Below, one piece after another: positions 1-40,542 of a stretch of DNA of 40,542 nucleotides. The notes beneath the pieces are model-generated. The model worked only from the letters and a program-made list of their open reading frames with translations. It did no database searches and was not told the origin of the DNA. This DNA comes from an uncultured Treponemataceae bacterium (GTDB taxonomy: Bacteria > Spirochaetota > Spirochaetia > Treponematales > Rectinemataceae). The stretch covers positions 1 to 40,542 of the forward strand of contig CAZRYP010000002.1 in NCBI GenBank assembly GCA_964604295.1, given 5' to 3'. Every line of letters begins with the position of its first letter. Position 1 is the first letter of the stretch. The position numbers were made by a program, and so were the translations under genes.

Positions 1-980
1 GCAAGCCGATACTCAGGGTCTCCGGACTGAAGAAATATCTTCCCGTCAAGAAAGACACTTACCTGGAAAAGCAGCGCTACCTCAAGGCCGTGGACGGCAT
101 AGATTTCTCCATCTACGAGGGGGAGACGCTGGGCCTGGTCGGCGAATCGGGCTGCGGGAAATCCACGACGGGCAAGATGATCGTCAAGCTCACCCAGCCC
201 ACCGAGGGCACGGTGTGGTTCGAGGGCGAGGACATCTTCGCCATGAAGAAGGAGAAGACCAGGGAGCTGCGCAGGAAGATACAGATGATCTTCCAGGATC
301 CCTACTCCTCGCTGGATCCCCGCATGTCGGCGGGCAGGATCATCATGGAGCCCCTCCTCGTCCACGGGCAGAAGGACCAGGCCAGGGAGAAGGCCCTCTC
401 CCTCATGGACGACGTCGGCCTCCTGCGCGAGTATTTCGACCGCTACCCCCATGAGTTCTCCGGCGGCCAGCGCCAGAGGATAGGCGTGGCCCGCGCCCTC
501 GCCCTGAATCCGTCCTTCATCGTCTGCGACGAGCCCGTGTCGGCCCTCGACGTCTCCATCCAGGCCCAGATCGTCAACCTCATGCAGGATCTCCAGGAAA
601 AGTACAAGCTGACCTACCTCTTCATCTCCCACGACCTGAGGATCGTCAAGCATATCTGCGACAGGATAGCCGTGATGTACCTGGGCAGGATCGTCGAACT
701 GGCGCCCAAGGAAGAGATTTTCGACAAGCCCCTGCACCCCTACACCCAGGCCCTGCTCTCGGCCATACCGGAATCCGATCCCGAGGAGAAGAAGGAAGCC
801 CAGCCCATCAAGGGCGACGTGGCCAGCCCCATCGATCCCCCCTCGGGCTGCCACTTCCATCCCCGCTGTCCCAGCTGCATGGATGTGTGCAGGAAGACCA
901 GCCCCATCCTGAAGGAATACCTGCCCGGCCATTTCGTCGAATGCCATCTCTATGCCGACAACAAGGGAGTCAGCGAATGA
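1..980 (+). CDS. Oligopeptide/dipeptide ABC transporter ATP-binding protein (OppF/DppF-like), 5' partial
   Basis: The frame is open from the window edge (codons from nt 3: [18 protein letters not shown]...), so the GTG at 90 is not the true start. Motifs: Walker [10 protein letters not shown], signature [15 protein letters not shown], Walker [14 protein letters not shown]-loop ISHDL, and an Opp-type C-terminal [12 protein letters not shown]...GCHFHPRCP. Confidence 0.9.
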
Positions 981-2164
981 AGCAATCGCCCATGCTCAAA
1001 TTCCCCGTGGGGGAATATGCCGATCGTCTCTCCAGGATCGTCGCCGAAATGCGGCGCGACAGGCTCGACGCCCTCATCCTCACGAGCGACGACAACACCT
1101 TCTATTTCTGCGGTTTCCAGAGCATCGTCTGGGACAGCAAGGTATCCACGCCCTGCGTCCTCGTCATCACGAAGGACGGCGGCCTGACGATAGCCACCTC
1201 GAAAAGCGGGCGCGAGACGGCCGGCTACACCTCCTGCGCGGAGGACATCAGGTTCTATACCCGCGACGGGGGCAAGGACGGGGGCTATCCGAGCTTCGCC
1301 GCGACGATCGCCGGCCCGATTGCCGAGAGGGGCCTCGCGAAAGGCCGGATCGGCATGGAGTTCACGAACGGCACGAAGATGCATCTGACCCATGTCCAGC
1401 GCGAGGACCTCTTCAGGGAACTGAAGGACGCGGAGCTGGTCGATTGTTCCCGCGCCATATGGGCCGTCAGGTCCAAAAAATCGCCCCTGGAGGCCGACTG
1501 CCTCAGGCGATGCTGCAAGATCAACCATGAAGGCATCGCCGCAGGCTTCGCCGCCCTCCGCGAGGGGATGACCGAACTCGACCTCTACCGCTCCATCGTC
1601 ATGGACTACTTCAGGAACGGTGCCGAGCGGAGCCTCCTCCTGGGCATCAGGGCGGGAGCCGAAAGATATCCACAGGGGAACTGTCCCCCCTCCAGCCGCC
1701 CGATACGCAAGGGGGAGATCATCCTCGTGGACGGCGGCCCCATCTGCGACGGCTATTTCTCCGACATCATCCGCGAAGGCATATTCGGCCCGCCCACCGA
1801 CAGGCAGCGCGCCATGTTCGACGTCGCGAGGGCGGCCTGCTACGCCGGCGCCGAAATGCTGAAGCCGGGGAACCGGATCGGCGACCTGGTCAAGGCCGTG
1901 GACGACGTGATGGATTCGTCCCCCTTCGCCGAGTTCAACGCGGCGCGGGGCCACTGCGGCCACTCCATCGGCACGGGCGTCCACGAATTTCCCATGCTGG
2001 ACATCGATTCCGACACCATCATCGAGCCGGGCATGGTCTTCGCCATCGAACCCTTCTTCCTGGAGAGGGGGGTCGGAAGCCTCGGGATCGAGGAAAATTT
2101 CCTCGTCACGGAGAGCGGCCGCGAAAACCTGACTCCATCCTACAGCGATCTGATCATACTCTGA
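977..2164 (+). CDS. M24 family metallopeptidase (Xaa-Pro dipeptidase/aminopeptidase-like)
   Basis: The ATG at 977 overlaps the upstream stop (ATGA); the ORF-track start at 887 lies inside the ABC gene. It has a creatinase/prolidase-type N-domain ([17 protein letters not shown]). Pita-bread metal ligand contexts are [38 protein letters not shown] and [10 protein letters not shown]. Confidence 0.85.
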
Positions 2165-2178
2165 CAAAGGAGGCCCCG

Positions 2179-3057
2179 ATGGGCGAGACGAGGGAGAGGA
2201 AGCCGGAAGGCCAAAGTCTGTTCGGCACGCCGCTCTACGCGGTGGAGTATCCGAAGGAAGTCGAGGAAAAATACCTGGCCAATCTGGCCGCGGCCGAAGC
2301 CCGCCATCTGGCGAATCCCGGCGACGAGGACGCCATCGTATGGCACGGCAGGAGGCTCGGCTATCTCACGCGCTACCGGGAAGCCATAGACGTCTACTCC
2401 GAAGGCCTCTGCCGCTTTCCCGACAGCTTCGTCCTCCTCAGGCACCGCGCTCACCGCTACATCTCGGTGCGTCGCTTCGCCGAGGCCGAAGCCGATTTCC
2501 AGAGGGCAGCCGCGCTCTGCCTGGCCGTGCCCGACGAATTCGAGCTGGATGGGGAGCCGAACAAGGCGGGCGTGCCGACCAGCACTATCCGCTTCAACAT
2601 CTTCTATCACCTCGCCCTGGCCAAATACCTCCAGGGACGCTTCGGGGACGCGCTTGCCGACTATGCCGCCTGCATGGAATACTCCAGGATGAACGACGAC
2701 TCCCTCTGTGCCACCAGCGACTGGCTCTACATGACGCTCATGAGGCTGGGGAGGAAGGACGAAGCGGCCAAGGTGCTGGAACCCATCAGGGAAGACATGG
2801 ACATCATCGAAAACTACGCCTACCACCGCCGCCTCCTTCTCTACAAGGGGCTCAGGAAGCCCGAGGAGCTGCTGTCCGCGGGATCCACCGCCCACCACGA
2901 CACGGCGACGAACGGCTACGGCATCGGGAACTGGCATCTCTACAGCGGCAGGCCAGAGGAAGCGAAGGCGATGTTCAAGCGGGTCGTGGCCACGTCGTTC
3001 TGGCCGGCCTTCGGATACATCGCCGCGGAGGCGGATCTGAGCCGGCTGCGCGGCTAG
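2179..3057 (+). CDS. Hypothetical helical-repeat (TPR-like) protein
   Basis: A clean 292-aa ORF starts 15 nt after the peptidase stop, behind AAAGGAGG. Its composition is alpha-helical-repeat-like, and I recognise no catalytic motif. Confidence 0.55.
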   Translation: MGETRERKPEGQSLFGTPLYAVEYPKEVEEKYLANLAAAEARHLANPGDEDAIVWHGRRLGYLTRYREAIDVYSEGLCRFPDSFVLLRHRAHRYISVRRFAEAEADFQRAAALCLAVPDEFELDGEPNKAGVPTSTIRFNIFYHLALAKYLQGRFGDALADYAACMEYSRMNDDSLCATSDWLYMTLMRLGRKDEAAKVLEPIREDMDIIENYAYHRRLLLYKGLRKPEELLSAGSTAHHDTATNGYGIGNWHLYSGRPEEAKAMFKRVVATSFWPAFGYIAAEADLSRLRG

Positions 3058-3084
3058 ACCCGCGCGAAGGGTTATGACAGGACG

Positions 3085-4464
3085 ATGAATCTCAGCGCCA
3101 CCCATCTGGCCGGGTTCGTGATCACGCTCGCCCTCATCGTGGGGATAAGCGTGAGATCGGGCAGGAAGGTCCACTCCTCCAGCGATTTCTCCGTCGGGGG
3201 AAGGAAGGCGGGACCCCTGATCGTCGCCGGCACCATCATGGGAACCCTCGTGGGAGGGGCTTCCACGATCGGCACTGCCCAGCTGGCCTATACCTACGGT
3301 TTTTCGGCCTGGTGGTTCACCCTGGGGGCGGGCCTCGGCTGCGTCCTCCTGGCGGCATTCTATGCCGTTCCCCTGAGGGCGACGGGCAAGGAGACGATCA
3401 CCCAGATCATCGCCGCCGAGTACGGCGGAGCCGCCAAGGCCATTTCCGGATTTTCCGTGTCGATCGGCATCTTCCTCAACATCATCGCCCAGGTGCTGGC
3501 GGGAGTGGCCCTCCTGGCCTCGCTCACCGGCATCCCGCCCCTCGCCGCGGCCGTCATCACTGTGGCCTGCATGGGAGCCTTCGTCCTCTTCGGGGGAGTC
3601 TGGGGCGCGGGCGCCTCGGGAAGCGCCAAGACCCTCCTCCTCTACGCATCGGTCGTGATCGTGGGACTGGTGGCCCTTTCGCGGGCAGGGGGGGCGGAAG
3701 GCCTGAGGGCCGCTTTCCCGGACAAACCCTGGTTCAGCCTTTTCGGCAGGGGCTGCGCGACCGATCTCTCGGCCGGCTTTTCCCTCGTCATAGGCGTCCT
3801 GTCGACGCAGACCTACGCCCAGGCCGTGCTCTCGGGGCGGAATTCGAAGGTGGCGGTGCAGGGGGCTCTCGGCAGCGCTATCCTGATCCCCCCGATAGGC
3901 CTGGCCGGCATCGTCGTCGGCCTCTACATGCGCTCGGCCCACGCCGCCATGGATCCTGCCGCCGCTTTTCCCCGCTTCGTCGTCATGTACCTTCCCGAAT
4001 GGCTCGCCGGAATCGTGCTGGCTGCCCTCTTCGTCGCCGTCGTGGGGACGGGCTCGGGCCTGGCCCTGGGTATCGGCGTCATCGCCGCCAAGGACATGTA
4101 CGGCTGGTTCATCGAGCCCTCGGCATCGGACAGGAGGCTTCTCCTCGTGTCGCGGATCGCTATCGCCGCGACCCTGGCGGCCGCCCTTTTCTTCATCACG
4201 GGAAACCTGAAATCCTTCATCCTCGAGTGGAGCTTCCTCTCGATGGGCTTGAGGGGGGCGGCCATCCTGGCCCCCTTGAGCGGAGCGCTCTTCCTGAAGG
4301 GGAGGATATCGGGGAAATTCGCCGTGGCCTCGATCCTGGCCGGGCCTCTCGCGATGCTAGCCTGCAGGACCCTGCTTCCCCCGGGCATCGACCCCCTTCT
4401 CCCCGGGCTCGCGGCGAGCCTGGTTCCGATGGCGGCCGGACTTCTCTTCGCGCCGCGATCATAG
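3085..4464 (+). CDS. Sodium:solute symporter (SSS) family transporter
   Basis: A 459-aa polytopic membrane protein. The N-terminal FSVGGRKAGPLIVAGTIMGTLVGGASTIGTAQLAYTYGFSAWWF is typical of SSS carriers. Confidence 0.8.
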   Translation: MNLSATHLAGFVITLALIVGISVRSGRKVHSSSDFSVGGRKAGPLIVAGTIMGTLVGGASTIGTAQLAYTYGFSAWWFTLGAGLGCVLLAAFYAVPLRATGKETITQIIAAEYGGAAKAISGFSVSIGIFLNIIAQVLAGVALLASLTGIPPLAAAVITVACMGAFVLFGGVWGAGASGSAKTLLLYASVVIVGLVALSRAGGAEGLRAAFPDKPWFSLFGRGCATDLSAGFSLVIGVLSTQTYAQAVLSGRNSKVAVQGALGSAILIPPIGLAGIVVGLYMRSAHAAMDPAAAFPRFVVMYLPEWLAGIVLAALFVAVVGTGSGLALGIGVIAAKDMYGWFIEPSASDRRLLLVSRIAIAATLAAALFFITGNLKSFILEWSFLSMGLRGAAILAPLSGALFLKGRISGKFAVASILAGPLAMLACRTLLPPGIDPLLPGLAASLVPMAAGLLFAPRS

Positions 4465-4536
4465 ACTCGGGGGCGAGTGGCGCGACAATAGGCCGTGGCG
4501 CCGTGAAAAAAGGCAGTGGCGCCGCCCGCCTCTTCT

Positions 4537-5904
4537 TCAGTCTTCGAGCATGGCCGCCAGGAGGGCCGGATCTCCGGCCCTCCTGGCGGCCAGCATGGCA
4601 TCGGCGAGGGCGGCTTCGGGGATGGCCTTTTCCCGTCTCAGGAAATCCATGACGGCGAGAAGGCAGGCGCTCTTGTCCCCCGCCTTCCGCCTGTAAGGCA
4701 GAATCCTCAGCGCGGCCCCCGTCGCCGGAAGCGCGAGGCCCGAGTCGGCGTAGACCTGTCCCCCATCCATTCCCGACAGTTGCCCCCTTACCTTGCCCAG
4801 GCCTTCCCGCGAGGTCACGATCAGCACGTCGGGCTTCATGGTGCCGGTGAAGCGGATGGGGCGGGTCGAGATGATGACCTCGGCCACGGAGAATCCGACT
4901 CCGACCGTGACGGGGTAGCTTCCCTTCTTGGAGACATGGAGACCGCAGGACATGGCCGCCTTCGCCAGCAGTTCGGCCGCGCTCTGGACGCCTTCCCCCG
5001 CCGATCCGGCGAGGAGGACGGCCAGCCTGGAGTCTTTCCATGCGGCGGCGCTGGCTTCCGGCTTCCGCGAGAATTCTTCCCTGATCCCGATCGGCCGGAA
5101 TGAGGGGAAGAGGGATCCGGGGCTTGCCGGGTCCGCGGCGCTTGCGGGTGCCGCATGGGCCGCGGGGCTGTCGCCGGAGGGACCTTCTGTCTTTGGGCCT
5201 TCCCCCGGGGCAGGCCGGGCGGACACGGAAGCCACTCGGCCCAGGGCGAGCCCGGCCGAAGCCCCGAGCTCGCGCAGGCTCCTGCCCGGATTGAGCTTGG
5301 TCCCGTGGCTCGTGCACAGCTCCAGCATTTCGACGAAGGAAAAGCCCTTGAACTTGAAGGCTTCGCGCAGTTCGCCGGAAAAGTCCCCCGCCGCGTTCAT
5401 CCTCGCCACGTAGGGCGCGCCGGCCGCCGACACGAGGGAACAGAGGTCCACGCCCTCGTCGGGCTTGCCCTCGGGCATGATCGGCGTCCTGTAGCCGCAG
5501 GGGGTGAGAGAGGAAGGCTGTCCTCCCGTCATGCCATAGAGCATGTTGTTGTGGACGATCACGGTCATGTCCAGGTCGCGGTGCGCGGCGTCCAGGAGGT
5601 GCTGGAGACCGATGGTCGCCCCTCCGTCCCCCAGGAGGACGATGATCTTCTTGCCCCTGTCCTTCAGGCCCATGGCTATCCCCGAGGCGAGGGCCACCGA
5701 GCGGCCGTGGAGTCCGTGCACGGTATGCGTGGCGAACTGCCTGTCGATGATGCCGATGCAGCCTATGTCGCTCACCATCACCACGTCGTTCAATTTCAAT
5801 CCGGCTATGCCCGAGAGGGCGGCTTCCACGTTCTTCATGACGATGGAGTGGCCGCAGCCCTTGCAGAAAGGGAGCTCCGAGGTTTCCAGGAATTTTCCGC
5901 TCAT
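4537..5904 (-). CDS. 2-oxoacid:ferredoxin oxidoreductase, beta (TPP-binding) subunit fused to a gamma domain
   Basis: The N-half carries beta-subunit motifs (FCKGCGHS, LLGDGGATIGLQHL, NNMLYGMTGGQ). A Pro/Ala/Ser-rich linker follows (ARPAPGEGPKTEGPSGDSPAAHAAPASAADPASPGS). The C-half resembles the gamma domain (VLLAGSAGEGVQSAAELLAKAAM...PDVLIVTS). The start overlaps the alpha stop (ATGA on the minus strand). Confidence 0.85.
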   Translation of the reverse strand: MSGKFLETSELPFCKGCGHSIVMKNVEAALSGIAGLKLNDVVMVSDIGCIGIIDRQFATHTVHGLHGRSVALASGIAMGLKDRGKKIIVLLGDGGATIGLQHLLDAAHRDLDMTVIVHNNMLYGMTGGQPSSLTPCGYRTPIMPEGKPDEGVDLCSLVSAAGAPYVARMNAAGDFSGELREAFKFKGFSFVEMLELCTSHGTKLNPGRSLRELGASAGLALGRVASVSARPAPGEGPKTEGPSGDSPAAHAAPASAADPASPGSLFPSFRPIGIREEFSRKPEASAAAWKDSRLAVLLAGSAGEGVQSAAELLAKAAMSCGLHVSKKGSYPVTVGVGFSVAEVIISTRPIRFTGTMKPDVLIVTSREGLGKVRGQLSGMDGGQVYADSGLALPATGAALRILPYRRKAGDKSACLLAVMDFLRREKAIPEAALADAMLAARRAGDPALLAAMLED

Positions 5905-7013
5905 TTCGAAACCTCCGCGACGATCTCCTCGGGGCCGATCATCCTGCCTACCGCGTTGATGCCGCTGAGTCCCGGCCGTCCCGCCTCCCCGAAGAGGATG
6001 TGCCTGTATTGCCCGTCCTGGTTTTCCTCTGCCACCACGACGCGCGAGTGGGAGGCGGCGATGTCCAGATATGCCCGGGGCACGGGGAAGAGGGTCTTGG
6101 GCACGAGGAGGGAAGCGTCGATCCCCTTCGCCCGAAGCGTGTCGAGCGCGTCGCGCGCGGCTTCCGCCGTGACGTCGAAGGCGATGATGAGGCTGTCGGC
6201 CTTTCCCTTGTCGTACTCGAATTCGGTGAACCGCGGCAGGTTCCCGACTATCTTGTCGTGGAGGCGGCGCGTGTTCGCCAGGGCTCCCGGGGATGTATGC
6301 TGCAGGTCCCCGTTTTCGTCGTGGGTCGAGGCGGTGAGCCTCACGCGGTGGTCGGGATCGCCCACGGGCACGAAGGCCGGGGCTTCCTCGGGTTCCGCCC
6401 TGTAGGGAACATAGTCGCCAGGACCCTCGAAGGGTTTCCTTTTAAAGGCGGGAGGATTCCCTAGGGATGAAAGATCGAAATCGCGCAATGTCATCGCCAT
6501 CTCCTTCGAGGTGAGGAGGATGACGGGAGTCCTGAGGCGGATCGCGGTTTCCACGGCCTTGGCGGTGAGAGTCCAGCAGTCGTCCAAGCCGGAGACGCAG
6601 AAGGTCGGAAGCGGGTATCCCCCCGAATTGATGCCCCTGACGAGGAGGAGGTCGCCCTGCGCTCCGCAGGTGGCCGATCCCGTGGCCGGACCGAGGCGTT
6701 GCGCGAGCACGATCAGCATGGGAAGCTCCATCATGAAGGCCATGCCCATGGATTCCAGCATGAGGGCGAGGCCGGGGTAGGAGGTCGCCGTCATGGGGAT
6801 CCTGCCCGCGGCCGAGAGCCCCGCCATCCATTGAAGAGTCGTTATCTCGTCGGTCGCGGGCAGGACGAGGGGGAAGCGCCTGCTGGAATGGAGGTACAGC
6901 AGGTTGGCCGGCGTTATGGGGTATCCCACGAAGGCATCGACGCCCGCGCGGGCCGCGGCCTCCACGATCAGCATCGAACCGTCGATCAGACTTCTCGTGA
7001 CCGGATTGTCCAT
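5901..7013 (-). CDS. 2-oxoacid:ferredoxin oxidoreductase, alpha subunit
   Basis: Alpha-subunit motifs are GYPITPA, TATSYPGLALMLE and RLGPATG. I prefer the ATG at 7013 (AAGGAGA 7 nt upstream). The ORF-track start at 7055 is also possible, because it forms an ATGA overlap with the ptb stop. Confidence 0.85.
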   Translation of the reverse strand: MDNPVTRSLIDGSMLIVEAAARAGVDAFVGYPITPANLLYLHSSRRFPLVLPATDEITTLQWMAGLSAAGRIPMTATSYPGLALMLESMGMAFMMELPMLIVLAQRLGPATGSATCGAQGDLLLVRGINSGGYPLPTFCVSGLDDCWTLTAKAVETAIRLRTPVILLTSKEMAMTLRDFDLSSLGNPPAFKRKPFEGPGDYVPYRAEPEEAPAFVPVGDPDHRVRLTASTHDENGDLQHTSPGALANTRRLHDKIVGNLPRFTEFEYDKGKADSLIIAFDVTAEAARDALDTLRAKGIDASLLVPKTLFPVPRAYLDIAASHSRVVVAEENQDGQYRHILFGEAGRPGLSGINAVGRMIGPEEIVAEVSK

Positions 7014-7051
7014 GCGACTATCTCCTTGGAGGGATCGGTTGCCTGCCCGCG

Positions 7052-7972
7052 TCATCGGGCGCCGCGTTCCGCGACCGCGCGGGCGAGAAGGAGGGAACGG
7101 AAGCGGTTCGCCGCGTCGTCCGAACGCGAGTTGAGGACGGCAGGGACGGCCGCGCCGAACACGAGGCCCCCCCAGACCGCGTTTCCGTGGAACTTGTAGC
7201 TTTTTCCCAAAGCGTTGGCCGCTTCCAGGTTCGGCGCGAGGATGAGGTCAGGGTCCCCGCAGACGATCGACGAGGCGAGGCCCTTCTCCACGGCGCATTC
7301 GCGGCTTATGGCAGCGTCGTACCCGAAAGGACCTTCTATGACGAAGCCCTCGAATTCTCCGGCCTTCGACATCTCCGCCAGCCTGGCGGCGTCCGTCGTG
7401 GCGGGCATCCTCGTGCTGACGGTTTCCACCGCGGCGAGGGCGGCTACCTTGGCGGGGGCTATCCCCAGCGCCTCCCACAGGGGCCTCGAATTCCTGACGA
7501 TGTACGCCTTCTCTTCGAGCGTGGGGGCTATGACGATCGCGTTGTCGCTCACCGCGAGCAATTTATGATAGCTCGACATCTGGAACACCGACAGATTCGT
7601 GAGTACGGGGGATCGGCGTATGCCGGTCTCCCTGTCGAGTATCGCCCTGAGATAATACTCCGATTTGAGGCCGCCCTTGACCAGGATGCGGGCGCCCCTG
7701 TTCCGTACGGCCGCCACCGCCAGGGCCGCCGCCTCGGCCGGAGTCCCTGCCTGCGTGATCTCGTACAACGAGAGATCGTCGCCTATGTCGCGGACGCATC
7801 GCCTGATCGAGTCGGCGTCGCCCGACACATGGCAAAGCCCTATGAAGCCGGCCTTGTGTCCCTTGAGCAGGCTGCCGAGGACCTCTGGGTCATCGGCCTG
7901 GGCGACGGCCACAGGCACCGGTCCGAGCGCCGACATGGAAAGCTCCAGTTCCCCGAATGTCCTGATGCTCAT
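7052..7972 (-). CDS. ptb: Phosphate butyryl/branched-chain acyltransferase
   Basis: A 306-aa PTA/PTB-fold protein (ILVKGGLKSE, AIVIAPTLEEK, PDLILAPNLEAANALGK). It sits 4 nt downstream of a butyrate-kinase gene. Confidence 0.8.
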   Translation of the reverse strand: MSIRTFGELELSMSALGPVPVAVAQADDPEVLGSLLKGHKAGFIGLCHVSGDADSIRRCVRDIGDDLSLYEITQAGTPAEAAALAVAAVRNRGARILVKGGLKSEYYLRAILDRETGIRRSPVLTNLSVFQMSSYHKLLAVSDNAIVIAPTLEEKAYIVRNSRPLWEALGIAPAKVAALAAVETVSTRMPATTDAARLAEMSKAGEFEGFVIEGPFGYDAAISRECAVEKGLASSIVCGDPDLILAPNLEAANALGKSYKFHGNAVWGGLVFGAAVPAVLNSRSDDAANRFRSLLLARAVAERGAR

Positions 7973-7976
7973 CTAT

Positions 7977-9149
7977 TCACGCCCTTCCTTCGGTATTGAA
8001 AAATTTCCCGAACGCGCGCAAAGGATCAGTCCTCTCCGCCGGGAGGACGCAGTCCGGCCAGACGAGCGGGCGGGCTTTGCCCGACAGCACTTCCTCCACG
8101 CTCCAGGCTATGGCCTCGTTCTCGTTCTCCCCGGGGAAGTGGTAGACCTTGGCCAGCCGCCCGCATCGCGCCTCTATCTCGGCGGCGAGGTATTTTTCCC
8201 GCGCCGCGCCTCCCGTGAGGATGATCCCGTCCAGCCTGAATTCGAGCACCGAGGCCATGGCCCCGATTTCCTTGCAGATCTGGTAGATCATCGCGTCGTA
8301 GATGAATTTCGCGAAGAGGTCTCCCCCTTCGATCATCGACACCACCTTCCTGATATCCTTGGTGCCGAGGTAGGCGAAGAGCCCTCCCTGGCCGTAGAGC
8401 CTGCGATGCAAGTCTTCCTTCTCCCATTTCCCCGAGTAGCAGGCTTCCATGAGGGGAATCGGCGGCACTCCGCCGGCCCTCTCCGGCGTGAAAGGCGCGC
8501 CTTCCATCCTGTTGTCGGAATCGAGGATCCTCCCGCCCGCGAGCGGGGCTATGGAAAATCCCCCGCCCAGGTGGCAGGCCACCACCCTGAGGTCCTCGAA
8601 GGATTTGCCCAGTTCCCGGGCCAGTCTTTTCGCCGTCGCCCTTATATTGAGGGCGTGGACGAAGGAAAACCTGGGGAAGAGGGGTGAGCCCGATATGCGG
8701 GCGATGTCGGCCATCTCGTCGACGCCCACGGGATCCACCGCGTATGCCGGAATCCCCCGCGACCTCGCGATGTCGTAGGCTATGGGTGCCGCGAGATTCG
8801 ACGCGTGCTGGTAGACGGGGGTCTCGAGGCAGTACCGCGCGAGCGGGCCGTCTATTGCGATGACTCCACTCGGCACGGGAGGAAGCATGCCGCCTATGGC
8901 GCCTATGGCCGCCAGAGTCGCGGAAGGGGGGAGGGCCGACCTGAGGAATTTCTCCACCAGGTTTTTCCTGAAATCCTTCTGCGAGGGGATATCCGGGAAG
9001 GCTTCGGCCTCGATCCCGGAATGGGACATGGACTCGTCGGCCAGAAGGGCGGCGGGACCCCGGCCGAGGGCATAGAGCGCGCATTTCGTCGAAGTGGAGC
9101 CGGTATTTACGACCAGGATCGCGGAAAGCGTGGATTCCAATGTCTCCAT
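7977..9149 (-). CDS. buk: Butyrate (short/branched-chain fatty acid) kinase
   Basis: An ASKHA-fold kinase with N-terminal ILVVNTGSTSTK, VVACHLGGGFS and IILTGGAA motifs. It is the first gene of the buk-ptb-oxidoreductase operon. Confidence 0.85.
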   Translation of the reverse strand: METLESTLSAILVVNTGSTSTKCALYALGRGPAALLADESMSHSGIEAEAFPDIPSQKDFRKNLVEKFLRSALPPSATLAAIGAIGGMLPPVPSGVIAIDGPLARYCLETPVYQHASNLAAPIAYDIARSRGIPAYAVDPVGVDEMADIARISGSPLFPRFSFVHALNIRATAKRLARELGKSFEDLRVVACHLGGGFSIAPLAGGRILDSDNRMEGAPFTPERAGGVPPIPLMEACYSGKWEKEDLHRRLYGQGGLFAYLGTKDIRKVVSMIEGGDLFAKFIYDAMIYQICKEIGAMASVLEFRLDGIILTGGAAREKYLAAEIEARCGRLAKVYHFPGENENEAIAWSVEEVLSGKARPLVWPDCVLPAERTDPLRAFGKFFNTEGRA

Positions 9150-9372
9150 CCTTGTGGCCGCCGACGCGGTGTATCCACGTTCTCATGGCTTACCGGCCCT
9201 GTCAAGATTGGGTGGAAACGATCCGCTCACGAATCCGCGTATGCGCGGAATCCTCCATATATCTATTCGTTCATATTTCCCTTGACAAGCCGCGCGGCAT
9301 GCCTACACTTGAACTATGAAGCCGCGTTTTTTTGCCATCAGAAAACGGCTTCTCCACAACGGAGGAGGAATT

Positions 9373-10242
9373 ATGAAAAAGAGGTTCCTATTGCTTGCCG
9401 TTGCGCTGCTCCTGTGCATAGGCAGCGCCGCAGCACAAACGGCGGACGTGGAATTCGCGCTCTTTAAAAGATCTGTCGCACCAGTCATGAGGTGGGGCGA
9501 GAATGGAATACTGACCGTCCCCAAAGCCACAACCCTGGGGAAGGCCAATTTCTTCATCGGAGCCATGGGCCAGCAGGCCGGCACGATTGAAGGACTGGAC
9601 CTCTACCTGACTTCGGCGTCCTTAATGGCCGGCACTTCGGATGACGTCGAACTGGGTTACACGCGGCGACAGCTGATCTGGGAGGATCTCTATTTTTCCA
9701 ACCTGTCGATGGATACCTTCCACCTCAAGACCAGATTCCTGAATTTCGGTGAATTCCTTATCCCGCAGGCGGCGATCGGCGTCAATGCCGTGTCCCTCGT
9801 CGACAACAAGTTCGAGGACCGAAACGACATCCTATTTACTCCCTACCTCGCCGTGACTTCGACCATTCCCCTGTTAACCAGGAAGATGCTTCTCTCCGTC
9901 ACCGCGGTAGCCGAGACCATCCTTAACGAGAACGAGCTTGGAACCTACATGTTCTCGGGCGGCGCGGACTTGAATCTCTTCAACTTCCTGTACGCATTCG
10001 CCGAACTCCAGGGATTCAACCCCGACTTGGACAGCAACGAGGTCCTCAACGTAGGAGCCAAGCTGCGGCTGGGACCCCTGTCGGTCGGCGTGGGCATGTT
10101 CAATATCAGCGTCGATACCGGAGAGTCCGAGAACATTTTCGACCAGTACACATCATCGCAGCTGGGACTCGCGAATGCCAGCTACATGGCAACCGTGGCA
10201 TTCGATATCAAGCTGGGCAAGCAAGCCCCGGCCAAGAAATAA
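9373..10242 (+). CDS. Secreted protein, predicted beta-barrel outer-membrane protein (no family assigned)
   Basis: The ATG at 9373 follows GGAGGAGG. The signal peptide is MKKRFLLLAVALLLCIGSAAAQ. Alternating hydrophobic/polar strands run through the C-terminal half (e.g. LSVGVGMFNISV, YMATVAFDIKL). The gene is AT-richer than the flanks. Confidence 0.5.
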   Translation: MKKRFLLLAVALLLCIGSAAAQTADVEFALFKRSVAPVMRWGENGILTVPKATTLGKANFFIGAMGQQAGTIEGLDLYLTSASLMAGTSDDVELGYTRRQLIWEDLYFSNLSMDTFHLKTRFLNFGEFLIPQAAIGVNAVSLVDNKFEDRNDILFTPYLAVTSTIPLLTRKMLLSVTAVAETILNENELGTYMFSGGADLNLFNFLYAFAELQGFNPDLDSNEVLNVGAKLRLGPLSVGVGMFNISVDTGESENIFDQYTSSQLGLANASYMATVAFDIKLGKQAPAKK

Positions 10243-10254
10243 GGAGGGGGAACC

Positions 10255-11769
10255 ATGAAAAAGTCTAGAATTCCCTTACTGCTCCTGGCTCTCGTAACGG
10301 TTCTCGCCTTTACATCATGCGACCAGATCAACAGCTTCATCGCTTCCAGAACGAGACCGCTCCAGCTCATCGAGATATTCAACTCGAATCTCCAGAAAAC
10401 ACTGAAAATGGTGCCGAACGACACACTCTACGTGAAGGTGCAGGGACTCGCCGCTGAGACCGAATACCTGATCCAGTGCGTCGACCCCGTGGATAAGGTG
10501 ATCACGGAGATCCAGTCCCAATCGGACGAGAATGGCATCATCGGCGCGAGTCCTCTCTGGTTTGACGTCGGCTTCAAGAAGGATTCCAACGGAAGGCCAT
10601 ATCTGGACACGACCGATGAACTCATGCTCCGAGCCTTCAATATCAGGGTCCAGAGTCTCGATGAAAACGGTGAGCTCGATGGCGAGACTGATTTCAAGCT
10701 TCCCTTCTTTTTCGTGAACACCACGATGCTCGAGAGGCCTCAGCCCATCGTCATGGCAGGCAAATTGATCGGCGGTGAGTTCTTCCTGGACAACGCCTTC
10801 TACGGAGAGAGCGCAGATACCGATGTTGAGACAAATGAAGGAGGACCCACCGCATCCGATGTGCTCTATGTCAAGGTGGCGAATCTGGACGAAGCGCTTC
10901 CCGGCGAGACTACGGCACGTGTCTACATAGTTCCCTTCAACGGCGAGAACTACGAGGACGGGGCCGACGTGGCGGAGAAGGCCTGGTTCTACCAGGACTG
11001 CGACATCGCTGACCTGACCTCGGATACCGGCGCCAAGATACAGTGGCCGGTCAGCTCCGTGCTCCAGGATATCATCCCTGTCGGGGCCGAAGGGAATTCC
11101 TTCAGCGTAGTCCTCGATGTGGGGAATGACGGATTCTACAACATCCTCAAGGAAGGCACGACCGACTACTTCCTCGACGGAATTGACGGCAATGGAGTGC
11201 CCGGCTTCATCGTGAAGGTACCGCCTGAGCCGCCTGCCGCCGTCTATGTGCCCATGAACCTCGCCTCGGGAGGAGTCTACAGCTGGACCTACCAGAGCGG
11301 ATATGGCTGGAAGATGGATTATGATTACCGCAATGTATTCAACACGAACGGGTATGATACCCGCTACGCTTCCCACTCCGGCGAGTTCTGGGGTTATGGA
11401 GTCAAGGTGATCTGGAATCCCTACCAGTCATCCAGCGCCTGGCCCAGCGGCTTCGCGATGCCCAGCAATTTCTGGGGAAGGACCGTGGATGTGTACATCG
11501 TGAAAAGCGATCAGTCGCTTCTCCAGGACGCGGCTATCGTACCCGCTCCCGGGACAACCAAGAAAACCTTGCCGGTCCAGTACGGATGCGCCAACGGATA
11601 CTGGCAGCAGACGATCTGGAGGGCTCCGATGACAGTCGGCGACTATATGCTCATCGTCGACATGGAGCGTGATGGAGAGGTTTCCGATTATGACCTGGTG
11701 GACGATCAGAAACAGGACGGCACTGCATGGACAAGTGGCGCCAACAAGATAGGCTTCCAGGTGAGATAG
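10255..11769 (+). CDS. Lipoprotein of unknown function (504 aa)
   Basis: It starts 13 nt after the previous stop, behind GGAGGGGG. The signal peptide has a lipobox-like LAFTSC. I recognise no domain, and a strong terminator follows. Confidence 0.6.
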   Translation: MKKSRIPLLLLALVTVLAFTSCDQINSFIASRTRPLQLIEIFNSNLQKTLKMVPNDTLYVKVQGLAAETEYLIQCVDPVDKVITEIQSQSDENGIIGASPLWFDVGFKKDSNGRPYLDTTDELMLRAFNIRVQSLDENGELDGETDFKLPFFFVNTTMLERPQPIVMAGKLIGGEFFLDNAFYGESADTDVETNEGGPTASDVLYVKVANLDEALPGETTARVYIVPFNGENYEDGADVAEKAWFYQDCDIADLTSDTGAKIQWPVSSVLQDIIPVGAEGNSFSVVLDVGNDGFYNILKEGTTDYFLDGIDGNGVPGFIVKVPPEPPAAVYVPMNLASGGVYSWTYQSGYGWKMDYDYRNVFNTNGYDTRYASHSGEFWGYGVKVIWNPYQSSSAWPSGFAMPSNFWGRTVDVYIVKSDQSLLQDAAIVPAPGTTKKTLPVQYGCANGYWQQTIWRAPMTVGDYMLIVDMERDGEVSDYDLVDDQKQDGTAWTSGANKIGFQVR

Positions 11770-11800
11770 CAGCAGTCATTGCATAAGATGCCTTTGGTGT

Positions 11801-11836
11801 GGGCCGTCCGCGGAATGTGGACGGCCCTTTTCTTTG
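11801..11836 (+). terminator. Rho-independent terminator
   Basis: A perfect 9-bp stem GGGCCGTCC/GGACGGCCC has a 9-nt loop and is followed by TTTTCTTTG. Confidence 0.85.
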
Positions 11837-11873
11837 ATGCAGGGGCATTGGTTTCCAGGCATTGCCGTCCGGG

Positions 11874-11902
11874 TTGACATCGCCCCGTCTTTTGGGTACT
11901 GT
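11874..11902 (+). promoter_or_regulatory. Sigma-70-type promoter for tRNA-Lys
   Basis: TTGACA, a 17-nt spacer, then TACTGT. A GC-rich discriminator (CCCCGC) lies just before the tRNA 5' end. Confidence 0.45.
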
Positions 11903-11912
11903 GAATCCCCGC

Positions 11913-11985
11913 GGGCCGCTAGCTCAGTAGGTAGAGCAACGCCCTTTTAAGGCGTGGGTCACGTGTTCGAATCACGTGCGGCTCA
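11913..11985 (+). tRNA. tRNA-Lys (anticodon UUU)
   Basis: The cloverleaf was folded by hand. Acceptor GGGCCGC/GCGGCTC has one G-U pair. D arm is GCTC-AGTAGGTA-GAGC. Anticodon arm is ACGCC-CTTTTAA-GGCGT. The variable loop is GGGTC and the T arm is ACGTG-TTCGAAT-CACGT. The discriminator is A, the length is 73 nt, and CCA is not encoded. Confidence 0.93.
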
Positions 11986-12101
11986 TCTGTTAAGTGCTTT
12001 AAGCGCAATAAATTATTGAACGACTACGGAAAAGCCGACGTCGCTTCTTTCTCGAGTGTGAGAATGGACTGTGAGAATAGTCCTTCTCCAAGGGAGAGGA
12101 A

Positions 12102-12502
12102 ATGCGTCGGTGTGGTCTTTCTGAGCGCAACGGTATCTTCTACGCTCAGCTTTTTAATCCCAAAACCCACACGTTCATGACAGTCAAATCCACAGGGAAA
12201 CGCAAACGTGATGAGGCTGCGGGAGTGGCAACCGATTGGCTGAAAAATGGACTCCCAAGCAAGAAAAGGGGCAAGGAGCCTTCCATAGATATTGTGATGA
12301 CGCTTGATGCAGTCCTGAGTGGTCTCCAGACACTTCCTGTCTTGCCGGACGATATATCCAGAGTCATCGAAGTGATGAAAAACGGGCAGTTCATTGAGAA
12401 TGCTGTCGTTCGATCATGTACTGGAGGAAGTACTTCGGTGAAGGGAAAAGGATTGGTGAAGTGACCATGAAAGATCTTCGTGACTTTTCCCTAGTGTGCT
12501 GA
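12102..12502 (+). pseudogene. Tyrosine recombinase (phage-type integrase) remnant, frameshifted and truncated
   Basis: The N-terminal arm-type region is GIFYAQLFNPKTHTFMTVKSTGKRKRDEAAGVATDWL. The reading continues in another frame from about 12398-12419 as YWRKYFGEGKRIGEVTMKDLRDFSLVC and stops at 12502. No catalytic R..HxxR..Y domain follows. Confidence 0.65.
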
Positions 12503-12619
12503 GTGTAGCGAAACCCTCTGGAAACGAAGGTGGCATGGTTCTTGTGCACTTTTCATTCTAAGGACATCGATGACACTCTATTTTAGTTTCCTAACCTTAG
12601 GGGAAACCGACTCAAGTTC

Positions 12620-12664
12620 TTGACGATAATGTAATATCGAAGTACGATATCGTATGTCGATATT
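12620..12664 (+). promoter_or_regulatory. Putative promoter plus nested palindromic operator at the PadR start
   Basis: TTGACG (12620), a 17-nt spacer, then TACGAT (12643-12648); the ATG is at 12654. Inverted repeats are AATATCGA (12633-40) with TCGATATT (12657-64), and ATATCG (12634-39) with CGATAT (12645-50). Confidence 0.4.
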
Positions 12665-13007
12665 AAAGATACAAACATCGAGCGAACGATTACTTCGAGA
12701 TTTCTTCTCCGGTTTCGTTAAGATTCACGTCCTCTACCATACGGGCAATAGACCATTTTATGGCCAGGAATTGAAAGATGAGCTCGAGGAACATGGGTAT
12801 GCGATCTCGTACGGGACTCTGTACCCGCTCCTTCATAAGCTCTGCGCCGGTGGCTATCTTGCGCGTGAGGATAAGGTAGTCGATGGGAAGGTGAGGAAGT
12901 ATTACTCTCTTGCCGGGACCGGCCGAGAAGTTCTGGAAGAAGCCAGGCGCAAGCTCCGAGAACTCGCCCTCGAGGTATTGGAGAAGGATGTTCATAAGGA
13001 GGAATAA
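12654..13007 (+). CDS. PadR family transcriptional regulator
   Basis: A 117-aa winged-helix protein with the PadR signature YGQELKDELEEHGYAISYGTLYPLLHKLCAGGYL...RKYYSLAGTGREVL. Confidence 0.85.
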   Translation: MSILKIQTSSERLLRDFFSGFVKIHVLYHTGNRPFYGQELKDELEEHGYAISYGTLYPLLHKLCAGGYLAREDKVVDGKVRKYYSLAGTGREVLEEARRKLRELALEVLEKDVHKEE

Positions 13008-13008
13008 C

Positions 13009-14241
13009 ATGGCGAAGCTTGAGAAGGAGCTTGGCAAGGGCGCGGCAATCGCGTTCATCGTGTTGTTCGGCATAGTCAGTCTCTTCGCCGACATGAATTA
13101 CGAAGGTGGCCGCAGCGTCGTTGGTCAATATATCAAGCTCCTGGGGACGAGCGCGTTCGCTCTCGGGATAGCGGCAGGCCTGGGCGAGTTCGTCGGTTAT
13201 GCGCTCCGGTTCGTCTCCGGTACGATAGCCGATCGCACGAAGAAGTACTGGCTCCTCATCATCACGGGATATGTCATCCAGCTCTGTTCGCTCCCCCTTT
13301 TGGCATTTGTACGCGGCTGGGAGCTTGCCATAGCCTTTCTGTTTCTCGAGCGGGTCGGGAAGGCGATCCGCAAGCCCGCCCACGACGCGGTCGTATCATT
13401 CGCATCCGCTCATACAGGAACGGGATTCGGGTTTGGTCTCCAAGAGGCGCTCGACCAGATCGGGGCTTTTCTTGGTCCCTCGCTCTTTGCCCTCCTCCTT
13501 TTCACGGCACCTGATGGCGCGAGCATAGCGGAGTATCGAAAAGGGCTTCTCCTTCTCCTTATCCCAGCGGCTCTCGCTGTCGGTATCGCCATCACGGCGC
13601 GCTTCATCTTCCCTCACCCGGATCGCTTTGAGCTCAAACAAAGCGTACCGGATATCGCTTCTCGGGGCTACTCGCGGACGTATTGGATCATCGTTCTCGC
13701 CGCCGGGCTCCTTGCGATGGGAATCACCGACTTCCCCCTTATCGGTTTGCATCTGAAGAAAGCTGGAGCCATCACCGAAGCCGCGATACCGCTTCTATAC
13801 TCAGGAGCCATGGCTGTCGACGCGGCGGCGGCTATCATCTTCGGTCGATTGTACGACCGCTTCGGCTTGAAAACGCTGCTCGTTCTCTTCGCGGCTGAGC
13901 TTTTCACCGCGCCGCTCGTCTTCCTCGGGCCGACCTGGGCAATCATCATCGGCATGACGCTTTGGGGGATCAGTGTGGGTACCCAAGAATCCATCCTCAA
14001 GTCGGCGATCAGCGATCGAGTTGTCAAGGAGAAGCGAGCCCAAGCCTTCGGCCTCTTCAACACGGTCTTCGGGTTATTCTGGTTTATCGGCAGCGCAATC
14101 ATCGGCTTCCTGTACGACCATGGCGGTCCTGTACCCATGGTCATCTTTTCGGTGATCGTCCAGGGGCTTTCTCTCATTCTGTTTTCGACCCTCTTTTTCG
14201 GTCCGCGAAAGGTTTCTGCCTTTCCTGATGCAGGTCGATAG
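13009..14241 (+). CDS. MFS transporter
   Basis: The ATG lies 1 nt after the PadR stop, behind AGGAGGAA. It is a roughly 12-TM hydrophobic protein with an MFS loop motif (GTIADRTKKYW). Confidence 0.8.
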   Translation: MAKLEKELGKGAAIAFIVLFGIVSLFADMNYEGGRSVVGQYIKLLGTSAFALGIAAGLGEFVGYALRFVSGTIADRTKKYWLLIITGYVIQLCSLPLLAFVRGWELAIAFLFLERVGKAIRKPAHDAVVSFASAHTGTGFGFGLQEALDQIGAFLGPSLFALLLFTAPDGASIAEYRKGLLLLLIPAALAVGIAITARFIFPHPDRFELKQSVPDIASRGYSRTYWIIVLAAGLLAMGITDFPLIGLHLKKAGAITEAAIPLLYSGAMAVDAAAAIIFGRLYDRFGLKTLLVLFAAELFTAPLVFLGPTWAIIIGMTLWGISVGTQESILKSAISDRVVKEKRAQAFGLFNTVFGLFWFIGSAIIGFLYDHGGPVPMVIFSVIVQGLSLILFSTLFFGPRKVSAFPDAGR

Positions 14242-14556
14242 TCCAACAACCATGACAACATGGCGGCAATCGTCCGCACCCAATGCCTCTTGATTCCCCT
14301 AGCATCATCTATGACTCTATTCGAAAGGCCAGGAATGAGGCGCTTTCTGAATCGAAGGACTTCTGCGAGGATTGCTCCAGATTGAATGAAGATGTCGGCG
14401 TTTGAGTAAATTCGTCGCTTGGAAATCTTAACCATGTATTGAACTGGTTAAGATGGCCGGTTGACGAGATGGGAATGAATTCCGTCGATAGGACTTACTA
14501 ATACTTCGTCAGACAACCATCACATTCTCTTACTCCCTTTCGCCGCACCTTTTTGA

Positions 14557-14608
14557 TTGACAACTATAGTATTTAGTATCATACTGGCTATGCTACTAAG
14601 TAGCATAG
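14557..14608 (+). promoter_or_regulatory. Putative promoter and 21-bp perfect palindromic operator
   Basis: TTGACA (14557-62), a 17-nt spacer, then CATACT. The palindrome CTATGCTACT-A-AGTAGCATAG (14588-14608) follows, directly before the RBS GGAAGG and the ATG at 14621. Confidence 0.5.
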
Positions 14609-14620
14609 CGGAAGGTGTGC

Positions 14621-15103
14621 ATGAATGTGACAGTCATTTCGATCAACGCGCTGGCTCTTGTGTTTCTTGCCGTTTCCTTTTTCAAGGATCGCGCGAAGAC
14701 AGCCCAGGCCCTCAGATCGGCACTGCGTTCGGGCGGGGGACTCGCGCCGACCCTACTCGGAATTCTGGTCGTGATAGGACTCATCATGGGCTTCGTGACC
14801 TCGGCGACCATAGGCAGGATCCTGGGGGAAGGAAGCGGTATGATGGGAGTGCTCACCGCCGCCCTGCTGGGTTCTGTCCTGCACATACCCTCGCTCGTTT
14901 CATTCCCGCTTGGTGGATCCTTGCTGCGCGGCGGGGCTTCAGTGACGGTGATAGCCGTATTCATCACCACGCTCACGATGGTCGGGTTTATGACCCTGCC
15001 CATGGAAATCAGCATCCTGGGGAAGCGGTTTACGTTGCTGAGGAACGTGTTAAGCATCATTGCGGCATTGATCATCGGGCTTTTAGTGGGAGTAGCGGTA
15101 TGA
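14621..15103 (+). CDS. Permease, half-size subunit A (DUF318/ArsP-type 'predicted permease' family)
   Basis: MNVTVISINALALVFL..., a 160-aa polytopic protein. It shares the pattern LLG...FPLGGSLLRGGAS...EISILGKRF with the next gene. Confidence 0.65.
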   Translation: MNVTVISINALALVFLAVSFFKDRAKTAQALRSALRSGGGLAPTLLGILVVIGLIMGFVTSATIGRILGEGSGMMGVLTAALLGSVLHIPSLVSFPLGGSLLRGGASVTVIAVFITTLTMVGFMTLPMEISILGKRFTLLRNVLSIIAALIIGLLVGVAV

Positions 15104-15675
15104 ATACGTCGATGCGTGCACCCATGGGGGAGAAGTCTTCCGCGCAGGGCAAGCAGAAAAACCCGGTCCGTGACTGGCTGGTCTTAGCGGGTATCCTGGC
15201 CCTTGCTACCGCGTTGTTGATCGGTTTTCCCGCGCAGCGGCAACCGTCGATCGACGCGTTCCGGCAGTTTCTTTCCGAGATGGTTTTCGTCATGCCCGCG
15301 GTGCTCGTGATCATGGGACTCTTCGGCGTCTGGGTGCCCAAGGAGATGATCAACCGTTACCTTGGGCACGGTTCGGGACTGCGTGGCATGGTCATCGCCT
15401 TGCTCTTCGGTACCCTGCCGACAGGTCCCTTGTACGCGGCTTTCCCGCTTTCCAAGGGCCTTCTCGAAAAAGGCGCCTCACCCGCGAATGTCTTCATTTT
15501 CCTGGCTGCCTGGGCTTGCATCAAGATCCCGCAAGAACTCGTGGAACTGCAATTTCTTGGCTGGCGCTTTACGCTCGCCCGTTTTGGCTTCACGGTTGTC
15601 GTGGTATTCGTGATGGCAGCCATATTCCAGCGACTGCTGGATAAAAAACCGAAAGGTATTCCGTCGGATGTGTGA
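15100..15675 (+). CDS. Permease, half-size subunit B (DUF318/ArsP-type family)
   Basis: It has an ATGA overlap with subunit A. The matching pattern is LLFG...FPLSKGLLEKGAS...ELQFLGWRF. The layout resembles the two-gene permease complexes annotated as SMU_747c/746c-like. Confidence 0.65.
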   Translation: MNTSMRAPMGEKSSAQGKQKNPVRDWLVLAGILALATALLIGFPAQRQPSIDAFRQFLSEMVFVMPAVLVIMGLFGVWVPKEMINRYLGHGSGLRGMVIALLFGTLPTGPLYAAFPLSKGLLEKGASPANVFIFLAAWACIKIPQELVELQFLGWRFTLARFGFTVVVVFVMAAIFQRLLDKKPKGIPSDV

Positions 15676-16060
15676 CCATGCCGGGACGGGGTGTCCGCCA
15701 GCCGGGGCGGGCAGACCCAATCGTTTCGTCGTTCCCGGCTTGTTGCTCCTTCTGGCGGAGAAAGAAGCGCATGGATATGAGCTTGGCGTAAAGCTGGCCG
15801 CGCTCGGCTTTATAGAAAGCGAGACCGATACCGCTCTCATATACCGTGCCCTTGGGACCTTGAGCGAAGGCGCGTATATCATTCATCGAGAAGCCCCTGG
15901 CGAGGGCGGCCCGCCGCGCAAGGTGTATTCCCTGACCTCGAGCGGCCGCGTGCTGCTTGGAGACTGGCGGAAAGTGATTCAGGGGCGGGTAACCATGCTG
16001 TCTAACTTTCTGAAGCGTTGCGCGGAACTAGAGTTGGATCGAAGAGGAGAAGAAACATGA
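15668..16060 (+). CDS. PadR family transcriptional regulator with Cys/His-containing N-terminal extension
   Basis: It overlaps the permease B stop by 8 nt. The PadR core is LLLLLAEKEAHGYELGVKLAALGF...ALIYRALGTLSEGAYI...RKVYSLTSSGR. The N-terminus is MCDHAGTGCPP. Confidence 0.8.
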   Translation: MCDHAGTGCPPAGAGRPNRFVVPGLLLLLAEKEAHGYELGVKLAALGFIESETDTALIYRALGTLSEGAYIIHREAPGEGGPPRKVYSLTSSGRVLLGDWRKVIQGRVTMLSNFLKRCAELELDRRGEET

Positions 16061-16371
16061 AAGTATTCGACATTGCCGACATGAAAGCGTTTGGCTATGA
16101 GCAACGCGCGATGAATGTCATCCATGAAACACCGGAGTTCAAGCTGCGGGTAATCGAGCTGGCGCCGGGAAGAAACATCCCGCGATGCGAAATGACCTCC
16201 CATGTCATATTTGTATGTGTCGAGGGAGAGGCGACGGTCACCATCGACGGGGAGGAAACCGTACTGAATCCCGCGAAGGGCCTGGTAACCAAGCCCGCCT
16301 TGGTATCCATGAGGAGTGAAAAGGGAGCAAAGCTCATGGGCATCCAAATCACGCCTATCACTACTGCCTGA
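16057..16371 (+). CDS. Cupin domain protein
   Basis: It has an ATGA overlap with the PadR stop. The 104-aa beta-barrel pattern is VIELAPGRNIPRCEMTSHVIFVCVEGEATVTIDGEE. Confidence 0.65.
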   Translation: MKVFDIADMKAFGYEQRAMNVIHETPEFKLRVIELAPGRNIPRCEMTSHVIFVCVEGEATVTIDGEETVLNPAKGLVTKPALVSMRSEKGAKLMGIQITPITTA

Positions 16372-16513
16372 GTCGCGGTTTGGCACTGTTGCACCCCTGG
16401 CATGATATAGTGCGGTAACCACGTTCCGAACCCAAGTGTGAGACAGGGCTGTCAGATAGCCCATCACTTGAAGCGGAATGGGTCGGTTTTCTCTTTTTAC
16501 AAGGAGGGTTCCC

Positions 16514-16834
16514 ATGAGACTAGGCGTCATACTCGAGACGAAAGAGCCGGAGAAAGCGTGGAATGCTTTTCGTTTCGCGTCCACCGCGAAGAAACAGGGA
16601 CATGAAGTGAAGGTATTCCTGATGGGCGAGGCGGTTGAATGTGAAGGCCTGACACATGAAAAATACAATGTCGACGAACAGCTCAAGAAGTTCATCGAGG
16701 CAGGCGGTGATATCCTGGCCTGCGGCACATGCCTGAAATCCCGCCAGAAGGAAGGCACGGAAGCCTGCCCTCTCTCCACGATGGTCGACTGCATAAGAAT
16801 GGTGGAGTGGGCTGATAAGATCGTCACTTTCTGA
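16514..16834 (+). CDS. DsrE/DsrF-like sulfur-relay family protein
   Basis: The ATG at 16514 follows AAGGAGGG. MRLGVILETKEPEKAWNAFRFA...KVFLMGEAV...ILACGTCLKSR shows a Rossmann-like DsrE pattern with a CGTC motif. Confidence 0.65.
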   Translation: MRLGVILETKEPEKAWNAFRFASTAKKQGHEVKVFLMGEAVECEGLTHEKYNVDEQLKKFIEAGGDILACGTCLKSRQKEGTEACPLSTMVDCIRMVEWADKIVTF

Positions 16835-16960
16835 AAGTCGCAGAATACTTTCAGCGCATCCATGCGACACCGATGATTGCGGGGTAGCCGAAGCTCGCCC
16901 TGCCTGCAGCGCTGAAGGTCAGGGGCGCGGAGCAGTATACACGCCCGCGATTTCCGGGGC

Positions 16961-17599
16961 ATGCTGGGCGCCATGCCGATCTTCAGACCCTTCAGGAAAG
17001 AGACATTCTGGCGCGACCTCCTCGTCATCCAGGGAGGCTTCGCGATGTTCGGATTATCCATCGCCATGATGATCCGCGCCAACCTGGGCACGAGTTCCTG
17101 GTCCGTGCTGGAGGTGGCTCTCGCCACAAGATTTTCCGCGACGCCAGGCACCATGACCATCGCGATAGGCTTTCTCGTTCTCGGAATCTCCATGGCCCTG
17201 CGCGAGGAGATAGGCTGGGGCACGGTGACGAACATCGTATTCATAGGGATTTGGATCGATATATTTCTCTACTTCATCCCTTCCGTCAAAGGCAACATCG
17301 CGCTGCAGAGCCTCATGTTCGCCGTCACCATCCCCCTGCAGGGACTGGCGAGCGGCATCTACATAGGCGTCGACGCGGGCGCCGGTCCGAGGGACAGCCT
17401 CATGCTCGCCATACACCGCAACACCAAGTTTTCCATCCGCGCGGCGCGCGTTTCCATAGAGGTGGTGGTCGTGCTCATCGGAATGCTTCTCGGCGGCCCG
17501 GCGGGCATCGGCACCGTGATCTTCTCCCTCCTCATCGGTCCCGCCGTGCAGTGGGGTTTCAGGGTCTGCAAAGTAAAGGGGCATGGGCCGGGGGACTGA
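16961..17599 (+). CDS. YczE/YitT-like integral membrane protein
   Basis: A 212-aa protein with about 5-6 TM segments. NLGTSSWSVLEVAL and GAGPRDSLMLAI are typical of the YczE family. GC is back at the flank level here. Confidence 0.6.
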   Translation: MLGAMPIFRPFRKETFWRDLLVIQGGFAMFGLSIAMMIRANLGTSSWSVLEVALATRFSATPGTMTIAIGFLVLGISMALREEIGWGTVTNIVFIGIWIDIFLYFIPSVKGNIALQSLMFAVTIPLQGLASGIYIGVDAGAGPRDSLMLAIHRNTKFSIRAARVSIEVVVVLIGMLLGGPAGIGTVIFSLLIGPAVQWGFRVCKVKGHGPGD

Positions 17600-17654
17600 T
17601 CCCGCCTGAGGCGCTTCGCCGCCCCGATCCATGCCGTTCCGGATAGTTTCCGCT

Positions 17655-18953
17655 TCAGGGCGTGGCCAGGAGAACGACCACGCAGTCCCAGGTATCGCCG
17701 GGAGCCCCTCCTGCCGCTTCGATCGTGATTATCCCGATGCATGTGCCGGTGAATCCTGTATTCCTCATCGAAGCTGTTCCCCCGGTCTGGCCGAGCCATT
17801 GCGTCATCGCGGTGTTGACATTGAGGCTCGAGGCGCTGAACAGGAAATAGGCGGCGTCCGAGCATGTCCCCAAGGCATCGGCCACACGGCCTTCGAGGTT
17901 CGTTCCGGGGGTGTCGCACTGGCCGGTGCTTGCGTAGCGCCGGGCGAGCGCGTCGAGGTCGGCATCGCGGGAGGCGAACGCCGCAGCCGAATGTCCGGTC
18001 CTGTCCGTGTTGATCGCGTCGAAGAAATCCTCCTCCAGGGCGTCGAAGGCCGGGTCGTCGTTCACGGTATCGGGGAGGGTTATAGGTTCGTCGGTACCCG
18101 GACCTGGCCCCGGTCCGCCGCCTCCGCCTCCCGCTCCGCAGGACTGGGCCATCGTCCAGGGAATATCCTGGAGCGGAACCTCGGCTTCGTAGATGAGGTT
18201 GTCCGAATCGTCGTAGGCCTTCAGCGTGGCTGTCTTCTCGAAATACCCGCAGGTCGGGTCGCCCATCTCGCCGACGCCGCTCCCCGCGGCCGTGGGGGTG
18301 ATCGTCTGGTTCTTGGTATCGGTGAAAGTGAGGACGAACTTGGCTCCCACGCCGTCCGACACCCTCTTGATCGTGTAGGCTGTCCGCATCTCGATTTCCG
18401 ATTTGAAATGGCCGCTCGGCGTGATGCTGTTGTCCGAGCCGATGACCAGATCCATCTCCATGTCCGTGCTCATGGAATGCTCGATCGTTCCCGAGATGAT
18501 GAACGATTTTGTCGCGTCCTCGGGGTCGGTCACTTCCAGTTCCGTCATCGTGCCGTGCAGATCGAACTCTATCAGGGCTTTCATCACGTTATCGTAGGTT
18601 CCCTGAGTCATGGACGACGGTGGATTCGATATGGTGCTCCCCGTGATCGTGCCCGTCATCGTGACATGGTCGTTCGACCAGTTGATCGTCTGGTTCAGGG
18701 TCGTCGTCTGGGCGGCCCTGGATCCGGAGGAGCGAGATACCTGCCTCGATTCGCTGTCCATGGCATCGTAGAGCACCGTGGAGGCGTCGTTGTAGATCGT
18801 CCTGGCTTCGTCGGCGCTGGACGGCGCCGTCGCGTTGGATGCGGGAAGCGTCGTTACGTCTATATCTTCCTCGTCATCAGAGTTGTTCGGATTTGGACAA
18901 CCGAAGAGCATGGCACAGAGAATGACAATGAAAATGACATACTTTCTACTCAT
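17655..18953 (-). CDS. Lipoprotein with C-terminal CAP/SCP (PR-1-like) domain
   Basis: I place the start at ATG 18953 (GGAGGA upstream), not at the ORF-track 19280. The signal and lipobox are MSRKYVIFIVILCAMLFGC. A Gly/Pro linker (GGGGGGPGPGPG) follows. The C-terminal EEDFFDAINTDRTGHSAAAF...DADLDALARRYA...MTQWL resembles a CAP domain. Confidence 0.6.
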   Translation of the reverse strand: MSRKYVIFIVILCAMLFGCPNPNNSDDEEDIDVTTLPASNATAPSSADEARTIYNDASTVLYDAMDSESRQVSRSSGSRAAQTTTLNQTINWSNDHVTMTGTITGSTISNPPSSMTQGTYDNVMKALIEFDLHGTMTELEVTDPEDATKSFIISGTIEHSMSTDMEMDLVIGSDNSITPSGHFKSEIEMRTAYTIKRVSDGVGAKFVLTFTDTKNQTITPTAAGSGVGEMGDPTCGYFEKTATLKAYDDSDNLIYEAEVPLQDIPWTMAQSCGAGGGGGGPGPGPGTDEPITLPDTVNDDPAFDALEEDFFDAINTDRTGHSAAAFASRDADLDALARRYASTGQCDTPGTNLEGRVADALGTCSDAAYFLFSASSLNVNTAMTQWLGQTGGTASMRNTGFTGTCIGIITIEAAGGAPGDTWDCVVVLLATP

Positions 18954-19083
18954 GACACCGGTCCTCCGTAACTTGTGATACTTCAATTCTCGCGCATCGG
19001 CTGAGCATGTCAAGGAATCTTTCGGAGCGATTATTGAAGGAATCAAATTCATTTGACAAATTCCGGGATGAGATCGACACTGT

Positions 19084-19137
19084 CGATATATCGCATGGAT
19101 ATTTGTGATATTTCGCGATATTGCGGATATCGCGATC
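19084..19137. repeat. Array of GATAT-core repeats and CG-ATAT-CG palindromes in a divergent promoter region
   Basis: GATAT occurs at 19085, 19098, 19107, 19117 and 19126, with spacings of 13, 9, 10 and 9 nt. There are also palindromes CGATATATCG (19084-93) and ATCGCGAT (19129-36), and the inverted repeat CGCGATAT (19114-21) with ATATCGCG (19127-34). Confidence 0.6.
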
Positions 19138-19170
19138 AAGAATCTCGATTTCGGAAAGGAGGGCATTTCG

Positions 19171-21276
19171 ATGAGAAGCAGACGTATCAGACAGGTTTTC
19201 GCGTTGGCCGCCATCGCCGTGCTGGTGTCGGTTCCGGCCGCGACGGTCTCAGCCCAGGATGGCGGGAGGGAACTGGGCAAGGCCGAATTCGTCGCCAGGA
19301 TTTCCGAATACTTCGCATGGCCTCACCCCGCCGACTACAACGATATCTGGAAGGTTCCCCTCAAGGCGCTCAAGGACCTGAAGGCTTCCGACAAGTATGG
19401 GAAGCAAGTCGAAGCGGCGATCGAACGGGGAATCATCGCCGCCGATACCGAAGGCTATTTCCATCCCGACGCCCGGATTTCCCGCGAGGATGCGGCGGCT
19501 GTTTTCGCCAAAGCTTTCCTGCTTTCCTCTCCCGCAGGCGACCCCGCGGCGAAGTTCGCCGATGCCAAGTCGATCAAGCCCCTTGCCAGGGACGCGGTGA
19601 ATGCCTTGCTGGCTCTCGGGTTCATGTCGGGCAGGACGGCGACTGAATTCAAGCCGGCCGCTCCCGTCACCGCGGCCGAAGTCGATGCCATCTTCGGGAA
19701 GATCACTTCCGCGATGGTCAGTCCCGTGCAGGCCGTGCCCGTGACGAACGCCGTGGCTCCGCGGCGCTACGTCAAGCTCTGGTCTTCCACGCCTGGGGCC
19801 ACGATCCACTACACGACGGATGGGTCGACTCCTACTCTCGACAGCCCAATCTACACCGTTGCGAGCAGGGGTTATATCAACGAGATGCTCTCCACCGCCC
19901 AGCTTCCCGAGCGCGATGTCGTCTACAAGGCCTTCGCGGTCAAGGAGGGCCTGGCGGCCAGTCCGGTTCAGACCTTTGTCTGGCACCTCTACAGGCCCAA
20001 AACGGCGGATTTCCAGCATACGCTCATACAGGAAAAGACGGCGACGAGCCCGGCCGTCTACCAGATATTCAACGATTCGGAATCGGTGCGGGCCATGGCC
20101 TGGTACATCGAGGGACAGAATGGAGGCATCGTGTTCGATGCCCTCCAGACGGCCCCGAATGTCGCCAACCTCAAGGAGTACGTCGACAGGCATATGGCGA
20201 CGAAGCCCTACTTCCTCGTCATCGGCCACGAGCATGGCGATCATGACGCCCAGGCTCCCAATTTCCTGAACGCCGGACTGGATGTCTACGCGAACCATCG
20301 CGGATGGATAGGTTTTCTTCCCTCGGGACCATTCCCCGCCGTGTTCTCGAACCCGGCCGACCAAGCCAGGATCAAGGATATCGAGGAAGGCGACAGGTTC
20401 AGCCTCGGCGGGTGCGACCTTCATGTGTATGCCCTACCCGGCCATGCCAACGGCAACATCATCCTCCAGGACAAGGCCAACGGCCTCATCTTCGCGTCCG
20501 ACATCTATGGGTGCACGAGGGCCGGATCGGCGGACAACGTCGCCGTCCAGCAGGTCAAGGCCGACCTTCTCCTCTCCATGGCCCAGCAGGTCTATACCCT
20601 CTACCTGAAGGACGGCGGCAAGACGACCAAGGTCTTTACGGGACACGACGAGACGCCGCTGGCTGACATCAACCTCAGGCTTTTCGAGCAAGCCCTCCAG
20701 CAGGTGGTGGACAAGGGCGAAGCCGGCTGCTCCCCGACCCTCAGGGGCAACAACGATGCTCCCAACAGCCGCACGACCATCATCGGCGACATGTGGAAGG
20801 ACGGCACCGACTGGATAGCCCTCAAGCTCATCGGCATCATGGGCGACAACAGCGAATACCTCACCTCGAGCCCTGTCAACTATAACGGCAAGGACGGCCA
20901 TCTCAAGTATTCCGTGCTGAGCAACATCGAATTCGAAGGCGGAGAGCTGGTGGGCACGACGCTCTCCTGGAGGGGGCCGACGGCTCCCTTCCAGTGGGCC
21001 GGGAAGACCATCACCATGGCCAATTCCCTGCCGAACAAGTTCGATCCCTGGACCTACGAGTACAAGGTGAGGGTGCCGGCGGCCAATGCCATGATAAGCG
21101 TCATCCCCACGACCATGTCGACGAAGGTGACATCGATCGTGATCAACGGCCTGAAGGTCGACTACAGGTCGAGCGCGACCCTCTCCGTGTCCGAAGGCAG
21201 CGTGATCTCGATAGATATCGTCGCGCCAGATGGCGTGACCAGAAGCGGCTATCGTTTCACGGTGGAAATGTACTGA
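19171..21276 (+). CDS. Cell-surface multidomain protein: SLH repeats, CHB_HEX_C-like domain, metallo-beta-lactamase-fold hydrolase, cadherin-like beta-sandwich
   Basis: The ATG at 19171 follows AAGGAGGG, and the signal peptide ends VSAQDGG. Two SLH-like repeats are present (FHPDARISREDAAAVFAKAF; FKPAAPVTAAEVDAIFGKI). ATIHYTTDGSTPTLDSPIYT is a chitobiase C-terminal-type domain. The MBL motif is GHEHGDHD and later YALPGHANGN. The C-terminal YEYKVRVPA...INGLKV...GYRFTV is cadherin-like. Confidence 0.7.
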   Translation: MRSRRIRQVFALAAIAVLVSVPAATVSAQDGGRELGKAEFVARISEYFAWPHPADYNDIWKVPLKALKDLKASDKYGKQVEAAIERGIIAADTEGYFHPDARISREDAAAVFAKAFLLSSPAGDPAAKFADAKSIKPLARDAVNALLALGFMSGRTATEFKPAAPVTAAEVDAIFGKITSAMVSPVQAVPVTNAVAPRRYVKLWSSTPGATIHYTTDGSTPTLDSPIYTVASRGYINEMLSTAQLPERDVVYKAFAVKEGLAASPVQTFVWHLYRPKTADFQHTLIQEKTATSPAVYQIFNDSESVRAMAWYIEGQNGGIVFDALQTAPNVANLKEYVDRHMATKPYFLVIGHEHGDHDAQAPNFLNAGLDVYANHRGWIGFLPSGPFPAVFSNPADQARIKDIEEGDRFSLGGCDLHVYALPGHANGNIILQDKANGLIFASDIYGCTRAGSADNVAVQQVKADLLLSMAQQVYTLYLKDGGKTTKVFTGHDETPLADINLRLFEQALQQVVDKGEAGCSPTLRGNNDAPNSRTTIIGDMWKDGTDWIALKLIGIMGDNSEYLTSSPVNYNGKDGHLKYSVLSNIEFEGGELVGTTLSWRGPTAPFQWAGKTITMANSLPNKFDPWTYEYKVRVPAANAMISVIPTTMSTKVTSIVINGLKVDYRSSATLSVSEGSVISIDIVAPDGVTRSGYRFTVEMY

Positions 21277-21398
21277 GCCTTCCGGCGGCCCGCCGGGCGT
21301 CGCGGACTCTTCCGCCGGCCCGGCGGGCCGCCGGACAGGGCCTTGCCCGCGCCCGGCCGCTTGCCGGGCCGGGCGGGTCCTAATATCATGGAGCGGCG

Positions 21399-22085
21399 AT
21401 GAACAGGATCGATGGCGGGCCGGTCCGTCGGGTTTTCCACGGGGAACTCGCCCTCGCGCTCGGGATAACGCTGCTCGGCATGAGCCTTGCCTTCTACGCC
21501 AAAGGCGACATGGGCATGTCGACGCTTTCACTCATGGCTTTCGTGATGAGCCGTGTCGTCCCAGCGGCGAGCTTCGGCACATGGAACTATATAATCCAGT
21601 GCGCGATGATGCTCGTCCTCGTCCTTCTCCTGAAAAAGATCAAGCCAGGCTATTTCATCTCCTTCGGCCTGGCCATAGTCTATGGCCTTCTCGTGGACTT
21701 TTTCTCCTTCTTCGTCGCGATGCTGCCCGACGGCCTTCTCCCGCGGGGGCTCTGCTATCTTGCGGGCTTCTGCGGCATGGCCGCCGGGACAGCCCTGCTC
21801 CTGAAAAGCGGGATGCCTATCCTTCCCTTCGATACCTTCATGAGGGACATCACGCTGAACTATGACATTCCCTACCGGAAGATCCGCACAGGCTTCGACA
21901 TTTCCACTTTCGCCTTCTCGGCCCTGCTTGGCATGACCTGCCTTGGCTCCTTCCAGGGCATCGGCCCGGGCACCCTCGTCAATGTGGCGCTCATGGGGCT
22001 CGCGGTGTCGAAGGTATCGGAGTTCCTGGACAGGCGATTCGTTTTCCGTGTCCTGAGCAGGCGGCTGGGTTCGCTCTCTTCATGA
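21399..22085 (+). CDS. DUF6198/YczE-like integral membrane protein
   Basis: A 228-aa polytopic protein (GMSTLSLMAFVMSRV..., GMPILPFDTFMRDI...). It is distantly similar in layout to the 16961 gene. Confidence 0.5.
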   Translation: MNRIDGGPVRRVFHGELALALGITLLGMSLAFYAKGDMGMSTLSLMAFVMSRVVPAASFGTWNYIIQCAMMLVLVLLLKKIKPGYFISFGLAIVYGLLVDFFSFFVAMLPDGLLPRGLCYLAGFCGMAAGTALLLKSGMPILPFDTFMRDITLNYDIPYRKIRTGFDISTFAFSALLGMTCLGSFQGIGPGTLVNVALMGLAVSKVSEFLDRRFVFRVLSRRLGSLSS

Positions 22086-22205
22086 AGGCCAGGCGGGTGC
22101 GGGTTCAAATCCGGACCGCCTGCCCGTGCCGGAATAGAAAAATCGGCTTATACTTCCGTCAGGAACATTTGTCGCGATGGCGAAGGCGATGAAGTGGAGG
22201 GATTC

Positions 22206-23224
22206 ATGAAAAGACACATCCTTGGAACGGCGCTACTTGCATGCGCCCTCGGCGCGGCCTCGGCTCAGGGCCTCGCGAATCTGGACGCGGTTCCTGGGCT
22301 CCAGCCCGGATCCGTCCTCGTGCTCACGATCGGCGCGGGGGCATCCTCGGGCCAGGTCTGGGGAACCGATATCTATACGACTGACTCGAACCTGGGAGCG
22401 GCGGCCGTGCACGCGGGCGTCCTCGCCGACAGGACGACGGGCACCGTCATCGTCGAGGTGCTCCCCGGAATGCAATCCTACGAAGGCTCCAGCAGGAACG
22501 GCGTGACGAGCGCGAAGTGGGGAAGCTTCGGGAAGAGTTTCCGCTTCCTGAAATCCCTGTCGGGACAGGCGGTCATGCCGGCCAAGCCGACAGTCCAGAG
22601 GATCTACGCCTTCGATGACGAGAGCGCTCTCGTCAGGATAAAGCCGGTTCCGGGCGCCGTCGCCTATTTCAGGCTTACGGGCTCCGCTTCGGGCAGGATC
22701 TGGGGGACGGGTACTTATACGATCGACTCGAGCCCCGGCATGGCGGCCGTGCACGCGGGTGTCCTCGGAACGGGGCAGTCGGGCGTCGTGAAAGTGACGA
22801 TTCTGCCCGGGCTCGGCTCCTACGAGGGCAGTTCGCGCAACGGCGTCTCGTCCTTGTCCTACGGCGCCTACGGGGCAAGCTATACGATCGAGCCGGCTCC
22901 GGCCGGAGCCCAGGTCGGCTCCCTGATAGCCGATCCCGGCACCGTGGCGAGGCTGCCTGGAGCCGCGGCGGGGCAGAGCTACGTCATATGGGTGGCGGGA
23001 CAGGCTGGCGGAGGGTCGATCTGGGGTTCGGGCCAGTACACCCGGATTCCAGCCTCGCGACAGCCGTGGTCCATGCCGGGCTCATCCCTGACGGAGGGGC
23101 GGGGCCGGTCATCGTGCGCGTCCTGCCGGGGCGGGCTTCCTACGAGGGGAGCGCGCGGAATGGCGTCACTTCTTCGGCCTACGGCGCCTACGGATTGAGC
23201 TACACCCTCGAAGCCGCGCGGTAG
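22206..23224 (+). pseudogene. Secreted protein with three tandem LCCL domains, interrupted by a 1-nt frameshift
   Basis: The ATG at 22206 follows GGAGGG, with signal peptide MKRHILGTALLACALGAASAQG. LCCL repeats 1 and 2 are WGTDIYTTDSNLGAAAVHAGVL...YEGSSRNGVTS and WGTGTYTIDSSPGMAAVHAGVL...YEGSSRNGVSS. Repeat 3 begins in frame (WGSGQYT) and continues only in the neighbouring frame (PDSSLATAVVHAGLI...YEGSARNGVTS, stop at 23224). The shift is at the CCC run 23041-23043. Confidence 0.75.
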
Positions 23225-23243
23225 GGAAGGGCTGAAGTCGATA

Positions 23244-24440
23244 CTATTCCGTCGACATCCGGCTTGCCCTGAAGGCGAGGGCGGCAGCAGTCGTCAGCGC
23301 CCCGAGTGTCAGGAGGGCAGCTTCGAGGGACAGATCGGCCAAGGCGCCCACGACGGGGTAGAGCGCGGCGATGAGCACGCGTTCGATCATGGAAATCCCC
23401 GAAAGCACCGTCGCGCGGTTGGCGTCTTCGATCCTCGCGTTCATCAGGGCCGACAGCAGGGGAGCCCGGAAGAGCTTGAGGCTCGTCACGCCGAAGATGG
23501 CGACTAGGGAGACGGCGAGGCTGGGGACAAGACCGGCGGCGATGTAGAGGAGGCCGGGGATGAGGGAGGAGAGGAAGATGGCCCTGCCCGTGCCGATTCT
23601 CTCCCTGACGAAGGGCGTTGCGTGGAGGAGGAGCATCGCGGCCAGGTTGAAGGCCGCTCCGGCGAATCCGAACCACGAAACCGGCACGCTGTTTCGCGCG
23701 AGAAGGGATTGGTAGAACCAGAACATGAAGAAAGTCAGGGCCGAGATGACGGCGTAGTTGAATCCGAGACTCCGCAGCTGGGGCGTCCTGAATATCTGGA
23801 GGAAGCCGTCGATGCCCTGACGCATGAAGCCTTTTCCGCTCTTTTCCGGCAGGGGTTCCCCCACGGAGAGCATTATGATGCCCGATATTCCGAGGGCGGC
23901 GGCTGTGAAGACGAAGACCATGCCCAGGGCTGATTCATAGGCCACGATGCCGCTTCCCGCGAAGAGGGAACCGAGGGGAAAGCCGACGAAGAGGCCGGCT
24001 GTCCCGGCCGCCTCGTAGCGCGCGAAGACGGTCGAGGCCCCATCCTGCAAGCCATCCCTTTTCAGCACTTCATAGAGCAGGGCCTTGTCCGCGCCGCTGA
24101 CCAGGGTCATGCCGAGCGCGCAGACAATCTCCGCCAGGAGAAGGATGGGAAAAGAACGGAATACGCCGAAGGCCAGGAATCCCGCCGCGAGGAAAAACGA
24201 ACCCAGGCAGAGAGATATCTTCCTGCCCCAGCGGTCGGCCACGATGCCGGTGGGCACTTCCAGGGCCATCATGGCCGCGGAGAAGACCATTTCCAGGATG
24301 AACATCCGGCCATAGCCTATGCCGATCCGATGGAGATAGAAGGGAACGGCCACAGCCCCGAAGAACTGCAGGCTCTTGAAGAAGTTGAAGGCATAGAGCG
24401 CCCCGATCTTCCTCTTTCCTTTCACGCGTTCTTCTCCCAA
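23244..24440 (-). CDS. MFS transporter
   Basis: A 398-aa protein with about 12 TM segments and the loop motif GIVADRWGRKISL. It lies 22 nt downstream of corA on the same strand. Confidence 0.8.
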   Translation of the reverse strand: MGEERVKGKRKIGALYAFNFFKSLQFFGAVAVPFYLHRIGIGYGRMFILEMVFSAAMMALEVPTGIVADRWGRKISLCLGSFFLAAGFLAFGVFRSFPILLLAEIVCALGMTLVSGADKALLYEVLKRDGLQDGASTVFARYEAAGTAGLFVGFPLGSLFAGSGIVAYESALGMVFVFTAAALGISGIIMLSVGEPLPEKSGKGFMRQGIDGFLQIFRTPQLRSLGFNYAVISALTFFMFWFYQSLLARNSVPVSWFGFAGAAFNLAAMLLLHATPFVRERIGTGRAIFLSSLIPGLLYIAAGLVPSLAVSLVAIFGVTSLKLFRAPLLSALMNARIEDANRATVLSGISMIERVLIAALYPVVGALADLSLEAALLTLGALTTAAALAFRASRMSTE

Positions 24441-24462
24441 GGTGTCGTGCGCCGTGCCGGCC

Positions 24463-25446
24463 TCAGCGGGGAGGCAGGACCAGGTTCTGGGGCAGGGGCA
24501 GGGTCTTGGCCTTGCTCTTTTTCTTCCGCTTGTCGCCCAGGAGGAGGGCTCCGATGATCGAGGCCAGGAGGCTGACGCCGAAAATGCCCGCGATCGCGAG
24601 AGGGTGTTCCTGGAAGGGCAGGTCGACGTTCATGCCGAAGAAGCTCGAGATCAGGGTGGGGATCATGAGCACGATCGACACGATCGTGAGCCTTCGCATC
24701 ACGATGTTGATGTTGTTCGATATGACGCTGGCGAAGGCGTCCATCGTCCCCGTGAGGATCGAGGAGTAGATGTTGGCCATTTCGATGGCTTGCTTGTTGT
24801 CGGTGAGGACGTCCTCGAGAAGTTCCTGCTCGTCCTCATTGAAATGGATGAAGGGCGATTTCTGCAGCTTTTCCAGCAGAAGCTCGTTCGTCTTGAGGCT
24901 CGTGGTGAAGTAGACGAGGGACTTCTGGATGGAAAGAAGTTGGACGAGTTCGTTGTTCTTGACGGATTTCTGAAGGACCCTTTCTATGATCGCCGTCTTC
25001 TTGTTGAGTTCCTTCAGCGTGCGCAAGTAGCTCAAGGCGGCCCTGCCCATGAGGTTGAGCACGAAGGTGCTCTTGTTCCTGATGCTGAAGTCGCGGATCC
25101 TGTGGCCGGTGAGGTCGTCCAGCACGTCGCTGGAGCGCTGGCAGATGGTGACGATCTTGTCCTTGAAGAGGATGATGCCCACGGGGACGGTGAAGACCGA
25201 CACTTCGAAGGTGTTGTCGAAGACGGGCAGGCGGACGATGATCGCCGTGTATTCCTCTTCCTTCTCGATGCGGGCCTGTTCGTCTATATCCATGATGTCG
25301 GCGATGAGTTCCGACGAGATGCCGAAATCCTTTTCCAGCCGCGTGAGGTCTTCCCTGCTGACGTTGCGTGCGTCCACCCAGCAGTCCTTGACGACTTCGT
25401 CGCTCTGGACGAGGTTTCTTTCTTCTTGAGTCCTGATTATGATCAT
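24463..25446 (-). CDS. corA: CorA family magnesium/cobalt transporter
   Basis: A 327-aa protein with a soluble N-domain and two C-terminal TM helices carrying the signature FFGMNV. Confidence 0.9.
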   Translation of the reverse strand: MIIIRTQEERNLVQSDEVVKDCWVDARNVSREDLTRLEKDFGISSELIADIMDIDEQARIEKEEEYTAIIVRLPVFDNTFEVSVFTVPVGIILFKDKIVTICQRSSDVLDDLTGHRIRDFSIRNKSTFVLNLMGRAALSYLRTLKELNKKTAIIERVLQKSVKNNELVQLLSIQKSLVYFTTSLKTNELLLEKLQKSPFIHFNEDEQELLEDVLTDNKQAIEMANIYSSILTGTMDAFASVISNNINIVMRRLTIVSIVLMIPTLISSFFGMNVDLPFQEHPLAIAGIFGVSLLASIIGALLLGDKRKKKSKAKTLPLPQNLVLPPR

Positions 25447-25683
25447 GGCGGTTTCTCCTTGGGCGGCGCGATTCCTGGAGAAGCCGGAGGGTGGGCCTAA
25501 GGCCGGAACCGGTTATCCGAGGAAAGCGCTGCGCGGGTCATTTGACTGCGGCAACTATGATAGGGGGTGCTACTACCCCCGCCGTCCGTACCGGACATCG
25601 CGTTTCCTCCTGTGATGGGTTGGATCCCCGGACGGGGATCAGGTTCCAGCTACAGTAATAGCAGAAAATGCCTCGTCGATCAA
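25447..25683 (-). promoter_or_regulatory. Putative corA promoter and about 200-nt structured leader
   Basis: On the minus strand: TTGATC (plus 25678-83), a 17-nt spacer, then TATTAC (plus 25655-60). The leader contains hairpins GATCCCCG/CGGGGATC, GTCCG-GTA-CGGAC and GGGGGT-AGTAGC-ACCCCC. A TTCTCC element (plus 25477-82) is complementary to the SD GGAGAA (plus 25453-58). Confidence 0.3.
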
Positions 25684-25754
25684 GGCGGGACAGAAATTTT
25701 TTCCGCTGTAAGGCAAGGCGGGAGGGAAGCTGGATTCCTGGGTGCAGCGCAACA

Positions 25755-25783
25755 TTGACAGGATCGGCCATATCGTCCAATAT
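25755..25783 (+). promoter_or_regulatory. Sigma-70-type promoter for the ABC-2 exporter operon
   Basis: TTGACA, a 17-nt spacer, then CAATAT, located 27 nt upstream of the start at 25810. Confidence 0.45.
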
Positions 25784-25809
25784 CGAGCGATACGATGGAG
25801 GGGAACCTC

Positions 25810-26718
25810 ATGGTGACAGTGGAAAATGTGTCCAAATCCTATTCGAGCGTGCGTGCCGTGGACAACCTGTCCTTCGAGGCCAGGCCGGGCGAGATCTTCG
25901 GTCTCATAGGCCCCAACGGCGCGGGCAAATCGACGACGATCCGCATGATCATGAACATCATAGCTCCCGATTCGGGAAGGATACTCTTCGAAGGGAAGCC
26001 CCTCACCGAGGCCGACAAGGCCCGGATCGGCTACCTGCCCGAGGAGCGGGGCTTGTACAGGAAAGCCAGGGTGGGCGAAGTCCTCGAATACCTCGCCGCC
26101 ATAAAGGGCGCGAAGCAGGCGGAGGCCCGCGCGTCCATCGATGGATGGCTCGAGCGTTTCGGCATCGCCGAATGGAAGAACCGCAAGGTTTCCGAACTCT
26201 CGAAGGGCATGGCACAGAAGGCCCAGTTCATCGGCGCCATCGCCCACAATCCTTCGGTCGTCTTCTTCGACGAACCCTTTTCCGGCCTCGATCCCGTCGC
26301 CCAGGACGAACTGCTCGCCGTGATGGTCGAACTGAGGGAGAAGGGCGCGACCGTGCTTTTTTCCACCCACATCATGGAACAGGCGGAGAAGATCTGCGAG
26401 CGTATTCTCCTCGTGAACAAGGGGCGCGAAGTATTCTACGGACCCGTGTCCGATATCAAGGCGAAATACGGCCGCAACGCCGTCCAGCTGGAATTCGACG
26501 GCGACGGTTCCTTCGTCCGCGGCCTCGATTTCGTGGCTTCGGTCAACGCCTATCCCCGCTGGATAGAGGTGGAGCTGAAGGAGGGGGCCGATCCCGACCG
26601 ACTCTTCACGGCCGTGGCTGGCCGCCTCCGCATGCGGAGGTTCGAGGCCGTGGCTCCGTCCCTGCACAAGATCTTTGTCAGGCTGGTCGGGAACGCCGGG
26701 GAGGCCGAAAATGCCTAA
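25810..26718 (+). CDS. ABC transporter ATP-binding protein (ABC-2/NatA-like exporter type)
   Basis: I prefer the ATG at 25810 (GGAGGGG 6 nt upstream); the in-frame ATG at 25795 is the alternative. Motifs: Walker A GPNGAGKST, signature LSKGMAQKAQF, Walker B VVFFDEPFSGLD, H-loop STHIM. Confidence 0.9.
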   Translation: MVTVENVSKSYSSVRAVDNLSFEARPGEIFGLIGPNGAGKSTTIRMIMNIIAPDSGRILFEGKPLTEADKARIGYLPEERGLYRKARVGEVLEYLAAIKGAKQAEARASIDGWLERFGIAEWKNRKVSELSKGMAQKAQFIGAIAHNPSVVFFDEPFSGLDPVAQDELLAVMVELREKGATVLFSTHIMEQAEKICERILLVNKGREVFYGPVSDIKAKYGRNAVQLEFDGDGSFVRGLDFVASVNAYPRWIEVELKEGADPDRLFTAVAGRLRMRRFEAVAPSLHKIFVRLVGNAGEAENA

Positions 26719-27946
26719 GCTTTTCCATGTGATCCGTCATGAATTCCGGCTCGTCGCCGCGAACAGGACCTATGTGATTCTCACCATCATGGGTCCCTTC
26801 CTCATCCTGGCCATCACTGTCCTTCCCAGTCTCCTCAACAGGAATCCGGCCGCCATGGTCGACGGAAAGCCCGTGGCCATATACGGAGCAGCGCCCGACA
26901 TAAGGCCGGCCCTCGACAAGGCCTTTGCCGGGATGGGGCTGAAGACCAGGGAAGCGCCGGAGGAGGCCGCCGCGAAGGCAGCGGTCATCGGCGGCGAAAC
27001 CCTGGGCCTCCTGTCGATAGAGGCGGGCTGGCCGGACGCCGGCAGGGCGGTCTGGTACTCGCGCACCGGGGCCGACGCCGCCGTCTACTCGAGCGCCTCG
27101 GCCGCGCTGACCACCCTGGCGCGCGAAGTGCGCATCGCCAGGAGCGGCATCGATCCCGCCCTCGTCTCCAGGCTGCTCGCCCCTCCGTCCTTCGAAGTGG
27201 TCAAGCTCGAGGCGGGAGGAAAGGAGGAGACCAAGGGCGAGGAATCCTTCATGCAGATACTTTTCACGGCCTTGAGCTTCGTCATGATCCTGTACATGAC
27301 AGTCCTCCTCTACGGACAGCAGATCGGACGTTCCGTCGTCACCGAAAAGACCTCGAAGACCGTCGAGGTCATGCTCTCGAGCGTGAAGAGCCGCGATCTC
27401 ATGTTCGGCAAGATCCTGGGCCTCGGGGCGGCCGGACTGCTCCAGTACGCGGTATGGGTTTCCATGGCCATGATCCTCACCAAGCTCGTCGGTCCTCTCC
27501 TCGGCCTGGCCATGCCTCCGGGGGTGTCGCCGCAGAACCTTTTCTGGCTCGTCCTGTTCTTCATCCTGGCTTTCTTCCTCTATGCCTCGGCCTTCGCCGC
27601 CCTCGGGGCGGCCAGCGAGGACGAGCAGCATCTCGGCCAGCTCGCCTGGCCCCTTCTGACTTTTCTCATCGTCCCCCTGGTCATGATCAGCACCTTCATC
27701 ACCCATCCCGATTCCACGATATCCCTGGCATTGTCGCTTTTCCCGATGACGAGCCCCATCGTGATGTTCGTGCGCATTCTCGTCTCCCCGCCCGAAGCGT
27801 GGCAGCTCGCCCTCTGCCTGGCCATCCTCGTCGCGACCGTCGCCGGCATGGCCTGGCTCGCGGCCAAGGTGTTCAGAGTGGGAATCCTCATGACGGGCAA
27901 GCGACCCAAGCTGAAGGAGATCCTGCGCTGGATAGCGGTGAAGTAA
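26711..27946 (+). CDS. ABC-2 family transporter permease
   Basis: The ATG at 26711 overlaps the ATPase stop by 8 nt. There is one N-terminal TM segment, a roughly 150-aa extracytoplasmic loop, and then five or six TM segments, which is an ABC-2/NatB-like topology. Confidence 0.8.
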   Translation: MPKLFHVIRHEFRLVAANRTYVILTIMGPFLILAITVLPSLLNRNPAAMVDGKPVAIYGAAPDIRPALDKAFAGMGLKTREAPEEAAAKAAVIGGETLGLLSIEAGWPDAGRAVWYSRTGADAAVYSSASAALTTLAREVRIARSGIDPALVSRLLAPPSFEVVKLEAGGKEETKGEESFMQILFTALSFVMILYMTVLLYGQQIGRSVVTEKTSKTVEVMLSSVKSRDLMFGKILGLGAAGLLQYAVWVSMAMILTKLVGPLLGLAMPPGVSPQNLFWLVLFFILAFFLYASAFAALGAASEDEQHLGQLAWPLLTFLIVPLVMISTFITHPDSTISLALSLFPMTSPIVMFVRILVSPPEAWQLALCLAILVATVAGMAWLAAKVFRVGILMTGKRPKLKEILRWIAVK

Positions 27947-27966
27947 AGGGAGCTGAAAAAAACATA

Positions 27967-27978
27967 GGGAACGTTCCC
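27967..27978. promoter_or_regulatory. LacI-type operator candidate O1 (perfect palindrome GGGAACGTTCCC)
   Basis: A perfect 12-bp palindrome with the central CG typical of LacI/GalR operators, 60 nt upstream of the lacI-family gene start. Confidence 0.55.
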
Positions 27979-28022
27979 AAATTACTCTTGCGCGATTCCT
28001 GAAGTCGTGATACGTTAGTTTC

Positions 28023-28034
28023 GGGAACGTTCCC
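28023..28034. promoter_or_regulatory. LacI-type operator candidate O2 (identical GGGAACGTTCCC)
   Basis: An identical palindrome 56 bp from O1, ending 3 nt before the ATG at 28038. Confidence 0.55.
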
Positions 28035-28037
28035 ATT

Positions 28038-29078
28038 ATGAGCAAGCCCAAGATAAGCATCCATGAAGTCGCCCGTCTCGCGGGCGTCTCCAAGAGCACC
28101 GTGTCGCGCGTCGTGGCCGACAGCGGCGGTTCGGTGAGTCCCAGGGCTCTCGAGGCTGTCAACAGGGCTATAGAGCAGCTGGGCTACAAGAAGAACGTCA
28201 TGGCCGCCGGCCTGAGGACCCAGAGAACCTACATGGTCCTCGTGATGGTCCCGGACATCGCGAACCACTTCTGGTCGGAGATCATAAGGGCGGTGCAGGA
28301 CAGGCTGGAGCCCGAAGGCTACTCCGTCGTCATCGGAAGCACGGACTGGAGCGAAACCAGGGAAGACCAGTACTATGAGCTCGCCCGCTCCTCGCGCTTC
28401 GACGGTCTCATACTCAACAGTGTCACCGACAATATCGATCTCATCAAGGACCTCGGGGTTCCCGGCGTTCTCATCGGCGAGCGCGCCGCTGCGCAGGACA
28501 TCGACACCGTCGGAACCGATACGATACAAGCCACTCGCCTGGCCATGGGCTACCTCTGGGACACCGGCCACCGCCGCATCGCGATAGCCACGAGCGACCA
28601 CGGGAGCGAACGCTATCTTTCCCTCCGCGGCAGGGCCTACAAGGATTTCCTGCACGAGAAGGGCCTGGCCTATGATCCCGACCTCGTGTTCTCCGTGAAC
28701 CTGGACGAGGAGGGGGGAAGGGAGCTGGCGAGATCGGTCCTGGCCCTGCCCGACCGGCGCAGGCGCATGGACGCCCTTTTCTGCGGCAACGACGCCCTCG
28801 CCATAGCCGCGATGGCCGAGTTCAGGAAGTTCGGCGTCATCCCCGGCATCGACATCTCGGTCATCGGCATGGACGACGTGCCGGCGGCCGCGCAGACCTA
28901 TCCCCCCCTCACCACGGTGAGAAAGCCGAGGGATCTGATCGGGGCGGCGGCCGCCGAGCTCCTGCTCGGAAGAATGAAGGATCCGGCAAGGCCGGCGGAA
29001 AAGCGGCTCTTCCCCGGCGAACTCGTCATACGGGACAGCGTCATTCAAAAGAGGAACACAGATGAAGACAAGAGCTGA
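28038..29078 (+). CDS. LacI family transcriptional regulator
   Basis: The N-terminal HTH is IHEVARLAGVSKSTVSRVV, followed by a periplasmic-binding-protein-like effector domain. The protein is 346 aa. Confidence 0.9.
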   Translation: MSKPKISIHEVARLAGVSKSTVSRVVADSGGSVSPRALEAVNRAIEQLGYKKNVMAAGLRTQRTYMVLVMVPDIANHFWSEIIRAVQDRLEPEGYSVVIGSTDWSETREDQYYELARSSRFDGLILNSVTDNIDLIKDLGVPGVLIGERAAAQDIDTVGTDTIQATRLAMGYLWDTGHRRIAIATSDHGSERYLSLRGRAYKDFLHEKGLAYDPDLVFSVNLDEEGGRELARSVLALPDRRRRMDALFCGNDALAIAAMAEFRKFGVIPGIDISVIGMDDVPAAAQTYPPLTTVRKPRDLIGAAAAELLLGRMKDPARPAEKRLFPGELVIRDSVIQKRNTDEDKS

Positions 29079-30057
29079 AGTGATTGCCGACCGCGCGGGC
29101 TACGAATCCAGGGCCGCCGGTTCGCTCATCGGCCTGGCCGTCGGCGACGCCGTGGGCGATCTGGGGCGGAGCCAGGAGCACAGGAACCGATACGGTCTCA
29201 TCGTACGCCTCCTGGACGACGGGAAGAGCACGGACGATACGGAATTCGGCGTTCTGACCGCCAGGGCTCTCCTCGACTGCGGGGGCCGACTCACGCCGCA
29301 AGCGACGGCGGCGGCCTGGCGAAAATACATAATCGGCCGGGGCGGCGCCAAAAAGCGCGCCGGGCGGCCGCTCTACGGCGCCATAGAGAATCTGGGCAGG
29401 GGCATGGAACCGCCCTTCACCGGCAGATACAACGTCATGAACGTGGACGACGGAGCGGCGATGCGCGCCACCCCCCACGGCATCCTGCGCGCCGGGGATC
29501 CCGATGGAGCGGCCGAACTCGCGAAGGCCGACGCCTGCGTGAGCCATGACGCCGACGGCATCTGGGCCGCCCAGGCCGTCGCCGCGAGCGTGGCCGTGGC
29601 CATCGCGGGAGGCTCGGTCGACGAGATCGTCGCCGCCGGAAGGGCGAGATTTCCCGCCGGCAGCTGGATCGGCTCAGCCATGGACATCGCGATGGGCATC
29701 TGCGACCGCAATCCCGATATCGAGCTGGCCTACGAGGAACTCCACACCAAGCTGTGGACACCCGAGCATGCCACCTCGCCCGAGGCCATTCCCCAGGTCT
29801 ATGCCATTTTCAGGCTCACCGGTGGCGATCCCCGGCGCGGTCTCCTCTGGAGCGCCAATTTCGGCAGGGACGCCGACACGATCAGTGGCCTCGTCTGCTC
29901 CTTCGCGGGAGCGATGCACGGCCTCTCGGCATTCCCGGAAGCCTGGACGGCCCGCCTCAGAAAGCCTTCCGGCACCTGCCTCGATTTCGCCGCGGAAGAG
30001 GACATCGTCGCGCTCGCCGAAGAGCTCGTCGCGCTCTCCTGCGGGATGGGGGCGTGA
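29062..30057 (+). CDS. ADP-ribosylglycohydrolase (ARH/DraG) family protein, 331 aa
   Basis: It overlaps the lacI-family stop by 17 nt. ARH metal-site contexts are GLAVGDAVG, GKSTDDTEFG and FGRDADTISGLVCSFAGAMHG. Confidence 0.8.
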   Translation: MKTRAEVIADRAGYESRAAGSLIGLAVGDAVGDLGRSQEHRNRYGLIVRLLDDGKSTDDTEFGVLTARALLDCGGRLTPQATAAAWRKYIIGRGGAKKRAGRPLYGAIENLGRGMEPPFTGRYNVMNVDDGAAMRATPHGILRAGDPDGAAELAKADACVSHDADGIWAAQAVAASVAVAIAGGSVDEIVAAGRARFPAGSWIGSAMDIAMGICDRNPDIELAYEELHTKLWTPEHATSPEAIPQVYAIFRLTGGDPRRGLLWSANFGRDADTISGLVCSFAGAMHGLSAFPEAWTARLRKPSGTCLDFAAEEDIVALAEELVALSCGMGA

Positions 30058-30061
30058 GGAA

Positions 30062-30997
30062 ATGAGCGAAAGCGGTCAGCGGGCGCGACTCCCTATGTCG
30101 ATCGGTCCCGGCTCGGCCCTGCGGAAGCAGGAGTGGTCCCTCCTCGTCCTCCTCGCTCCCGCACTCCTCTATTTCCTCGTCTATCACATCATACCGCTCT
30201 TCGGGATGGCGATGGCCTTCCAGGATTTCAGGATCATCGGGAAAAGCCCCTTCGTCGGGCTCAAGCACTTCAAGGCCCTTTTCAGCTCGCCTTCATTCAT
30301 GCAGGTTTTGGCCAACACCCTGATCATCAGCTTCATGAAGATCGTGCTCTTCTTCCCCCTGCCCATCGCCTTCGCCCTCATGCTGAACGAAGTGCGCGCC
30401 TCCTTCATGAGAAAATTCATCCAGTCGACCACCTACCTGCCTCACTTCCTTTCCTGGGTGGTCATCGCCGGCGTATGGATCGCCTTCCTTTCGCCCAGCA
30501 CGGGAGGCATGAACCAGCTGCGCGGCATTTTCGGCCTTCCCGCCATCGATTACATGACGGACAAGGGTTCCATCCGCTGGGTGCTCTTCGCCTCCGAAAC
30601 ATGGCGCAGCCTCGGATGGGATTCGATCATCTACATGGCCGCCCTGGCGAGCATCAGCCCCAGCCTCTACGAATCGGCCGACCTGGACGGGGCGGGACCG
30701 CTGCAGAAAATGCGTTTCATCACCCTGCCCGAGCTCACCTCGACCATGGTGACCGTCTTCATCCTGAACATGGGGTTCTTCCTCAACGCGGGTTTCGACC
30801 AGGTCTTCAACATGATGAACGACTCGGTGATCAGCGTGGTGGATATTCTCGACACCTACGTCTACAGGATAGGCCTCCTGAACATGCAGTACTCGATCTC
30901 CACGGCGGCCAGCCTCTTCAAGGGCGTCATCGGCCTCGTCCTCATCCTCGCGGCCCACAAGGGCTCCCTCAAGGTGACGGGGAAGGGGATGTGGTGA
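30062..30997 (+). CDS. ABC sugar-type transporter permease (LplB/YteP-like)
   Basis: The ATG lies 4 nt after the ARH stop. LLAPALLYFLVYHIIPLFGMAMAFQDF matches an LplB-type N-terminus, and the EAA-loop region is YESADLDGAGPLQKMRFITLP. Confidence 0.85.
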   Translation: MSESGQRARLPMSIGPGSALRKQEWSLLVLLAPALLYFLVYHIIPLFGMAMAFQDFRIIGKSPFVGLKHFKALFSSPSFMQVLANTLIISFMKIVLFFPLPIAFALMLNEVRASFMRKFIQSTTYLPHFLSWVVIAGVWIAFLSPSTGGMNQLRGIFGLPAIDYMTDKGSIRWVLFASETWRSLGWDSIIYMAALASISPSLYESADLDGAGPLQKMRFITLPELTSTMVTVFILNMGFFLNAGFDQVFNMMNDSVISVVDILDTYVYRIGLLNMQYSISTAASLFKGVIGLVLILAAHKGSLKVTGKGMW

Positions 30998-31893
30998 TGC
31001 GCAAAGTGAAAACGACCACGGTCGAGATAATCTGGCGAAGCGCCATCGCGATTTTCCTCCTCGGCATCAGCGTGGTGGTCGTCGTTCCCCTGCTCAACCT
31101 CCTCGCCCTCTCCCTCTCCGACCCCGCGAGGGTGTCGGAGGTGCGAGGCCTCACCATCGTGCCCAAGGGACTTTCCCTCATCAATTACCGCGTCCTGGCG
31201 GCCAATCCGCTCTTCGTCAGAAGCATCCTGAATTCCGTCTACATCACCTTCGTGGGCACAGCCCTTAACCTCCTCGTCACCGCGATGGCCGCCTTCGCCA
31301 TGACGAGGCCCAGACTGCCCTTCAAGCGCTTCTTCCAGGTCCTGATCGTCGTGGTGATGATCTTCGAGCCGGGACTCATCCCAGAATACCTCGTCGTCAA
31401 GAGAATAGGCCTCATGGGAAGCCTCTGGGCCGTCATCCTCTACAAGACCGTGAACGTCTATTACCTCATCATCATGATGCGCTACTTCGAGGAAATCCCC
31501 GCCTCCTTCATCGAGGCCGCCCAGGTGGACGGGGCCAGCTACATGAAAATCCTGGCGAAAATAGTTCTGCCTCTGTCCAAGCCCGCCCTCGCGACGCTCG
31601 GACTTTTCTATGGCGTGTTCCACTGGAACGAATACTTCAGGGCGAGCATCTATCTCACCGACCCCAACAAGTATCCGCTCCAGCTGATCCTGAGGCAGTT
31701 CGTCGTTCTCGACGACACAGCCTCGCTCATCGGGTCGGGCGCGCTTTTCAGCTACGATGAAGCGGCCCGCCTCAGCTACGACGCGCTGCAGGCGAGCACC
31801 ATCATCGTGGCCATGCTGCCGGTTCTCGTTATCTACCCTCTGATCCTCAAGTATTACGCGAGAGGAGTGATGGAAGGTGGAGTCAAGGAATAG
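30997..31893 (+). CDS. ABC sugar-type transporter permease (LplC/YtcP-like)
   Basis: The ATG shares one nt with the upstream TGA. The EAA loop is IEAAQVDGASYMKILAKIVLPLSKP. Confidence 0.85.
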   Translation: MRKVKTTTVEIIWRSAIAIFLLGISVVVVVPLLNLLALSLSDPARVSEVRGLTIVPKGLSLINYRVLAANPLFVRSILNSVYITFVGTALNLLVTAMAAFAMTRPRLPFKRFFQVLIVVVMIFEPGLIPEYLVVKRIGLMGSLWAVILYKTVNVYYLIIMMRYFEEIPASFIEAAQVDGASYMKILAKIVLPLSKPALATLGLFYGVFHWNEYFRASIYLTDPNKYPLQLILRQFVVLDDTASLIGSGALFSYDEAARLSYDALQASTIIVAMLPVLVIYPLILKYYARGVMEGGVKE

Positions 31894-31914
31894 GACAAGG
31901 AACAGGAGGTTATC

Positions 31915-33342
31915 GTGAAAAAGCACAGTATCGTGTCTTTGCTGATGGCGGTTCTTCTCGTCTGCGGAGTCGCCTTCGTCGGAGCGGCCACACCCAAGGT
32001 GAGGCTCGTCCTCAAGGATCTGGATACCGATCCCAATTCGGCCCAGTTCATCCAGCTCATCGAAAAGGGCATGGCCGCTGCCGGGACGCCCGTCGATATC
32101 GAGATCGTCAAGGTGCCGGCCGGCAACTACGCCGAAAAGATCAGCCTGATGATCATGTCGGGAGACGTCCCCGATCTCATCTATTTCCAGGGCGGCGACG
32201 ACAAGATCGCCATGCAGGACCTGCTCGTGGACCTTCGCCCCTATGTCGACAAGTCCAAGAGCCTGAAAACCGTCCTGGACCAGCACAGCAAGCTGCGCCT
32301 CGAGAGCTATCCCTACCTCGTGTGGGTCGCCCCTCCCCGCGTCCGCGCTCCTGTGATACGGCAGGACTGGTTCGATTCCCTCCCCTCCGCCAAGGCCCTG
32401 GCCGCGAAACCGACCGTCGACAACTACTACGCCCTCTTCAAGGATCTCGTCCAGAAGAAGGGAGCGAAGTACGGCATCTCCGTGACCGGCGCCACCAACG
32501 GCGTCGAGGAGCTCGACTCGATATTCGACGCCGCTTTCGGCATCACCTCGACCTGGATGAAGGGTGCCGACGGCCAGTGGACCTATGCCCGGGTCACGCC
32601 GAACGAAAAGACCAAGCTCGAATTCTACGCCAAGCTCTACAAGGAAGGCATCCTCGATCCCGAATATCTGACCAAGAAGTGGGATTCCAAGGAGCAGGTG
32701 TTCTATGAGGGCAAGGCGGGCATGGTGGCCGGCGTGGCGCCAGGCAGCCTCGATGTCTACGCGAACAAGATGCTGAAGACCCAGGGCACGAGCATCGTTC
32801 CCCTTCCTCCCCCCGCCGGGATCGCCCAGGGCCTCGGCCCCTTCGTGGACGTGACCAAGGAAGCCCGAGGCTTCGCGATTCCCACGACCTCCAAGGTCAA
32901 GGATGCCGCCTTCGCCGTGATCGACTTCATGTGGAGCCCGGCCGGTCTCAAGATCGCCAAGCTCGGCATGCCCGGACTCCATGTCGTCGAGGAAGCCAAC
33001 CGCTATGTCCTGACCGACAAGTACTCCGAATGGTACAACGGCTGGTTCGGCGATTCCTTCAACGGCTTCAATCCCGACAAGCCCCTCTCGAGGCCGATAA
33101 TGACCGACGCGGCCGTGGCCTCGGCCAAGCTGGCGACCAAGTACATGATGGCCGACAAGACCTTCCTCATCCCCGAGCAGTACGTCACCAACTGGGACGC
33201 CATGACGAATCTGTACAAGGAATATATCGCCGACATCGTCACCGGCAAGAAGCCCGTCTCCGCCTTCGACGAGTATGTGCAGAAGTGGTACAAGGCCGGC
33301 GGCACCGAGCTGTCCAAGTACGCGGCCACCAAGCTGAAATAA
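31915..33342 (+). CDS. Extracellular solute-binding lipoprotein (LplA-like, family 1 SBP)
   Basis: A GTG start follows GGAGG. The signal and lipobox are LLMAVLLVCG. The 475-aa length and motifs (DLIYFQGG, WDSKEQVFYEGKAGM) fit LplA-type binding proteins. No cognate ATPase gene is in the locus. Confidence 0.8.
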   Translation: MKKHSIVSLLMAVLLVCGVAFVGAATPKVRLVLKDLDTDPNSAQFIQLIEKGMAAAGTPVDIEIVKVPAGNYAEKISLMIMSGDVPDLIYFQGGDDKIAMQDLLVDLRPYVDKSKSLKTVLDQHSKLRLESYPYLVWVAPPRVRAPVIRQDWFDSLPSAKALAAKPTVDNYYALFKDLVQKKGAKYGISVTGATNGVEELDSIFDAAFGITSTWMKGADGQWTYARVTPNEKTKLEFYAKLYKEGILDPEYLTKKWDSKEQVFYEGKAGMVAGVAPGSLDVYANKMLKTQGTSIVPLPPPAGIAQGLGPFVDVTKEARGFAIPTTSKVKDAAFAVIDFMWSPAGLKIAKLGMPGLHVVEEANRYVLTDKYSEWYNGWFGDSFNGFNPDKPLSRPIMTDAAVASAKLATKYMMADKTFLIPEQYVTNWDAMTNLYKEYIADIVTGKKPVSAFDEYVQKWYKAGGTELSKYAATKLK

Positions 33343-33419
33343 GCGGCGGGTCCGTAGTTCGATTGTAACGAGGGCGCCGTGCGCTCCGCTGATGCGGGCC
33401 GCGCGGCGAGCGCTCTGGG

Positions 33420-33439
33420 GACGCCGCCGACGCGGCGTC
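33420..33439 (+). promoter_or_regulatory. Intra-operon GC hairpin (possible attenuator or mRNA stabiliser)
   Basis: A perfect 8-bp stem GACGCCGC/GCGGCGTC with loop CGAC is followed by a moderately T-rich tail (TCAGTATCTTCACTTT). It lies in the 124-nt gap between the SBP gene and the next CDS. Confidence 0.3.
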
Positions 33440-33466
33440 TCAGTATCTTCACTTTGGAGTAAGCCG

Positions 33467-35608
33467 ATGTCTTCCATACCAAGCGATTATCTCGAACGCG
33501 TCTACGCGGGTTTTCTGGGCAAGAACGTGGGAATCAGGCTCGGCGCGCCCGTGGAACCCGCCATCTGGACCTACGAGCGTATCCGCGAGGTGTATGGCGA
33601 CGTTAGGTCCTATCTGAAACCCTACAGAAATTTCGCCGCCGACGATGACGCCAACGGCCCCGTGTATTTCGTGCGTCCCCTGCTTGAGGCGGCGGAGAAT
33701 GCCGTGCCGGGAGCCGTGCCGGCGACGACGCCTGCCGATGTCGGCAAGGCCTGGCTGGACTACGCGAGGGAAGGCGTCGGGATGTTCTGGTGGGGCGGCT
33801 ACGGCCGGAGCACCGAGCACACGGCCTACCTGAACCTCAAGCATGGGATCCAAGCGCCCGAATCCGGCTCTATCGAGCGAAACGGCCTGGTGCCGGCCGA
33901 GCAGATAGGCGGGCAGATTTTCATCGACACCTGGGGCCTGGTATGGCCGGGAAATCCCGGAAAGGCGGCGGATTACGCTGCCGCCGCGGCTTCCGTGTCC
34001 CACGACGGCGAGGGGCTGCTCGGCGCGCGCTTCATCGCGGGCTGCATAGCCGCCGCCTTCGTCGAGAAGGATATCCGTCCGGTGGTCGAGACAGGCTTGG
34101 GCCTTCTGCCCGCCGGTTCGAAATACGCCGAGGTGGTGAGGGCGGTAGTGGACTTCCATGACTCCCATCCCGGGGACTGGCGCCCCTGCCAGGAATATCT
34201 CATCGCGTCCTGGGGCTACGATAAATGGCCCGGGCTCTGCCACATCATCCCCAACGCGGGCGTTTGCGCCCTGGCTCTCCTCTACGGCGCCGGCGATTTC
34301 GCCCGCACGGTGGAAATCGCCACCATGTGCGGATGGGACACCGATTGCAACGCCGGGAATGTGGGCACGATCGCGGGCGTCCTGTACGGTCTGGACTCGA
34401 TTCCGGCGCATTACCGGGCACCCATCAACGACAGCATCGTCCTGTCGGGCCTGCCCGGCGCGCTGAACATCCTCGATATCCCGACTTTTTCCAGGCGGCT
34501 CTGCGCCGCCGGGTACAAGCTGGCGGGAGAGCAGGTTCCCGCGCCCGTGGCCGCCGCCCTCGAGCGGGGCGACGGCGAGAAGGCGCTGGATTTCGATTTC
34601 CTTCTGCCGGGATCGACGCACGGCATGAGGGTTTCGGACCCCGTGGGCTTCGCGGCCGCGCACAGGGCGGGCATGGGGCTCGAGGGCGGCGGCGCGCTGG
34701 AGTTCCGCTTCGAGCGCCTGACCCGGGAGATGGGCGGGAAGCTCTTCTACAAGCCCTTCTACAGAAGGGAAGATTTCGACGATGAGCGATACAGCCCGGT
34801 CTTCTCGCCGGCGGCGAGGCCGGGGCAGACCGTGAGGCTCCGTTTCAGGATGGAGCGGTGGGAGGGGCAGAGCGTCGGCATCGAAGGGTACGCGAGGGAC
34901 AGCTTCACGAAACGGGACATGATCGCGACGAAGACGCTCTTTCCCGAAGTAGGCGAAGAGTATTGGATCGAATTCGCGATTCCGGATACGCAAGGATCCT
35001 CCGTCGACGAGATAGGGATCAAACTCACGAGTTTTTCAGGAAAGGGCAAGCGCGATTCGGGCCGCCTCCTCGTCGACAGGTTCTCCGTGGGCGGCAAAGC
35101 GCGTTATGCGATCGATATTGCGAAGCAGGCCGTGGAATTCGGCTGCGTCACGCCGTTTTCCCATGACGGCGGCTCCTGGTCCGTGGAGGAGGGGCGACTC
35201 CATCTCATGACTCCGGCGAGGGCCTTCTCCTGGACGGGAGGCTACAGGGTGGGCGGCCAGAGCGTCGCCGCGCCCGTGAAGCCCCTCGCGGGCGACAGCC
35301 ATCTCCTGATCGCGAGGGCGGGCGGCGCCATGAGGGGTTATCTGGCGGGATTCGACGGGGAGGGCGGGGTATCCATCTTCAGGAACGATTTCGGCGTCTC
35401 GCGCATCGCCCACGCCGACTTCCCGTGGAAGCACGGCGTCGATTACGGACTCCGCGTCGAGGCGGTCAAGGATCGCATAACGCTCTTCGTCGATGGCTCT
35501 GCCGTCCTCGAGGCCAGGGACGATACCTTCGCGACGGGCATGGTCGGCTGCGGCGCGCTGCGGGCCGCCAGGACCCTGTTCGGACCCTTCGCTGTCGAGG
35601 AGCTCTGA
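33467..35608 (+). CDS. ADP-ribosylglycohydrolase family protein with about 300-aa C-terminal extension (713 aa)
   Basis: The ATG at 33467 follows GGAG; the ORF-track start at 33392 is Arg-rich and unlikely. ARH contexts are FLGKNVGIRLGAP, AADDDANGPVYF and CGWDTDCNAGNVGTIAGVLYG. Residues from about 400 to 713 have no motif I recognise and are beta-rich, possibly a lectin or jelly-roll fold. Confidence 0.75.
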   Translation: MSSIPSDYLERVYAGFLGKNVGIRLGAPVEPAIWTYERIREVYGDVRSYLKPYRNFAADDDANGPVYFVRPLLEAAENAVPGAVPATTPADVGKAWLDYAREGVGMFWWGGYGRSTEHTAYLNLKHGIQAPESGSIERNGLVPAEQIGGQIFIDTWGLVWPGNPGKAADYAAAAASVSHDGEGLLGARFIAGCIAAAFVEKDIRPVVETGLGLLPAGSKYAEVVRAVVDFHDSHPGDWRPCQEYLIASWGYDKWPGLCHIIPNAGVCALALLYGAGDFARTVEIATMCGWDTDCNAGNVGTIAGVLYGLDSIPAHYRAPINDSIVLSGLPGALNILDIPTFSRRLCAAGYKLAGEQVPAPVAAALERGDGEKALDFDFLLPGSTHGMRVSDPVGFAAAHRAGMGLEGGGALEFRFERLTREMGGKLFYKPFYRREDFDDERYSPVFSPAARPGQTVRLRFRMERWEGQSVGIEGYARDSFTKRDMIATKTLFPEVGEEYWIEFAIPDTQGSSVDEIGIKLTSFSGKGKRDSGRLLVDRFSVGGKARYAIDIAKQAVEFGCVTPFSHDGGSWSVEEGRLHLMTPARAFSWTGGYRVGGQSVAAPVKPLAGDSHLLIARAGGAMRGYLAGFDGEGGVSIFRNDFGVSRIAHADFPWKHGVDYGLRVEAVKDRITLFVDGSAVLEARDDTFATGMVGCGALRAARTLFGPFAVEEL

Positions 35609-36825
35609 TGGACGGAATACGCTTCACCGCGGGATCGCGCGCCAAGTCGGACTGCTCCGTGGCCTACGCGAAGGGCGTGGCTCCGGTATCGGTCGCCCTG
35701 CGCTCCAGCGTCGCGTCCCTTTTCGGCAAGGCCATCGAGGCTGCGGTCCTCCGGGTCGCCGCCGAATTCGGCGTCGAGGGAGGCGGCTTCGAAGTCGACG
35801 ACGACGGCGCCCTAGACGGCACCGTGGCGGCGCGCGCGGAAGCCGCCCTGCGCATGGCGGGATTCACGCGCAAGTCCGCCGCGGCCCCTGCCGCCCCCGC
35901 GCGCGCCGCCTCGCCTCGGGACAGGCTTCGCCGCGCCAGGCTCTACCTGCCCGGCGACCAGCCCCATCTGGCGATCAACGCCGATCTGTTCGGCGCCGAC
36001 TGCCTCATCTTCGATCTCGAGGACGCCGTCGTCGCGGAGCGAAAATTCGAGACGAGGATTCTCGTCCGCCGCAGCCTCGAGGAGAGCCTCATGTTCGGCG
36101 GCTGCGAAGTCGTCGTGAGGATCAATCCGCTTTCGGGGAGCTGCGGACGCGAGGATCTGGAAGAAATCGTGCCGGCCCGGCCTCACGCGGTCATACTCCC
36201 CAAATGCGGATCGGCCGGAGACGTCGAGGAGGCCGATTCGCTGATCACCCTTCTCGAAAAAAAAGCCGGTATCCTGCCAGGCTCCATAGGCCTCATGCCC
36301 CTCGTCGAGACGGCGGCCGGCGTTCTCGCCGCAAGGGAAATAGCGCTAGCCTCGCCGCGCAACCTCTCCCTCTGTTTCGGACAGGAGGATTTCTCGAGGG
36401 ACATCCGCTCGGTCTCCTCCCCCGGCGCCGCCACCGACGACGCCGCGACTGGAGCCATGCCCGGCATCGAAAGCCTCCTGGCGCGCCAGATGATCGTGCT
36501 CGCGGCGAGGGCGGCCGGCATCGATCCTTTGGATACGGTCTATGCCGATATCGGGGACAAAGAGGGCCTCCTGCGTTCCTGCGCCGAAGCCAGGGCTCTC
36601 GGCTTTTCGGGCAAGGGAGTACTCCATCCCCTGCAGATTCCCTTCGTCATGAAGGCATTCCGCCCCACAGCCGAGGAAGCGGCGATCGCGGAAAGGACGG
36701 TCGCGGCCTTCGACGCGGCCGCGGCCGAAGGCCGCGGCGCGATCGCCGTGGACGGCCGGATGGTCGACGCGCCGGTGGCGGAAAAAGCCCGCGCGCTTCT
36801 GCGCGATTTCAGGGGAGAAGCCTGA
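35608..36825 (+). CDS. Fusion of citrate-lyase acyl carrier protein (CitD-like) and citrate/citramalate (citryl-ACP) lyase beta subunit (CitE-like)
   Basis: The ATG shares one nt with the upstream TGA (TGATG). Residues 1-95 align by eye with enterobacterial CitD (AGSRAKSDCSV; LRSSVASLFGKAIEAAVL; FEVDDDGALDGTVAARAEAAL). An Ala/Pro linker follows. The rest matches CitE/HpcH-HpaI (LYLPGD, LIFDLEDAV, VVRIN, ILPKC, PLVETAAG, FGQEDFSRD, DTVYADI, GKGVLHPLQI, AVDGRMVDAPV). Confidence 0.8.
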   Translation: MDGIRFTAGSRAKSDCSVAYAKGVAPVSVALRSSVASLFGKAIEAAVLRVAAEFGVEGGGFEVDDDGALDGTVAARAEAALRMAGFTRKSAAAPAAPARAASPRDRLRRARLYLPGDQPHLAINADLFGADCLIFDLEDAVVAERKFETRILVRRSLEESLMFGGCEVVVRINPLSGSCGREDLEEIVPARPHAVILPKCGSAGDVEEADSLITLLEKKAGILPGSIGLMPLVETAAGVLAAREIALASPRNLSLCFGQEDFSRDIRSVSSPGAATDDAATGAMPGIESLLARQMIVLAARAAGIDPLDTVYADIGDKEGLLRSCAEARALGFSGKGVLHPLQIPFVMKAFRPTAEEAAIAERTVAAFDAAAAEGRGAIAVDGRMVDAPVAEKARALLRDFRGEA

Positions 36826-36826
36826 C

Positions 36827-38404
36827 ATGGAATGGATCACCAACTCGCTCGGAAGGGCCCTACCCTCGGAACTGAATGGAAAGAAGCTCAGGCCCTTCAT
36901 GGGAGCCCACGCGGCTTCCTCCGGAGGCAGCGCCGCCGACGCCGCGGTCTCCGGCGCGCCGGCCGACGCCGCGAAAAGACCCTTGCCCGCGCGCGGGAAA
37001 CCCTCCAAACTGGTCTCCGGCTGGGATGAGCTCCTCGATCGCCTCGACCTTCATGACGGCGCGACGATTTCCTTTCACCACCACCTCCGCGACGGCGACA
37101 GGATAGTCAACGAAGTGGTAGCCCGGCTCGCCGCCCGCGGACTGCGCGGCCTCACGATCGCTCCCACCGCCCTCTTTCCCGTCCATGAAGCCCTCCTGCC
37201 CCATATCCGTTCAGGCGTCATCACCAAGGTCGAAGGCTCGATGTACGGCGCGATAGGCAATGCCTGCTCCAGGGGCGAGATCAGGGATGTCTGCGTCCTC
37301 CGCTCCCACGGAGGACGCCAGAGAGCCGTCCAGGATGGGGAACTCGTCATCGACGCGGCCTTCATCGCCGCCCCCTGCGCCGATCCCTTCGGCAACGCGA
37401 ACGGGCGCTCCGGCAGATCGGCCTGCGGCCCTCTGGGCTACGCCCTTCCCGATTCCGAGCGCGCGCGGAAGGTGGCGGTCGTCACCGACGGACTTGTGCC
37501 CTATCCCTGTCAGCCCTGGTCCATCAAAGGCGCCAATGTCGATTACGTCCTCGAGGTGGAGAGCATAGGCGACCGCTCGAAGATCGTCTCCGGCTCCATC
37601 GGGCTGACCCGGAGCCCCACCCAGCTCATCATCGCCGATCTCACCGCCAGGTTCATCGAGGCGGCGGGCATCATGAAGGAAGGATTTTCCTTCCAGGCGG
37701 GGGCGGGCGGCATTTCCCTCGCGGCGACCGTCTACCTTTCCGAAAGGATGAGGAAGGCCGGGGGGAAGGCTTCCTTCGCCCATGGAGGCGCCACCAAGGT
37801 CCTCGTCGATCTGCTCAAGGAAGGGCTCCTGGGATCCATCGTCGACCTGCAGAGCTTCGACCTGGACGCGGTGCGTTCCTGCGCGGAAAACCCGCGCCAC
37901 ATAGAATCCGATCCCTTTTCGTCCTATGGACCCAGGTCGGCCGGCTGCGTCGCGAACATGCTCGATGTCGCCATCCTGGGCGCCACGGAAGTGGACCTCG
38001 ATTTCAACGTCAACGTGAACACCCATTCCGACGGACTCCTCCTCCACGGCATCGGGGGCCACACGGATGCCGCTTCCGGCGCGGCCTGCACCATCATAAC
38101 GGCCCCTTCCTTCCGCAAGCGCATTCCCATAGTCCGCGAAAGGGTCACCACGGTGACCTGTCCAGGCGAAGTCGTCGATGTCATCGTGACCGAGCGGGGC
38201 ATAGCGGTGAATCCGAAGCGCGGGGACCTGGCCGAGAAGGCGCGCGGGGCGGGGCTCCCCCTCGTCTCTCTGGAAAGGCTCATGGACGACGTCAGGCGCA
38301 TCACCGGGATACCGGAAGCCCCCCGTTTCGGGGAGAGGCCGGTAGCCCTCATCCAATGGCGGGACGGCACCGTCATCGACGTCGTGAGAGAGTTGGCCAC
38401 CTAA
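36827..38404 (+). CDS. citF: Citrate lyase alpha subunit (citrate CoA/ACP-transferase)
   Basis: It starts 1 nt after the previous stop. DGATISFHHHLRDGD, VLRSHGGRQRAVQDGELVIDAAFIAAPCADPFGNANG and the 525-aa length match CitF closely. Confidence 0.85.
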   Translation: MEWITNSLGRALPSELNGKKLRPFMGAHAASSGGSAADAAVSGAPADAAKRPLPARGKPSKLVSGWDELLDRLDLHDGATISFHHHLRDGDRIVNEVVARLAARGLRGLTIAPTALFPVHEALLPHIRSGVITKVEGSMYGAIGNACSRGEIRDVCVLRSHGGRQRAVQDGELVIDAAFIAAPCADPFGNANGRSGRSACGPLGYALPDSERARKVAVVTDGLVPYPCQPWSIKGANVDYVLEVESIGDRSKIVSGSIGLTRSPTQLIIADLTARFIEAAGIMKEGFSFQAGAGGISLAATVYLSERMRKAGGKASFAHGGATKVLVDLLKEGLLGSIVDLQSFDLDAVRSCAENPRHIESDPFSSYGPRSAGCVANMLDVAILGATEVDLDFNVNVNTHSDGLLLHGIGGHTDAASGAACTIITAPSFRKRIPIVRERVTTVTCPGEVVDVIVTERGIAVNPKRGDLAEKARGAGLPLVSLERLMDDVRRITGIPEAPRFGERPVALIQWRDGTVIDVVRELAT

Positions 38405-38427
38405 CCGATTTTTTTAATTCCGACCGC

Positions 38428-38476
38428 TTGACAAAAATCTCATACTTTATTAGTGTATTAGATATCTAATACACTA
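38428..38476 (+). promoter_or_regulatory. Promoter with overlapping 26-bp perfect palindromic operator
   Basis: TTGACA (38428-33), a 17-nt spacer, then TAGTGT (38451-56). The palindrome TAGTGTATTAGAT/ATCTAATACACTA spans 38451-38476 and abuts the RBS GGAG. Confidence 0.6.
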
Positions 38477-38486
38477 GGAGTGTGTG

Positions 38487-39413
38487 ATGGTACAGATTGA
38501 ATCCATGACCTTCGGGTATGGAAAGGGACCGCTCTTCGAGGGTCTCGATCTGAGGCTCGAGCCGGGAACGGTATTCGGGCTTCTGGGATTGAACGGGGCC
38601 GGCAAGACAAGTCTCCTGAAGCTTCTCGCCGGCGCCCTGCGCCCTCGGTCGGGCGCTATCCGCGTTTTCGGCGCGGAACCGTGGAAGAGGGAGGCATCCT
38701 TTCTCGCCGACACGATCTTCGTGCCCGAGGACCCCTGGCTCCCCGCGGTCAAGCCGGCGGCATGGCTCGAGCGCTACGCCGTCTTCCGCCCGGCCTTCGA
38801 CAAGGAGCGCTTCGCCGCCCTGTCGCGGGAGTTCTCCCTCGACGACGACAAGCTGCTCACCAGGTATTCCTACGGCCAGAGGAAGAAATTCGCCCTCGCC
38901 GCCGCCCTGTCGAGCGGCGCCCGGCTCCTCCTCCTCGACGAGCCGACCAACGGCCTCGACATTCCTTCCAAATCCCAGTTCCGGCGAGCCCTCGCCGCGT
39001 CGGTCGATCCCGACCGGGTCGTCATCCTGTCCACCCACCAGGTCCGCGACCTGGAGCGGGTGATAGACCCCGCGGTCATCGTCCACGGCGGCAGGATTCT
39101 CTTCACCCTCGGCGCGGAGGAAATGGCCGAGAAACTGGGTTCGGCCCGCGTGCGGGAACCCGGCCCCGAGGTCGTCTACGCCGAAAGGGACAGTATGGGC
39201 TATTCGGCGCTCATAGAGCGCGGACGCTGCGACGGGTCCATAGGGGAAATAGGGACGGCCGATCTCGAACTCGTGTTCAACGCCGCGATCGCCATGCCCG
39301 GGCGCCTCGAAGCCGCCCTGAGAGGGGAAGCGCTTCCCGTCCTCGATCCCGCGGAGACTGTCGTACGGGAAAATTCCGCGGCCGAAGCCGCCGGCGAGGA
39401 GGCCGCAAAATGA
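38487..39413 (+). CDS. ABC transporter ATP-binding protein (YtrB-like)
   Basis: The ATG at 38487 is 6 nt after GGAG; the ORF-track GTG at 38484 is the alternative. Motifs: Walker A GLNGAGKTS, signature YSYGQRKKFALAAAL, Walker B LLLLDEPTNGLD, H-loop STHQV. Confidence 0.85.
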   Translation: MVQIESMTFGYGKGPLFEGLDLRLEPGTVFGLLGLNGAGKTSLLKLLAGALRPRSGAIRVFGAEPWKREASFLADTIFVPEDPWLPAVKPAAWLERYAVFRPAFDKERFAALSREFSLDDDKLLTRYSYGQRKKFALAAALSSGARLLLLDEPTNGLDIPSKSQFRRALAASVDPDRVVILSTHQVRDLERVIDPAVIVHGGRILFTLGAEEMAEKLGSARVREPGPEVVYAERDSMGYSALIERGRCDGSIGEIGTADLELVFNAAIAMPGRLEAALRGEALPVLDPAETVVRENSAAEAAGEEAAK

Positions 39414-40204
39414 CGAAAGAAACACTGGGCAAGCCCTTCAGCATCTCAAGGACAGCCCTTCTCATGCGGAACCGCGCCTTCGAGGATTTTCCCGCCATCG
39501 CCATAGCCATGGGAATCCTCCTTGGCATCAATGTCCTCGGGATCGTCCTGGGCGGAAGGGCGGTGATGAACGATTCGGAAGGCCAGACATGGGAATTCTT
39601 CATCGGGGTCACAGGCCTTCTTCTGGCGGGCATGGCCTTCAAGGGCATGCATGAAGGTCGATCGGGGACGGACTGGATCCTCCTGCCCGCCACGAGCCTG
39701 GAGAAATACTCCTCGGCCCTGATTTCCTATCTCCTCGTATTTCCCATAGCCGCGGGGATTGCCGCCACGGGGCTTTCCGCCTTCCTCTCCCTTGTCGAGA
39801 CGCTCGCGGGCGGACCTGGCGGAAGGATCTGGAGCCCACTTCTCGCGGGATTCGATGGCTGGAGCGATTACGCGACCGGGGCTCTCGTCCTGGCGGCGGG
39901 ATCGGCGGCTTTCAGGAAGAGGGCCGTCCTCAAGACCTTCGGGCTGTCCGTCGCCTATGTCCTGGCCGCGGCCGGACTTCTCCTGGGCGCCGTCCTCTTC
40001 GTCAGGAACGCGCGCGGCCTGCCCGTTCCGGGTTTTGTCCTCAACGATGGCGACATCAGCATGATAGGGGATTTCTCCATCGGCGCCGAGCCTGCCGTGG
40101 ATGTCGTCCTGGGAGTCGTGCGCTACGCCCTCATTCCTCTCTTCGCCCTCCTCTACGGGTATTTCCGCGTCGCGGAAAAGGAAGCGCGCGATGAGGTTCA
40201 ATGA
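39410..40204 (+). CDS. Integral membrane protein (putative permease partner of the ABC ATPase)
   Basis: It has an ATGA overlap with the ATPase stop. It is 264 aa with about six hydrophobic helices, and I recognise no family motif. Confidence 0.55.
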   Translation: MTKETLGKPFSISRTALLMRNRAFEDFPAIAIAMGILLGINVLGIVLGGRAVMNDSEGQTWEFFIGVTGLLLAGMAFKGMHEGRSGTDWILLPATSLEKYSSALISYLLVFPIAAGIAATGLSAFLSLVETLAGGPGGRIWSPLLAGFDGWSDYATGALVLAAGSAAFRKRAVLKTFGLSVAYVLAAAGLLLGAVLFVRNARGLPVPGFVLNDGDISMIGDFSIGAEPAVDVVLGVVRYALIPLFALLYGYFRVAEKEARDEVQ

Positions 40205-40542
40205 AGCGACGGCCATTTTCACCCAGATCGCCGAGTTCCTGGCCGACGACATCGTCGCGGGCAGGATCTTGCCGGGAGCGCGGCTGCCTTCGGCCCGGGA
40301 TATCGCCACCTCCCTCGAGGTGAATCCCAATACCGCCGCGCGGGCCCTGCAGGCGCTGGCCGACTCGGGGATAGCCCGGGTCGAGAGGGGCACGGGGTAT
40401 TATGTCTCGGAAACAGGGACCCAGACCGCCAGAGCCCTCAGGCGGTCCCGTTTCCTGGACGAGGAACTGCCGGCATTGTTCAGGTCGATGGCTGACCTCG
40501 ATGTATCGTTCGGGGAAATCGAAGCGCGGTGGAGGGATTTCG
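40191..40542 (+). CDS. GntR family (YtrA-like) transcriptional regulator, 3' partial
   Basis: This is not in the ORF track because it runs off the window; I read it directly from the sequence. MRFNEATAIFTQIAEFLADDIVAGRILPGARLPSARDIATSLEVNPNTAARALQALADSGIARVERGTGYYV is a classic GntR winged HTH. It overlaps the previous gene by 14 nt. Confidence 0.8.
   Translation, partial: MRFNEATAIFTQIAEFLADDIVAGRILPGARLPSARDIATSLEVNPNTAARALQALADSGIARVERGTGYYVSETGTQTARALRRSRFLDEELPALFRSMADLDVSFGEIEARWRDF

Follow-up and report, generated by a model that had tools for sequence, protein, structure and literature searches.

We propose that a LacI-controlled operon in an uncultured spirochaete catabolises an imported compound in which ribose is conjugated to a beta-hydroxy carboxylic acid, a reading to which we give about an even chance of being right. 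The operon joins a CUT1-type importer, two ADP-ribosylglycohydrolase (ARH)-fold enzymes and a citrate-lyase-type module. This arrangement recurs in dozens of genomes and is therefore more than chance; because the same genes are found together in two bacterial phyla, an undescribed pathway is probable. The first-pass annotation of this DNA had been aware of no described pathway for the combination of importer, ARH and CitDEF, and literature searches likewise returned none.

The window, by which we mean the whole 40.5-kb stretch of DNA analysed, carries the locus at 28038-38404 as eight genes, all on the + strand, with the domains and junctions given in that annotation; direct reading of start and stop codons confirmed the junctions, and folding confirmed the hairpin. 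The first gene encodes a 346-aa LacI-family repressor (28038-29078; Pfam LacI, Peripla_BP_1 and Peripla_BP_3), for which RbsR-type models are the top NCBIfam hits, all under cut-off. A sequence scan found the perfect 12-bp palindrome GGGAACGTTCCC twice in the window, both copies operator-like and both preceding lacI: the distal one at 27967-27978 and the proximal one at 28023-28034, ending 3 nt 5' of the lacI ATG. The pair, spaced by ~56 bp, is kept in six related spirochaete loci (L004, L006, L010, L012, L016 and L036), where it is confined to the region 5' of lacI. An HTH_LacI domain, a periplasmic-binding-like domain and a CG-centred palindrome near the promoter together mark a LacI repressor with a predicted operator.

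Downstream, the genes are tightly packed. lacI and ARH1 overlap by 17 nt, ARH1 is separated from permease 1 by 4 nt, the two permease genes overlap by 1 nt, and 21 nt lie between permease 2 and the binding protein; ARH2 and citDE share a TGATG overlap, and a single nucleotide separates citDE from citF. The widest gap, 124 nt between the binding protein and ARH2 (33343-33466, + strand), folds into two hairpins (MFE -65 kcal/mol; z-score against shuffles -2.2) and carries a GGAG ribosome-binding site 5' of ARH2. One hairpin is a GC-rich 10-bp stem at 33418-33441, and because no T run follows the stem it is likelier to be a stabiliser or attenuator than a full terminator. A promoter scan found no promoter-like site 5' of citDE, and relatives retain the TGATG-type coupling of ARH2 to citDE, the overlap being 4 nt in L001 and L002; these sequence signals uphold the earlier view of one coupled unit. 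We predict that the locus is a single LacI-repressed catabolic operon.

Three of the genes encode the importer: a CUT1 sugar-type ABC permease (permease 1, 30062-30997), a second permease (permease 2, 30997-31893) and a large solute-binding lipoprotein of 475 aa (31915-33342). Both permeases match BPD_transp_1, and the binding protein matches SBP_bac_1 and has a lipobox (LLVC|G) at its N-terminus, the combination that defines a CUT1 importer. Among NCBIfam models permease 1 comes nearest to UgpA and GlcT, and permease 2 to GlcU, UgpE and MalG, under cut-off in each case, and no NCBIfam model matches the binding protein; its nearest solved relatives are AlgQ1 and AlgQ2, which bind alginate oligosaccharides (E 1e-16). 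As had been noted from the letters alone, the locus encodes no ABC ATPase, of the MsmK/MalK type or any other. The ATPase gene at 38484-39413, which has its own promoter-like region and palindrome, and that of the upstream ABC-2 exporter (25795-26718) encode proteins that match ABC_tran; because both also match AAA_21, they appear to be of exporter type.

ARH1 (29062-30057; 331 aa) is a short ARH-fold enzyme, predicted to be cytoplasmic, in which no signal peptide was found, and ARH2 (33467-35608; 713 aa) is a long one. Both pass the PF03747 gathering cut-off of 26.2, ARH1 with 155.5 bits and ARH2 with 176.9 bits over residues ~15-315. The family binds two metal ions through acidic and Thr residues in an N-terminal DD(D/T) and a C-terminal DxD(T/C) motif, and motif inspection identified these in ARH1 as STDDTE and GRDADT. 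The corresponding AADDDAN and GWDTDCN of ARH2, compared as motifs rather than as site structure, are invariant across 15 relatives, and residues DDD59-61 and D291-T292-D293 are invariant family-wide. An AlphaFold2 model of ARH2 (pLDDT 77) predicts a catalytic domain of ARH3 type and, after it, two beta-sandwich domains that resemble lectins or CBMs and of which the last appears CBM66-like: in Foldseek searches of the model the N-terminal domain matches ARH3, and CBM66 entry 4b1m is matched with a target TM-score of 0.78 and an rmsd of 1.9 Å. phmmer also gives a levanase CBM at E 2e-4. The AlgQ1/AlgQ2 kinship of the importer and the CBM66-like domain of ARH2 both hint at an acidic, sugar-like ligand.

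PF03747 on both enzymes and the match of the ARH2 catalytic fold to ARH3 would also suit classical ADP-ribosylhydrolases, with ADP-ribose, O-acyl-ADP-ribose or poly(ADP-ribose) fragments of dead cells as the substrate. We know of no ARH-fold enzyme with substrates other than ADP-ribosyl-type ones, which counts against a riboside-acid reading; the group to which the source organism belongs is described as living on dead biomass, and in one related locus (L097) lacI is immediately preceded by a microbial PARG-type gene. That PARG-like gene is found in one locus only, however, and Nudix, phosphatase and nucleosidase genes are not conserved in the loci. The importer is of the CUT1 sugar type with a binding protein nearest AlgQ1/AlgQ2, and scavenging of ADP-ribose would leave the citrate-lyase-type or AtuA module without a role. 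We consider this explanation unlikely; genomic context argues for a non-nucleotide riboside as the predicted ARH substrate.

The last two genes encode the acid module. The first product is a CitD-CitE fusion of 405 aa (35608-36825), with a PF06857 ACP domain at residues 8-84 (54.8 bits) and a PF03328 HpcH_HpaI lyase domain at 110-342 that is 38% identical to E. coli CitE. The second is CitF, the acyl-ACP:acid ACP-transferase (alpha subunit), of 525 aa (36827-38404; PF04223, 489 bits), which aligns along its whole length with E. coli CitF at 44% identity. The ADP_ribosyl_GH, CitF, citrate-lyase ACP and HpcH/HpaI assignments of the first-pass annotation were all borne out at the Pfam level by HMM searches. 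CitF scores above the NCBIfam citF equivalog cut-off (TIGR01584; 532.5 against 501.45). The fusion misses the equivalog level of citE (TIGR01588; 224.6 against 443.4), matching at the level of the HpcH_HpaI domain alone, and scores 42 against a cut-off of 63.5 for citD (TIGR01608). In all spirochaete fusions the prosthetic-group serine motif ES[GS]D has become [SAR]KSD, with the serine shifted by one position.

Making and acetylating holo-ACP requires citC, citX and citG. With E. coli queries, tblastn gave zero matches to these genes or to citT in the whole window, and citC, citX and citG are absent within 10 kb of any spirochaete locus; matches to them are confined to the clostridial loci L017, L030 and L042. 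A citrate carrier was found neither in the window nor in any spirochaete locus, and no other carrier type is conserved in related loci. The neighbourhood, lacking these citrate-lyase accessories, is in line with the earlier reading, but the absence of the genes needed for holo-ACP and the altered serine motif of the fusion both count against a working lyase of the kind that we propose.

ARH2 belongs to a family present in several hundred genomes, and 53 related loci with full flanks formed the base for our counts. A second, short ARH occurs in all 53, the same pair of permeases plus binding protein in 48, and a ribokinase-like kinase in 35. The core of importer, short ARH and long ARH is conserved in Spirochaetota and Bacillota. 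The eight-gene order is kept in Rectinema and relatives at 50-85% identity with differing flanks, and CitDE-CitF lies directly 3' of ARH2 in every spirochaete relative with enough flank. ARH-importer-CitDEF synteny is accordingly not unique to this genome: CitD/E/F accompanies the core in 11 of the 53 loci, in two phyla and drawn from at least three CitDEF lineages, whose CitF proteins are 59% (canonical, with citCXG), 47% (L062 type) and 44% (spirochaete fusion) identical to E. coli CitF.

In 37 loci the position of CitDEF is taken by AtuA (PF07287/DUF1446) with DUF4387, a pair that is missing from the window and non-homologous to CitDEF. The two modules never occur together (0/53), and five loci have neither. 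One of these five, L039, carries a CitE-like lyase and an ADP-forming acyl-CoA synthetase, a predicted CoA-dependent equivalent of CitDEF. Since five loci keep the core without an acid module, the acid step may be dispensable or encoded elsewhere, a point against our reading. Those five loci would also fit a view in which two unrelated units merely adjoin, a ribose-scavenging importer/ARH set and an ordinary, carrier-fed citrate or citramalate lyase with citCXG elsewhere, as would the equivalog-level CitF score, the three clostridial loci with canonical citDEF-citC-citX-citG (55-59% to E. coli) and the fused CitDE-CitF that occurs without ARH genes in L095 and L096. We find this improbable, given that the adjacency spans two phyla and three CitDEF lineages, that ARH2 and citDE are translationally coupled, that the loci lack a citrate carrier and that CitDEF alternates strictly with AtuA+DUF4387.

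The survey also bears on whether the ARHs make, trim or recycle the lyase prosthetic group, 2'-(5''-phosphoribosyl)-3'-dephospho-CoA, in place of CitG and CitX. ARH3 cleaves bonds of the alpha-1''-2' ribosyl-ribose type present in this group, and the absence of citX and citG near all spirochaete loci, the translational coupling of ARH2 to citDE and the altered carrier serine motif are each consistent with such a role. Yet 42 of the 53 loci keep both ARHs and the importer without a CitF-containing CitDEF set, and so have no citrate-lyase carrier protein, while in three loci the ARHs coexist with full citCXG. The ARHs travel with the importer rather than with CitD, and we regard a prosthetic-group function as highly improbable.

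For the conjugate that we propose, the ribosyl half, already suggested in the first-pass annotation, is supported by the ribokinase genes of the 35 loci and by the metal-binding motifs that both ARHs keep. Two of the three locus kinases tested pass the NCBIfam ribokinase equivalog cut-off of 299.65, one from a Cohnella locus (322) and the other a LacI-kinase fusion (307.5). Against a ribosyl half stand the third kinase, which falls short, and the lack of a ribokinase in the window and within 10 kb of the other spirochaete loci. The hydroxy-acid half, proposed at the same time, is supported by the exchange of CitDEF, swapped but never added, for AtuA+DUF4387 or for the CitE-like lyase with synthetase, and by mesaconase contexts. 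AtuA+DUF4387 pairs that are 48-52% identical to the ARH-locus pair neighbour the methylaspartase and mesaconase genes of E. coli O157 and Prevotella, taking the position of the clostridial citramalate lyase in these methylaspartate-pathway clusters for glutamate fermentation; on plasmids of Klebsiella and Neorhizobium such pairs adjoin class I fumarases. Outside ARH loci, mesaconase-type fumarases neighbour both AtuA+DUF4387 and fused CitDE-CitF, and in L096 the fused CitDE-CitF adjoins Fumerase and PrpD genes. CitDEF is the citramalate lyase of a methylaspartate-type cluster in clostridia, whereas what becomes of citramalate in E. coli O157 was described as unknown and AtuA+DUF4387 as functionally unassigned (PMC4682846). 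In the same study a DUF1446 gene lies 3' of mal in Dictyoglomus, which is also listed with CitDEF-type clusters (PMC4682846); if it holds both, the equivalence of CitDEF and AtuA+DUF4387 is weaker. Judged by these gene contexts, the acid is most probably a beta-hydroxy-dicarboxylic acid akin to citramalate or malate, and not citrate.

The acid might instead derive from the sugar part, as a branched-chain or 2-deoxy sugar acid would, with the ARHs opening or trimming an unusual furanoside and the lyase or AtuA acting on the product. The solved proteins most closely related to the binding protein take acidic oligosaccharides and ARH2 bears CBM-like domains; some locus kinases fall under the ribokinase cut-off, and spirochaete loci lack any kinase. 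Against this, two kinases clear that cut-off, the loci hold no conserved oxidoreductase or dehydratase that would turn a sugar into a beta-hydroxy acid, and the contexts of AtuA and CitDE-CitF elsewhere indicate C4-C5 dicarboxylates. We judge a sugar-derived acid rather unlikely.

In the pathway that we infer for a ribofuranosyl-acid conjugate, both as to its substrate and at every catalytic step, the binding lipoprotein and two permeases would import the conjugate with an ATPase encoded elsewhere. Both ARH-fold hydrolases would then cut ribosyl linkages in the cytoplasm, releasing D-ribose and the free acid, while the two lectin-like domains of ARH2 would hold the sugar part. CitF would exchange the acetyl group on the carrier domain of CitD-CitE for the acid, releasing acetate, and the CitE domain would cleave the acyl thioester to a 2-oxo acid, regenerating acetyl-ACP. 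More speculatively, and with well under even confidence, we suggest that a widespread natural compound joining a ribofuranosyl group to an acid of citramalate or malate type may be harvested by spirochaetes, clostridia and paenibacilli through a new class of ARH-fold cytoplasmic glycosidases, one of them bearing CBM66-like domains, its acid half being split by three interchangeable devices of which AtuA+DUF4387 would be a new citramalate-type lyase. If AtuA+DUF4387 is such a lyase, it would account for the final step that is missing from glutamate fermentation in E. coli O157:H7 and Prevotella. Literature searches found no natural ribosyl-citramalate or ribosyl-malate compound, which counts against our reading.

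Each part of the operon has known counterparts. With CUT1 importers that use AlgQ/LplA-type binding proteins and a shared MsmK/MsmX-type ATPase, it has in common two permeases, a lipoprotein of ~475 aa and no ATPase in the operon, although the kinship of the binding protein with AlgQ1 is distant. With ARH3 and DraG (PF03747) the ARHs share fold and di-metal motifs at very low sequence similarity (phmmer against solved structures, E ~1e-7 or weaker); ARH2 adds ~370 residues as two lectin-like domains, and the role suggested by the genome is to break down a nutrient taken up by an importer, where ARH3 and DraG undo protein modification. The Rus loci of Bacteroidetes combine ribokinase, transport and variable hydrolases thought to free ribose from unidentified nutrients, and some hold ADP-ribosylglycohydrolases and LacI regulators (Glowacki et al., bioRxiv 10.1101/574913). 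They differ in using SusC/D-type outer-membrane uptake and a permease where a CUT1 ABC importer is found here, and in their ribokinase, which the window locus lacks; a long CBM-bearing ARH, a citrate-lyase-type module or an AtuA module has not been reported in them. Finally, the E. coli/Klebsiella citrate lyase (citCDEFXG) and the homologous citramalate lyase of clostridia that ferment glutamate share a carrier-type domain, a lyase and a transferase with the system described here, and the same chemistry is expected, acyl exchange on an acetylated carrier followed by Claisen-type cleavage to acetate and a 2-oxo acid. In contrast to citrate lyase, CitD is fused to CitE, the serine motif is KSD, CitD and CitE fall under their equivalog cut-offs, and the genes, with no citC, citX, citG or carrier nearby, lie within a LacI-controlled importer/ARH operon.

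The eight genes, their domains and every junction described for this locus in the first-pass annotation are reproduced here. A domain search places on the + strand, at 28038-38404, a LacI repressor, then ARH1 (ARH fold, 331 aa; 29062-30057), two permeases (BPD_transp_1), a binding protein of 475 aa (SBP_bac_1), ARH2 (ARH fold, 713 aa; 33467-35608), a citrate-lyase-type carrier domain (PF06857) fused to a CitE/HpcH lyase domain (the CitD-CitE fusion; 35608-36825) and, last, CitF (36827-38404). Read from the start and stop codons, the junctions are overlaps of 17 nt (lacI/ARH1) and 1 nt (permease/permease), gaps of 4 nt (ARH1/permease), 124 nt (binding protein/ARH2) and 1 nt (citDE/citF), and a TGATG junction (ARH2/citDE). 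Folding of the 124-nt spacer gives two hairpins (z-score -2.2) with no run of T after them. Two perfect palindromes, GGGAACGTTCCC, lie 56 bp apart, the first at 27967, with no other copies in the window; because the same pair is kept upstream of lacI in six related loci, they very likely serve as operators for LacI. The binding protein carries a lipoprotein signal, and neither ARH1 nor ARH2 has a signal peptide. A promoter and terminator scan gave counts no higher than in shuffled sequence, and an Rfam search found no match within the locus; the sole Rfam match in the window is a tRNA gene (11913-11985), which sits within the stretch of lowest G+C (about 52-56%).

The flanks are unrelated to the locus, with CorA and an ABC-2 exporter upstream and another ATPase downstream (38484-39413), the latter with its own promoter-like region. 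Just upstream of this ABC ATPase gene, at 38443-38480, a perfect 26-bp palindrome, TAGTGTATTAGATATCTAATACACTA, follows a TTGACA-like hexamer and probably serves the next operon as its operator. Elsewhere in the window, a cluster on the - strand (4537-9149) encodes two 2-oxoacid:ferredoxin oxidoreductase subunits, a phosphate acyltransferase (PTA_PTB) and an acetate/butyrate-type kinase, the acyl-phosphate fermentation route at which the earlier annotation had hinted. The region 19105-23198 encodes a 723-aa protein in which SLH, chitobiase-C/Fn3-associated, metallo-beta-lactamase and cadherin-like domains are combined; next to it come a DUF6198 protein and one that has two LCCL domains.

We screened 80 genomic loci with the window proteins and those of one Cohnella locus; in 53 of these, ARH2 is flanked by 8 kb or more on either side. 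A second, short ARH is present in all 53, both permeases and the binding protein in 48, and a ribokinase-like PfkB gene in 35. CitDEF occurs in 11 and a pair of AtuA (PF07287) and DUF4387 genes in 37; the two are never found together (0 of 53), and five loci have neither. The window gene order, in which CitDE-CitF comes immediately after ARH2, is kept in all spirochaete loci with enough flank, and the flanks themselves vary; five metagenomic relatives and one 50%-identical locus keep it too, so this synteny is not unique to the genome in hand (a metagenome scan with CitDE, which returned six loci, served as confirmation only). In some Lachnospiraceae (L056 5440-7946, L057 4773-7465, L066 5545-8039, also L023 and L028), two extra genes separate the second permease from the binding protein; they encode an FGE-sulfatase/EgtB-like domain protein and a 613-aa protein without a Pfam or NCBIfam match. 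In L097, where the eight-gene locus comes from a metagenome, the gene directly upstream of lacI, in the same orientation, encodes a poly(ADP-ribose) glycohydrolase of the microbial type (PF10021; 1687-2502); it is found in no other locus, which leaves a PARG-like enzyme unsupported as a part of the system.

ARH-fold enzymes are known for stripping ADP-ribose from proteins and nucleotides. Relatives of ARH2 are encoded in more than 570 genomes of Spirochaetota and Bacillota (scan with one genome per species), the latter including Paenibacillus, Cohnella, Clostridium, Lachnospiraceae and Oscillospiraceae; the closest belong to Rectinemataceae and Treponemataceae spirochaetes. The DDD and DTD motifs are invariant in 15 long-ARH members at 54-83% identity to ARH2. 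In an AlphaFold2 model (pLDDT 77), an ARH3-like helical domain precedes two beta-sandwich domains. The second of these superposes on CBM66, a fructan-binding module (target TM-score 0.78, rmsd 1.9 Å), a similarity also seen by sequence (E 2e-4). ARH2 is therefore built like a glycoside hydrolase that carries carbohydrate-binding modules, yet it is cytoplasmic.

The CBM66-like domain hints at fructose as the released sugar, a reading rejected because the locus kinases fit ribokinase far better than fructokinase. The kinase of the Cohnella locus scores 322 bits on the NCBIfam ribokinase equivalog, above its cut-off of 299.65, and 80 bits for fructokinase; fructokinase models score far lower on the locus kinases. 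A LacI-kinase fusion from four Paenibacillus loci reaches 307.5 bits, again above the ribokinase cut-off, and a third kinase scores best on ribokinase, yet below it. This fusion is a single 651-aa protein upstream of an AtuA-type ARH locus (L063 1750-3705, also L035, L038 and L047). The spirochaete loci contain no kinase gene. Ribose as the sugar part fits the ARH fold, because all known members, to our knowledge, cleave ribosyl linkages.

The genes that follow this core of importer and ARHs are exchangeable. CitDEF beside it comes from at least three lineages: a canonical type in which CitD is separate and citC-citX-citG are present (L017, L030, L042; 59% identity to E. coli CitF); another clostridial type at 47% (L062, L071, L078, L081); and the spirochaete CitD-CitE fusion type at 44%. 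Where clostridial loci share the rest of their architecture, CitDEF and AtuA+DUF4387 stand in for one another. A Paenibacillus locus with neither (L039) instead carries after ARH2, at 12115-17146, a LacI, a lyase that resembles CitE but lacks a carrier domain, an ADP-forming acyl-CoA synthetase of 717 aa and a PfkB kinase; this is the chemistry of CitDEF in CoA-dependent form. Other loci without either module, such as L076, are reduced to an importer, a pair of ARHs and a kinase. That three non-homologous or differently built devices occupy the same place argues that the pathway yields a carboxylic acid and that this acid is cleaved in the form of a thioester or equivalent. The ARHs as maturation factors for the carrier can be rejected, since most loci have ARHs without any CitD.

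The lyase of the window shares its predicted working with citrate and citramalate lyases, but it is citrate-lyase-like rather than a citrate lyase, as it fails on CitE and CitD equivalog scores, accessory genes and association with a carrier. No homologues of citC, citX, citG or citT were found in the window, and no citX, citG or citC within 10 kb of the spirochaete loci. In classical CitD, the motif ES[GS]D is the site of the phosphoribosyl-dephospho-CoA group. All spirochaete fusions have [SAR]KSD (window 35608-35900 and relatives) versus ES[GS]D in E. coli and clostridia; the altered serine motif and the lack of nearby citX and citG raise the question of how the carrier is loaded. The fusion family comprises more than 100 sequence clusters, and in Ozemobacteraceae (L095) the fusion occurs alone, without ARH genes.

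Among solved structures, the binding protein is closest to AlgQ1 and AlgQ2 (E 1e-16), which bind acidic oligosaccharides; this kinship is consistent with a carboxylated glycoside as the putative ligand. For the acid itself, the AtuA+DUF4387 pair is informative. The best 120 matches in an AtuA homologue search were all at least 68% identical, and other contexts were taken from annotated plasmids. Four pairs, 45-52% identical to those of ARH loci, stand beside class I fumarate hydratases (L091 16934-18618, L092 9001-10720, L093 8998-10719, L094 8995-10688), including on Klebsiella and Neorhizobium plasmids. The L091 pair, ECs_0760 and ECs_0759 of E. coli O157:H7 Sakai, is 51% and 48% identical to Cohnella AtuA and DUF4387, respectively, and lies between genes that encode methylaspartate ammonia-lyase and the mesaconase FumD. 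Prevotella nigrescens has the order glmS-glmL-glmE-mal-AtuA-DUF4387-fumarase. According to PMC4682846, clostridia carry CitDEF, taken as citramalate lyase, in this cluster, the DUF1446 gene is mis-annotated, and what happens to citramalate in E. coli O157 is an open question. The E. coli O157 and Prevotella pairs lie inside a glutamate mutase/methylaspartase cluster at the position of the clostridial citramalate lyase; this place and the fumarase neighbours suggest that the pair handles citramalate-type acids. Independently, a 44%-identical CitD-CitE fusion with CitF (L096) has Fumerase, Fumerase_C, PrpD and LarA genes as neighbours. Because both modules accompany hydratases that form 2-hydroxy-dicarboxylates, the evidence favours an acid of the citramalate or malate type. 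Citrate, we infer, is less likely, since an aerobic Paenibacillus would not need a dedicated citrate module.

Together, the best-supported reading is the one first proposed from the sequence, in which a glycosyl- or ribosyl-conjugated hydroxy-acid would be imported, deconjugated by the ARHs and split by the lyase. The strict alternation of CitDEF, CitE with acyl-CoA synthetase, and AtuA+DUF4387 offers a first concrete testable function for AtuA/DUF1446 and DUF4387, which bears on what becomes of citramalate in E. coli O157:H7 (the question raised in PMC4682846). If ARHs have a conserved role alongside a sugar importer, the known range of the fold would grow to include hydrolysis of nutrient glycosides, and soils, guts and anaerobic digesters would be expected to contain a new ribose-containing metabolite. 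In the literature we found no natural product matching the predicted substrate, ribofuranosyl citramalate included, and no description of this gene combination in searches that also covered DUF1446/DUF4387, ARHs with ribokinase and Rectinema with citrate lyase. The parts come from known families; their assembly is undescribed, conserved and modular. Closest in logic is the ribose utilisation system of Bacteroidetes, in which ribokinase and transport genes are combined with variable hydrolases, ARHs included, for unidentified ribose-containing nutrients (bioRxiv 10.1101/574913); that system differs from the window locus in using other uptake machinery and in having no acid module.
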